DNA of 64,000 bases, from assembly GCA_002269645.1 (NCBI GenBank), contig NIVC01000907.1:248001-312000 (forward strand). Reading direction: 5' to 3'. Position 1 is the stretch's first letter. The number at the start of each line of letters is the position of its first letter. The position numbers were made by a program, and so were the translations under genes. The notes under the pieces were generated by a model. The model did no database searches. It had not been told where the DNA came from and was given only the letters and a program-made list of their open reading frames with translations. This DNA comes from Macrostomum lignano. Lineage: Eukaryota. Shown piece by piece: positions 1-64,000 of the stretch.

Positions 1-764
1 AACTTTATTTAGGGGGCTAAGCACATGCGGATCGCTCCGATATGTAGCGTAAATAACTTTATTTAGGAGGCTAATCACATGCGGATCGCTCCGATATGTA
101 GCGTAAATAACTTTAGTGCCAAATGAATATACGAATTTAGTAATAAATTTATTAATGGGCTTACGCATTCAAATGATGAAAAAGATTAATAATCACTAAC
201 AGAAACAATCAAAAACGAAAAGCTTTATATATGCTGCTTCAAACTGTCAGTAGTATGTAATACAAACTTTAATGTTTCAGTAGAAGAATGCAATAAGAGC
301 GGAGTAACTGCACTGCCTGAAGCCTGCACTGCATCAAACTCCGGAGCATTAACCTCTAGGTCTTCGTGCGGTTGTTTTTCTATTTTTATTCGACCATTCA
401 TTAAGTCTTTGAGCTCCGTAGCCTTCCTGCCTGCCTGCCCTGCCCACCCGCCCTTCCTCGCCGCCACTCTCTGAATGAAAGGAGGCTGCAGCAATTCACG
501 CATAATAGAAAAATGTAGACAGAGCGAGAGAGAGACAGAAATATTGAGACAGAGCTGTACTGGACTCTTTCTATCTCAACTTGATTGTGTAGCAGATTGC
601 GCTGGGACTCTGCTGTGGAAGAGACCTGAGCCTCTATTTAGATACCGCATCTGTTTGCTGAGCAAGCAGCTCGCCAGCTCTCGAGGAAGATGAGTTCCAA
701 GCAGCAGAAACTTTGATTTCTTTTTCCAATCAAACAGCCGAGCGTCAGCAACCCGGCATTCGGC

Positions 765-3700
765 ATGGACCCGGCGATGTCTGCTTCTGCGCAGAGTCTG
801 CAACAGCAGCAGCAACAGCAGCAGCAGGGTCTGTTCTGCAACGTGCCCGAGCACCACGACCTGGAGGACTACCTGCACAGCCTGCAGGACCGAGTCGCTT
901 CTCTCCGACGTCGCCTTCGGGAACGTCGCCGCGCCGACAACGCCGAGGCGAAGGCTGAGCTGCAACGGCTTGAAGAGGCCACCCGGGACAAGCGGACCCG
1001 GCTGCAGGACTGCCGCGACGAGCTGGACCTGCGCCGGCGCGCCCTGGAGGAGGTTCGGGCGGAGACTGCGGCGGCTGAGCGGCAGCGAGATACTGCTCAG
1101 GACCAGCTGGCTCAGGCTGAGGCTCGCCTGGCCGCCATGGCTGCTCAGCGGTGAGCGATGGGGCAATGGGTGTGATGGAATGGCTTGGGGTTCTTTAATA
1201 GGCGCCAAACCCTGACTTGCTGGCACTAAATCTGTTTTCAGCTGGCGCCAGATCTGATGTCAGGTGGTGCCAGATCTGATGTCAGGTGGCGCCAGATCTG
1301 ATGTCAGGTGGTGCCAGATCTGATGTCAGGTGGCTCCAGATCTGATATCAGCTGGAGCCACATCTGTTGTCAGCTGGCGCCAGATCTGTTGTCAGCTGGA
1401 GTCAGATCTGATGTCAGCTGGAGTCAGATCTGTTGTCAGCTGGAGTCAGATCTGTTGTCAGCTGGCGCCAGATCTGTTGTCAGCTGGAGCCAGATCTGTT
1501 GTCAGCTGGAGCCAGATCTGTTGTCAGCTGGAGCCAGATCTGTTGCCAGGTGGCGCCAAATCTGATGTCTCGAAGCGCCACATGAAACAAAAATATATCA
1601 ATGATCTTGAAAATGCGCTAATTCACCTACACTAGCTACTGCCGATATGTATTGTAGTATATAAAGAGTTTGAGCATAAAAAACTGCCTCCTTAATTCCC
1701 GCGCAGCGAGCAGCAGTCGCGCGAAGAAACCCATCGGCTGGAGGAGGAGCGCGCCGCCGGCGTCAGCGCCGAGCTGCGCTGCCTGGACGCCAGCCTGGCC
1801 AAGCGGCAGGGCGAGCTGGCCGCCTGCGAGAAGCAGCTTGGCGAGGCTCGGGTAGACTTGGACACGGTGAAGCGCTTCGCGGCCGAGGCCGTGGCCAAGT
1901 CCGAGCGAGCGTCGGCCGAGTACGCCAAGCTGCTGGGCGAATGCGAGGAGTTGAGCAAGCGGTCAGCCGCCTCGGCCAGGGAGATGGCCAAGGCCAGCGA
2001 GGACCTGCAGGCCACTAAGCGAGCCACTATGGAATTGGAGGCCGACAAGTCGGCGCTGGAGCGGACCCTGGCCGATGCGGAGACGCTGCTCAAGGCTAAG
2101 GATGAGCAGTTTCAAGAGGCCGAACGGCGCATTCAACAGGCAGAGGCAACGTAGGTTTCTCGCCATAATAACTAGTTCTAGTTACATAGAAATCAACCCT
2201 ACACCTTGAGAATCAACCCTACACCTTGAGAATCAACCCTACATCTTGAGAATCAACCCTACACCTTGAGTATCAACCCTACATCTTGAGTATCAACCCT
2301 ACACCTTGAGAATCAACCCTAAACCTTGAGAATCAACCCTAAACCTTGAGAATCAACCCTAAACCTTGAGAATCAACCCTAAACCTTGAGTATCAACCCT
2401 AAACCTTGAGAATCAACCCTACATCTTGAGTATCAACCCTACACCTTGAGAATCAACCCTACACCTTGAAAATCGACCATAGGCCTTGAAAATCGACCAT
2501 AGGCCTTGAGAATCGACCCTACACCTTGAGTATCAACCCTACATCTTGAGAATCAACCCTACACCTTGAGTATCAACCCTACACCTTGAGTATCAACCCT
2601 ACACCTTGAGAATTAACCCTAAACCTTGAGAATCAACCCTACATCTTGAGTATCAACCCTACACCTTGAGAATCAACCCTAAACCTTGAGAATCAACCCT
2701 ACATCTTGAGTATCAACCCTACACCTTGAAAATCGACCATAGGCCTTGAAAATCGACCATAGGCCTTGAAAATCGACCATAGGCCTTGATAATCAACCCT
2801 ACACCTTGAAAATCAACCCTACACCTTGAGAATCAACCATAGGCCTTGAGAATCAACCCTACACCTTGAGAATCAACCCTACACCTTGAGAATCAACCAT
2901 AGGCCTTGAGAATCAACCCTACACCTTGAGAATCAACCATACACCTTGAGAATCAACCATAGGCCTTGAGAATCAACCCTACACCTTGAGAATCAACCAT
3001 AGGCCTTGAGAATCAACCATAGGCCTTGAGAATCAACCATAGGCCTTGAGAATCAACCCTACACCTTGAGAATCAACCATAGGCCTTGAGAATCAACCCT
3101 ACACCTTGAGAATCAACCATAGGCCTTGAGAATCAACCCTACACCTTGAGAATCAACCATAGGCCTTGAGAATCAACCATACACCTTGAGAATCAACCAT
3201 AGGCCTTGAGAATCAACCCTACACCTTGAGAATCAACCATAGGCCTTGAGAATCAACCATAGGCCTTGAGAATCAACCCTACACCTTGAGAATCAACCAT
3301 AGGCCTTGAGAATCAACCCTACACCTTGAGAATCAACCATAGGCCTTGAGAATCAACCATAGGCCTTGAGAATCAACCCTACACCTTGAGAATCAACCAT
3401 AGGCCTTGAGAATCAACCCTACACCTTGAGAATCAACCATAGGCCTTGAGAATCAACCCTACACCTTGAGAATCAACCATAGGCCTTGAGAATCAACCCT
3501 ACTCCTTGAGAATCAACCCTAGGCCTTGAGAATCAACTCTACATCAACCCTACGACCCTACATCGATATTATAATTAAGCTTTAAACTGGTTGCCACTGC
3601 AGCTATCAGGAGCTGCAGCGCCATCTGGCCAGCAACTCCTATGACGATCAGCGTCTACTTTGCCGGTTGGACGAAGCTAGTGGACAACTGAAGGTCAAGC

Positions 3701-6700
3701 GAGACGAAATGGCCTCCATCAATGCTAAAGTGAGATTTTTTGTCTAGCCGTTAGACTCGCTGAGTATGCAATGAAACCATTTTGTTAGGGTCACGGAGTC
3801 TGCAATAGAATCAGGTCACTGGGGTCTTGGGGTGTTTAGTGGAATCAGGTCACTGGGGTCACCGAGTGTGTAGTGGAATCAGGTCACTGGGGTCACCGAG
3901 TCACCGAGAAATCTCCCCATCATTCACCTGGCAGCTGGAGGCCAAGCGCAAGGAGCTGGCACAGCTGGAGCAGCTGACCGGCCAGCAGCGCGAGCAGCTC
4001 CGCCAGGCGACGCGGGACTCCCAGCTGACCCGCGAGCAGCTCGAAGGCGAAACCGCCAGGGCCACCCGCGACCTCGCCGAGTTGGAGACTCGAACTCGCG
4101 ACCAAACTAGCCGGCTGGCCGCGCTGCGCGAGGAGACGGCCCAGGCGGCGAGGGCGGCTAAGGCGGAGGAGGTGCGGCGGGACGCTGCGAGATCCCAGCT
4201 GGAGAAGGACAAAGAGGTTCGTGGCTGACTGCGTGTCTACGATCTGATAGTAGCTGAGGATCTGATAGGCTGGCGACCCTCCCATATTTTCAGTTCCTAG
4301 GCCAGCCTCGCTTCCTCAGTTGCTGGGCCAGCCTATCAGATCCTCAGTTGCTGGGCCAGCCTATCAGATCCTCAGTTTCTGGGCCAGCCTCCCAGAGTGT
4401 CAGTTGCTGGGGCAGCCTCCCAGAGTGTCAGTTGCTGGGGCAGCCTCCCAGATCCTCAGTTGCTGGGCCAACCTCCCAGATCCTCAGTTGCTGGGCCAAC
4501 CTCCCAGATCCTCAGTTGCTGGGCCAGCCTCCCAGATCCTCAGTTGCTGGGCCAGCCTCCCAGAGTGTCAGTTGCTGGGCCAGCCTCCCAGAGTGTCAGT
4601 TGCTGGGCCAGCCTCCCAGAGTGTCAGTTGCCGGGCCAGCCTCCCAAATCCTCAGTGGCTGAGCCAGCCTCCCAAGAATCGCAGATCCTCAGCTTGTACA
4701 GTGTAACAGTGATTAGAAACTCGTTATTCTTTAACGCCAATCACTATTCCGTAACTTTGAACATGAAACCTGCCAGTCCCAGCAATTTAACCCACTGGAC
4801 AATGCCAGCAGCGCTGAGCGTGGATTCGCTGCTACAGTGAGAGTCGCTAGAATTTCATAGAGTTTAGCCCGCTGTTGTGCCACTGTTTCCTTATATTTTA
4901 TTCCGTATTCTATTATTTTATTCGTAGCTGTATGCTAGACCTTCTCGCCCCTATGCATGTAGCGATCAGCGCCGCGACTTTTAGACACTTTTAGCTTTAT
5001 TCTCTGTTGCACTGCATACATATCCTAAATGTTTACTGCACTCTCTAAACAGCAAACTGTTATAATGCTATTATTAATTTGCTGCTTCTTGCATTAGTTT
5101 CATGTTGTTTCTAGTCCTTGAATTGAGCATTGAACTGTGAACTGTGCTCAGAACACTAGAGCCCCAGCTGAGAACTGGTGTCTCAGAGCCCCAGCTGAGA
5201 ACTGGTGTCTCAGAGCCCCAGCTGAGAACTGGTGTCTCTTAGATCCCCAATTGAGAACTGGTGTCTCTTAGATCCCCAATTGAGAACTGGTGTCTCTTAG
5301 ATCCCCAGCTGAGAACCGGCATCCCCGGTCAGCCTACTCACAGTCTCCAATCTCACCATGCCAGGAGCTGGAGTCCATCGGCAGCCAGTCGGCCAAGCAG
5401 AAGCAGGAGCTCAGCCGGCTGCTCGACCTGACCGAGTCGCAGCGGGCGCAGCTGGCGCAACTCAGCACCGACTGCTCAGAGAAGTCGACCGCATTGGCCA
5501 GCCTGAACGGCGCCCTGGCCGAGGCCCGCCGCGACCTCAAAGAGGCGGAGGCGACCCGGCAGCGACAGCTGGGCGAGCTGGACCGACTGAGGGAGGCGGT
5601 CGGGCGGGAGAACGAGGCATTGGAGCTGCTGAACAGCGACAAGCGCAACCTGGAGGCGCTGGTTGCGGGTGAGTCGGCGGCGGGTTCAGAGAGTTACCAG
5701 AGGGGCTCCCTTGGTTCGAATCCGCACTTGCCACAGAGCAACTGTTATGTACAGCTAATATTTTATTACAAGGTGTCCTTGATCCGTCATTGCAAACTAA
5801 ATGTCACGTGACAGCTCGCGGCTGTCTAAATGCATGTGGACAAATCTCCCATATGATTTGATTCAACTGGCTCCCAGGCTTGAAACGCGAGCGGGACAGC
5901 CTGGCGGAGGCGCGCGACCAGTGCGAGCAGCGCGGCCAGCAGCTCCGGCGTCAGCTGGGCGAGCTGGAGGACTCGCTGGTGACGGCGCAGACCCGGCTGG
6001 AGAAGGCGGAGCAGGACGCCGCGGCGGCCAGCAGAGGGCTGGAGAGACTGCGGGCTGACAAAACCCAGCTGCAGAAGGAGATTGCTCAGCTGCAGGTGAG
6101 CTTACCGAGTTGTCTGCCAGCTGCCTAGACAGCCTCCCCAGGTTACTGCTGCATCTTCCGTGACTTCTGGTAAGAGGTAAGAGTCGAGAGAGTCTGACGC
6201 GCTTCTAAAAGGATTCTGAGGCCGTAGAGTCGTATCTGAGTCGTGCTGGAGTTGTTGTAGAATCACTGAGTTGCGCCTTAAGCGCATCTGCATCACTTTA
6301 TGAATCAGAATTGCATTTCGAATTCATAACTCTATTTTTAGTCTACTTAAGTTAGTAGACAGGTAAGCGCTAACACAATGACTCTTGGACAACTCTTTTG
6401 TGACTCTCTTAAGATTCTACAGCTCACGTGATGCGCTCGTGCCTCCAACAATGGCCTCTCCGTTGCATTGCACAATTAGCACTCATTCGGGTCGTTAAAA
6501 ACCATCGGGGCTTCCCAGATCCCCCTCAAACCCTCAGCTGATGCGAGCGTCCCCTTTCTCCCCAGGACCTGTCCCGCGAGGCCAGCCAAGAGTGCAGCAG
6601 TCGCCGCAGCCGCCTCGCGGACGCCGAGTCTCAGTTGGAGTCGCTCGACGGCGAGCTTCGATCTCGTCAGCGCGAGAAAGACGACCTGTGCTGCGAGCTG

Positions 6701-9700
6701 CGCCGAGTTCAGGTGAGTCATCGAGAGGCCAGGATGAGCAGTGCTGGAGCCCCAATGCCTGACCTCCACTATGACCGTCCTCGCTCAACGCGATCCCTCA
6801 GGAGTCGATCCGCGCCAACCGCCTCGCGGCCGAAGAGGCGGCCAACCAGCTGTCCGGCGTCCAGCAGGAGCTGTCCGGCGCCGAGGCGCGCCTGGCCGAG
6901 CGCCAAACGGAGCTGCAGGAGGCCGGCCGGAAGCTGGCCAGAGCCCGCGCCGAGGCCGAGAAAGAAGAGGCCCGGCTTGCCGCCCTGCTGGCCAGCAGCG
7001 GCTCCGAGCTGGACGGCGTCCGAGCCGACCTGGCGCTGCGCCAGGAGGAGCTCCGGTCGGCCAGCGCGTCTCTCGGCCACGTGCGGCGCGAGTGCGAGTC
7101 GCAGCGGTTCACGGCTGACAGGTTAGAGGGGGGCTTGGATCATCTGACCTGATAGAAACTGCCTTCTGGATTCCCCTTGTAAAATCGCTCTGAGGATTCC
7201 CCTTAGCGAATCGCCCTAAGGATTCCCCCTGGAGAATCGCCTTAAGGATTCCCCTTGGAGAATTGCCCCGGGGATTCCCATTTGGAGAATCGCCCCGGGG
7301 ATTCCTATTTGGAGAATCGCCCCGGGGATTCCCCTTTGGAGAATCGCCCCGCTACGCTTGGGAGAGCCAGAGTCGCCTTAGAACCCGACCGCAGCCCCAT
7401 GCTGAAGCCCCCCACCCCAACACCGAACCGGCAGGTGCGGCGAGCTGGAGGCCAAACTGGCCGAACTCAGCCACGAGGCGGCCAGCTGCCAGAGGGACAA
7501 GCAGGAGCTGGCCCAGGCGCTCAACCGCAGCTACAAGGAGATCACCGGCCTGCGGGACCAGTGCGTGGCTGAGCGCCAGGCCCGCGTGGATGCGGTTCAC
7601 GCCACGGAGCAGCAGCTGGCCAGGATGAGGGACCAGCTGGCCAGGACTGCTCAGGTGGGGGTGGGCTTTTATGTGTACTGGTCTCTGAGTTTTACTGGGG
7701 ATAATGGGGTCATGCAAATCACTCCAGTTGGATTATGAGGTCATGCAAATCACTCCAGTTGGATGATGGGGTCATGCAAATCACTCCAGTTGGATGATGG
7801 GGTCATGCAAATCACTCCAGTTGGATGATGGGGTCATGCAAATCACTCCAATTGGATGATGGGGTCATGCAAATCACTCCAATTGGATGATGGGGTCATG
7901 CAAATCACTCCAGTTGGATTATGAGGTCATGCAAATCACTCCAGTTGGATTATGAGGTCATGCAAATCACTCCAATTGGATGATGGGGTCATGCAAATCA
8001 CTCCAGTTGGATTATGAGGTCATGCAAATCACTCCAGTTGGATGATGGGGTCATGCAAATCACTCCAGTTGGATGATGGGGTCATGCAAATCACTCCAGT
8101 TGGATGATGGGGTCATGCAAATCACTCCAATTGGATGATGGGGTCATGCAAATCACTCCAATTGGATGATGGGGTCATGCAAATCACTCCAATTGGATGA
8201 TGGGGTCATGCAAATCACTCCAGTTGGATTATGAGGTCATGCAAATCACTCCAGTTGGATTATGAGGTCATGCAAATCACTCCAGTTGGATGATGGGGTC
8301 ATGCAAATCACTCCAGTTGGATAATGGGGTCATGCAAATCACTCCAGTTGGATGATGGGGTCATGCAAATCACTCCAGTTGGATTATGAGGTCATGCAAA
8401 TCACTCCAGTTGGATTATGAGGTCATGCAAATCACTCCAGTTGGATGATGGGGTCATGCAAATCACTCCAGTTGGATTATGAGGTCATGCAAATCACTCC
8501 AGTTGGATGATGGGGTCATGCAAATCACTCCAATTGGATGATGGAGTCATACAAATCACTCTAGCGTAAGTCATAAATCAGTCAATCAACGCTCATCGAA
8601 ATCCCGCAGGAGCTGGAGGACACCCGCAGGCGGGACGCTGAGCAGGCAGCGGAGCTCGAGCGCACCGGCCGGGAGCAGCGCAAGCGGGCTGAGCGGCTCA
8701 CTGACGACCTGTCTGCTTGCCGGCAGGAGCTGGTCAAGCTGAAGAAGCAGGTGAGAAATTTACAGTTTAGTTGGCCTTTATAAATTAGCTGGACTTACAT
8801 GTAGCAACTAGTTGTGTGCATTTGAATTTAACACGGCTCGCTTTGACCAGCTAACCAAACTTGCGCTGAAACACTGCTTTTTCCTGCTCCGCAACAGGTC
8901 AGCTCATTTGGCAGCATTCTGTTCACCACCGCGCAGGAGGTAAATGTGCTGTAGAACTTTGCTCCCAGACTGGGATATCTGCTCCCATTTAGATCCCCAG
9001 GTTGGTATATCTGATCCCATTTAGATCCCCAGGTTGGGATGTCTGATCCCATTTAGATCCCCAGGTTGGGATATCTGATCCCATTTAGATCTCCATGTTA
9101 GGATATCTGATCCCATTCAGATCCACAGATTGAGATATCTGATCCCATTTAGATCTCCATGTTGGGATATCTGATCCCATTTAGATCCCCAGGTTGGGAC
9201 ATCTGATCCCATTTAAATCCCCAGACTGGGATATCTGCCCATGTTTTGGCTGCAAATTGCCCATCTAAAATCATAAATCTCACGCGATCCAATTCTACCG
9301 CCCACCCAGATCCTGTCCCAGGAGGAGCTGATCGATCGCGAGCGTCGAGTTGTGGGCGCCCTGCGCACCTTCAAGGACGACCTGGACGCCGGTCGGTTGG
9401 ACCTGCCAGACACCGACAACCGACAGTTTGAGCAGCAGCTTGAGCAGCAGCAGGTTCTGCGCGGAGGTGGTCGGGATCAGCGCCAGCAGCGAGTCCAGGT
9501 GCACCTGAGCAGCCTCCGCAGGAACCTTTCCGCTGCCCGAGGGGAGCCGCCGGACTCCGCGGCAGTGGCTGCGGCAGACTCGAACGGAGCCGGACTCAAG
9601 GAGCAGCTGCAGCGTGAGCTGAACCAGGCGGCTGAGCAGGTTGCTATGCAGTACCAGCGGTCTCACAGCAGTTTGAGATCCCTGCGGCTGAGACTGGAGG

Positions 9701-9741
9701 AGCTGGAGACCAACCTGCAGCTCGCTGCCGCTAGCAACTGA
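765..9741 (+). CDS. CNTRL: Centriolin/CEP110-like long coiled-coil protein, 11 exons, about 1006 aa; may be the 3' part of a longer gene
   Basis: GT-AG exons 765-1150, 1707-2150, 3603-3729, 3935-4216, 5365-5668, 5878-6095, 6566-6712, 6802-7121, 7435-7654, 8610-8750 and 9310-9741 join in frame (3021 nt). The N-terminal FCNVPEHHDLEDYLHSL and C-terminal LKEQLQRELNQ...SLRSLRLRLEEL recall centriolin motifs (from memory). The frame stays open back to an acceptor at 736-737, so upstream exons are possible. Confidence 0.6.
1243..1565. repeat. 22-bp intronic minisatellite (GCCAGATCTGATGTCAGGTGGT)
   Basis: Tandem copies in intron 1 of the coiled-coil gene. Confidence 0.9.
2190..3560. repeat. 20-bp intronic minisatellite (AATCAACCCTACACCTTGAG / AATCAACCATAGGCCTTGAG)
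   Basis: Two interspersed variants. Confidence 0.95.
4280..4690. repeat. 28-bp intronic minisatellite (CCAGCCTCCCAGATCCTCAGTTGCTGGG)
   Basis: Tandem copies. Confidence 0.9.
5155..5320. repeat. 27-29-bp intronic minisatellite (CAGCTGAGAACTGGTGTCTC..)
   Basis: About 6 copies. Confidence 0.85.
7165..7330. repeat. About 27-bp intronic minisatellite (GAGAATCGCCCCGGGGATTCCC..)
   Basis: Degenerate tandem copies. Confidence 0.8.
7700..8550. repeat. 31-bp intronic minisatellite (GGGGTCATGCAAATCACTCCAGTTGGATGAT)
   Basis: Highly homogeneous array. Confidence 0.95.
8968..9240. repeat. 32-bp intronic minisatellite (GATCCCATTTAGATCCCCAGGTTGGGATATCT)
   Basis: Tandem copies. Confidence 0.9.
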
Positions 9742-10724
9742 CGCTTGCTTAGCTGTTTAGGGTAGTGCGGTTGCCATGGAAACTGCAAAAGTTCGCTATT
9801 GTAATTACTACTGCATCGCCATTGACTGGCGCTTAGTGCTCAAATGTTGATCAGTTTTTCAGTGTGCTTTGTTATCAGTTACAGCTTTTTCTGTCTCCGT
9901 CCGAATTAGTTATTTTCTAACATCGAATTCACTCTTATTTATACTACTAGTTTGCTACCAGACTATCAAGTAGTATGCATTGTAAAATCCGCTCTCCGGT
10001 GCATTTTGTTCGGCTTAAATTTTTTCTAAGAAACTCAATAAAATTTTCTGTGCGGACCGGCACTGAAACATGATTGAATTGCTGAGTTAACACGGCTGGT
10101 ATGTGTACATTTGCCTGCATAGATTTTATATTTTATATTATTCATTTAGTACATTCCGTCCTCTGCTTCGATCTGTGATTCCCATTACATTTATTAACCA
10201 GCGCTTTTTTTGTGTCGTTTCGTAGAATTTTTATTCGACATCATTTTTTTTCAAGGCTTGCCCTCGCTCTGCACTACTCAGTTACCCGGCGCTCAAGCTA
10301 GTAGTATTATTAGTACATCTAAACAAAATTACATCTCAATTTCGACTCAAGCATCAGCTTTGAAATATTGTATTAGCTAATAAAATAATATTTAACTGCG
10401 AATTCATGCCAATGCCTACTTATGCGCTGATTACTCGTACCGCCTGGTGTGAGTAGTATTTGCCAACATTACAGCTATTTTTACCTGAATGCGGTGGAAA
10501 TTGAATTTATGAATCATGACTGACAAATTTATAAATAAATAAATGTGCTAGGCTGACTAAATTATTTGGTCAATTTATATAGAAATGACTGTAAGGATTA
10601 CTCACTACTAACTACTTTATTAAGCATATGTTCGGGGAAAGGTTTTAGTTTCTTCAGAGCCGGTTTACCGACTAAATAAAGCGCAGTTTTGTATAGAAAT
10701 TTGAACTTCTTGCAGCCGACAGAA

Positions 10725-11839
10725 ATGCGCCCTCTGACCCTGGCGCTGCTGTTGGCGCTGGCCTTCTGTGCTCCGTTGCTACCCGGTTGTCAGGCCGAAT
10801 CGGTGGAGCTTGGCGACTCCAACTGGCTGAATCGGCTGGCCGAGAATCGCACCTGGCTGATCGAATTCTTCGCCCCCTGGTGCCCGGCATGCCGGCGGCT
10901 GCGGCCCGCGTGGCAACTGCTGGCCAGGCGTGCTGGCGAGGTCGACGGCCTGAGCGTCGGGCACGTGGACATTGCTAAGGAGGAGGTGCGGGTCGGGGGT
11001 TTCGCGTTCGCTTGGGATTTAAAATGAGGATTTTAGATTTTATTGGGGATTTGGGAGTCTGATTTGGAATTTATGATAACGATTGAGAGTTACGGATGCG
11101 GAATGCGCCGAAATTGGAATTCATTATTTATTAATAGAGGAAATTTAAAGGTAAGATTTGAAAATTGTGATTCCGAAAAATGAACAAGATTGAGAGAAAA
11201 ATCTGGGATTCCTTAAATAAGCAAAGCCTTTAGTCCAAATGCCCAATCATCCCCCACTGTCCCCAGGTGCTGGCCGGCATGTTCCTCATCACCCAGCTGC
11301 CCACCATCTACCTGTACACGCCGGACGGCTCGTTCCGCCAGTTTGACCCGTCCTCCATCCCGGCCGGCGCCAGCGACGACCAGCTGGCCGCGGTGTGGCT
11401 GCGCTTCGCCCGGCCCGGCGGCGGCCACTCCGGCGTCGCCCCGTTGCCATGGTACCGGTCGCCAACCGCGCCGCACGTCCGCTGCATGGCCTGGCTGATC
11501 CGGGGCGCCCTGTCCGTGCGGGACCTGCACACCCGCCTCACCGGGCCGCAGATCGGCATGTCGACCCACGTGGCCTACCTGGTCATCCTGTGCGCCGCCG
11601 TGGCCGTCGGGGTCGGCCTGGTGCTCTGCCTGGTCTGTCTGTGCGACCGCTGCTGCCCCGAGGACCCGCCGGCCGAGGATGACGAGCAGCAGCTGCTGCA
11701 GCAGCAGAAGGTCCTCGAGGCCGCCGCCGCAGCCCAGCGGCAGAAGCTACGGGAAGCCGAAGCCTCCAGCAGTCAAGGCGATGGCGCCGCGGTGCGTCGG
11801 AGACCGGTGCCTGGCGGCGCCGCCGATGGGGAGAACTAA
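10725..11839 (+). CDS. TMX1: Thioredoxin-related transmembrane protein (TMX1/TMX4 family), 2 exons
   Basis: Exons 10725-10985 and 11267-11839. Signal peptide, WLIEFFAPWCPAC active site (WCPAC typical of TMX1), FLITQLPTIY, single TM helix, acidic/Q-rich tail. Confidence 0.85.
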
Positions 11840-11972
11840 TTCTCGACCAGGGGCGCAGTCGGGGAGGGGTTTCCCAGGCAGCGAAATGCCGCTGCGTCAA
11901 AATGGGGCTCAGACGAACCAGACGGTCGTTTTCAAAACGACGCCCCATTTATGCGGCAGGAAGGGGCCTATC

Positions 11973-12247
11973 AACTTGAGCTCATAAAGCGGAGCCCAAG
12001 TACCCTATGTACACAAATGATACATCATTCTGTTCACAGTGACATCAAGAAGCTGGGTTTGGCAAAAAAGTTACAAAAATTAGACCTGGAATAGGCAGAA
12101 CAAGCTAGGAGACAATTAGGGACTATTATGTAAATTTCTCTCCTATCCTAGATCCAATTGTTGTAAAAAAATTTAACCAAATCCAGCTTCCTGGTGTCAC
12201 TGTGAGTCATTACATAGGTTACTCGGGCTCCACTATGAGCTTAAGTT
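11973..12247. mobile_element. MITE-like element with ~70-bp imperfect TIRs
   Basis: AACTTGAGCTCATA..GGAGCCC.AGTA.CCTATGTA...TCACAGTGACA.CA.GAAGCTGG.TTTGG at the left end is mirrored at 12177-12247. No clear TSD. Confidence 0.7.
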
Positions 12248-13270
12248 TACAAGCCCTTTTAAAGAAACGATTTGTGAGGGCAAAAATGCGCACAGCTTAA
12301 GCATTCCTTGTTACTAAAGTAGTCTTTGTAGCACTGGTTACAACCGTGTCTTCTCATAGGTGCTTTACTCATTTTTATCAAATTTGTTGCAATTTGCTTA
12401 TTAAATGAAACTGCAGTCTTCCCGCGAGTTTTCAGCTGATGCCACTAATAAATCAAATAAATTTAAACAAAATTCTGATTCAATCATTGCAGCTATCAAT
12501 AGTTATGAAAAATTTGCATTTTCTTGATTTTTTAATATAATTAGTCCTCTGTGCATTGACTCGCAAGCAAAACAGAATTATATATTTCATATTTGCGATG
12601 CTCAAAATATGTTAAACACAAATTACATAATTTTCTACGGAAAGTCACACAGTCGCTTAGCATTATCGCGTGTACTCGGATCCCAGCGTTAATAAACTAA
12701 TAAACTAAAGTTTGACTGACGCCCTACTGGTAGAATGACTGGATTTGCCGCTCGCCTGGAGTCTCACGAGTGCAACTGACCATTTTCTTTGAAATCTGGT
12801 GCCGATCGTTCGGATAAATTCTGATTTAAAAAAGGAAAAAAAACTCTAATTTTACTACTGCAAAGCGCAGTAGACTCATGAGCATTTTTCACGAGTGTTC
12901 ATCTGCGATTCCACCCGCAGGGGGGCTCGCGGGCTAGTCTTCTATACTAACTGCAGGTGTTGCGCGATCGAAATTTACAAGCAGAAAGCAATAAAAAGCA
13001 CAATAAAATTAATAACAACATGCAAATACAGAGGGATTAAATTTCATTATTTAATTCTCATCAGCTCGAATTCGCATTTTAGCACTGCAGAACAACAGAG
13101 TGGCAAAAGAGTAAACTTATGATTGGATTTAAAAAACCATTCTGAATAAAAGAATGACATTGAAAAAGCCGATGATTTACAGCCTACTGACAGACAACAT
13201 GGACAGTAGTCAGTAGCGAGCAGGAGGAATACAATTAAACAAAATACATATACACGGCATTGCAGACAAT

Positions 13271-15808
13271 TCACGTTTTCTCCCTAGCAGCGGCAAGGCT
13301 GATCCCTACAGAAGAGGCCGCTGTCCGCTTCAACTCGGCCAGACTGGATGACCGATGCATCCCGGACGAGGGCTGCTGCTTCTGCTGCTGCTTCCGCTTT
13401 CGCTTGCTCCACAGCTCGTGGCAGTCCTGATCCGTGGGCAGGTTGGGCGGCTCGATGGCCGCGGGGTTCACACTGCGCAGCCAGGAGCCGTCCAGGGCCT
13501 GTCTGGCTGTGCAGCGCTTCTCGGGGTCCAGCTGCAGCATGGAGTCCAGCAGGTCCAGCGCGTTGGCTGGCAGCTGGGCGAAGTCCTCGCGCAGCCTGCG
13601 GCGGTGCAGCCGGCGAGGCTTTAAGGTGCCGAAATCGCGCAGGCGGATGACGGACGGCCACACGGCTGGGGTGGGGGTGCCGCACACCTGCACACGGGTA
13701 CGAGCGATGCCAATTAAGGTGCAATGCTGGACAGCATTCTCGGGGAATTACCTACCCTCTGAGCCATCGACCAATATCCTGGACAAATAAATTCCCCAGG
13801 AGCCACCAGTCATCCTGAGCGATTCCCCGTGTCGACTCAATAACTCAATCAATACAAAGAATCAAACAACGTGAGCAATTCCCCAGTGAGTCATTGGATA
13901 TCGTGAGAAATTCACAGTGAGTCATTGGCTATCGTGAACAATTCCCCAATGAGTCATTGGCTATCGTGAACAATTCCCCAATGAGTCATTGCCTATCGTG
14001 AAAAATTCCCCAATGAGTCATTAGGTATCGTGAGCAATTCCCCAATGAGTCATTAGGTATCGTGAACAATTCTCCAATGAGTCATTGGCTATCGTTAGCA
14101 ATTCCCCAATGAGTCATGATCATCGCACCTGGCTAATCGCCTCAAGCTGCTCGGACTCTCTGCTGGCGTGAAACATGGGCCTCCTGGTGAACAGTTCGCC
14201 GAGAATGCAGCCGCAGGACCAGATGTCCACAGCGGATGAGTACTGCAGCTCGCCAAGCAGCAGCTCCGGCGGCCGGTACCACAGCGTGATGACCGGATTG
14301 GTGTACGGCCGCTCCTCGGAGGCGTACAGCCGGGCCAGTCCGAAGTCGGCCAGCTTGATCTGTCCGCAGTTATTCAGCAGAATATTGGAGCACTTGATGT
14401 CGCGGTGCAGGAACCGCTTGCCGTGGCAATAGTGCAGCCCGTCAAGCAGCTGCTTCATTATGCTGGCGATGTGCCGCTCGTGGAACTCCGTGCCGGAGGA
14501 CTCCAGCAGGCCGAACAGGTCGTGGTCCATGTAGTCGAACACCAGGTAGAAGGCCGACTCCTCGTCGATGACGATCTCGCTCAGGCTGACGATGTTGGGG
14601 TGGTGCAGCTGCTTGAGGATCTTGATCTCCCGCACCGCAGTGATGGGGAAGCCCTCCTTCTCCTTCTCCAGCCGGACTCGCTTCAGCGCGCGCAGCTCGC
14701 CGGACTGCCGGTCGCGGGCCTTGTACACCTGGCCGTAGGCGCCTTCGCCCACCTGGGCCAGGATCTCGAAGTCGTACAGAGTGCGCTCCAGGTACACCTG
14801 TGGTCGCGGCGGTGCATGCGGCTCAATGAGGGGAAATCAACCGCATTTAGTGACTCTGATACCACAAATTCACTCACTCCAATATTCCACATTCACTCAT
14901 TCCTATATCACATACTCACTCATATCACACATTCACTCACACCTATATCACACATTCACTCACACCCATATCACACATTCACTCGCTCCCATATCACACA
15001 TTCACTCACACCCATATCACACATTCACTCACACCCATATCACACATTCACTTACACCCATATCACACATTCACTCACTCCCATATCACACATTCACTCA
15101 CACTCATATCACACATTCACTCACTCCCATATCACACATTCACTCACTCCCATGTCACACATTCGTCATTCACACACCCGCCGCCTCACTCACCAAATCC
15201 CGGGCATCCTGGCCTCTCCGCTGGCACAGCGCCGGCCGGGACTCGGCGGGCGGCGGCGGCAGCCGGCTGTTCACCGGCTTTGATTCCGACTGAGCCGCCG
15301 TCGTCACCGCCGCAGGCCTCGACTCTGTCGCCTCCTCGGGCGTCGGCGGATCCGGCGGCGTCCTCGGCGCAGCCGGTCGCATTTTCTTAGAGTCGCCGCT
15401 GTCGCCTGAAGACTTCAGCTTCGAGGACGACTTGTGCTGCACCAGTCTCGACGACGCCGACTCTTGACGGTCAGGTTCGACGGGCTCTGCGGCGGCCGAC
15501 GGCTTGGGCTTGGTCGGCGGCACCACCGGGGAGCAGCCGGTGGTGCGGGAGATCTCCGACCATAGGCCGACGCTGACGCCCGCGGCTGGCTGAGGGGACT
15601 GTTGAAGCTGCGACGAAGACGCCGACGGCGTGTCGCGAGTTCGTTCGCGATCCCGAATGCGACGCCGATCGCCGTAGAAGCCGCCGCCGCTGCCGCTGTC
15701 GCTGCTCGAGCTGCGACTGCGGCTCCGGTGATGCCGCCTGTGCCGTTTTTCCTTCCGGTCTTTTTTCCGGTCCTTCTTGCGCTTCCTGGCCCGGCGGTCT
15801 TCGTCCAT
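13271..15808 (-). CDS. CDK12: Cyclin-dependent kinase 12/13, 3 exons, 566 aa
   Basis: Exons 15808-15194, 14797-14129 and 13687-13271 join in frame. RS/K-rich N-terminus, [55 protein letters not shown]-terminal QDCHELWSK extension. Confidence 0.92.
13875..14117. repeat. 32-bp minisatellite in CDK12 intron 2
   Basis: ATTCCCCAATGAGTCATTGGCTATCGTGAACA repeats. Confidence 0.9.
14870..15170. repeat. 23-bp minisatellite in CDK12 intron 1
   Basis: ATATCACACATTCACTCACACCC repeats. Confidence 0.9.
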
Positions 15809-16019
15809 GGCGGGGTGGCGCGGCGGGGCTGCTCAGGTGCTGCGTGGCCGCTGCTGGAACTTCAGGACATGGAGGATTTCATGCAGATTAGGATTGGGGG
15901 TCATTGTCCAGGTGAGGCATGCGAGATATATGGGAAGGGAGTGGAGAGGATGGAAGGTACGAAGTTAAAAGAGTACAGGGGAGGAGAAGGGAGTGAAGGT
16001 GGGGTGAGAAGGGAGTGAA

Positions 16020-17213
16020 GAGAAGGGAGTGAAGAGAAGGGAGAGATGGGAAGGGAGAGATAGGGAGAGATGGGAGAGATGGAAGGGAGAGATGGGAAGG
16101 GAGAGATGGGGAGAGATGGGAAGGGAGAGATGGGAAGGGAGAGATGGGGAGAGATGGGAAGGGAGTGATGGGAAGGGAGAGATGGAAGGGAGTGATGGGA
16201 AGGGAGAGATGGGAAGGGAGAGATGGGAAGGGAGAGATGGAAGGGAGAGATGGGAAGGGAGAGATGGGAAGGGAGTGATGGGAAGGGAGAGATGGAAGGG
16301 AGAGATGGGAAGGGAGAGATGGGAAGGGAGAGATGGGGAGAGATGGGAAGGGAGTGATGGGAAGGGAGAGATGGAAGGGAGAGATGGAAAGGGAGAGATG
16401 GAAAGGGAGAGATGGGAAGGGAGAGATGGGAAGGGAGAGATGGGAAGGGAGAGATGGGAAGGGAGAGATGGGAAGGGAGAGATGGGAAGGGAGAGATGGA
16501 AGGGGAGAGATGGGAAGGGAGAGATGGGAAGGGAGAGATGGGAAGGGAGAGATGGAAGGGAGAGATGGGAAGGGAGAGATGGGAAGGGAGAGATGGGGAG
16601 AGATGGGAAGGGAGTGATGGGAAGGGAGAGATGGAAGGGAGAGATGGAAAGGGAGAGATGGAAAGGGAGAGATGGGAAGGGAGAGATGGGAAGGGAGAGA
16701 TGGGAAGGGAGAGATGGGAAGGGAGAGATGGGAAGGGAGAGATGGGAAGGGAGAGATGGGAAGGGAGAGATGGAAGGGGAGAGATGGGAAGGGAGAGATG
16801 GGAAGGGAGAGATGGGAAGGGAGAGATGGGAAGGGAGAGATGGAAGGGGAGAGATGGGAAGGGAGAGATGGGAAGGGAGAGATGGGAAGGCAGAGATGGG
16901 AAGGGAGAGATGGGAAGGGAGAGATGGGAAGGGAGAGATGGAAGGGGAGAGATGGGAAGGGAGAGATGGGAAGGGAGAGATGGGAAGGGAGAGATGGAAG
17001 GGAGAGATGGGAAGGGAGAGATGGGGAGAGATGGGAAGGGAGTGATGGGAAGGGAGAGATGGAAAGGGAGAGATGGGAAGGGAGAGATGGGAAGGGAGAG
17101 ATGGGAAGGGAGAGATGGGAAGGGAGAGATGGGAAGGGAGAGATGGGAAGGGAGAGATGGGAAGGGAGAGATGGAAGGGGAGAGATGGGAAGGGAGAGAT
17201 GGGAAGGGAGAGA
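16020..17213. repeat. 14-bp purine-rich satellite (GGGAAGGGAGAGAT) upstream of the CDK12 ATG
   Basis: 1.2-kb homogeneous array. Confidence 0.95.
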
Positions 17214-17728
17214 GAATGCATGCAGTTGTGGCACTGATAGCAAGACCGACGTTAGGCTTACGTCATTTGATAATCACAAGTGGACTGCAATAAACTGCAA
17301 TAGTTAGTATAATAGACTCTGTTTATTAAAATAACAGTTAGCAATAGAAATCTCTCAAGTTGAACAAGCAAAAAGATACAATACCGCGAAAAAGCTACAG
17401 TCTAAGGCGTATCACAGGTGTGCTATAAAAATTGAAGTCACACTAAGGCTAGGAAATCAAAAAGAAAACTTTGAGTATTTATCAAAAAAATTCAAACAGT
17501 AAAGTTTTGCTGCTTTTGGCAAAAAAGTTACCACTCAAATCTGAAAAAAACTTTCAAAAGACAAGCGCTGCGCTAAAGGCCGTTACTAAAAAACTTGAAA
17601 TCTCAAATCACATATAGAACATGCGCGATATAGTCTACTTATAAGTCAATATTACCAGTAGGCAAGTAGGGAATTCTTGCGTCGCAATTTAGGAAATGTC
17701 TCTAAAGAGTTAAAATATGTTTTGCTGA

Positions 17729-20700
17729 TCAGAGATGCAGCGCTGTCAGCTCCAGGTTCAGCCCGGATGCGCCACCACCGCCGCCGCTCTGCCGGCGCCC
17801 ATCCGAGCTGCGACTTCTTCGGCCTCCGACTTCGCCGCCGCCGCCGCCGCGACCGAAAGCGACTGGTGCCGCCGCCGGTCGGCTCCGCCTGCTGTGCTGA
17901 CTGGCAGCCGCGGCCGGCAGAGGCGGCAGGTGAGCGATAGTCGAACTTGTCGAGGACGCTGACGACAGCAGACGATTGCCACTCAGCTGGAGGCCTTGGA
18001 CTTGAAATTGCGTCGAACCCGACGATGCTGAGAAATTATTCTGTTGAGATTGCTGCCGCTGCTGCTGCTGGGGCTCAGGCGGCTTCACCTCGATGCTGTC
18101 CAACGGGCAGAGGCAGGACCGGTGCAGCAGGAGGGGGTCGATGCAGCCGCTGTGCATCACGTGACGGCAGGGGGCCAGCTGGCGGACCTGCTGGCCGGGC
18201 AGGAAGGCCATGAGGCAGAGCGGGCACTGGCGGCCCGGCCGGGTCAGCGTGTGGCCCCGCTGCACCGTCCAGTGGCGGAGGCGGCCGAGCGCCGACTCGG
18301 TCAGGTGGCTGCCAGCAGCCGGGGCGTCCAGTGCCATCAGCGCTTCGTAGTCAGCTTCGCCGAAGTCGCCCGGACGGGACTGCGGCATGGGGAGCAGAGG
18401 AATTGAAAAAGTGCTGCCTGTACTTTTTTATTTCAGAAAATAACGCTTGCGTAACGGAACTTGCGGTCTAGCATTTTTATGACCCTGGATCAGGTTGGGA
18501 TCATTGGGATCATGAATCTACACTGTATTTGGGATCTATAGGATTACGGATCTATTTGGGATTAATGGGATCATGGATTTATTTGGAATCAATAGAATCA
18601 TGGATTGATTTAGGATCCATGGGATAATGGGTCTATTTGGGATCCATGGGATAATGGATCTATTTGGGATCCATGGGATAATGGATCTATTTGGGATCCA
18701 TGGGATAATGGATCTATTTGGGATCAATGGAATCCCGGATCTATTTGGGATCAATGGGATTATGGATCTATTTGGGATCAATGGGATTATGGATCTATTT
18801 GGGATCAATGGGATTATGGATCTATTTGGGATCTATGGAATTATGGATTTTTTTGGGATCAATGGGATTATGGATCTATTTGGAATCTATGGGATCATGG
18901 ACCTATTTGGGATCAATGGGATCATGGATCTATTTGGAATCTATGGGATCATGGACCTATTTGGGATCAATGGGATCATGGATCTATTTGGAATCTATGG
19001 GATCATGGATCTATTTGGGATCAATGGGATCATGGATCTATTTGGAATCTATGGGATCATGGACCTATTTGGGATCAATGGGATCATGGATCTATTTGGA
19101 ATCTATGGGATCATGGATCTATTTGGGATCAATGGGATCATGGATCTATTTGGAATCTATGGGATCATGGATCTATTTGGGATCAATGGGATCATGGATC
19201 TATTTGGAATCTATGGGATCATGGACCTATTTGGGATCAATGGGATCATGGATCTATTTGGAATCTATGGGATCATGGATCTATTTGGGATCATGGATGT
19301 GGACTTCTAACAGAGCAGTTCCGGCCAACCTGGAGCAGGCCGGCCACAGACAGCGGCACGCCGATGCCGGCCAGCCGGTCAACCGGACGCCACTGCTGTC
19401 CGGGACGCTCGCGGAATTGAAACACCGAGACAGAGGCGCCGCCAGCCGGTCGCTGGCTATTGTGCTGCTGCGGATGCACCTGCGGCGAGTTGAAGCACCG
19501 CTGGCACATGTGAAAGTCGCGGCACACCGAGCAGCGGTACAGCTTGCCTGCGGGGAAGGTTTGGCAACATATAGAGCGGCAATGAGAGAGCAGGAATAGA
19601 GTAAATATGAGACTAAATAAGTGAATAAGACTAAACTATGAATAACAGGGCAAGATTTCAGGAAGACGGAGAACAATTTCTTTAAAGGGAGAAGGAAGAG
19701 TCATGGGAAGAATGGGAGCGAAAGAAAAAGAGAGGCAGAGAAGAAAATGGAGGTAGGAAGAGAAGGAGATGGGAAGAGAGCTAGGAGGGGGGAGAGAGAG
19801 GAGGGGGAGAGATAGGGAAGTGGAAACAGAAGAGGGGAGGAGAGGGAAAAGGGGGTAGGGAGAGAGGAAGACGGAGAGCCAGAGGGAGAGGGAGGTATGG
19901 AAGGGGAGGGAGAGGGAGGGAAGTAGTGAGGGGGAGAGAGGGGAGGAGAGGAAGAGGGAGTGAGAGAGGCACAATGGGAGAGGTGGAGAGGAATAATAGG
20001 AGGGAGCAAGATTAGGAGGGGATCTATTGGAAGATAGTATAAACATAAGAACGTGAGGCCACGAACAGCCAAACCAGCATCAGACGGCTGTCCCGCTCCC
20101 GCACTCAAAGCACAGCGACTCACCCAGCACGGCAGCCTCGCCGCAGCCGGAGCAGGCGATTTTGTGAGCGGTCACCACAGCCTGCTTGGCTGCGGACGCG
20201 TTGCCCAGCTCCTGCATCAGCAGCGCGTAGGGCGCGAAGTCGCCGCGGCACATCGGGCAGGCAATGTTGACGTTGGCGGCGGCTCCGCCCTGTTGCTGTT
20301 TCTTCTGATGCGTGGTCCAGACGTGCATGCAGCGCATGTGGATTGAGTTGCCGCAGGTGAGCCGGCAGTAGGTGACGGGCAGGCGGCTGGCCAGCAGCTC
20401 CTCCTGGCAGATGGGGCAGACGTCCTCCTCGCTGATGGGTCTCTGGGCAGCTTCTGCCAGCGATGAGATTTGTGTGATTGCAGACTGATTAGTGTGTGAT
20501 TGCAGACTGATTAGTGTGTGATTGCAGACTGATTAGTGTGTGATTGCAGACTGATTAGTGTGTGATTGCAGACTGATTAGTGTGATTGCAGACTGATTAG
20601 TGTGTGATTGCAGACTGATTAGTGTGTGATTGCAGACTGATTAGTGTGTGATTGCAGACTGATTTGTGTGATTGCAGACTGATTAGTGTGATTGCAGACT

Positions 20701-21361
20701 GATTAGTGTGTTTCAGACTGATTTGTGTGTGTGATTGCAGACTGATTAGTGTGTGTGATTGCAGACTGATTTGTGTGATTGCAGACTGATTAGTGTGTGA
20801 TTGCAGACTGATTAGTGTGTGATTGCAGACTGATTAGTGTGTGATTGCAGACTGATTTGTGTGTGATTGCAGACTGATTAGTGTGATTGCAGACCTTAAA
20901 AATTCATAGTCAAGGCCTCCCTCACCAGCAGAAGCAGCCGGGTTGGGTCTCTTGCTGCCATCCTCGGCTCCGCCATTGCTGCTTCCAGAAGCAGCAGCAG
21001 TGGAAGCAGCAGCGGCAGCAGCAGACCGTCTCCTCCTGGCGCCAGTCAGCAGGCCGTTGATCTCGCGCTCCACCAGGCCAGCCTGCCAGCTCAGCGGGTC
21101 GTCCCGGTCGATGCGAAACCTCCGCAGCAGCAGCCAGCAGATGTGCCGGCAGAGGTCGCGGTCCCGACGAAACTCCGAACAGCTGCAGTGGTGCGGATCG
21201 CCGATCAGCACTTTGATGTGCTTGGGCGAGCCGTCCTCCTGCAGCAGGAAGCCGGTCGGGCCGATCTCACGCAGGATGAAAATGGTGGCGCCCAGGGCCT
21301 GCTCTTGGCGCCAGTTTACTGTGTCCGAAATAGTGCGCCGGTAAGGCGTGGAGCGGGACAT
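17729..21361 (-). CDS. ZSWIM2: E3 ubiquitin ligase ZSWIM2/MEX (SWIM-RING-ZZ-RING), 4 exons, 544 aa
   Basis: Exons 21361-20926, 20453-20124, 19547-19330 and 18379-17729 total 1635 nt. SWIM finger (CSC...CRHICW), RING (CPIC...CGNSIHMRC), ZZ finger (CSGC...YRCSVCRDFHMCQRC), DYEALMALD and a second RING (CPLC...CRHVMHSGC...CPLD). Confidence 0.9.
18490..19300. repeat. 27-bp minisatellite (54-bp dimer) in ZSWIM2 intron 3
   Basis: GGGATCATGGATCTATTTGGGATCAAT alternating with a GGAATCTAT variant. Confidence 0.95.
20470..20893. repeat. About 22-bp minisatellite in ZSWIM2 intron 1
   Basis: GTGTGATTGCAGACTGATTAGT repeats. Confidence 0.92.
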
Positions 21362-21430
21362 TGTGCTGCAGTGCAATGTATGCAGATATTTCTCTGTATG
21401 CAGAACTGCTTATATAGAAATTTTATAATA

Positions 21431-21653
21431 GGGGTTTGTAGCCTAGTGGTTAGAGCGTCGGACTTACAACTTGAAGGTTGGAGTTCGATTCCAGATTCCA
21501 CTGGAACAAGATCCCACTTGTGTGGCGACCCCCCCCCCAGTCCTTGGACTAAACAGCCATATGCAGCCTTCAGATGGTTGTGCAATAGCTGCAGCTGAGC
21601 TTTCAATTGCACATTTGCCGATTAGGGCACATGCAATCAATTATTATTATTAT
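21431..21653 (+). mobile_element. Internally deleted, CpG-decayed copy of the same tRNA-SINE family
   Basis: Head and 3' half align with 46897-47195. The Deu/Nin-like core is missing. (TTA)n tail. Confidence 0.85.
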
Positions 21654-24600
21654 GTTCCAACTCTTTTTTAGTACCCAACAAGCAGATTGATTGTTCCCAA
21701 AGACTGCTTGCAACTCAAAGAATTTCTGCTTGAGTTGCTCTTTACTATACTTTATTATAGGTGTATACTTTATTATAAGTGTATACTTGAATTTATGTAA
21801 TGTATTTTTGTAAAGGTAATTTTCTTTATTATATTATTGTGGCAGTTGGGTTGCCACTTCAATTTTGCAATTCTTTTAATAATTTTGCATTCAATTTACT
21901 AAGTTTTTGAGAATTAAATGTGCCCCAACTCCCAGAAATTTTTATATATTTTTTCAATAGTTGCTTATTTTGTCACTTTCCTATATGTTGTCCTTTGTCC
22001 CAATTTTTGTTCCTCCAATTTGTCCTACCTATGAATCAATGTTTCCTACTCTTGTTTGTTTTTTTTTCTTGTAATTTCTACGTAAACTGCCATTGCTCAA
22101 CCTTGTGCCCTTCCTTTGCCCAACCAGCTGCCCAGCTGCCCATCCAAGTTTTGCCTCTGTTGTTGGAATTTATGTTAACTATTTATTTTGCATGCTTCAA
22201 GCACTGCTAATTCAAATTCTGCTTCTTTCTTTCTCCTTTATTTACCTTTTTCAAAAACTTACTCCGGCTCTGCTCATCGAATCATTTTGGTCGCACCATA
22301 ATATTTATTACCTGCCTAAAATATTTAATTTTCTAACCCTTAGTTAATAATAATAATAATTAATATTAAACAATAATATTTTTATTAACAAATAAGAAGC
22401 CTATAGTCTATTTTGAGTTATTGCCTATGGGGTATAAAACAAACCAAGTTCTTATCTTAAAGAAAGTTTTAAGACAAATCCATTCTGTAATGTGAGAATT
22501 ATGGTAGTGGCAGCTCTACCCTACTGAAAGTAATATCTGTGCAACAAATTGACACTCTAATTTGCATGTCAGGATCTTTGGCATCCACTTTTTGAACAAT
22601 AATGACAATAGTGCCGCTAAATGACTGCTTTGCTACGATTGCAACTACTCTCCCCCTGGAATTCGAGGACCCCGGCAGTTGGAGTAAACAGAAGAAAGAA
22701 TTTCCATTGCAATTCATCTGTGCAACGTTTCTGGACTTATTTGTGCAAATGCAATGCCAATTGGTTTCTAAGAAACCCAACTTCAAAACCTGACCCCAAT
22801 GGACCACCAAACCCCAATTATTTTTTTTTCTTTCTCCACCCCCATCTCAATATTTTAATTTTAAAGAAATACAATATAAAATTTAAATATCTATTGTCGT
22901 GTATTGAGAAAAGAGTTAGGCCTACAAGCTGGCTATAGTTACAATTATAATATTGAATGTAAAGAGTTCATAGTTATTTAATATGCTTGGCCAGCTAATA
23001 TGAGCAGTGTTATGAGCCCAGAGCCCTATCCAATGATGATACCAATGCATTTGATTTTCCTGTTGCAAAGCTTATTCATTATAAACAAAAAGTTAGTTTC
23101 TAGAATCCTAATTTTCTAAACAAAACAAAAGCTCTATGAATTATTAATATCTATAAGTAAGCTATAAGTAAGGCATATAAAAAGATGAACGTTAGGTTTT
23201 CTCCTATCTAAAGCAAAAAAAATTTTACTGTAAGAGTGAAAAAATGTAAATTGTTATGTAAGTAAGCCTAGCCACCATTCTCCGTCCTCCGCATAAATAA
23301 TGTAGAAATTCTTAGGGCCTAAGCAAAACCTGCTTCCTAAAAGAATTTCAATAAATGTAGTATAACGTTCTTCTACGTCCTCGCTTAAAATACGATAATA
23401 TAAAATTAATTATGAACCTGAAAGTGAAAAGAGACCTAAGCTGATTCAGCATGTTCTACATTAGGCCTAGCACGACCCACTGCTGCAGCTGCGAAGTTGT
23501 TGAACTAAGACCGAAATAAATTTGTAATTGTTACTTAAATGTTTTGTTAATAACTGTAAAATACTAATTAAGTTTTAAGGTAATTACATTTTGTAATGTA
23601 ACACCTAATTAAAAAAACAGATTTGTTAAACGTAGTAATATTTTTTTAAATGCATTTTTTTCATAGAAGCTAATTGTCACTTGTCAGTTAAAGTACATTA
23701 CGTTAAACGTAGATATTTCAAAGGCGCATATTGTGTTTTCGTGTACGATTTATTAAATGAATGCTTTCATTCTGCTTCAATTTTCAGTTTTTAACTTTTT
23801 TATTTTGTTTCCTTTTTTCTGGTTGCCAGGCAACAGCAATCATTAGGCCCTAATTGTAGACATAGACCCCTACTGGCCTACCCTATCATAAAATTTAACA
23901 GCCAAGCCAAGTTGAGCCAACAATAAGTCTAAGAGTTTTATTGATATTGCTACTTATTAATTAAAGCAACTATAGGCCCTAATATGTCTCTTGCCAATTA
24001 TTATGCTTTCTAGCTACTTTTAGTTAGTCATTTTGTCTTTACAGGTTTTTATTGGCCTACCCTAACCTCTTTTCTATCATAGTGGAGATCATGTAAATAT
24101 AAATTAATATGCTGGAACATAAAACAAACAACGGATGTCAATAATGATTGTTTGTCAATGTATATATGCTAAGTTTTTTATGCCATTATAACATGCCAGT
24201 AGAATTATTAGGTAGGCCCTACAAACTATTTACCTAGGCCTAATTATAATTTCTAACCAAATTTATGCCAGAAATTCTTAATTTCCATTCTTTCTTCTTA
24301 GGATTTATACCTAGTTCCCCAGTGAGCTCTGTGAAACTTATGTTCTTGCGCTCTTATCGAGTCATGCAAAATGAATAAGTCTTCACAAAAACAAATCAAC
24401 TTTATGGCTGCAGCCCAATGCAAATCTAACTAACCAAAACCACAGTTGCCCGCCCTCGAGCAACTGAGACCACAAATATATATTAGCACTAGCACTTACA
24501 TAAAAGGGAGGTGGGTGCTGAGTGCATGTACAAGCTACATGACTCAAAGAGGGGGGTTGGACTTCAATCATACAGAAACAAAAACTAAATAATATATAAA

Positions 24601-24779
24601 TATCTTAAATCAGAAATAAAAATATACCTTCTCTTGCCAACAACCTATGAACCCAGTTGTGGGGAAAGAGCAAATTTCACAAGTAAGGTGTCATTTTAAA
24701 GAGAAAAATCTAATCTATATAACAAGTATAGTTTTGTCCCTAGTCCGCGCCACTTTTGGCGCCCACCACAGCCCTAGTA

Positions 24780-25106
24780 GTGAGACAACTGAGTCCCTGT
24801 ACAAGCGCACAGGCCTGATGCGGCCTTCTGCCCTGCTGAGTCAGCGGCATCTATGGCTTGCCAGATATGTCATCCAGGCTGAAGTCTATTGCCCAGAGCC
24901 ATTGCAGGATATCCTACTTTGGACCCTACAGGGACATGCAGGTATGGCTAGGGACAATCAGCCTGCTATATCAACCACCTTTTTGAAGATGCGCAAGCAC
25001 CCAGCCAGGTGGCCTGTGTGAAGCACATTAGAGACCTAGCTCTGAAATGTGCAATTTGATGCTCTCCCCTCTTTGCCACTCCCATGGCTGGCATGGGACA
25101 TAACTA
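24780..25106 (+). mobile_element. Probable 3' remnant of an RTE-like LINE with a (TAT)n tail
   Basis: QRHLWLARYVIQ...PEPLQDILLWTLQG resembles the post-RT RRLxLAGH...EP...LLWxPxG region, and it ends in (TAT)n at about 25085-25106. Confidence 0.4.
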
Positions 25107-26316
25107 TTATTATTATTATTATTATAGTTTTGTAAGGATTCACTGCAGAAAAAAAGGAACAGGCTCCAGTTGAAATGTTTGTCGTAAGATTATTTCTTTA
25201 TAAAAGTACATTTCCTTATGCACATTAAAACTCAAGCTAAAAATGTTCAAGGGTTATAGGTGTGCCCTACAAAGATGCATAACATTATTGGGTTGTTTTA
25301 TTTCAACTGTAACAAAAATTTGGCACTTTGGTAGCAAAAAATGAAAAGTTAGGAATGTACTTTTAGTTTTTTATTATTTTTTCTATACTGCTAATAGTTA
25401 AACATACATACTATGCACCATTTGATACACAATTCAAAGATATACAAGTGTGGAAATTTTCAATTCTTAAACATTTTAAGTAATGAAGTTATAGACAAAA
25501 GACTAAAAATCATGATCTCAAACTGCTTTGAGGAAAAGTGCTCATTATAATTTTTGGAATATGAAAGAAACAATTAAATGCTGTCATTTAATTCCAAACT
25601 AACTATACTTTGAAGGTATTGTAATGATTTTTCTTGAAAAAGCAAAACATGTTTAAATATTTGAAAAATGGAAAAAAGTACCTTTTCATAGAAATATACT
25701 CTTTTGATTGCTTGATCAAATTTCCAACAAAAAATAGTTACTTTCCTGTTGCCCTAGTGCAAAACATTATTAGGATGAATTTTTGAAATTGTATTCTATG
25801 CCAAAAGTCAATTGAAGCTTAATATTTATAAACATTAGAAACAGGACCACTAATGGATATTTTACTTTTGTTACTTACTTTAATGGACTAAACTGGCACT
25901 GGCAAAGACAAATTTGAGAGAAACTAATTGCTCCATTGTATTTGGCTCCAGCCTAAATCATTTGCCTTTTATACTGCAGTTGGTTGAAATCTGCTACAGA
26001 TCATTCACAGTCTAGAAACAACTTGACTGAGGAGAAAATCATACTTTAACAAGATATTTTAACAAAGTAAAACAAAAGTAAGCTGATTGTACAGATTGTA
26101 CATTTATATGCAAAAGTACTCCAAAATGCAAAAAAGAACATTGTGATAGTGTTTAGACGACTTTAAACTTTAAATAAACATACTAACTCATGTAAACATA
26201 TAAACTACATTAAAATATAATGACTTGCATTATATTTTGACTAAGTTTGAGTGAATATGTTGCCTTCAAATATATGTAGATTCATTTAGGCAGACAGTCA
26301 AAATCGCAGTTAAAGA

Positions 26317-27580
26317 TCAGGTATGCCATTGCTGAAAACAGGCTTCCAAGCAGAGCCCTGGTTCCCCTGGACACTCAGGAAAGCAATAGACCATGCACTT
26401 GCTGCTTCCAGCTCTGTAGCAGACATGGCAGTCCTTTGTTGGGTCTTGGCTTACTGTCCCACACCACAATCTTCATTAGAAAGTGTGGACTGACTTGGCC
26501 ACCTGGAGTGGCTTGGATGGCAGTGACTGGGTGCTTCCTGCTCGCTCCTTCTGGTATGCTCCACCAGCTACCAAATGCTGGCCTAAGAAACTTGGCAAAT
26601 GTTTTCTCTCCATTGCACCAGCTATACATAATCCAAGTGTTATGAATCATTTGAAGAAATAGGTGCAAGCCAAGCTTAAAAAACCACTTACATAGTTTTC
26701 TTCCCTGGCAGATGAGGCTGTAGATGACTGTCCATTCTGTCAACACCACCCATGCACCAATAATAGGTGAGAACTGATCTGCTCTTCTGCACCACTGTTT
26801 CTGCTCCTTTACAAACCGTGCATCTGGTTTGAACACTCTCAGTCACCTCATTTGTGTCTAGCAAATATAGAGTCTTCAGGCCACTCTCCTTTTGTTCAAC
26901 AATCTTGACAGCTAGCATCCTATCTTTGTGCATGAAGGTGACATCATTAGGTGGAATGTGCAGCTGTCTGAGCTCAATTGGCATACCTTGGTTGGCCCAG
27001 ATAGTACAAGTCAGGTGCATTCCTTGAGTGAGCAAGTACTCTGACAGCCAATAGGAACCAAACCATTTGTTGACAAAGATGCAGTAGCCTTGGTGCAGCT
27101 AGTTGTAGCAGAGCTCAATAACAATCTTCTCACTAAAGGACGGATTGTCTCCCTGCAACTGTTCATCAAACCAGTGGTTCTCCTCTGGGGTTAAGTGAAT
27201 GCAGAAGTTGTACAGGTAGCCTGATTTGGCCTCACATGCACAATATAGCTTTATTCCATACTTAGCCTGCTTTGTTGGAATATATTGTTTGAAGCGCAGG
27301 TGACCTTTGTACAACACCAAAGACTTATCCATGCTCATATCCTCCTTAGGCCTATACACATTAATGCAAGCATCTCTCAAAGCCTGCAGCAATGGATGGA
27401 TCTTAAAGAGAGGATCATTGACAATTAGATTCTTAGCGCAATCGTAGAAATGGAGCAGACCAAGTAGCTGCTTGAAGCAGTCTCTAGAGAGAGCTTGAGG
27501 TGCTTGAAAGTACAGAGCACTATAGTAACTGTCTGTGCTCCAGTACTCGTTCTTAGTTTTTGGCCTTATTCTTAGTCAAT
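26317..27580 (-). pseudogene. Decayed piggyBac transposase (5'-truncated)
   Basis: EYWSTD...LLHFYD...DPLFKIHPL, MSMDKSLVLYKGHLRFKQYIPTKQAKYGIKLY, MGGVDRMD, and C-terminal CHVC...CPGEPGLCLEACFQQWH, with stops and frameshifts. Confidence 0.88.
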
Positions 27581-28084
27581 GTCTTTTTATTAGATTAGAA
27601 TAGCCATAGACTTAGCAAACCATTCTGCTAAAGGGAATAGTCTATGGTAAGTGCTGTTTACCATCCAACTGGAATGGAGATGAATAAAATCCTCTTCTAT
27701 TTAGAAGAGGTTAATACCAAATGTATATGTAAAATTGCAACACTCACCTTATTTATCTATTAGGCTAACTTTATGTATGACATGAGTCATGACACAAAAT
27801 ATTAGGAGCATCAGTGTTAATAATGACTTGGAACTTGGAAGTCTCTAAATAATTGATACAACATTAGGTATTACAAAATTCCAACCCAAAGCTCACTGGG
27901 GCAAAAAGACTGTCTTCATTAACTAGTGAATGAAGATGCTATTGTCTTCAAAGACGGGATGATGGTTATATTGTGTTTTTATCTTTTATAGCTATGACCT
28001 ATGTGTTTCACCCAAATTAAGAGCTAAAAAGCCCCCCTACACCCCTTGCATTAGTTAGTCTAGTGGTATAGTGGGGGGCAAGGG

Positions 28085-28172
28085 GGGCCGTAGCCCAGCG
28101 GTAGCGCAGCTGCTCTGGTGTGCTAGTGACCCAGGCTCGATTCCAAGTGCAGTCACATTAATTTGGGGCTGA
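28085..28172 (+). pseudogene. Decayed tRNA-like head related to 61500-61578
   Basis: GCCGTAGCCCAGCGGTA...GGCTCGATTCC followed by the shared TTAATTTGGGG. Confidence 0.45.
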
Positions 28173-30598
28173 ATTGGAATCTCGGCTTGGCTTTGATCGT
28201 GCAATTAATGGCCTTGAGAGCCAACCCCCAAGGCGCAGTGAAGTGTACATGCCTAACAATAATATAAAGTTAGGGCCACTGTACACTCCTGCATACATAT
28301 CCATGTGCTTATATGCCTACTCAGGGGAGTCGGTAGAATGGGCAGTAATGCCTCTCGCCAGTTGTGTGCCAATGTCGCTTAAAGTGCGCCAGGGTGCACA
28401 CAACCCCCCTGCCTCTAATAAAATAGTGGGGGGCTCGCTGCCCCCCATGCCCCTGGCATTAGTTAGTTTAATGGTCTAGTGGGGGGCTGGCCACCCCCAC
28501 ACCCCTGGCATTAGTTAGTCTAGTCTTACCTGTAGGATATTAAAAGGCCATTAGAAAGTGCAGCTTCTTTACACCTATCTAATTATCACCTAGTTGCTAG
28601 ATTTTGTCTATCTCTAGGCATACAATATACCTATATACCAGATTGAATAATAAGTATTACATTGACTATCCTATTAGACTGCCATAGACTAAACAAAATT
28701 GTTATGATATTTGCTGTCACTGTCAGTATTTGCTCAACTATCCCATAAAGCTTGGTAGCCTTAGAAGTGGGATAGAGATAGATAAATCTATTAATAAGTT
28801 CTTTCATTGAAAGTATCACCTCACCAAGGTGTTTATTGTGAGGGCCATTAGGTGCTAAACATAGTCAAGCATAGTACAAACAAGGCCATGATTGGATATG
28901 TCTTAGTACTTTAACTACTAGGTGGCACACTATTATTGACTTGCTTAATTGACTTTCTGACTTATTGACTTGCTTGCTTGATATTTATCATGACCTCATA
29001 ATGACTTAATTAAAAATTGCAAATAATTTAATGTATTAAACTGGGAGATTGCCCATTTGCCACCTTTTTATCTATTTTTGTTTGTTGTGGCAGCCAGACT
29101 ATATGCAACCGGCAGCACCAGTGCAGTCACACTGGAAACCCCCCAACCTCTGTCTAGCTGAGGTGGGGTAGGTGCACACCAAGCTAGCCAGCTCGCTAAG
29201 CCAGGAAGGGGGGTTGGTGTAGCCTATCATGCCATGCTACTTTTTTGCACCTCCCTAGGCCCCTCAATCTCACACTGTTTGTAATTATATAAATACACAT
29301 GCAGAGCAGCACAAACTCTTTGCTGCCATCATATCTATTGAACTAAGTGAGGCCTTCCATCTCATTGTATAGTATTTATGTATGTATAGATGCTGATATA
29401 TGTATAGTATGTATCAGCTAATCTATTAATACTTATACCATGAATTTTTTCTGGCCTATAAGCTACATAGTATATATTAAGTTATAGTACTCAGATCTCT
29501 GAATAGAGTTAAAGTCTTAATGGGCCTTTTCTAATGTTTAAATTTATTTTCAGATGTTTTATAATAAAATTTGCATTATAAAGTGTATACATATGTGTTT
29601 GTATACATATCTATATATGACTTATATAATTCAGCAGATTCTTAAGTCTTATGATTTGCACAACTATTATTATTATTTATTATATTGTATACATATAAAT
29701 AAAGTATAAAAGTAATGCAAGGTTATAGCATACTATTTGTATATCAACTACTCAAAGAAGTAAATTATGTTAGATTTTATTTATATAAGTATATTGTAAT
29801 TTACAATAGGCCAGAACTATGGAACTGGGACTCACAATTTATTTATCTGCCAGAAAAATTGTTTGAATAGCAAATGAAATCACTATATTATAGCATAGGG
29901 TATAAAATTTTTAAGTCTTCTTATATGCATTATACATACTTTAACTTAAGACTATAGCTTTTCTACATATATTATTATGTGCCAAAGCAAGTGATACAAT
30001 TTTTTTAAAGTTTTTTATATTATCTTCTATGGATAATTGCTGTGAAGAGCCTCACTTAAGTGCCACCAGCTTGTATACCAAAGAAAATTTTTAGGCATTG
30101 TCCTTCCTTCTTATAGCTTAAAAAATAGTTTCCATATCAATTTATCAGTATCTAGGTATGTATATGTGGTTAATTTCAGAAGAAATGGCTTTTCAAGGCT
30201 AAGAAGTCAAGGCTTAAGTGGAATTGCTAAGAAGTCAAGACTTATGGAAGTTTTGCTAAGATGTTAAAGCATATATGATTCACACTAAGTAATTTTTGTC
30301 CTTTTCTTATTGGCCACCCCAAAGGGGGACACAAGATTGCTAGTCTAATCTAATCTGATAAGTCTCAATAACTATGACAAAATATCTACCAGTTATAGAA
30401 ATAATAAATACTGAATTGATCTAAACTTATAAATTAGAAGATAGGAATCCTAATCTCATTCATACAACCCTAAAAATTTTGATGCAATTTAACTTTGATA
30501 AAAAATACAAGCAAATTTATTGGTTTATGCTGCTAGTTTTTGTGGTACAGCAACAATGCAATATTATTTATTGATATTGTTACAATTAATTCCAGAAA

Positions 30599-33500
30599 AT
30601 GGACAGTTACCTAGCCACAAAATGCATTGAACTTACATCTGTCAGCCTGTCAAACTCGTCATCAGTGTCTGTTGACTCATCGGGAAAATTGGCTATTTTA
30701 GGATGGTAAGAGACTTTAGATTGTATTAGCATTACATTGGCTGGCTGCCTGCTGACAGACAGGTTTTTATATTAACCCCCTGAACAACCACAGCAAGCGA
30801 GAGATTGTCCTCTACGATTTTGATGATCAGCAAATTGTCAAGCGAATCCAAGGCGACACCAAATGGGACGTGCACTGCGCCGTCTGGCAGAAGCTGCAGG
30901 ATGCCAGCAGCTCCAAGCTGTTCATGGCGGCTGTGAGTTCGATTAGCTCATTGGCTTTAGTCACGTGACTGCCCTGCTCACTGTGCTCATCCATTAGTTG
31001 CATCATTGTCAAAGTCAAATTACTTTTTTTAACTTATTTATCATGTAGCAATCATCATCCAGGTATATCACTTATTGTAGATCCCATCATGCAGGTGTTG
31101 ATCTCCAATTAGAGATCCCATCATCCAGGTGTTGATCTCCAATTAGAGATCCCATCATCCAGGTGTTAATCTCCCATTAGAGATCCCATCATCCAGGTGT
31201 TAATCTCAAATTAAAGATCCTATCATCTACGTGTCAATCTCCCATTAGAGATCTCATTATCCAGGTAAAAGATCCCATTACCCAGATATTAATCTCCAAT
31301 TAGAGATCCCACCGTCGAGGTGTTAATCTACAATTAGAGATCCCATCATCCAAATGTTAATCTACAATTAGAGATCCCATCATCCAGGTGTTAATCTCCC
31401 ATTAAATATCCTATCATCCAGGTGTTAATCTCCAATTAGAGATCCCACCGTCGAGGTGTTAATCTACAATTAGAGATCCCATCATCCAGGTGTTAATCTC
31501 AAATTAAAGATCCTATCATCTACGTGTCAATCTCCCATTAGAGATCTCATTATCCAGGTAAAAGATCCCATTACCCAGATAATAATCTTCAATTACAGAT
31601 CCCATCATCCAAGTGTTAATCGCTAATTACAGATCCCATCATCCAAATGTTAATCTCCAATTACAGATCCCATAATCCAGGTGTTGATCTCCCATTAGAG
31701 ATCTCATTACCCAGATATTAATCTCCCATTAGAGATCTCATTACCCAGATATTAATCTCCCATTAGAGATCTCATTACCCAGATATTAATCTCCCATTAG
31801 AGATCCCATTACCCAGATATTAATCTCCAATTAGAGATCCCACCGTCGAGGTGTTAATCTACAATTAGAGATCCCATCATCCAAATGTTAATCTACAATT
31901 AGAGATCCCATCATCCAGGTGTTAATCTCCCATTAAATATCCCATCATCCAGGTGTTAATCTCCCATTAAATATCCTATCATCCAGGTGTTAATCTCCAA
32001 TTAGAGATCCCACCGTCGAGGTGTTAATCTACAATTAGAGATCCCATCATCCAGGTGTTAATCTCAAATTAAAGATCCTATCATCTACGTGTCAATCTCC
32101 CATTAGAGATCTCATTATCCAGGTAAAAGATCCCATTACCCAGATAATAATCTTCAATTACAGATCCCATCATCCAAGTGTTAATCGCTAATTACAGATC
32201 CCATCATCCAAATGTTAATCTCCAATTACAGATCCCATAATCCAGGTGTTGATCTCCCATTACATATCCCATAATCCAGGTGTTGATCTCCCATTAGAGA
32301 TCTCATTACCCAGATATTAATCTCCCATTAGAGATCTCATTAGCCAGATATTTATCTCCCATTAGAGATCTCATTACCCAGATATTAATCTCCCATTAGA
32401 GATCTCATTACCCAGATATTAATCTCCCATTAGAGATCTCATTACCCAGATATTAATCTCCCATTAGAGATCTCATTACCCAGATATTAATCTCCCATTA
32501 GAGATCTCATTACCCAGATATTAATCTCCCATTAGAGATCTCATTACCCAGATATTAATCTCCCATTAGAGATCCCTATAAACCTCCCTCCCGCCGCCCC
32601 AACTGCAGCGCAACAATGTCTGCCAGGTGTTCGACTGCGGCGCCAGCGGCGGCTCCTCGCCCGCCTGCCTGGCCAGCCTGCGCGGCCACTCGCGCAGCAT
32701 CAGCTCGCAGGACTGGAGCCGGCTGGGCCCCAACCTGCTGGCCACCTGCTGCATTGACGGAGCGCAGGTGAGCGCCACTCTGTCGGGGATCTGCATGTAT
32801 GACGCGCCTGACTCTTGGAGTAGCAGGGTTCTCAGAGCTTGCAATGTGAAAGTTCGTCCGCCCCCTGCTTGCAAGTTAAGCAGAGTTAGTCGCGGTTAGT
32901 TAGCGGCTGTCCAGTTATCGAACCCCCTTCAGTAGAATGCATGAGGGGGCTTCTGGTGCAAAATTTTTCACGTCCTCCATAATCCCATTAAATCCATCCA
33001 TATTATCCCCGACAGAATCAGAAAAAAGGGGGGTCGCCCTTGCTCCGAAAACTTCGAACATAATCCCATTAAATCCATCCGTATTATCCCCGACAGAATC
33101 AGAGCACAACCGGTGTCCTACTGTTATTCTGAGCATAGCAGCTCCGAAAACGTCATCCATAATCCTCCTAACCTATCCCCCAAAATCCATCTATATTATC
33201 AGAGCATAACAAGTGTCCTACATAATCCACTGACATCCACCCATAGCATGTTCGAAACAATCAGAAAATAATCTGCATTCTTCTCCCCACATTCAATTTT
33301 CAAAGCGAAACCAGATCCCAAAGACTTTAAACCCTCAGCGCAGGGTGCTCACCCTTTGAAAAAAATCTAAATTTTCTCTAAAAATGTTTCCAGTTGTCTC
33401 TCCAGGTTCTTATTATACTCAGCCTAATCCATTGTACAAATCCAAATACCAATGCAAACTAGAATGCAGCGAGTACATGAGAAAATATTGGCCCGGCATT

Positions 33501-36500
33501 GATATCAATGTCCCTAATATTAATCTAGCTCTCCAAAGACACTGGTTTCATAAGTATGGAGTAACCTACGTAAAAGATTACGACAGCTACTATAACTTTG
33601 CAGAAGTTATAAGGCAGTTGTAGTTGGCAACTACAAGGTTGTACCTAGCGGTTTATATCGTAATTTTATAAATCTGAAGACGACTCACATTCTCTCTATA
33701 ACAATTGTTAGCACAAACTCTTCCCCGTTAAAATCAAAACCAACTCCATCCTCTGTTTCAAACTGCAGAACGATTTCATGTATCTCTCTATTACTCAGAA
33801 TCACTCTTTTCACGGGGTTCGGCTTTTGCACAAGCATTTTGCCACCAGCAACAGAGTTTGAAATGTTAAAAAGTATGTTGGTTCGTTTGCCTTTGAATAT
33901 CCAATCATGGCTCAGATTGCTACGAATTAATATATTCAAACCTTTGACAATGTCAGCGATATTTGGCGCCAAGTACATACCGGATATTAGCCGGGACACA
34001 GCAACAGTGCCAGGCGCCTGCAGCGGGCTTTGGTCTGTGGCGCCACGCGGCCACCATAAACTCTCTTTTCAAATCCCAACTCGCGATACCAAGTGCCATC
34101 TTTAAACTCTACCTCTGCGTCCTTATGAACTTGCAAGATAACTCTCATGACAGTTAGATCATAAGTTAATCTAACAGGGAACAGTTTATTTTCTGGTTTG
34201 CTTTCATCCGGTATCTCAAAATGCTTTCGTTTAGTGAAGACTTTCTCCAAGAAGTAATTATAAGTATCCACGCTCTGTGTGCTGACAGGAAATATCACAA
34301 CCTCTGTTGTAGTACGCTTCCATTTGTAATAAAACTTGTTATTTTCCGCTGTCACATTGGGAACATTTGACCACCCAGTGAAATCATTGAGATAGACGTG
34401 GTAATTCGCCTCGGGATCCAAACGAAGTGGTTGCTCCAATTTTTGAATGAAGATTCCGTTTGACTCAGTAATGCGACCCGCTACAGTGATTGGAATGCTC
34501 TCCTTAGAGTGTGAAACAATGTTGTTTAGTCTTTCGGCTATGGCTTCCATTTTTTATTGAAAAAAAAATTATTCAAACTTTACTAGACGAGTTATTTATC
34601 ATATTAACCTTGATTTTCCTCTCAAATGCATAGATAATAAACAGATCAACAGCCGTTGCGGCACCAAATTCTTTCCGCTCGATATTAGTCACAATGTTAA
34701 CAGGGCTATTGTCTGTAGGCATTTGTCTAGCAGTCACATCAACACCAAATATTGGATATAGTTTTTATACTGCAAGGTTGTCAAAACAATACCGTTATTC
34801 TCTTTGACAGCCAGGTCCGACAGTTCATTGTAAAACTTACTAATCTTGTTCTCCGAGAAATTCCCATTTTGTGGCAATGCAGGGTATAAATTGTCACTGA
34901 TCTCATGTTGAATCGATCGAATGTTTCCATGTAGATATCTACCTACATTAGTTGTATTCCTCATAGTGACAATAATGTACCTTGGATTGCTACAGGAGCC
35001 TTCTTTAATGCAAATATTGTGTCTTGCGTCATTCCGCTCATCTCTGCACATATAAGCTGTATAAGCAACATCAATGTCTTTCTCAATCGCCTTCAAGTAT
35101 TCAGCTTTGAGTGCAGTCTTGGGCTCAATAATTTCTAAGTACAGCTCCACGCTAGTTAGCTTAATCTCCATCGATGTATGATTGGCCCCCGACCAAATTC
35201 CTCTGTTCCGATCATCTCTAGTCAGTCTAAATGTGTAGCTAAAGTTGCTTGTCAACCGATTGAAACTATTACAGAAACCACTCATAAACCTCAAAGGTAC
35301 AAAAATATCTACAGACCTAAACAGCGGATTCTTAGCAGCATCGTTCTCACCAACAAGAGCATAGTTGTATCTCTCCTTTCTCTTTTTGTAACCAAGGTCA
35401 TTCTCATCTCCTGTCTGTTCATTGGGGATGAATCCAGCACCGCTCCCCATCTGAATAAAATCCGGGTTCTCAATCAAGCACTGGGTATCATAGACCACAC
35501 CAAAGTTTGCTATTCTTTCCAATTCTGTACTTCCATTGGACACATTAAACTCTTTGAACATATAAGCCCAGAAATTACTGGTTAGTGCGACATCCGCATT
35601 GTGTAGATCATCATTTGCATGAGCGGCGTCTGCGCCTCCTTTAGTTTTGAATTGATACGTCATATAGAAGCCGCTCCTTAGACTGTGCACACTAACCAAA
35701 GACGAACATCCATTGTATGTAAATGTCAGTGTTTGACCTGGACCCAAATTAGTTTCATTCTGATTTTCCTGACTGGGAACTCTTACCTGAGTCGCTTTGA
35801 TTGTGCTATCATCACTCAAAATAGGCTTGTTAATTTTGTAGAAAACCGGTGTCAGGGGATCGTTCATTTTTCAACAAAAGAAAAAATATTTAAAAATGAA
35901 GCGGAAAAGTTCATATCATATCTCTGAACTAGAAAAGCTGGCGCAGGCAGAAAAGAGAGTTACAGGGCTAATCAACAAAGAACAACAATCTTACAATGAA
36001 TTCGTCCAAGCAGCCACCGAATTTCACAAACCCGGATACACAGAAGCGAAGAAAAACCTCGACACTGTGAAGGAAGCAGTTGATGATATTCAAGAGAGCC
36101 ACTTGCAAAACACATTGGGTAAAATCCCATCTTCACCGGGACAACCACAGGCTCAGCAACCAGGACAACCAGTGCAGATGAATGTGAAGGATAACTTTTT
36201 TGGCCCCGTATTGGATGATGGAAAATATATTTTTGGAATTAGTGCCTGGCGAAAAAATATTACCGGGGAACCGGCGGATTACAACATTGAAGTGACAAAG
36301 GAAACTATTTCAATCAATAAAGGCGCAGAAACTAAACGAATCCCCTTCACTCAAACTTTACTTGATTACATGACTAAAAATCAGAAAAAAAAGATCCGAG
36401 AAGCAGCTAAAAAATTACAAAGATCTTGTTACCTTTGCTCTCGATAGGGACATAGATATGCTCAAGAACAACGGTGTTTTGAAAATTTTACATGAAAAAG

Positions 36501-39500
36501 GGATTGTCTTGAACAATTTTAAAAAATACAAATACTTTAAACAATGGTTTGGTTTGCCGGATCAAGAAGAGGTCATAAGACAACCAACACAACAACCACC
36601 ACAACAACCACAACCACAACAGCAGCAACCACAACAGCAGCAACCAAAACAACAACTACAACAACCACAACAGCAGCAACCACAAACACAACCACAACCA
36701 CAACAACCTCCACCGCCACAGCAACAAATCACACCCGAACAAGTACTAGAAGCGCTTGAAAAAGCAGGGCCAAATGAGATTTCCCAGTACAGAAACCAGC
36801 GCCCAGATGAATGGCGACAATTAGAACAGTTCTCCCCAGAACGAATGAAGCGAATCAATGACAGAGTATTCACACCTAGGCTACAGCAACCCTCACCAGG
36901 AACATCCTTCTCTGACCAATCATTCGAATCACCACCAAGCTCTTCCGGAAAAGGCATGCCTGAATTCTACAAGCGAGTAGCGGTTCTTCTAGGAGCGGCA
37001 AAGACCGGAATGAAAGATGAGAATAGAAAAGAGTTCGTTCACATCCTCAATAAAATGCTTGAGAGAAAATACATCGATAAGAGGGCGAGAGAGCTTCTGC
37101 TTTCGCGGTTCAACAAAAAATGATTTATTTCAAGTAAAAATGCCACTTATTTTCGAAAAAGACATTGACAAATACTATGACAAAGAGGAACTTAATCTCA
37201 TTAAACGCGGATCTGGACTTTTCCCTGCAGGCCACTATCCAAGAAAAGAACGCTCTGGGAATGGCCCTGCCGATTTGATCGCTCAGGGGGCCAAGATTTT
37301 TAAGGTCATTGGAGAGAACAAAGAGAACATCAAGAACGTTGCCGAAGCGGCCGGCAGTGTAGTCACAGCAGCCAAAAAGATTAAAGATACGGTTCATGAA
37401 ACCCGGAAATCAATACCAGATATTCAACCCCTTGCACCGAGTGCAGATAGTGTCGATCCAGCCATCTACGCAAAGATGAGAGCTGAATATAAGAAAGGAG
37501 GCGGTTTTAAATTTGACTAATTTGGTGCACCCTGACGGTAAAAGAGGTGTGAGGGTGTAGGACTAGTCGGATGTAGGACTAGTCGAAAAAAGACACACAC
37601 ATACACATCCCGAAAAAAGACACACGCGTCTTAAATACACAAGTTTAAAAAGAAAAAGTTTTTTTACATAAAAAATGGACTTCACAAACGACTTTCATCC
37701 CCACTGGACACGCAATCAGATAAAATTTGCTCACAACGAGATAATTCCAGGGCACTTCCGATGCATTGTTGTTGGCTCATCTGGGTCAGGGAAAACCTTC
37801 AGAGTTTTTAACATGCTCCTCAGACCTGGATTCCTCGATTATGACACACTACATATCTATTCACCCACTCTGTATCAAGATGAGTATAAAATGCTAGTAG
37901 CGGGCCTACAGAACAAACTCAACAAGGAAGATATTATTCAATGTTTTAGACATCAAAAAGACCTCAACAGCAACCCGGAAGTTGTAGCCACTGAATACGC
38001 AAAGCACATCCCAGACAATGAAAAATGGCAAAACATTAAAGTTTTCACTTATGGAGATCCACAGATAGATCCTAAAACTAAACTCTTACCTCAACCTGAT
38101 GAACTAGAAAAGGGGAGAAAGCACCTGATTGTCTTCGATGACTGCATGACCGGTCCCCAGAAACAGATAGAAAATTATTTCACCCGGGGTAGACATAATA
38201 ATTGCAATGTTATTTACATTGCCCAAAACTGGTTTGAACTGCCAAATAAAACAATTAGAGGTAACTGTAATTTGATTCTCCTTTTCCCAACCATACCACA
38301 GGATCGACTGAAACGATTTTATAATGAGGTCATTGCCCCAGCTCACATTACATATCCAGCTAAGAACTCTAACAGAACAATATCACAGGAGGAATTTGTT
38401 AACATATGCTATGAAAAGTGGAACCAACCCTATCAGTTTGTCATGATTAATAAGGAGAAAAGAATTTTACTTTAATTTTTCATTTAAAAAAATGTCTATT
38501 AATTTTGCTGGTGAGTCAACTACAGGCAACAGCACTCTCACAACTTCCTTCCTTGACAAGCGCTACATTAACACTGATGAAGAGATCCCAGAGATCAAAC
38601 TGAATAAAAACAGACTGAAAGCCCTAGAGCGCTCCATGCACCAGTTGCAAATAAACATGGAAGATCTCAGGCTTAAAGTAGCTAGGCAGAAGTTTGAAAG
38701 TGATAAGCTTTATGTGCCGTTGTTAAACGCAACTAATGAACTAAGGTCAGAAATAACTTCGATAGTCTCGCTAATCAACGGCTTAAGATCGACAGTTAAT
38801 CTTCTGGGAAATTCCACTGATAGACGGATGCGTATTCTTGAAGGAGGAGTTTTCACAAACACAGCTAAAGTAAATAATTTAGAAGAGTTCATGAACCAGT
38901 CAACAGCGTTGCATGATAGAATTAAAGAAAACGTCGCAACCAACACAGGTAAAGTAAATAATTTAGAAGAGTTCATGAACCAGTCAACAGCGTTGCATGA
39001 TCGAATCAAAGAAAGACTTGAAGCATTAAAGAGAAAGGATGTATCACACAGTAGCTATCTAAACGGAATGTATAGCTCTTGGGGTAAAATAATAAGGAGG
39101 CTTGATCGTCTGGAGAGAACACTCAATCTTCGTGATATTGCTATTGATGAAGCAGAATCTACTGCTCGTCCGGTCATGTCTACAGATCGAGTAGAAGGAG
39201 CTCTGGACCCCGCCGGAGTAATCCGGCACGCTCTCAAACGTCAGCCGCCCAGCCGCTGCCTGCTGGACTCGCGATCCTCCGGCGTCACGAGAGCCGCCTA
39301 GACAACCGGCGGTGCAGATGGAATTATCAAAAAGAAAACAGATCTTCAAACCGGATAGTTTTATATTTTTTTTATTTTTTCTAGAGAAAAAAATGGCCCA
39401 ACAAAATTCTCTATACGATCAGTCTCAATACGCTGAACCTAAAATACCGACAGCACCAAACCCAATGGCACCGAATTCGAACACACAAAGCCTGAATGCA

Positions 39501-42500
39501 CCGAATCTGAATGCACCTCAATATGAGCAACAAAAACTCTACCCCGTCATTACTTGTAACTCTCAACAGTTTCGACTGGTGGAGATTAAAAAATGCGAGA
39601 TGATCTTGAAAAAAATATTTTCCACAACACAAAGAAAATTAAGCGCTATAACAGCCACTGTAAATTTTTCGACTACAGCAATATGATTCTAGGATCTGTG
39701 TCTGTTCTATCTGGATCTGCTGCGGCTGTCTCAACGTTGCCAGTCATCACAGCCCCAATCGCAATCCCACTCGGCTCTGTGGGTGCTGCATGTGGACTTA
39801 TTTCAGCAATTACTGGAGCATTAGGGCGAAACAGGCGAAAAAAACTAAAGCAGCTACAGGAGAAGCAAGTAAAAGAGAAAGGGGTGCACACTTCAATCAT
39901 AGGGTACATTTCAAGGGCAATCGAGGATAAGTTCATTTCAGAGGATGAGTTCAAAACCATTCAGGATCTTTATGAACAAACAATTCGAATGAACTTGAAC
40001 ATGGTCGGTACTGATGACATGAGTCAGCTGAGAAATGAACTCGAGAAAGTTCTTCAACATTATGTGGAAAGAAAGTCGGCAAGAAATTCACAATGAACCC
40101 TTATGAAACACAGGTACGAATAATTTCCTTGTAGGTCTTTCGTGTTTTGGTCATTGCATACAAAACAGTCATGCACAGCTCACCGCAAATATCACTGCTA
40201 AGACCTTGGAGAATAAAGTCTGAGCGATAAATTTTTTTATTATTTTTTCCCTTCATATAATTTCTTAGCTCTTCTGGTACTGCCGTCCCATAGCTATCGA
40301 AGTAGTAACACTTGTGCTTGCGATCGGGATCAATCACCCAGCAAACCCAATGAGATCCTGGTTTATCGGTGGTGTCAAAATTCATGATGCCGCATTCTTT
40401 TCTTAGAGGAAAATCAGGCAGAGTGTCCCTCATAAATATTCCTCTAAAGTTTGGGATTTCCAGTTCGTTAGCCAAATCTTCAAGAAAGTTATTTGTTGTC
40501 ATTTTTTATGAGGTTTATTAAACTTTCTCTTAAACCTAAACCTAATCTCAACCTCCTAAACCCAATCTCCTAAACCTAATCTCCAGTGCCCGAACGGTAG
40601 ACTGTTAATATTGTCATCAAAAATGAATCTTTTATTATCTGCACCTGACAGTCCAATCTTTTTTGCTGAATTGTGTGAATAATATGGTTTTTGGATTGTA
40701 GCTTTGAGAACTCATGTGATGTCTTTTTGTTGCAATTCAAGGCGTCTCTGTATTCAGCTTCATTAATTTCCTTCCTAACCACGCGTTTTGGAATTCCCTT
40801 TGATTTTTTAATTGGGTCTGACGACTCACATTTTACAAAATAGGACTTTGCTCTCGACCCAATGAATTCAGTGATTATGTCACCAGCAATCTCGTCCTTC
40901 ATTTTCCCAATCACTTTCTTGTTAGTGGCGTCAAACACTTGATCGCCATTCTGTGTCCTGAAAGATTCATCATACTCAGACAAGTCAAACAAATCTTTTT
41001 GCTGCAGCATGTCCTGATAAATGTCTTCTGTTTGAATGTCCATAATAAAACTGTCTGTGTCAGTGTACAAGAGTTTCATTTTATCCTTGTACTGCTGCTT
41101 CATGCCATAGAAGAACTGGTACATCAGACGTTTTGATTCGTCGAGAACAGTGACACCTGTATAGATCGGCTTGCGCAGCGTCACCTTGGTTTTGTAAAAT
41201 ATGATCACACCTAAGTAGCTATTAAAGATATGGAGTTCTTTGAATGTTGGCTTTGACATATTTGCCTGAATAACAGCAGGCTCTGATGAGGTAACAAGTT
41301 TCAGGTTTGTTCTTTTCCGCTCATTTTCAAGAGTCTTGCCATAGACAGAGTTGTTGGCCAACTTAAAGAGGTTCTTGTCAAAGTCGTTGGTTGCTTTGGT
41401 CCTAAACTGGGTGTTCTTATCAATGTAGGGTTTCATCCACGCTTCCTCTGTAAATGTAAGAGCCCTGTGAACTTTGGTGACCCTGCAACCAAGTGAGATA
41501 AAATACTGAAGCAGTTTGTAATGGATTTTGTAACGTGTCTTGTTGTTTAGATTCTGTGTTAGTTTCTCTGTATGTTCTTTTTCTGTTCCTGACAGGTGCC
41601 AAGTTCCATTATTATCATTGGGAGTTTCGATTATTTTCGGGCACTTGATGTTCTCTGGGAAGGGTGGAAAGTCAGAGAAATAGTCGTGAAGCTCTGGTGG
41701 AATGTAAACATCAACCTCATAAATGGCAGCCAATGAAAAGTCCCATTTGAATTCTGATGAGGGTAGCCATCGAAAATCTCTAACTGGAAGATCTTGACTC
41801 ATCGCCCACCCGTAGAGATTATTAGCGTCCAAGTAAGTAATGTAGTTTGAGGGCTGCTCCTTATTGTAAGATTCAATGTAGGGATTGTTTGCTTTTGCAT
41901 ACCTGTTAACGCAAATTGAGATCCCCCTCGCTTTGACGATTCGACAAAATTGTACATGTCAATGTCTGTAAGAAGTTCAATGTACCAATCTGGATCTTGA
42001 TCCCATTTCATTTTAAGCAAAGATTCCCAGCTAGTGGCAGGCAGAGACACATAATGTGCTGGATCGAGGCCATATGCTGTGTACCAGGTGTATCTGAAGG
42101 TTTCAAACACATCGGCCAGCAGAAACACATCTGTGTAGAGGTAAAGCAGGTGATACTGGAAGAAGTTTTGACAATTAAAGTAATTATAGACATGCTTCGC
42201 GTGCTCATAGTCTTTGTCAGAGATTCCAGAGTCTGTTAGCTTTGAAAAGAACTTCTCCTGTGGTGGTAAACCTTCTTCAAATACGTGATAACCAGTAATA
42301 TTCTCATAGGGGTAGAAGCCTTTCTTTCTTAAAAGTTTAAATGATTCATCAGTTCTTGCAAATATCTTTGTATATGTACATTGTTCATCTTTTAGATTCT
42401 TGCTTAGTTCGTCTAGACTGGCAGCTAGAAATTGATATGAATCCTTCAGTCTTATTTTACCTTTACTGTTACCCGAATTATCCTGTTTAATATCAACACA

Positions 42501-45500
42501 CTTAAACTTCTCCTTGTTCTCTGCGATGCAGTCAAGGTGTATGTCTGAATCATGCCGATTTTTTCAACTATTAAATGCATGTCATAGTTCTTTGCGTTGT
42601 GACAAAATATCGTTAGATCATGAATGTTCGATTTTAGCTTTAGATTACAGGTGTTATGCGCTGCACCTCTAAATTTCCCAGTAAAGTGACAGTGGTCCCT
42701 AACGGTGGGGTTTTTAATATCAGTGCAAGTTAACTGTTTCCTGCAGATGTGGCAATGAGTTGCTGATAGGAAATTGCTTTCATCCTCCTCAGTCATCATT
42801 ATTGGAACAGGTTGAAGAGTGCTAATCACTCTTTGCAACTCTAACATTCTGGCAATAAACTGCTCCACACACTGCTCTCCAAAGAAATAATTATACTCAA
42901 CAAGTCCTTTTGTATTAATAAAGGCATATGCTACTGAATTGGGGACATGTCTTTGAGTTTGTTTTTGAGTTTGAGTTTGAGTTTTTTTGAGTCTCTGGCA
43001 TGATTGAGCATTCGAAATCAGCATATACAACAAATGGGAGCTTCTCCATCTTGTGATAGTTCTTAAAACGGAGATACTTCTCTTCAGCTGAAGGAAGAGA
43101 GCAATTGGTCGGGTGATCCTCGCATGATAATTCATGCTCTGATAGTTTTTCAAGACGCTCAGGTCCACTGTAATGCTTAAGGCACAAGCGGCAGATGGCA
43201 ACAGCCTCGTGATGATTATTCAACTGCTTGTGAATGAGTCTTGAAAGATCTTTAATCCAAACATAGTGAGCCTCCTCTAGTAAATTACCAATCACTAGAA
43301 GATCCACTTCAGTCCGCCTTTTCCCCTCAGGATCTAAAACGTCTTTGCTACATCTGACCGGTTGAACTTTCTCAGTTTTTTCACTCCACTCAAAGACTGT
43401 GATTCTAATTTTGTTATTAAACACTTCTTCTAGCTTTGGGATCTGAGAGATCGCCAAGCCTCCTTTGTCAAACCTGATTCCCTTCTTTTCGCATTCAATG
43501 AGATAGTGCTTGAAATAATTTTGATAATTTGAGGTTCTTTCGGGGTTGTGAGAGACACTATCATGATGAAGTGCAGAAAGAACTGCCCATAGAGCACAGC
43601 AGTTGTCTTTATTTTTAACATTTATGCAAGCTTTTTTTGCCGGCTAGCTTATGCGGGAGATCTATATAAGAGGAGGCTTTAAGTGGGTCATATTTCATGA
43701 CCATAACAGTCGCTCTTTGAATCCCTCCCACGACCCATCCGGAACCTCTGGACGTAAACGCTTCAATTTTCTTAGTGACATCTTGAAGGAAAGGATCCAG
43801 TGTGTCTGTAGGGGTGAATGGCTTTGCCTTTGTTGTCATGTAATACTCGAGATGTTCAGTGGGTTTCGCAGGCATATAAAACGCAATCTTGAATGATATC
43901 TGTAGTTTAAAGGTCTTGCGTGTTTTGAGTGTGTGATCAACAACTGATTGGATGCTGTCTTTATAGTCGTAGATGTTTGCGGTGGTGCCGTTTATTGGGA
44001 TTGTGTACTCTATGTAATGTTCTGTAAACTTCCTCTGTGCAAAATTAATCTCTTCAGTGGCAAGCTCCGACTCTTTTAAATGGATTAATTGCTCTAATTT
44101 CTCTTGTTCCTGCTTATTTTGTGGGTACTTTGCTTTTTCACCAGTGAGAGTTTCATATTTGTTAACTAAGTTGCGACTCCTCTCTTGGTGTTCCTTTGCA
44201 GGATTTTGTATAGGCGCATACTGGTTGGATTCTAATTGTTTTATGATTTCCAACTGTTTTTCATAGCTTCCCAGGTAACCAGGGTCGGTGTTAAACTTTT
44301 GTTTACATGCTTCTCTTAGTAAATTACTTTTGTCTTGAAATGAGACGCCTTTTGAAAAATATTTGTTGACTAAATCTTTTGCTGGATTGGCTTTGGGCAT
44401 TTTTTTCTCTAAAATATAAAAAAATTTTGAGGGTTACCACCCTGATAGAAAAGTTGAACTGTTTCTACATCCTATCAGTAGCTTTAGGTTTATGATGCTG
44501 GATAAAGTGGGGGTTTAAACCTCATCACATCCGCATTATTGTAAACCCAGCATTGTGCAGTGTCATGATGGCTTTGACAATGTCGGACTTGCTTACAGAA
44601 TTTTGATGCTCACAATCATCATGATCATCACAATCATCAAAATCACGGCAGCCCTCTCCTGCCTTAATTGTTATACCTTTGTCTCTTGCAATCTTTTGTA
44701 ATTCTAGCTGGTGGGCTCTATCATTCCCAGCTTTAACAGCAGTTGCTACACCTCCAGCTACACCACCTGCGGCACTTACGGCACCTGCAATGATTGGGAT
44801 AAGAGCTGCTAATGGTAGGATTCCTCCTGACTTTTCATTTGTGATGCTGTGTCTTTGTTCATTACATTGAACTATTTGCTGCACGGGATCGATTTTTACT
44901 TTGGCACCTTTAATTGATATAAGACCTGGTTTCTTTGATTCAATGATTTTATTGAGTTTATTGATGGTTCTGGTTTCAATCTTTGTCATTTTTTATTTTA
45001 ATATTTTAATTAATTTCTGTGTCAGCTGGTATCACTAGGAGTTCAGCTCTAGTGAATGACCGCGTGGGGGATTTAGGGTTAAAGGCCTGAGATAAAAAGT
45101 AATACTCTCCAGAGTCAGAGGTAAAATGTCTGTCTATTTTATGTACATCAAGGCTGAAGTATGGATCTGTAGCTCTTCTTTTGGTGTCTTTCTCTAGCTC
45201 TCCAGGTAGATATAAAAAGCGTAGAAACTCAGAGTTTGTCAGTATGTATGGTGATTCAACTCTTGGAAGCTTAGGGTAGTTCGAGGTGTGTTTTGTGTTG
45301 TGCGTGTTGTGTGTGTTGTGCTTGTTGTCTGTTCTATGAGATGCCTTAAGTTTGACAGTGTCTTGTTTAATTGCATGGGACGGTTTCAAACCAGTCATAC
45401 GTGTGACTTCATTGTTCAGTTGCTCTATAACAGTAGGGAGTCTTTCTGTCCACTTGGTATAGTATTGCCCCGCACTCAGTTTGAGTTCTTGCGCTGTCTG

Positions 45501-48500
45501 CTTAGTGAATAGTCTCTTGGCTAGAGTTAAATTAAATCTCTCAACGTACGCTTGGTCCCTGTGCAGGTCTGTTCTTCCGTAGCGAATCTTAGTATTTTTC
45601 TTTTCCATAAGGGATTTGACTGCACCCATGAATTCCTTACCCGGGTCGGTCATAAAGATTTCAGGGTAACTAAGGGGCGAGTTTTTATAAATATCTTGGA
45701 GTGCGGCTGCAACTGCTTCTGATTGTTTAGTCTTTAGTGGGCGAGCTTCCTTATATCTGGAGGCAATGTCTGTAATTGTGAGAGCATACTTGTAGCCTGA
45801 GTCATTGGGGAGAAACAGAAGATCTGCTTGGTGCGCCTCATTAGGTTTATAAATACTGAAATGGGGCCTTTCAAATTTTACTGGTGGGAAATAGACTTGA
45901 AAGACAGCCTGCTTAGAGAGCCATTTTTCTACTGTAGCTTTTGGCTCTTTACTCAGCTCCATGAGTTTACTAACGGCATTTTTGCCTACAAAGAATCCTT
46001 TGTCGCTGTAGTAGAGTTTTTTAAGTTTCTGATCTGTCATTTTTTAAAAATAAATTTTTAAATAATATAATGCAACGCTCTGGTGGTAAAATAGATTCAC
46101 ATGGACTGATAGAAAAGCTTCCTCATCCAAACAAAGGCTGGACAGTTCCCGGGTACAAATATTGCGGGCCTTTGAATCCACTTGAAATACAGCTGGATGG
46201 ATACAACAACCCAAATCCTGGACATGAGCCTGTGAACGAGCTAGACTCTGTCTGCATGTGGCACGATGTTAAGTATAGAGATTTTCCAGAGGAGAAGAAT
46301 CGCTGGGACAAAGAAATGCTTAGGAGATTAGACAATATGGGGACTTCAAGCGGATTTCGTGAGTCGATTGCTAGGAAATTAGTCAAGGCGGTTATTTTTG
46401 GTAAGACAAAATTGGGGTTGGGGATGTACGCCGAGGGCGGGTGTTTGGGAAGAGAGGGTGGGTGCACGGGGAGAGAGGGCGGACGCTCGGGAGTAGGGTT
46501 TATTTTGCACGCACCAAGTGAAGTACTAGGAAACTGCTGAAAGAGCTGGGGTTGAGAGAGACGCTTGAGTCGGAAAAGATTATTCGCAGCCAAGCGCAAC
46601 AGCCGCATTTTGAAAAGGGGTGGGGTAACTGCTATTTGCTGAGGGAGCGCAGCTTTTGCTAATGTACAAGTTCCACGCGTGCTTTCCTTCTCTTTCCTTT
46701 CTTTACCTTTGTATTGCACGCACCAAATAAAGAATTAGAAAGACTGCTGAATAGTTTACATTGATAAACAACTGAAGGACTGAAGCGACAGATTATAGTC
46801 GCTATATAGTTTATTAGTTTATTATAGTTTTTTCATGTGGTAAGCAACGTGGCAACAACAAAGCATGCAGCAGAAGACAGAATGCCTATCGTAGGTAAAT
46901 AATAATAATAATTGATTACACAGATGTGCAACCGACAGCTCAGCCGCAGCTATTGCGCAGCTCATCCGAAAGCTGCGTACGGCTGTTCAGTCCAAGGACT
47001 GGGGGGGGGGGTCGCCACACACCCTCAATTACCCCAGCTAATGCTGGCACCCATTTTACAGCTGGGTGAACTGAAGCAATGCGGAGTAAAGTGCCTTGCT
47101 CAAAGACACAGATTGTTGCAGTGGGATCGGGAATCGAACCCCCCAACCTTCATTCAAGTCGTGAGTCCGACGCCCTAACCACTAGGCTACAATCCCGTAG
47201 GTGCAGGGTCTAAACTATGCAACAATATAAAAGGTTTCTGGGTGAGCGCCTGCTTTTTCTCCAGCCCTTCTCTCACCCGTCTTGCCCCACCGCCTCTCAT
47301 TCCAAACCTGTCCTCTGGGCGCCTCTCTCTCTCTTCGCAACTAGCTCTACGCTCTCCTAGTCAAACAGCCACCTCAGAAAATGAAACCGCTGGTTTCAAA
47401 TTTTGAGGTGGGTGATCTGAGTTCTGCACTGCTTCTCTCGGCAACTAGCTCTACGCTCTCCCGAGCTCATTCTATTTTTAGTCAAACATAACACTAGCGA
47501 TCTCGCGCTGGGGGGTAGAGGGGCGCCTGGGAATTTTGAGTCTCCCGTTGTACTGAAATCTCCTTCCCCTTGAGCTCCTCTCCCTTTCCCTTCCCCAGCA
47601 GTCCGGGCCAGAGCACTGGGCTCTCTTTGCACAGGGGCGCCACCTCAGAAAATGAAACCGCTGGTTTCAAATTTTGAGGTGGGTGATCTGAGTTCTGCAC
47701 TGCTTCTCTAGCCTCCGCAACTAGCTCTACGCTCTCCCGAGCTTAGTCAAACAGCCACCTCAGAAAATGAAACCGCTGGTTTCAAATTTTGAGGTGGGTC
47801 TACACTGCTTCGCTATCCAGCTCTCACCCGCCCTGCCACTCACTGCATGCAGTCCGCGCATTCCGCCATAAGTCCCCTCTTCTCTCTCCACCCACCCTCC
47901 CTCTGCAATTCACTTCTGTGCAGTGCAGCGCCAAAGCCAAAAAAGAGAATTGCAGAGGGTTGAGGGTTGAGCCGAGCGGGAGGGGGTCTTTCTTTTCCTA
48001 ACCTCCGCAACTAGCGGCTCCGTTTTCTTCTACATTCTCCCGAGCTTAGTCAAACAACCACCTCAGAAAATGAAACCACTGGTTTCAAATTTTGAGGTGG
48101 GTGATCTCTTCTACGCTCTCCCAACGCATTGTATGGGTTTTATTTTTTAGAACTTACGTCTACACTCTACAAGGTACAACCTTCTGGGTGATCCCTCCGT
48201 TTTCTTCTACGCTCTCCTAGTCAAACAACCACCTCAGAAAATGAAACCAGTGGTTTCAAAATTTGAGGTTGGTGTCAATATTAGTAATAAAAAACTATCC
48301 AAGGATAACTTGCTATTATTATAGCTTCATGAGTTGCTAAATAAACAATAGATAGGTAATTTAAAAGTTAAAACAACAAGCCTTCGTCCAGTTCCTGTTG
48401 CAGCATCGCAAGGGCCTCTGGCAAGTATGCCATCATCGACTTCAGCTTGTGTAGGGACATTGCAGATCTTCGTAGCACCGGATATTTCTCAGCCTGGTCA

Positions 48501-51500
48501 GCCAATTTCATCAGAAAGTTGGTCCACTGGCTGGTGAACGGTGCACGTCTTTTCAGCTCGTTGAACTGTTCCTTAGTGGAACCCGCTCCATTCTCAGAAA
48601 GATCCTGCCGAGCTGTAGACCGTTTGCAAAGCCATGCTTGCCGTGCCGTTCAAATAGTTTATTGAGGTTGGCAATCTGTACAAGCACCGCGTCGATCGTG
48701 AATGTTCCCTGCTTAAATTCTTCTAGAGAATGCTCTGGCACAGGCTCACCGTTGGTCTTGTAGGCCATGCGCAACTCGTCCAGAGCCTTGCTGATTTGTG
48801 ATTGCTTGTCGGCAGTTTTCGCTAGCCGACCATTGATAGTTGGCTTCACGATGGGTGACCGAGCAATTGCATTATATTAATCGGCCCAAACATTCCAATT
48901 GTCAAGATCTTTACTAGAAAAAACCGCCTTGATGAAGTTCTCCAGATTTTTTATGTAAACGTTGTCGCCTGCTTGCATTTCAGCATCCATGGCAAGATCC
49001 AGAGATTAAGCAAGTCAAAAATAAAAAGTTGCTGGCAAGGCGAGGTGAGGCGGGGAGAGACGGAGCAGGCAGGGTGAGGCGAGGGGCGGTGTGAATCGGC
49101 TGTTTATACGAGCTATACCACACGGAAAGCACATGTGGAGCGCGTGGCATGGGTTTTATTTTTAGAACTTACGTCTACACTCTACAAGGTACTACCTTGT
49201 AGTTGGCAACTACATGCAACTGCCTTATAACTTCAGCAAGAAGTTGATTTAAAGTCTTTGGGATCTGGTTTCGCTTTGCAAATTGAATGTGGGGAGAAGA
49301 ATGCAGATTATTTTCTGATTGTTTCGAACATGCTATGGGTGGATGTCAGTGGATTATGTAGGACACTTGTTATGCTCTGATAATATAGATGGATTTTGGG
49401 GGATAGGTTAGGAGGATTATGGATGACGTTTTCGGAGCTGCTATGCTCAGAATAACAGTAGGACACCGGTTATGCTCTGATTCTGTCGGGGATAATACGG
49501 ATGGATTTAATGGGATTATGTTCGAAGTTTTCGGAGCAAGGGCGACCCCCCTTTTTTTCTGATTCTGTCGGGGATAATATGGATGGATTTAATGGGATTA
49601 TGGAGGACGTGAAAAATTTGCACCAGAAGCCCCCTCATGCATTCTACTCCCTTCTAATCAGAATTTTGTTTTTCTCAGGCCTGCTGCGTGTGGGATCTGC
49701 GTGCCTCCACTCGGCCAGTTGTTATCCTACAGAGCGTCCTTGGCGCCTCCGAGGTCCGCTGGTCGGACTCCAACGAGCACCAGCTGGCTACGTCGCACGA
49801 CCCGGATGTCCGCATCTGGGACCTGCGCAAGGAGCATCCGAACTCCGAGCCGCTGCTCAGACTGCCATTGAAATACCAGACTGCTCACCTGAGCAAAATA
49901 CGCGACTTAGACTGGTCTGGGGACCTGTTACTGACCTGCTCGCAGGATTCCCGAGCCAAACTGTGGGACTCGGAGGCCGAGCCAGCCGGACTGCGAATGC
50001 TGTCCGAGGGTATCACCAACGATATGGCCTTTCATCGGGCGAGATTTGCGCCGTTTCGCGGTGGCTTCGCCGCTGTAACCGGAGCTAACAGGTTCTGTCC
50101 ATTGCTTTCAGCTTTGCAATTTTGGATAGGGGTATAGCGGATGCAACTCCCTTAAAGAGAGCTAAGTTACTATCGATACATATCGGCGGAATCTAGCACT
50201 GTTTAATAAGTTACTATCGATACATATCGGCGACACCTAGCACTGTTTATTAAGTTACTATCGATACATATAGCCGACACCTGGCACTGTTTATTAAGTT
50301 ACTATCGATACATATCGGCGATATCTAGCACTTTTTAGTAAGTTACTATCGATACATATCGGTAGCGTCTAACAGAGCAGTTTTTAATACATGTCAAAGA
50401 TTACCAGCACCGTTTATAAAGTTATTTTCAATGCATATCAAATGCGCAACGTACATTTCCAGACGGGCCGATTCGCTGACACTGTGGACTAACCAAAACA
50501 ACGGCCTCGTCCAGGTGTTCAGCTTCGTCGGCCATCAGGACACCATCTACGGCTTCGACTGGCTGCAAGCGAGCCCCGGCGGCAGCTGCTCGCTGGTCAG
50601 CCTCTCCAGAGACGGCACCCTGCGGCTCTGGCCAATCAACAACAGCCTGTTGCGCCTCTGCGGCTCCCTCTCGGCCGGCGACGACCGCGAAGACGCCGAT
50701 GCCAACGAGGCCGATGCCGCGGAGCCTGGCGACGCCGCCGCTGAACAGCAGCTGGTGGAGGACAGCGAAGACGCTGCCACTGACATCGCGGGCTCGGCCA
50801 CACCGACATCGTCCGCAGTTGCCGCCCCGTCCGCGCCTGCCAGTTTGGACTCTCGCGCCTGCGGCGGCGAGGCCGCGGATGACGGTGCCGATCCGGGACT
50901 GGAGAACGGCGGCGTCACCCGGCCGATGCTCATCTCGGCGCCCAAGTCGGCAGCGCAGCAGAGCGGCGGCGGCGGCTCCGCACAAAAATCTGCGTCGCTG
51001 TCCGGCGTCGGCTTGAGCAGCCCCTCGTCCGCTGCGACCCCGTCTGTGGCGGCTTCGGCCGGAGCCCAGCAGCAGAACTTGCTGCTTCAGCCAGTCAGCC
51101 TGCGGTCCGAGGTTCGACACCTGGCCGAGTCTTTGTCCGACCGGCTGAAACTTGTGCAGCCCGGCGATGGGGCCGCCACTGCGCCTGCCGGCTCTGCGGA
51201 GCTGGACAGCGGCGGCGATGTTGGTAAGCTTGAGACTGTGATCTTCTGGGTGAGATTTTGAGCATCTGTGTGAGATTTTTAGACTTTATGGTCGTCTGTG
51301 TGAGATTTTGAGACTTTAGAATTGTCTTTGTGAGATTTTGAGACTTTAGGATTGTTTTTGTGAGATTTTGAGACTTTAGGGTCATCTTGTGAGATTTTTT
51401 AAGACTTTATGGTCGTCTGTGTGAGATTTTGAGACTTTAGGATTGTCTTTGTGAGATTTTGAGACTTTAAGTCACCTGTGTGAGATTTTGAGACTTTGAG

Positions 51501-54500
51501 TGAGATTATAAGATTTTGGTCATCTTTGTGGAATTGTGAGATTTTGATTTTCTTAATCTTTGTGATATTTTGAGATTTTCATAATCTTTGTGATATTTTG
51601 AGATTTTCATAATCTTTGTGATATGTTGAAACTTTGATCATGTGTGGGGTTTAAAGACTTTGGGATTATCTATGGGGCATTTTTGAGGACATCTGTGGAA
51701 CTTCCCAACAGTGGTCTGAGAGTTTGGACTGTGGGTGCGAGCTTCAATGTCAGTGTCAGAACACTCGCCGACTGCATAGCAACACGCTGCCTACTAATTA
51801 CGAACTGCAGGCCCGTTCCAATTCGAAGCCACCTTCGACGCCACCCGGGTCTGCGTTGAATTCAACTTTGCCGCGCCTGGCAGCCTGCCCGAAGTCCGCC
51901 TGCTGCCACAGACCGCGCAGTCGCTGCAGCCGGACCTCTGCTCCCAGCTCTCCGACGCCTTGAATGCCGCGGTGTACGAGACTTTCAGCCAGTTCAGCCA
52001 GGGCTTCGTTGGCCGGCAGAGAGACGCCAGGCTGGTTGAGAGCGGCCTCAGGGAGCTCGTGTCCTTCTGCGAGACCCTGCCGCCGTCTCACCTGCTGCCG
52101 AACCTGCTGCCCGATGACATTCTGGCTGGCCGGCGGGCCACCAGCCACCTGGGAGCGCCGGATTATAAGGTGATTCTCGGGAGTGATTCTCGGGAGTGAT
52201 TCTCGGGATTAATTCTCTGGGTGATTCTCAGGAGTGATTCTCTGGTTGATTCTTTAGGTGATTCTCCGGAGTGATTATCGGGAGTGATTCTCCGGGTGAT
52301 TTTGGGAGTGATTCTCGGGAGTGATTCTCGGGATTAATTCTCTGGGTGATTCTCAGGAGTGATTCTCTGGTTGATTCTTTAGGTGATTCTCCGGAGTGAT
52401 TATCGGGAGTGATTCTCCGGGTGATTTTGGGAGTGATTCTCGGGAGTGATTCTTGGAGTGATGATTATCGGGAGTGATTCTCTGGGTGATTCTGGGAGTG
52501 ATTTTTGGGAGTGATTCTCGGGAGTGGTTCTCGGGAGTGATTCTCGAGAGTGATTTTCAGGGGTGATTTTATGGGTGATTCTAGAGTTGGCTAATTTGAA
52601 CAGCAATTTAGAGCGAGTCTCAGAGGGACTGCTGTAATAACTGGGCAGCCTCAGCTCTGCCCTGACTCCATTTGTTTACCTCCGCTGCCCCCCCCCCCCA
52701 GCTCCCAGACCAGAACATCCCGTTCCCGCGCACCTGCGGCGCCAGATTCTCACCAGGCGGCGGAGTCTTGGTCTGCTTCTGCCGCTCCCAGCCGCCCAGG
52801 GAGGCCGCCGTCGGCTCGTCTGCCAGCACGCCGAGAGCCTTCAGCGAGTTGATCACCGCCATCGGGGGCGACCAGTTCGGCCTCAGCCTGCAGCGCCACG
52901 GCGTGGCGCACCGGCAGTCCCTGCACCACCACCTGCTGGCCTCTGCCGGCCAGTCCGCCGGCTCCGTTGCTGCAGCCGGCAAAGTCGGCGGCGTCGGCGG
53001 CGGGCCCGGCAACGTCGGCGGCGTCGGCGGCGGGCCCGGCAACGTCGGCGGAGGCGGCGTCAGCGGAGTTGGTTGCTGCAGCAGCCTGCTGCGGACTTTC
53101 TATAAGTGAGCCTTTGTTCTGTGCTGAGCAGCTATTCCAACTACTCTCAGATTCCTAAAAACTCTCCCAGATCCCTAAATACCCTCTCAGATCCCTCTCA
53201 GATTCCTAAATGCCCTCTCAGATCCCTAAATACCCTCCCAGATCTCCAACAACCCTCCCAGATCTCCAACAACCCTCCCAGATCCCTAACCATCCCCCCA
53301 GATCCCCAACCACCCTCCCAGATCCTCAATCTGATGAGGATTTTATCCCCTCGCTTACTATAAAATTCAATCATCAATCTCGCAGGCAGCTGGATGCCCG
53401 CGCCACGCGCACTCGCGGCGCCGTCAAGGACGGCAGCAGCGCCGGCCACCAGCGCCACCAGCGCCATCAGCACTGCGGCATTTCAGCCAGGGTGCAACTG
53501 CTGGATGTTGAGCGACTGTCTCCGGTGAGGGCCATCTTGCCACAGAGCTGTTAGTGTTTGCTTATTGCGAACTGCTAGCTGGGATCTGAATCGTGAGAAT
53601 AATAGACTCTCAGTCGCCATTGAAAGAGGGAATTTCGCTACCACAACCCGCCCCCAGGTGAGCCGCTCCCTGGCCCAGCGCTACCGCCTGTGGCCGGGCG
53701 ACTCGATCGCGGCCGCCTGCAGGCAGAACGCCGTCGAGGCCGCCGGCGTGTACGCCGATCGCCGGCCAGACGTTGTCGCCCTGTGGAGCGTCCTGGCCGC
53801 CCTGTCCGCGTCGCAGTTCGGCCCGTCAGCGGTGCCGGGCGAGGCCTGGCCCTGGCCAGTCGGGGTCCTCAACGAGAACCGCCTGCGCCGTCTGTTGGCC
53901 GGGCCGCAGCGACTCGGCGACGTGCAGACTCTGGGCATGGCCGCCTACTACCTGTCAGCTCTGCACTCCCGCTGGTGCGACTCCTTCCAGAAGCAGCTGG
54001 CCGTGCTCAAGCAGAAGCAGCAGCAGCCGCAGCATTTCCAATCGCAGACGTCCATCAGCTCGCTGCAGATTCCGGAACAGTCGGCCGGCAGCTACCAGCA
54101 GGTGTCCGGTCTGGGCGGCCGGACACTGTCAAGCAACACCGCGGCTTCCGGCGCTGCCATTGACGATGGCGAGGGCCTGGTAAGTTGGGCATCTTGAGCA
54201 AGGAGATTGCCTGCGTTATCTGGGGAATTGCATCGATAATGCCTGAAACAGTTACTGCTGGTGCATCTCAACGTCATCTCAAAATCATCTGGAGTATCAT
54301 CTCAAATCATCTCAAAATCATCTGGAGTGTCATCTCAAATCATCTGGAGTGTAATCTCAAATCATCTGGAATATCATCTCAAAATCATCTGGAATATCAT
54401 CTCAAAATCATCTGGAATATCATCTCAAAATCATCTGGAGTATCATCTCAAATCATCTCAAAATCATCTGGAGTGTCATCTCAAATCATCTGGAGTGTAA

Positions 54501-57500
54501 TCTCAAATCATCTGGAATATCATCTCAAAATCATCTCGAATATCATCTCAAAATCATCTGGAATATCATCTCAAAATCATCTGGAGTATCATCTCAAATC
54601 ATCTCAAAATCATCTGGAGTGTCATCTCAAATCATCTGGAGTGTCATCTCAAATAATCTGGAATATCATCTCAAAATCATCTGGAATATCATCTCTAAAT
54701 CATCTGGAGTATCATCTCAAAATCATCTGGAGTATCATCTCAAATCATCTCAAAATCATCTGGAGTATCATCTCAAATCATCTCAAAATCATCTGGAGTA
54801 TCATCTCAAATCATCTCAAAATCATCTGGAGTGTCATCTCAAATCATCTGGAGTGTCATCTCAAATCATCTCAAAATCATCTGGAGTGTCATCTCAAAAT
54901 CATCTGGAGTGTCATCTCAAATCATCTGGAGTGTAATCTCAAAATCATCTGGAATATCATCTCAAATCATCTGGAGTATCATCTCAAATCATCTCAAAAT
55001 CATCTGGAGTATCATCTCAAATCATCTCAAAATCATCTGGAGTATCATCTCAAATCATCTCAAAATCATCTGGAGTGTCATCTCAAATCATCTGGAGTGT
55101 AATCTCAAATCATCTGGAATATCATCTCAAAATCATCTGGAATATCATCTCAAAATCATCTGGAGTATCATCTCAAATCATCTGGAATATCATCTCAAAA
55201 TCATCTGGAATATCATCTCAAAATCATCTGGAATATCATCTCAAAATCATCTGGAATATCATCTCAAAATCATCTGGAATATCATCTCAAAATAATTTGA
55301 AACTTGGTCTCACAATTTAACATAAACTTTTGCCGACATGTATCGATAGTTATTATACCGTGCGCATATTTATAATTCGGCTGGTTGCTGGCGCAGGCGA
55401 TTCCAATTATCCAGCGGAAGCAGCGGCAAATATCGTTCAACTTGAACTTGCACCCCCCGGCCGCCAGTCTGACTACTCTGGAGTCGCCCAATGGCACATC
55501 GGTGATTGTGCTTAGCGCCAGTTTGTGTGCGTGGCAACCCGTGCTTATGCGATTTAATTCAGAGCATTTTTTACTTATTAACATTTAATTCCGGTAGCAA
55601 TGTTCGTTTCAGCCTACTGATAATCGTTAATAGTAGAAACAAATGCGTTTTAGGCCTAAAATTACACATGAAAATTAGCGACATGATAAGATGTTTATTT
55701 TTTCTGTTTTTTGTGCAATGATCTCAAATTCACGCCAACGCTGCTGAGTCAGCCTTCGCTTCGAATCGGTGAGTTTGCCCAGTGTCAGGCCATTATAACC
55801 CTGCCGCCCAAATTTTACCTGCTACGATTGATTAAATTATCGATTTTCGGATCAATATGCCGTCTTTAGCGGAATGATTTTCCACCACTGATCGTGGCTT
55901 CAATTTTATAGCCTCTGAAAATTATTGCACTTTGTCATTATAAAATTTAATGATTCTCATATTTTTTGCTAATTGCTTCAACTGCACTACCGCTTACTGT
56001 AAGTAGTGTATGCCGGGTCCCGCTAACTTCAATAGCCAATTAATGCTAAATATTGCAGCACCCGGACCACTACCAAACCATGCCTGCCGCTCTGGCGGCC
56101 AAGTCAAACCTGGGTAGGTTGGCGTCAGTTCTGTTGCTATGCAAATTTGGCTGCCAGGCTCTGGGTCTGTCAGAGAGACTCAAACTGTTTCATTTTTCTT
56201 TCTTTCTGTTCCTAATCGCTGAGCTTTGAGCTGCTGCACTGATTTCCCGTTATAATTTACCAGGCGTCTTGAGCTGCCTGAATAAAGTTATTTACCTTCA
56301 GTCTCTGCGCTCTCATGCCTGCATTAGGAATCGCCCCTAATCTCCACCAACAATCGCTCCTAATCTCCACCAACAATTGCCCCTTATCTCCACCAAGAAT
56401 CACCCCTAATCTCCACCAAGAATCACCCCGTATCTCCACCAAGAATCACCCCTAATCTCCACCAAGAATCACCCCTGATCTCCACCAAGAATCACCCCTA
56501 ATCTCCACCAAGAATCACCCCTGATCTCCACCAAGAATCACCCCTAATCTCCACCAAGAATCACCCCTGATCTCCACCAAGAATCACCCCTAATCTCCAC
56601 CAAGAATCACCCTTAATCTCCACCAACAATCGCCCCTAATCTCCACCAAAATCTGCCCTTAATCTCCACCAAGAATCGCCCCAAATCTCCACCAACAATC
56701 GCCCCTAATCTCCACCACCAATCGCTCCTAATCTCCACCAAGAATCACCCCTGATCTCCACCAAGAATCACCCCTAATCTCCACCAAGAATCACCCCTGA
56801 TCTCCACCAAGAATCACCCCTAATCTCCACCAAGAATCACCCCTAATCTCCACCAAGAATCACCCCTGATCTCCACCAAGAATCACCCCTAATCTCCACC
56901 AAGAATCACCCCTGATCTCCACCAAGAATCACCCCTAATCTCCACCAAGAATCACCCCTAATCTCCACCAACAATCGCCCCTAATCTCCACCAACAATCG
57001 CTCCTAATCTCCACCAACAATCGCCCCTAATCTCCACCAACAATCGCCCCTAATCTCCACCAACAATCGCCCTTAATCTCCACCAACAATCGCTCCTAAT
57101 CTCCACCAACAATCGCCCCTAATCTCCACCAACAATCGCCCCTAATCTCCACCAACAATCGCCCCTAATCTCCACCAAAAATCGCTCCTAATCTCCACCA
57201 AGAATCGCCCCTAATCTCCACCAACAATCGCTCCTAATCTCCACCAAGAATCGCCCCAAATCTCCACCAACAATCGCCCCTAATCTCCACCACCAATCGC
57301 TCCTAATCTCCACCAAGAATGGTAGCGTTAATCCCAATCCTAACCTTGGCCTTCAAACTGAAAAGCGACACTAATAGAGTAAACAGAGTGCCAGTTCCTG
57401 TTGTGTTAAAAAATGACTGATATTTAGATTTTTTATAATGTTAAAAAATTGCTGCACTACTTAGATCTGGGAGTAGTATCTACTGACTGCTTTTAAGTTT

Positions 57501-57778
57501 CCTATGACTCGTAGCACTCACTTTTAATCGCATGATTTTGTGTTGTTTGACTAACCTAAACTTCACATTTTTACGCTGCTGTATATAGCTCGTATTCTTC
57601 GTACTCACTTGCACTAATATCAATATTTTGCCCGCATTGTCACCGCCTTCTCTCCCTGTCATAAATAAGACTGTCACAGATTGCAGCGTGGGTAAGTTGG
57701 TGTGCACTGTTAGCTGAGTGCGTGTCTGCATCCTTCGGTGCTGTGCCCGGTGTCTAGCTTTAGCTGAATTTCTGTCTA

Positions 57779-57857
<79 letters not shown>

Positions 57858-57878
57858 GTCTGTCTGCCTGTCTTTCTC

Positions 57879-57913
<35 letters not shown>

Positions 57914-57930
57914 GTCTGCCTGTCTTTCTC

Positions 57931-57965
<35 letters not shown>

Positions 57966-57982
57966 GTCTGCCTGTCTTTCTC

Positions 57983-58081
<99 letters not shown>

Positions 58082-58098
58082 GTCTGCCTGTCTTTCTC

Positions 58099-58185
<87 letters not shown>

Positions 58186-58202
58186 GTCTGCCTGTCTTTC
58201 TC

Positions 58203-58275
<73 letters not shown>

Positions 58276-58284
58276 TTCTCTTTC

Positions 58285-58318
<34 letters not shown>

Positions 58319-60245
58319 AATCCGTGTCAATCTCAGCTGGTCCTTAATCTCGAGCTCCCGCTATGCTGCTGCGCTCGCGCTACTTGTTATTTCCTGCTTT
58401 TTGCCCTGCCTTCTAGTCTGCAAAATGCCAGTATCAGTCGCCGTCAGTGCAGATTGGTGGGCGCATTTTTATTATCTTCAAACTGTATTATCACGGTACT
58501 TTTCTAAACACACTACTGACTGGCTATTTTCAGTAGCCATGTTTCGACAATAGTTCAATGCGCAGTACCGGTTGAAATTAAATCTTTTCTCGCACAAATC
58601 TGACCGTTTCAGCCTCCATCGCCCGCTTGAACCAGCAGTCATCGCGGGTCAAGTCCGTCTCCGACAATGATGTGCGAACCCCGGTTGAACCCCCTGCTAG
58701 TCTGGAGAGCGACACCATCATGCGGCACTTTGAGCACTCCAGGTTTGAGTGCCTTGCTGATTGTAATCCCATTATCCCACACTCTATACAGTGACCCCAC
58801 ACTACATTGATCTCACACCCTATAGTGTGATCCCACACTACAGTGGTCCCACTCCCTATACAGTGACCCCACACTACAGTGATCCCACACCCTATACAGT
58901 GACCCCACTCCCTATACAGTGACCCCACACTACAGTAGTCCCACTCCCTATACAGTGACCCCACACTACAGTGATCCCACACCCTATACAGTGACCCCAC
59001 TCCCTATACAGTGACCCCACACTACAGTAGTCCCACTCCCTATACAGTGACCCCACACTACAGTGATCCCACTCCCTATACAGTGACCCCACACTACAGT
59101 GGTCCCACACCCTATACAGTGACCCCACACTACAGTGATCCCACACCCTATACAGTGACCCCACACTACAGTGATCCCACTCCCTATACAGTGACCCCAC
59201 ACTACACTGATCCCACACCCTATACAGTGACCCCACACTACAGTGGTCCCACACCCTATACAGTGACCCCACACTACACTGATCCCACACCCTATACAGT
59301 GACCCCACACTACAGTGGTCCCACACCCTATACAGTGACCCCACACTACAGTGATCCCACACCCTATACAGTGACCCCACACTACACTGATCCCACACCC
59401 TATACAGTGACCCCACACTACAGTGGTCCCACACCCTATACAGTGACCCCACACTACACTGATCCCACACCCTATACAGTGACCCCACACTACAGTGGTC
59501 CCACACCCTATACAGTGACCCCACACTACAGTGATCCCACACCCTATACAGTGACCCCACACTACAGTGGTCCCACACCCTATACAGTGACCCCACACTA
59601 CAGTGGTCCCATACCCTATACAGTGACCCCACACTACAGTGATCCTACGGTAATAACACGCCCTAAAATCACATCCTAAAGTAATCCCACACCCTCCAGT
59701 ACTCCCACACCCTACAATAATCCCACACCCCAAAAAATCCCACACCCTACAAATAATCCCACACCCTCCAATAATCCCACCATCCCCACCGCCGCAGGCT
59801 GCTGAACAGCCGCCTGGCCCGCCTCATCAACAGTCACCTGACGCGGTACTCCAGCCTGCTGTACAGCTGGGGCCTGCACGAGGCCCGGGCGCAGCTGCTC
59901 AAGCAGTGGGTGTTCAGCGTGGACTTGGACCCGGCGTCCATTTCCCCGGCCAGCCAGCCGCAGCCGCAGCCGCAGCACCCGTCGCCTCATGTTCAACTGC
60001 AGCTGGCCTGCCATCGCTGCGGCCGCCGCGGTCCCTGCGACTCCTGCCGCTCATTGGCCGCCGCCAGCAGCGGCTTCCGCATCGCCTGCTCGGTCTGCTG
60101 GCGGCCAACCAGCGGCCTCCTGCTGGTGTGCCTGGCGTGCGGCCATGGCGGCCACCCGGACCACCTGCGCTCCTGGTTCCGGGCTGGCCGGCTGGAATGC
60201 CCGGCCGCCTGCGGCTGCGTTTGCACTTCTTCTACTCTGCGTTGA
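30599..60245 (+). CDS. WDR59: GATOR2 subunit WDR59 (WD40, RWD, C-terminal RING); intron 3 carries the Polinton
   Basis: Exons 30599-30705, 30794-30932, 32609-32767, 49679-50091, 50463-51223, 51811-52169, 52702-53105, 53386-53524, 53658-54179, linker exons at 55.4-57.7 kb (uncertain), 58613-58742 and 59798-60245. Motifs [90 protein letters not shown]...CPAACGCVC. Confidence 0.92.
31085..32575. repeat. 34-bp minisatellite with higher-order blocks in WDR59 intron 2
   Basis: GATCCCATCATCCAGGTGTTAATCTCCAATTAGA. The variant block CTACGTGTCAATC...CCAGGTAAAA recurs at about 31227, 31520 and 32085. Confidence 0.92.
32931..33331 (+). repeat. Left TIR of the Polinton (with internal ~80-bp sub-repeats)
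   Basis: Reverse complement of 49247-49648. By eye only 2 substitutions and 2 homopolymer length differences. Confidence 0.95.
33384..33623 (+). CDS. 79-aa orphan ORF with resemblance to the RNase T2 C-terminal half (catalytic residues altered)
   Basis: AAAAATG start like the other element genes. [11 protein letters not shown]...PN...[10 protein letters not shown]...DSYYNFA resembles the RNase T2 M-x-x-YWP...FWxHEWxKHG...YF pattern. Judged by eye only. Confidence 0.4.
   Translation: MFPVVSPGSYYTQPNPLYKSKYQCKLECSEYMRKYWPGIDINVPNINLALQRHWFHKYGVTYVKDYDSYYNFAEVIRQL
33685..34550 (-). CDS. Minor capsid (penton) protein, split by one frameshift near 33990-34065
   Basis: ORFs 33987-34550 and 33685-33999 overlap in the -1 frame. 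[38 protein letters not shown] and C-terminal [13 protein letters not shown] are typical Polinton penton motifs. Confidence 0.75.
34573..35867 (-). CDS. Major capsid (double jelly-roll, hexon) protein, about 431 aa after correcting one A-run frameshift at 34762-34766
   Basis: DDSTIKAT...[44 protein letters not shown]. The shifted frame continues [11 protein letters not shown]...to TGA at 34573. Confidence 0.85.
35896..37123 (+). CDS. Conserved Polinton accessory protein with a Q/P-rich insert (PZ/Oncoid-like C-terminus), frameshift in an A-run near 36385-36414
   Basis: ORFs 35896-36447 and 36458-37123 join across the A8/A6 runs. The C-terminus [21 protein letters not shown]...[15 protein letters not shown] resembles the Polinton motif RLxLLxxxxxAGN..EIxxIxxEL. 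Confidence 0.6.
37140..37520 (+). CDS. Small basic putative core protein with adenain-type Gly-x-Gly sites, 126 aa
   Basis: AAAAATG at 37140. Contains KRGSG/L, RSGNG/P and terminal KKGGG/F. Confidence 0.55.
   Translation: MPLIFEKDIDKYYDKEELNLIKRGSGLFPAGHYPRKERSGNGPADLIAQGAKIFKVIGENKENIKNVAEAAGSVVTAAKKIKDTVHETRKSIPDIQPLAPSADSVDPAIYAKMRAEYKKGGGFKFD
37675..38475 (+). CDS. A32/FtsK-like DNA packaging ATPase
   Basis: Walker A GSSGSGKT, Walker [26 protein letters not shown]. Confidence 0.95.
   Translation: MDFTNDFHPHWTRNQIKFAHNEIIPGHFRCIVVGSSGSGKTFRVFNMLLRPGFLDYDTLHIYSPTLYQDEYKMLVAGLQNKLNKEDIIQCFRHQKDLNSNPEVVATEYAKHIPDNEKWQNIKVFTYGDPQIDPKTKLLPQPDELEKGRKHLIVFDDCMTGPQKQIENYFTRGRHNNCNVIYIAQNWFELPNKTIRGNCNLILLFPTIPQDRLKRFYNEVIAPAHITYPAKNSNRTISQEEFVNICYEKWNQPYQFVMINKEKRILL
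38492..39301 (+). CDS. Coiled-coil protein of unknown function with an 84-nt internal duplication
   Basis: 269-aa ORF with AAAAAAATG start. NT(A/G)[21 protein letters not shown] occurs twice. Confidence 0.65.
   Translation: MSINFAGESTTGNSTLTTSFLDKRYINTDEEIPEIKLNKNRLKALERSMHQLQINMEDLRLKVARQKFESDKLYVPLLNATNELRSEITSIVSLINGLRSTVNLLGNSTDRRMRILEGGVFTNTAKVNNLEEFMNQSTALHDRIKENVATNTGKVNNLEEFMNQSTALHDRIKERLEALKRKDVSHSSYLNGMYSSWGKIIRRLDRLERTLNLRDIAIDEAESTARPVMSTDRVEGALDPAGVIRHALKRQPPSRCLLDSRSSGVTRAA
39393..40096 (+). CDS. GasderminX-like membrane protein, one A-run frameshift at 39588-39593
   Basis: LYPVI...FRLVEIKK joins MRDDLE...RYN, followed by a long small-residue hydrophobic stretch ([32 protein letters not shown]) and [15 protein letters not shown], the pattern of adintovirus GasderminX (from memory). 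Confidence 0.7.
40101..40502 (-). CDS. Adenain-like cysteine maturation protease
   Basis: [14 protein letters not shown] (His), YFDSYG (Asp), LQ...SDICGELC (Gln, Cys). Confidence 0.95.
   Translation of the reverse strand: MTTNNFLEDLANELEIPNFRGIFMRDTLPDFPLRKECGIMNFDTTDKPGSHWVCWVIDPDRKHKCYYFDSYGTAVPEELRNYMKGKNNKKIYRSDFILQGLSSDICGELCMTVLYAMTKTRKTYKEIIRTCVS
40556..44400 (-). CDS. Protein-primed family B DNA polymerase (pPolB) with embedded endonuclease-VII-like zinc finger; five homopolymer frameshifts
   Basis: [114 protein letters not shown]. Frameshifts at about 43630 (T7), 42985, 42560, 41927 (C5) and 40662. Confidence 0.96.
44525..44989 (-). CDS. Adenovirus pX-like virion protein
   Basis: [28 protein letters not shown] closely parallels adenovirus pX (RGG/ILPLLIPLIAAAIGA). 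Confidence 0.7.
   Translation of the reverse strand: MTKIETRTINKLNKIIESKKPGLISIKGAKVKIDPVQQIVQCNEQRHSITNEKSGGILPLAALIPIIAGAVSAAGGVAGGVATAVKAGNDRAHQLELQKIARDKGITIKAGEGCRDFDDCDDHDDCEHQNSVSKSDIVKAIMTLHNAGFTIMRM
45006..46040 (-). CDS. Retroviral-type (rve, DDE) integrase
   Basis: HQADLLFL (D), [22 protein letters not shown] (D), [11 protein letters not shown] (E). Uninterrupted 344 aa. Confidence 0.96.
   Translation of the reverse strand: MTDQKLKKLYYSDKGFFVGKNAVSKLMELSKEPKATVEKWLSKQAVFQVYFPPVKFERPHFSIYKPNEAHQADLLFLPNDSGYKYALTITDIASRYKEARPLKTKQSEAVAAALQDIYKNSPLSYPEIFMTDPGKEFMGAVKSLMEKKNTKIRYGRTDLHRDQAYVERFNLTLAKRLFTKQTAQELKLSAGQYYTKWTERLPTVIEQLNNEVTRMTGLKPSHAIKQDTVKLKASHRTDNKHNTHNTHNTKHTSNYPKLPRVESPYILTNSEFLRFLYLPGELEKDTKRRATDPYFSLDVHKIDRHFTSDSGEYYFLSQAFNPKSPTRSFTRAELLVIPADTEIN
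46070..46540 (+). CDS. Parvovirus-type phospholipase A2 (PLA2X)
   Basis: [11 protein letters not shown] Ca-loop region, [17 protein letters not shown] catalytic HDxxY, KTKLGLG. Confidence 0.9.
   Translation: MQRSGGKIDSHGLIEKLPHPNKGWTVPGYKYCGPLNPLEIQLDGYNNPNPGHEPVNELDSVCMWHDVKYRDFPEEKNRWDKEMLRRLDNMGTSSGFRESIARKLVKAVIFGKTKLGLGMYAEGGCLGREGGCTGREGGRSGVGFILHAPSEVLGNC
46897..47195 (-). mobile_element. tRNA-derived SINE with a Deu/Nin-like core, nested in the Polinton
   Basis: tRNA-like head with A/B boxes, core TGAGCAAGGCACTT...CACCCAGCTGTAAAATGGGT, (TTA)n tail, 7-bp TSD CGTAGGT at 46890-46896 and 47196-47202. Confidence 0.88.
47370..48270. repeat. Array of five 41-bp imperfect palindromes in the non-coding part of the Polinton
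   Basis: CACCTCAGAAAATGAAACC-NNT-GGTTTCAAATTTTGAGGTG starts at 47370, 47641, 47756, 48059 and 48230. Confidence 0.9.
48368..48990 (-). pseudogene. Disrupted orphan ORF of about 200 codons
   Basis: ATG at 48990, in-frame TAA at 48879-48877, ORF 48849-48553, then a -1 frame continuation ([13 protein letters not shown]...LDEGLLF) to 48368. No family recognised. Confidence 0.45.
49247..49648 (-). repeat. Right TIR of the Polinton
   Basis: Matches 32931-33331. A further ~50-bp segment (about 49187-49237) matches left arm 33598-33648. Confidence 0.95.
50164..50365. repeat. 44-bp tandem repeat (5 copies) carrying the TCGATACATATCGG motif
   Basis: AAGTTACTATCGATACATATCGGC... at 50164, 50208, 50252, 50296 and about 50340. 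Confidence 0.9.
51230..51640. repeat. About 30-bp intronic minisatellite (GAGATTTTGAGACTTTAGGATTGTCTTTGT)
   Basis: Starts at the splice donor at 51224. Confidence 0.85.
52170..52580. repeat. 13-bp intronic minisatellite (GGGAGTGATTCTC)
   Basis: The first unit overlaps the GTGATT donor at 52170. Confidence 0.88.
53135..53330. repeat. 20-bp intronic minisatellite (CTCCCAGATCCCTAAATACC)
   Basis: Degenerate tandem copies. Confidence 0.8.
54270..55290. repeat. Compound TCATCTCAAA / TCATCTGGAGTA satellite
   Basis: 1-kb array of two 10-12-bp modules. Confidence 0.92.
56325..57320. repeat. 23-bp minisatellite (AATCTCCACCAAGAATCACCCCT)
   Basis: 1-kb array. Confidence 0.95.
57775..58317. repeat. 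(TCTG)n microsatellite
   Basis: Interrupted by (TC)n. Confidence 0.95.
58775..59780. repeat. 36-bp minisatellite (CACACTACAGTGATCCCACACCCTATACAGTGACCC)
   Basis: In the last WDR59 intron. Confidence 0.95.
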
Positions 60246-61009
60246 TACGGCGATGGCTTGTAAATGTTTTCTATACATATCGGTAGATTGGTGTAACTAT
60301 TCTTGGTTAGAAAAGAACTGCTTTCGATACATATCGGCTTAGATGCTGATTCCATTCCGTGGCCTTAATAGTGTATCAATTCACTTACATAGAAATTTAC
60401 TTTCGATACATGTCGGTAAATAGAGTAAATAATTCAGGCAAAGAAGTTTCCTGTGTCATTCATTCATCTAGCAAAATTACTCAATCTCGCTATAGATTTT
60501 AATAGTTCAATTGTTGCTGTAAATATAGGTCTCAATTGAGCTTCCCTGCCTGCCTCTCTTGAACAATTGTGCCCCTTGGATTCCTTGATTTTGTGCTCGC
60601 GAGTTCACTTGGATTGTTCCCACATTCTCTGCGTGTTATGCAGTAGTACACTATAGGCTACTAATTTATATTTACTATGAAAATGTTCCACTATGCTCTC
60701 GGTGTTTCTCTTTGTACTTTTAATTAGTTTGTTCACAAATACTTTTTGCATAATTCTTGTGTGTTATACATGGCCTTTAATTTTGACAATATCTGGTCGA
60801 CTTTCAGCAAGCAGTATTCTTTGTACTTCTGTTCCATTGTGCTCTAATGTCTAGACAAGTGATTTGCGTCTCTGATGCTTCTGTGATGCTGCATCTAATT
60901 GAATAAAATGCCCGCCTTTCACCGCTTTGCTCACTGACAAAAACCGCCTCTTATTGTTTTCTCACTCATTAGTTTGATTCTTGGAAGCTTTGTGAGTGCT
61001 GGTCTGTCA

Positions 61010-61430
61010 CTAGGCAGTGCACGCACTGTCTGTCACTTGGCAGTGGTAGTTTGATTCTTGGAAGCTTTGTGAGTGCTGGTCTGTCACTAGGCAGTGCACG
61101 CACTGTCTGTCACTTGGCAGTGCACGCACTGTCTGTCACTAGGCAGTGCACACACTGTCACTAGGCAGTGCACACACTGTCTGTCACTTGGCAGTGCACA
61201 CACTGTCTGTCACTAGGCAGTGCGCACACTGTCTGTCACTAGGCAGTGCACGCACTGTCTGTCCCTAGGCAGTGCACGCACTGTCTGTCACTTGGCAGTG
61301 CACACACTGTCTGTCACTAGGCAGTGCACACACTGTCACTAGGCAGTGCACACACTGTCTGTCACTAGGCAGTGCACACACTGTCACTAGGCAGTGCACA
61401 CACTGTCTGTCACTAGGCAGTGCACACACT
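61010..61430. repeat. 26-bp intergenic minisatellite (GTCACTAGGCAGTGCACACACTGTCT)
   Basis: Between WDR59 and FAM177A1. Confidence 0.9.
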
Positions 61431-61499
61431 GAACTGAGTGTCCGCTCTCATTAGCGTTGTATTGCGCATGTCCCAGTCTGCGCGTTCGACCCCAAATTA

Positions 61500-61578
61500 A
61501 CGCGGCTAGCGTCGCGGATTCGAACCCGAGACCTTTGGCGCCACAGTCGGACGCGTTTACCGCTAGGCCACGGATCCC
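61500..61578 (-). pseudogene. tRNA(His/GTG)-like sequence, probably a SINE head or pseudogene
   Basis: A box TGGCCTAGCGG, B box GGTTCGAATCC, GTG in loop position, but acceptor and anticodon stems pair poorly. Confidence 0.55.
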
Positions 61579-61706
61579 CTCTCGTGTCCAGCTCCGCTAT
61601 TCCTTTTATTACACTCGTACGTGACGGACTAACAATTGATAAAACCTTCAAGGCCAATTGATAAGCCCGTCTGATGTTCCCAATTTTCAGCTTGACTGAC
61701 TGACTG

Positions 61707-62615
61707 ATGGCAGATTCCACTACCTCAGCGTCGGATGTGAGGCTGGAGCTGCAGCAGCAGCGTCACAATAAGCAGCCAAAGCGCCTGGTGTACTTCAGCG
61801 ACGGCGTGCTAGAAGAGTACTCTAGCTCGGACAACGACGAGCTTGTCGGGCCCGACGACGCTCGCCGACCGATGCACACCCGACGCGGCGGCAAAAATTC
61901 GGCCGACTCGCAGCGCATAATCGATCCGCACAGCCTGACCTGGCTGCCCTGGTTCTGGTGAGCTGTGCTGGGCGTACCTGCGCTCCCGTCTGCTGACAAC
62001 TGGTCTTGACTTACCTGACCTTGATCTGACCCTGAATTGACTTGACTTTGATCTGACCCTGAATTGACGTGACCTTGATCTGACCCTGATTTTACCTGAC
62101 CTTGATCTGACCCTGATTTGACATGACCTTGAGCTGACCCTGATTTTACCTGACCTTGATCTGACCCTGATTTTACCTGACCTTGAGCTGACCCTGATTT
62201 TACCTGACCTTGATCTGACCCTGATTTTACCTGACCTTGATCTGATCCTGAATTGACTTGACCTTGATCTGACCCTGAATTGGCTTGACCTTGATATGAC
62301 AGGACCTTGATATGATATGACATTACCTTGACTTAACATCGTCTGACCCGCAGGTACTACAGCTGCCGGCTCGGTCGCGGCCTGCTCCGCTCAGCTGACT
62401 ATTGCGGCGAGCGAGTAGCCTGGTTTCTGGGCATCACAACGCCAAAGTACGGCTATATTATTCGTGAGTTCCACCGCATCAAAGAGGAGGAGGAGAAAGA
62501 GAGGCTGGAGCAGGAGGCAGAACTCGAGGCCAGGCAAAGGTACGAGGCCGAGCAGCAGCAGCAGCAACAACAACAGAGGCAGAAAACTGTGACTGCTTCA
62601 GCTTCAGATTCGTAA
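61707..62615 (+). CDS. FAM177A1: FAM177A1-family protein, 2 exons
   Basis: Exons 61707-61957 and 62354-62615. PKRLVYFSDGVLEEYS, DPHSLTWLPW, DYCGERVAWFLGITTPKYGY. Confidence 0.88.
61985..62345. repeat. 27-bp minisatellite in the FAM177A1 intron
   Basis: GACCTTGATCTGACCCTGATTTTACCT repeats. Confidence 0.9.
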
Positions 62616-63784
62616 AAGCATCGCATTGGACAAAGTTTATCTAAAGATTTTTTGTCTGTCAATCGCAAGGCTAGCAACATAAATTTTATTGGTTAATATT
62701 GTAACAGGTATATTGGTTTTCGCTTTAATTCCTTTATTCCTTGCTTTGTTGAATGCGAAAATGGTTTCAATTTTATCTCCAGACAGCCGGTTTCTCTATA
62801 GTTTCTCTAAGAGGCCAAGAAATTGAGTTACGTTAACTACGATACATATCGGCTATTTTGACCACCGCTGTGATCGGGCTTAAATTTAAGTGAAGCAAAC
62901 AGTAGCTAAATTTTTTTATAAATATAACACCAGTCATCATTTTAAATTTACGCCATGAGTTGCAGCTATTTCTTAATTTAATCGAAAATTTCAAATCTAT
63001 AAAGCAACATACAGCTCCATAAAGTTAACTTTCGATACATATCGGATAAACTTTATGTAAGAAGTTGCATTATATTTAAGCTAATTTTAACCAAATGTAC
63101 GCCTCGTCGGTTGAATTGCTGTCTGTGATAAAAGTGCAATTCTGAAATATTTATTCTGCGATTTCTACCGCCTTAAGTCTCTCTTTGTTTGTCTGCTTTG
63201 TTTTTATATCAAATAAATATGCCAGTTCGTGTCTTCTCAGACGGCTTTCTACTTGTATAAAAAATGCTTAAACATAATTATATTTTTTGTCTTCTAATTG
63301 CTTTTCGTGTTTTGATTTTAAATTAAAAAACAACAAGCAAATCATTCTACTGTAAGTAGAAGTTACTTATACTTATAAATTTTACAAAAACTGTTTTTCT
63401 ATACATATCGGCAACTGACTAAAAAACAAGAATTATGGCTAATACCTCCGATTTTTCTAGCAAATTAGCAAATAATATTTGTACTAATTTTACAGAAAGC
63501 TGTTTGCATCTCAGCTACAATTCACCTGGAAATTGCAGCTGCTTTTAGATTTCAAGATTTGGTTTACTACAACTGCCGTTACGTTTACTTATACTCTATA
63601 GGACGGACTGTTATAAGCTTAGGAATGAGTAGCCATAAGTGTTCCATTTTCAACACGTTAGTATCTCAGTTTTAAAGAGCTTACCGTCTTACTCACCGAT
63701 AAATTTATTTTTAAGTTTGAGTGCTAAGAAAACGTAAGAAATGAGCAAACGTAAAATGGAAATACGAACGGTGGCAAAAATGTT

Positions 63785-63857
63785 TGGCCCTACCCAGGTT
63801 CGAACTGAGGACCTTCTGCGTGTAAAGCAGACGTGATAACCACTACACCACAGGACC
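63785..63857 (-). tRNA. tRNA-Val (TAC)
   Basis: 73-nt cloverleaf GGTCCTG...TAGGGCCA, anticodon arm TCTGC-TT-TAC-AC-GCAGA, A and B boxes, followed by a T5 Pol III terminator. Confidence 0.92.
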
Positions 63858-64000
63858 ACGAAGGAGCAATTTAGTATACGTGTATTTTATTGGTGTCATG
63901 CCACTCTATAAGAGTTTAAATTTTAAGCAATTGAACTAAAGTAAATTTAATTTCAGTTACGACAGATTGTTTCTTTGGTGTGCGCTTTAATCAGAAATTG

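Follow-up and report, generated by a model that had tools for sequence, protein, structure and literature searches.

A young Maverick copy in an intron of Macrostomum lignano WDR59, whose broken genes may combine real lesions with consensus errors

Is a mobile element whose genes are repeatedly broken by frameshifts a dying copy, or a sound one that has been misassembled? The question is raised by a 16,718 bp Maverick/Polinton that lies within an intron of host WDR59 in Macrostomum lignano. The element sits in a 64,000-nucleotide stretch (contig NIVC01000907.1, positions 248,001 to 312,000), which we call the window and from whose first letter all positions are counted (Table 1). Counts of intact versus dead Mavericks hinge on assembly quality, and at this locus run-length breaks can overstate decay just as calling all of them errors can overstate intactness. 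Our preferred answer, held with moderate confidence, is that this is a young, insertion-polymorphic, and lightly decayed copy overlaid with consensus errors, in a repeat beyond the reach of short-read polishing. That pairs a known kind of element with a known kind of artefact.

Table 1. Window positions of the element, its genes, and the flanking host exons
Feature	Position	Strand	Remarks
Host WDR59 exon before element	32627..32767	+	matches human WDR59 99-127, yeast Mtc5 101-136
6-bp target-site duplication, left copy	32925..32930	.	
Left terminal inverted repeat	32931..33331	.	401 bp, AG end
Minor capsid (penton) gene, probable	33685..34550	-	identity by position only; 8-base indel near 34.04 kb
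Major capsid gene, double jelly roll	34576..35867	-	one-base break at run 34762-34766
35.9-kb gene, two overlapping ORFs	35896..37123	+	probable break between 36374 and 36447
Open ORF, no family	37140..37520	+	126 aa
Packaging ATPase (Pox_A32), open	37675..38475	+	266 aa; PF04665 E 8e-7
Open ORF	38492..39301	+	269 aa; in-frame 84-nt tandem duplication
Helical-hairpin 39.4-kb gene ("GasderminX")	39393..40096	+	one-base break at run 39588-39593
Adenovirus-type protease (Peptidase_C5), open	40101..40502	-	133 aa; PF00770 E 2e-4, just over cut-off
Protein-primed DNA polymerase B (pPolB) with endonuclease VII-like domain	40577..44400	-	five breaks, near 43632, 42985 (probable), 42546, 41922, and 40659
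pX-like core protein gene (Adeno_PX), open	44525..44989	-	
Retroviral-type integrase (rve), open	45006..46040	-	344 aa; PF00665 E 4e-9
Phospholipase A2-like gene, open	46070..46540	+	
tRNA-derived SINE in accessory region	46890..47202	-	7-bp target duplication; high copy in host
Right terminal inverted repeat	49248..49648	.	
6-bp target-site duplication, right copy	49649..49654	.	
Next host WDR59 exon	49679..50091	+	matches human WDR59 131-252, E 9e-21

The polymerase, integrase, ATPase, protease, capsid, AG-ended repeats, and 6-bp duplication identify the element as a Maverick/Polinton. With the elements described by Barreat and Katzourakis (2021, PMC8097293) it has in common pPolB, integrase, ATPase, protease, major capsid, terminal inverted repeats, and the 6-bp duplication. 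Its length of 16.7 kb and its 401-bp repeats are close to the means given there for intact vertebrate copies (16,862 bp and 402 bp), in an account in which 96% of copies are degraded. In contrast to those elements, it has no identified counterpart of PZ, PW, or PM, and its nearest named polymerase relatives come from cnidarians and a mollusc (41-44% identity). Adintoviruses, as described by Starrett et al. (2021, PMC8502044), likewise share PolB, rve integrase, FtsK-type ATPase, adenain protease, hexon, and PLA2-like and pX-like genes. Here, however, PLA2-like and pX-like domains each have an ORF of their own, and the 39.4-kb gene gives no gasdermin match by C-terminal fold or profile search. 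The polymerase (PF03175 E 2e-8 in one piece) has 4,121 relatives at E<=1e-20 and the major capsid (PF21738 E 1e-6) has 11 at 41-76% identity. The penton gene has no Pfam match and a predicted model of pLDDT 35, and its Atlas look-alikes are unnamed or, as a weak lead, DUF5901 at 13% of members. The first-pass annotation, which was made from the sequence alone, had named the 39.4-kb gene GasderminX. No gasdermin appears among its 10 profile matches at E<=1 or among the PDB rows listed by Foldseek for the C-terminal 167 aa that were folded, so the name finds no support there. The nearest predicted folds are those of iridovirus proteins and, weakly, of SLATT-type two-helix membrane proteins. A search of viral contigs and metagenomes returned no related locus, and 0 of 10 window proteins occur as exact sequences in the cluster collection.

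Integration is documented by the inverted repeats, the target duplication, and the intact host gene. The duplication is perfect and the two inverted repeats are 99% identical. They differ in the length of two runs, as had been reported, and additionally by two substitutions that had escaped the first description of the 401-bp pair. The insertion is apparently polymorphic, some samples seeming to carry it and others not, and filled and empty alleles would still be segregating. Short-read contigs of the element are about 10-55x deeper than the flank contig. Contig 1 of run X1 stops 32, not 30, bases inside the repeat.

Nine gene breaks were found in the assembled copy, of which eight are confirmed and the ninth, in the 35.9-kb gene, is likely. 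They were placed against relatives, with intervals kept within 4 bits, and against short-read assemblies from four studies or runs, for which 12 of 42 indels are listed. Alignment of 96 relatives by tblastn divides pPolB into six frame pieces, in agreement with the five shifts first annotated, which are of both signs; the single shifts annotated in the major capsid and 39.4-kb genes also reappear in comparison with relatives. Relatives place the capsid break at 34759-66 (run of 5), that of the 39.4-kb gene at 39588-604 (run of 6), and those of pPolB at 40652-77 (6), 41908-27 (5), and 43630-46 (7), with two further pPolB breaks at 42533-54 and 42951-43005. Among the indels listed, contigs of all four runs differ from the window by one base at 34761, 41921-2, 42546, and 43632, those of three runs at 40658, and that of one run at 39587. 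A junction-bridging run with a flank depth of 6.9 provides a hint only, in the form of a contig of depth 6.1 that bears the 40658 indel. The comparison, made with collapsed contigs, showed no read traceable to this locus at any of the breaks. The pPolB break near 42985 would lie outside 42547-42976, which a contig excludes, and relatives permit positions up to 43005. In the 35.9-kb gene, searches returned no relatives for the first half and no usable Atlas match for the second, and none of the contig indels listed marks its break; whereas 11 of the 12 other gene starts follow an A-run, the ATG of its second ORF does not.

The observation that opened this inquiry, that breaks cluster in homopolymers, stands for the seven breaks located at runs of at least five bases and fails for two others. 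The pPolB break assigned to a run at 42560 is actually at 42546-47, 13 bases away, where local runs do not exceed 2. The penton shift, first described as also placeable in a short A-run, is not a one-base change: in four of four runs it is an 8-base indel in a palindromic context with short repeats. Runs of at least 5 make up 3.2% of coding positions (61 such runs), and 5 of the 6 one-base breaks pinned by contigs fall at them (P ~2e-7).

Clustering had been taken as the signature of long-read consensus error (or slippage) rather than decay, but clustering alone cannot tell error from decay because indels that arise in nature are likewise concentrated in runs; in C. elegans they reach some 0.37 per substitution (10.1101/529214). 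The absence of in-frame stops is confirmed, with zero nonsense codons in the genes of the copy; at its divergence that outcome has P 0.16-0.32 and is unremarkable alone. What favors error for most one-base breaks is the excess of run breaks over nonsense. Human-calibrated slippage, interpolated from two points quoted in PMC3638132, predicts 0.5-0.9 run-length breaks against the 5-7 observed, and breaks that are all run indels with none nonsense have P 0.0001-0.01. The same P rises to 0.06-0.13 at three times that slippage rate and to 0.4-0.5 at ten times.

That sensitivity bears on the possibility that all nine breaks are real and mark a true pseudogene cluster, which we regard as unlikely, although it is the likeliest of the alternatives. 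Variants of it invoke fast run slippage in the host, or errors made while the element's own polymerase copied it beyond the reach of host mismatch repair, with complementation by other copies. The run bias of natural indels suits this account, as does msh-2 knockdown, after which indels outnumber substitutions about fivefold and are mainly one-base changes in runs (PMC8727991). Divergence of the copy from its family is about 0.3% (14 substitutions in 3,876 nt, counted over those 7 of the 20 tallied contig pieces that diverge least), and roughly 8 one-base breaks, with shifts of both signs, stand beside about 44 substitutions expected at 0.36%. The 8-base indel, missense changes at conserved sites, and the SINE all point to genuine change in the element. 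Against wholesale decay, about 7 of the 61 coding runs have been hit at a mere 0.3% divergence, whereas 28 host tandem arrays (13,552 nt) at 5.9% divergence hold 794 substitutions and 35 one-base gaps, or 0.044 gaps per substitution, none at a run of at least 5, and so give no sign of fast slippage. In the other direction, and against consensus error, 17 of these arrays (6,927 nt) contain no one-base gap at all, so the assembly is not noisy in general. Seven exons of host WDR59, spliced together, read through 913 codons with no stop. Only 12 runs of at least 5 occur in the arrays and 2 in the exons, and these controls consequently lack power. Additionally, the breaks are not a common haplotype in any of four runs, which argues that a defective lineage has not been amplified.

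The opposite extreme is a fully intact copy in which every break, the 8-base one included, is a consensus or cross-copy polishing artefact. The perfect target duplication, near-identical repeats, lack of nonsense, and apparent polymorphism of the insertion are all compatible with intactness, and no break listed has contig support for the window version as a separate allele. Yet the palindrome-associated indel with its short repeats, a capsid transition at a site invariant in 11 relatives, and the substitutions between the inverted repeats are difficult to reconcile with intactness. An 8-base palindrome indel and a transition at an invariant site are atypical of consensus errors. At capsid residues encoded at 35395 and 35656, the window version occurs in 0 of 11 relatives and the contig version in 11 of 11 and 10 of 11. 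In favor of intactness, the cases described in PMC10120064 indicate that an erroneous consensus may introduce substitutions in addition to frameshifts. We consider full intactness improbable, and the suggestion that the virus may be intact is unlikely to hold for this copy. The uninterrupted integrase, ATPase, and protease are as first annotated.

Programmed ribosomal or transcriptional slippage is very improbable indeed. Slippery-heptamer patterns occur near 5 of the 8 breaks scanned, as is expected wherever A/T runs occur. A polymerase that needed five shifts, in both directions, would yield hardly any full-length product; one of the breaks is not at a run, and another covers 8 bases. At the breaks listed, the contigs of the family and the relatives keep an open frame, which contradicts slippage, with the restriction that family contigs cannot speak for this copy. 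Such contigs collapse a multi-copy family, drop rare alleles, and cannot be assigned to this locus. Across the four studies they are open-framed at the pPolB and capsid breaks listed, so it is the family, not demonstrably this copy, that encodes open genes.

The mixed reading that we favor would proceed in three steps. An element from an active Maverick family with multiple copies would have integrated fairly recently into the WDR59 intron. The copy would then have gathered a few real mutations: substitutions at about 0.3% and, probably, the 8-base indel of the penton gene. Finally, run lengths in the consensus may be wrong at the majority of the one-base breaks, since a single copy cannot be polished with short reads drawn from many near-identical ones. 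Most breaks resemble long-read assembly errors but at least one resembles a real mutation, so the family is probably alive and this copy probably not intact; one or a few genuine lesions, rather than nine, have probably disabled it. Against this reading, rare alleles are lost from contigs: in run X7 the window's letter is also missing at three synonymous sites that cluster 150 bases away from the capsid break, and the window version of the 8-base indel and of seven missense sites likewise has no short-read support in X7. Bellas et al. (2023, PMC10120064) describe false-consensus frameshifts in endogenous viruses that are multi-copy, and Wick and Holt (2022, PMC8812927) describe run errors left unpolished in repeats. 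Those cases are likewise multi-copy, with depth far above the flank and one-base breaks that fragment genes. They concern protist and bacterial assemblies, whereas here the error is deduced and some of the damage seems genuine.

Of greater use is a by-product of the analysis, a Maverick family that looks active, given its open frames in four studies, a synonymous bias, and an insertion that varies among samples. A distinctly doubtful extension holds that the breaks are real products of own-polymerase copying outside host mismatch repair in a family that is still moving, with filled and empty alleles among public runs. If true, it would supply both a mutational signature for Mavericks that replicate outside the chromosome and a much-sequenced host in which to seek free Maverick genomes or particles, which PMC8097293 describes as not yet seen. 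The synonymous bias is apparent in the differences among copies, 20 of the 32 coding sites listed being synonymous against 27% expected without selection.

The element encodes a protein-primed polymerase, an integrase, an A32-type ATPase, an adenovirus-type protease, a double jelly-roll capsid, and pX-like and PLA2-like proteins, and by this gene content it is a Maverick/Polinton. Its gene content is that of adintoviruses (excerpt of PMC8502044), and in size, repeats, and target duplication it is like intact vertebrate Mavericks (excerpt of PMC8097293). It lies in an intron of host WDR59, flanked by the exons that correspond to human residues 99-127 and 131-252. This gene is intact, because seven of its exons join to 913 codons without a stop, and its introns are packed with minisatellites. 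The minor capsid (penton) gene is putative, being named by position. At 35.9 kb, where a search for relatives found none, two ORFs appear to be one gene, since they overlap and the second ATG has no preceding A-run. The name GasderminX, given to the 39.4-kb gene by the first-pass annotation, gained no structural support: its C-terminal piece (39593-40096) has the predicted fold of a long helical hairpin (pLDDT 90), with uncharacterized iridovirus proteins as nearest structural matches (E 1e-4), a weak structural likeness to SLATT-type proteins of giant viruses, and no gasdermin match in the structure search.

Features of the element and its host surroundings (window positions)
Feature	Position	Length	Details
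Maverick/Polinton element	32931-49648	16,718 bp	401-bp terminal inverted repeats; perfect 6-bp target duplication
Host WDR59 gene	32627-60245		seven exons in one frame; RING exon at 59775-60245
Thioredoxin-like host exon	10680-11024
FAM177-like host exon	61704-62612
Coiled-coil DUF4200-like host exon piece	5862-6125
tRNA-derived SINE	46890-47202		accessory region of element; 7-bp target duplication
Polymerase breaks	43630-46, 42951-43005, 42533-54, 41908-27, 40652-77		relatives' profiles
Capsid break	34759-66		relatives' profiles
39.4-kb gene break	39588-604		relatives' profiles

The assembled element carries eight or nine frame breaks, and its core gene pieces hold no in-frame stops, as had been reported. 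In tblastn with 96 full-length relatives the polymerase is divided among six frame pieces, and both plus and minus shifts occur; to place the breaks, the translation was continued across each one with an X and scored against profiles of relatives. Among 24 short-read runs listed, 20 held 65-69% of sampled words and came from seven studies of one organism, and collapsed contigs from four of these, one per study, were compared over 32600-47320. Element contigs are about 10-55x as deep as the flank contig, which, with depth as a rough guide only, indicates a multi-copy family. Among the 12 of 42 indel rows listed, one-base indels occur at 34761, 41921-2, 42546, and 43632 in all four runs, at 40658 in three, and at 39587 in one, and no row falls at 36385-36414 or 42985. 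One contig is free of a further one-base gap up to 42976, so the 7-base run at 42982 is the likely break site. The contigs move the polymerase break claimed at 42560 by 13 bases, to a place that lacks a run; the penton break, for which a short A-run had been offered as a possible site, becomes an 8-base indel near 34.04 kb (four of four runs) that accounts in full for the frame offset in the sequence. Family frames are open at the contig-covered break sites, which rules out programmed slippage, one of the alternatives named earlier, for practical purposes. A small non-genic indel recurs in all four runs at 33359, at a 7-base run, and two gap positions are inferred outside genes near runs at 34550-34568 (34521-34561 area). 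Depth over 35508-38000 (capsid, ATPase) is about one-third of that over 40456-46347 (polymerase); the capsid arm may be missing or diverged in many family members. Divergence from long contigs over 33591-45440 is patchy (0-0.7% in some pieces, 1-4% in others) and mainly synonymous; subfamilies may have recombined, or the consensus may be a mosaic.

The reading we consider somewhat probable is a mixed one, a young, lightly decayed copy with consensus errors at most runs. The element would have integrated recently into the WDR59 intron and decayed slightly since, the penton lesion included. We propose that most runs also carry consensus errors, since polishing fails where so many copies are nearly identical. 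Such failure is described for multi-copy endogenous viruses (excerpt of PMC10120064) and for repeats in general (excerpt of PMC8812927); element and artefact are each of a known kind. Runs of five or more bases make up 3.2% of coding positions and hold five of the six contig-pinned one-base breaks (P about 2e-7). The clustering first noted is therefore beyond chance, but it does not discriminate, since natural indels also fall mainly in runs (excerpt of 10.1101/529214). Similarly, the argument from missing nonsense changes is correct in its count of zero but weak alone: at the copy's low divergence (2 substitutions between the 401-bp repeats; 14 in 3,876 nt across the 7 least diverged of 20 contig pieces) 1.2-1.8 would be expected, and the chance of seeing zero is 0.16-0.32.

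More telling is the ratio of run indels to nonsense changes. Human slippage rates by run length (excerpt of PMC3638132), obtained by interpolation between two values quoted there and assuming 0.3% SNP density, predict 0.5-0.9 run indels at this divergence versus 5-7 seen, and give P 0.0001-0.01 for all run indels together with zero nonsense, rising to 0.06-0.13 at 3x the slippage rate and 0.4-0.5 at 10x. These values count against all breaks being real, as do all 28 host tandem arrays (13,552 nt), where 794 substitutions and 35 one-base gaps include no gap at runs of five or more; host slippage is seemingly not fast, on arrays that hold only 12 such runs. That all breaks are real stays alive because mismatch-repair loss yields the same indel spectrum (excerpt of PMC8727991), and we give it a minority share of belief. 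Because 17 of the arrays are free of one-base gaps, the assembly is not noisy overall. Four or more A immediately precede the ATG in 11 of 12 element gene starts (33685-46540), which gives the element more runs.

Contigs lose rare alleles. Over 37 substitution rows (40 of 369 listed, minus three outside the gene region), residual depth in short-read run X7 is near single-copy at 9, higher at 15, and none at 12, with no cover at 1; among those with none is a cluster of three synonymous sites, 150 bases away from the capsid break. Error is therefore not proven where the window's run length is missing from the contigs. Run X1 bridges the left junction at depth 6.9 and its contig with the 40658 indel has depth 6.1, a match that hints at consensus error there. 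The window's version of the 8-base indel has no short-read confirmation, nor do the zero-residual missense sites. The 8-base indel sits in a palindrome with short repeats, a context where indels typically stem from repair or slippage and not from consensus error. At two of three capsid missense sites the window residue occurs in 0 of 11 relatives and the contigs' residue in 11 and 10; the third is uninformative. Both the indel context and these sites look like real decay, making a fully intact copy in which every break is artefact improbable. Synonymous changes make up 20 of 32 coding sites and isolated sites split 7 to 7, which we read as family variation mixed with unselected change.

At the left junction (32930), one run's contig reaches 32 bases into the repeat, another's ends or forks exactly there, and a third's runs on into 86 letters fitting no sequence compared. 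From this left flank, the insertion appears polymorphic, with filled and probably empty alleles, which suggests that an active family inserted here not long ago. Nematode Polintons are reported to have insertions specific to single strains (excerpt of PMC10748475). Also among the signs of real change, before or after integration here, is the SINE with its target duplication, which has a related copy at 21429-21576. A 46-100-nt motif occurs at least five times in the accessory region at 47333-48274, and two of these copies also make an inverted pair.

Follow-up and report, generated by a model that had tools for sequence, protein, structure and literature searches.

A Polinton in the genome of Macrostomum lignano carries, close to one of its ends, a non-coding array of five imperfect 41-bp palindromes. 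The array is real and linked to the element, is apparently undescribed, and appears to be limited to a few copies of a decayed subfamily. It is probably an accessory structure built through hairpins, and we tentatively take it, at rather less than even confidence, to be a dispensable module that is transcribed as a multi-hairpin RNA lacking an open reading frame; the functional steps of this reading we infer from signals in the DNA. The window analyzed is a stretch of 64,000 nucleotides, and all positions are those of the window.

The element that carries the array apparently lies within an intron of a host WD40-repeat gene; the match of a contig from a run guessed to be RNA ends at 49676. The host DNA of the window is rich in minisatellites. 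The main landmarks of the element are:

32931 to 49648: Polinton/Maverick of 16,718 bp with AGTAG...CTACT ends and a 6-bp target duplication, CCCTTC
32931 to 33331, plus strand: left terminal inverted repeat (TIR), 99% identical over 402 columns to 49248-49648
49248 to 49648, minus strand: right terminal inverted repeat (the strict TIR)
46921 to 47196, minus strand: tRNA-derived SINE insertion, a high-copy host repeat (Rfam tRNA at 47122-47196; match to 21429-21661)

Pfam domains for a DJR capsid, A32 ATPase, adenoviral protease, protein X, rve integrase and PLA2 were found in the element, and a DNA_pol_B_2 (pPolB) domain is also present in its ORFs. All the features by which Polinton membership was judged (TIRs, 6-bp TSD, pPolB, rve integrase, capsid, ATPase and protease) were found, and the same set is shared with animal Polinton/Maverick elements of the adintovirus type; the PLA2-like and pX-like genes are likewise as in the adintovirus-type elements covered in parts of PMC8502044 (for Polinton background see sections of PMC6431247 and PMC12166617). 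This copy is decayed, since its polymerase gene is split across several frames and a SINE has inserted into it. Given such decay, growth of the array may postdate the loss of function. Decay also favors the view that the array is a functionless, neutral by-product, in which a hairpin that arose by chance set off local duplication and the insertion of templated fragments in a region that was decaying and dispensable. We consider that view somewhat unlikely, though it comes close behind the reading that we favor.

The preliminary description of this DNA had reported five 41-bp palindromes at spacings of 271, 115, 303 and 171 bp, and this was borne out: a search of the window with the left arm at up to three mismatches gave nine matches, all within the array, against 0.02 expected. 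The copies, to which no strand is assigned, are:

47370 to 47410: palindrome copy 1, 16/19 pairs
47641 to 47681: palindrome copy 2, which with 47682-47755 makes up an insert-free unit of 115 bp
47756 to 47796: palindrome copy 3, 16/19 pairs
48059 to 48099: palindrome copy 4, centre ACT, 16/19 pairs
48230 to 48270: palindrome copy 5, centre AGT, 14/19 pairs

The pairing of 16 out of 19 arm positions given earlier holds for copies 1 to 4, each with one G-T in addition, but not for copy 5, which drops pairs with no compensatory gains. Each half of the palindrome consists of two 7-bp boxes with a 5-bp A/T spacer between them, intact in every copy, and an 11-bp palindrome is nested in the right arm. 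Folded as single DNA hairpins, copies 1 and 4 have z-scores of -4.6 to -5.8 and copy 5 of -2.8. Substitution divergence among the palindromes (0, 0, 1 and 4 of 41) is not clearly lower than that of the linkers, as a neutral by-product would have it, whereas the retention of the same three arm mismatches in all five copies speaks against one. The flanks of the palindromes are shared linker modules and not target-site duplications. Is any of this coding? The earlier statement that no ORF covers the array is right in that the longest stop-to-stop frame is 82 aa, but it overlooks an ATG inside each palindrome that opens 19-36 codons. Comparison of 47200-48360 with Rfam gave 20 matches up to an E of 5, none of them at gathering score.

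The insert-free unit, from copy 2 to copy 3, is 115 bp long, and the remaining units consist of this 115-bp unit with small deletions and inserts. Unique inserts that split the modules had been described and are indeed present, but there are three and not four, the unit between copies 2 and 3 being empty. Each is at a different position of the unit:

47489 to 47638, no strand assigned: insert 1, 150 bp, 2 nt before copy 2, with no duplication of the flank
47809 to 47997, no strand assigned: insert 2, about 190 bp, with a long imperfect hairpin of its own at 47870-47990
48123 to 48183, plus strand: insert 3, about 60 bp, a copy of the element's subterminal 49141-49198
49141 to 49198, plus strand: donor of insert 3, within a 114-bp stretch at 49124-49237

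Among the matches listed, a 1570-bp contig with a depth of 212.5 (host flank, 221.9) covers exactly insert 1, with 12 differences. Judged by this contig, insert 1 is also present elsewhere in the genome, at a single-copy locus and in another context; to acquire it, the process that formed the array would have to reach chromosomal DNA. The 120-nt hairpin of insert 2, which was absent from the preliminary list, has RNA z-scores of -4.5 (plus) and -5.1 (minus), with 0/200 shuffles as good, and gave only sub-threshold miRNA matches in Rfam. Insert 3 had been described as copying the element's inner TIR. The self-copying stands (48125-48183 is 91.5% identical to 49141-49198 over 59 bp; 0/200 shuffles as good), but the donor, 1 kb from the insertion site, lies about 50 bp inside the strict TIR and overlaps only the TIR's degenerate extension. 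Copy 5 and insert 3 each have a 12-bp match in the left subterminal region (2/200 shuffles each, in 39 comparisons); these were set aside.

Sister copies of the element were sampled by aligning contigs from four of 24 public runs to 45400-49900 at 80% likeness. In two of the four (X2 and X7), contigs show the stretch 49124-49237 in tandem duplicate, with a joint from 49237 to 49124. Insert 1 occurs with both flanks in two sister contigs, a further one has insert 2 flanked by copies 3 and 4 (340 bp, 12 differences), and another joins copy 5 to the neighboring orphan gene. The comparison of insert content among sisters that had been proposed therefore finds inserts 1 and 2 in common, and among the contigs listed the content looks fixed at 1-4% divergence; sisters are known from contig pieces that break at repeats of 46-71 bp, so that gain or loss of units may be hidden. 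The array has gained inserts historically, as had been suggested, but not in the manner of a CRISPR array, since insert positions vary and sisters share inserts. Programmed acquisition of spacers, CRISPR- or integron-like, would fit the conserved palindromic repeats, the drawing of inserts from both host genome and element, the integrase nearby and the placing of insert 1 only 2 nt from a hairpin base. It is nevertheless highly improbable, given insert lengths of 60, about 190 and 150 bp at three unit positions with one unit empty, a repeat that is not duplicated on insertion, the sharing of inserts 1 and 2 by sister contigs that are 1-4% diverged, and the finding of no Cas or tyrosine-recombinase family among the element's ORFs.

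How, then, might the array have formed? The five copies differ by four distinct substitutions, three of which perfect a pair or flip a palindrome centre: one adds a loop-side pair, two flip the central base (of the main palindrome and of the nested 11-bp one), and one is unexplained. Changes of these kinds make up 8-9 of the 123 possible (binomial P about 0.001, for a rule written after the data were seen and with the direction of change assumed). Polymerase template switching yields both arm homogenization, that is, arm-perfecting changes, and spacer inversion (parts of PMC8604942). Because of this substitution pattern and the templated insert 3, the data suggest that single-stranded DNA folds into the hairpins, which then drive rearrangement. 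In such a scheme a 115-bp unit with a 41-bp hairpin core would be duplicated locally, the hairpin would stall the polymerase, and the stalled polymerase would switch template, either on single strands displaced in Polinton replication or in the course of host repair, giving small deletions, loop flips, and fragments pasted into the linkers. Against template switching, the three arm mismatches have never been corrected. Thirteen junctions were mapped, of which three fall within 4 nt of a hairpin edge, a proportion that is not significant alone. A template-switch signature requires no selection and in that respect suits a neutral by-product. Conversely, indels and inserts break none of the five palindromes, and every mapped rearrangement is in the linkers; this tells against neutrality, partly through ascertainment, though the left-arm search found no half-sites.

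The array turns out to be confined to part of the Polinton family. Summed contig depth is not copy number, so that only large ratios are interpreted; depths relative to host flank in runs X1, X2 and X7 were 360, 357 and 156 for the integrase and PLA2 bins, 616, 516 and 184 for the TIR, 17, 11 and 8 for the array, and 12, 13 and 6 for the orphan gene. The SINE at 46921-47196, used as a positive control, reached 11,000-22,000 times flank in the three runs. Across these three runs the core genes exceed the array in depth by factors of 19, 22 and 33, and in the fourth run, which we guess to be RNA, by a factor of 4.5. In all four runs depth drops steeply, from the PLA2 side and from the TIR side, into one segment:

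46457 to 49174, no strand assigned: subfamily-specific accessory segment of about 2.7 kb that contains the array, edges placed to bins of about 150 bp

Since array and orphan-gene depths are far below those of the core genes, few copies of a large family have this segment; single contigs spanning inserts, at about three times flank depth in X7, suggest that only a handful of sister copies carry the array. Arrays less than 80% identical would escape this count; the non-coding TIR is nonetheless shared at 80%.

These ratios bear on several proposals. The preliminary description had offered an internal origin of replication as one reading. Because the array is missing from most of the family, and core genes are 19-33 times deeper, a core replication origin is unlikely. 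As to an internal origin of the baculovirus homologous-region (hr) kind more generally, the stable DNA hairpins would fit, and terminal palindromes have been proposed as replication primers in some virophages and PLVs (Polinton-like viruses) (parts of bioRxiv 10.64898/2026.07.28.741278). Those palindromes, however, are terminal and go with non-pPolB genes, whereas the Polinton here has pPolB and intact TIRs; family members of hundreds-fold depth do without the array, and the element yielded neither an initiator nor a helicase gene. We therefore give such an origin very little credence, and nothing here alters the view that Polintons begin to replicate from their termini.

Another proposal was that the palindrome might be a host MITE dispersed outside Polintons, a finding that had been named in advance as telling against an element-borne module. 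The array's depth is 0.81-1.44 times that of the neighboring, non-repeat orphan gene, and no such dispersal was seen. A high-copy host MITE was rejected on the same data, the array being at 8-17 times flank like its neighbors, against 11,000-22,000 for the SINE, figures compatible with a few stray copies. A Replitron or Helitron was also rejected, no HUH gene and no matching termini having been found in the element (Replitron features from parts of PMC10288648). A subtler version is that the array is a nested, low-copy non-autonomous element or a captured host block, acquired by a single Polinton lineage and made up, for instance, of MITE ends arranged in tandem and set head to head over 3-bp spacers. 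The SINE inserted directly beside the array and the homolog of insert 1 elsewhere in the genome could be read this way, and the orphan gene's start context, unlike the AAAATG that 10 of 13 core ORFs have, would imply a module of foreign origin. We hold this to be very unlikely, in that array depth is not above that of its neighbors, the window has no orphan outer half-sites (left-arm search, up to three mismatches), the array's leader is homologous to a tract in the same element, insert 3 comes from the element itself, and in X7 the entire depth just past copy 5 comes from one contig that runs on into the orphan gene.

Distant relatives were examined in a set of 83 Polinton loci (three viral, plus the best 80 of 400 confirmed metagenome matches) with 41-53% integrase identity; gene order differs in these loci and most are fragments. 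No blastn match to 46450-49650 was found in the 83. A palindrome family of at least three members was found in 0/83, and two copies in 1/83, with a script that recovers 4/5 of the window's copies. A clustered direct repeat, found in one of the 39 loci of at least 4 kb, is a duplicated ORF start; both TIRs are visible in only one of the 39, which makes this a weak negative. The exact palindrome pattern (24 specified bases) gave no match in viral, metagenome or prokaryote genome contigs. The short palindrome core was matched by 91 stretches of viral contigs, at best 28/41 to the 41-mer, and these were judged to be chance; each of the 80 listed has a single site. Absence from related elements had been put forward as a result that would count against the module. 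It is largely what we see, in that a few sisters have the array, whereas most of the family (at 80% identity or more) and all 83 distant loci lack it; so restricted a distribution favors a neutral by-product.

Signals around the array are nonetheless arranged as they would be around a gene:

47226 to 47233, plus strand: putative TATA box TATAAAAG, a candidate promoter element pointing into the array
47249 to 47335, plus strand: C/T-rich leader (C+T 0.79; 70-nt windows of this kind make up 0.17% of the element)
48286 to 48291, plus strand: AATAAA, 16 nt past the last copy, with a second at 48340; putative polyadenylation signals
46442 to 46483, minus strand: C/T-rich tract, homologous in inverted orientation to the leader of the array (local alignment, 0/200 shuffles as good)
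49030 to 49108, minus strand: TATAAA and C/T-rich leader upstream of the orphan gene
48368 to 48990, minus strand: orphan accessory gene, convergent with the array

The array occupies the slot from the TATA box and C/T-rich leader to the AATAAA, and this slot and that of the orphan gene converge as two genes would, although the array's has no real ORF. A TATAAA followed by a C/T-rich tract occurs at 2/18 sites in the element, 0/56 in the host part of the window and 0/308 in the 83 related loci, by thresholds chosen after both sites were known; AATAAA occurs at 35 sites in the element. Because the TATA-plus-tract layout also precedes a real gene, the orphan gene, the array's slot looks gene-like. 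That the array exactly fills a slot from promoter-like to polyA-like signals argues against a neutral by-product, and these signals lend positional support to the reading that we favor, a transcribed hairpin RNA, at which the preliminary description had done no more than hint by proposing small-RNA mapping.

According to this reading, RNA polymerase II would transcribe the array between the TATA box at 47226 and the AATAAA at 48286, producing an RNA of about 1 kb without a real ORF. The RNA is predicted to fold either into five local hairpins of 20 bp or into duplexes of about 41 bp between neighboring copies, together with the 120-nt hairpin of insert 2, and it might act as a hairpin-RNA locus that supplies small RNAs or as a double-stranded RNA decoy. 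The fold of copy 1 has a z-score of -4.4 on the plus strand against -1.9 on the minus strand, a bias due to one G-U pair. A stem of 19-20 bp with a 3-nt loop is short compared with a canonical pre-miRNA. As for targets, the longest exact match of the array region to the element's gene block is 12 nt, and blastn gave none in the host part of the window. In the run guessed to be RNA, unspliced contig matches span 47441-47689 and 47770-48107; since contigs carry no level, strand or end information, this coverage was counted neither for nor against transcription.

In this copy a stop at 48877-48879 and a change of frame near 48580 interrupt the orphan gene. At these breaks the sequence of sister contigs departs from that of the window, so the breaks may be private to the window's copy or assembly errors. 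The protein has one natural homolog of 212 aa, P0122, which is 40% identical to it over the first part and, in the last part, 59% identical across 68 aa; it has no Pfam, PHROG, PDB or usable Atlas match, and P0123 and P0124 are spurious repeat proteins. The orphan protein is apparently all-helical; two models of it have pLDDT of 40 and 43. Could this protein bind the palindromes? A DNA-level array of binding sites, an hr-like enhancer or operator where a dimeric protein, whether of the host or of the element, would boost either the orphan gene or the integrase-polymerase block, would account for the 7-bp box dyads with 5-bp A/T spacers that are intact in all copies, for irregular spacing like that of hrs, and for the company of an all-helical orphan protein as candidate binder. 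We think it unlikely, although it too competes closely with the RNA reading, because there is a single locus, the orphan protein has no DNA-binding family match, the array sits at the 3' end of the orphan gene and downstream of its own TATA box, and most family members are without it.

Of the regulatory, non-coding portions of animal Polintons almost nothing is known, to our knowledge. Transcription of the slot, which we favor, would make it a candidate Polinton non-coding RNA, and would hint at the countering of host silencing or at competition between elements. A bolder version, a long shot in our estimation, is that of an updatable, virus-borne hairpin-RNA gene, whose conserved hairpins would mark sites for pasting in fragments of host and element DNA and whose RNA would be diced to give guides directed at host genes or at competing Polintons, with the orphan protein taking part. 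Were that true, it would be, as far as our search goes, the first non-coding RNA gene of a Polinton and a eukaryotic analogue of repeat-spacer systems. Even if the array is neutral, it indicates that a Polinton subterminal region takes up DNA from the host and from the element itself at a hairpin repeat, which may be one way in which such elements obtain their cargo.

The array can be set beside several known systems. The spacers of a CRISPR array are uniform and each is flanked by two full repeats, a pattern from which the array departs with its unequal inserts and one empty unit. For Polintons themselves, the claim that no such module has been described agrees with our literature search: neither palindromes nor hairpins are mentioned in the text of PMC8097293, PMC10748475 or PMC8502044, nor palindromes in that of PMC11296320, and the open full texts that were searched apparently describe no internal palindrome array or non-coding RNA in a Polinton. 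The palindromes of Halocafeteria virophages and PLVs are similar in size (52 nt) and also belong to elements of the Polinton supergroup (parts of bioRxiv 10.64898/2026.07.28.741278), but they are single, terminal and adjoin the TSD, whereas the array has five copies and is internal, 1 kb inside the TIR. Quasi-palindromes that are hotspots of template switching (sections of PMC8604942) resemble the array in three of its four substitutions; they account for mutations but not for function, and the array's three arm mismatches are not homogenized.

With respect to the predicted RNA, the nearest parallel is with Drosophila hairpin-RNA loci of the tandem hp-CG4068 type, which have mRNA-like transcripts, tandem hairpins and fast change in copy number, and which often include fragments of transposable elements and genes (parts of PMC10317233). 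These belong to the host, their Dicer-2 siRNAs and antisense targets are proven, and their stems are longer, whereas the array belongs to a virus-like element and its RNA is a prediction. In DNA layout the comparison is with baculovirus hrs, to which the preliminary description had likened the array. Hrs are irregular, imperfect palindromes within longer direct repeats of non-coding viral DNA (sections of PMC6669502 and PMC4535591), and their palindromes bind IE-1 and function as enhancers (PMC6669502, in part). The likeness holds for shape, the array too having imperfect palindromes within direct repeats in non-coding DNA, but not for distribution: hrs occupy several loci per genome (seven in SpltNPVII), and the array is at one, with 9/9 of the window's left-arm matches there. 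No IE-1-like gene was found by Pfam among the element's ORFs, the array's core is longer (41 against 24-30 bp), and, unlike hrs, it has foreign inserts and is carried by a minority of copies. Hrs have demonstrated origin and enhancer activity with IE-1, whereas the array is known from sequence alone; we accordingly liken it to an hr by its layout and do not class it as one.

The accessory segment of the Polinton (about 46457-49174) contains in its first part a direct duplication of 44 bp (46499-46541 and 46708-46751, 82%), followed by a tRNA-derived SINE. The SINE junction (46891-47196) is present also in one sister contig, that is, a contig from public sequencing runs taken as a sister Polinton copy. 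Spread of the subfamily therefore possibly postdates the SINE insertion, and what spread may have been a defective element.

Outside the strict TIR there is an inverted match of 87% between 33598-33646 and 49187-49239. Going by this sequence arrangement, the TIRs may earlier have been about 700 bp long; under such a longer-TIR reading, 33332-33597 may have been either lost on the right or gained on the left. Sister contigs from two runs show 49124-49237 duplicated in tandem, with 13 letters separating the copies.

Each of the five palindromes of the array contains AAAATG (within 47376-47413 in copy 1, and at the same place in the others), which is the start context in 10 of the 13 core ORFs of the Polinton. 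In every copy it is followed by nine codons and then by a donor-like GAG|GTGGGT, and a pyrimidine tract with a terminal TAG precedes each palindrome; both are presumed splice motifs. Read in this way, the palindromes could be repeated micro-exons. Sister contigs are unspliced at these candidate sites. The left arm, GAAAATGAAACC (47376-47388), presumably resembles an interferon-regulatory-factor site.

Other ORFs in the window include the following.

42452-43135: polymerase piece with an endonuclease VII-like motif (PF02945)
17729-18388 and 20834-21361, minus strand: host RING-finger and SWIM-finger ORFs

Two of the distant Polinton loci compared with this element also carry repeats. One (L079:431-771) has two 73-bp units, 268 bp apart and each with a 26-bp palindrome, which lie directly past its last gene, in either element or host DNA. 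In the other (L012:5265-5713), an ORF start region occurs in three partial copies upstream of the integrase.
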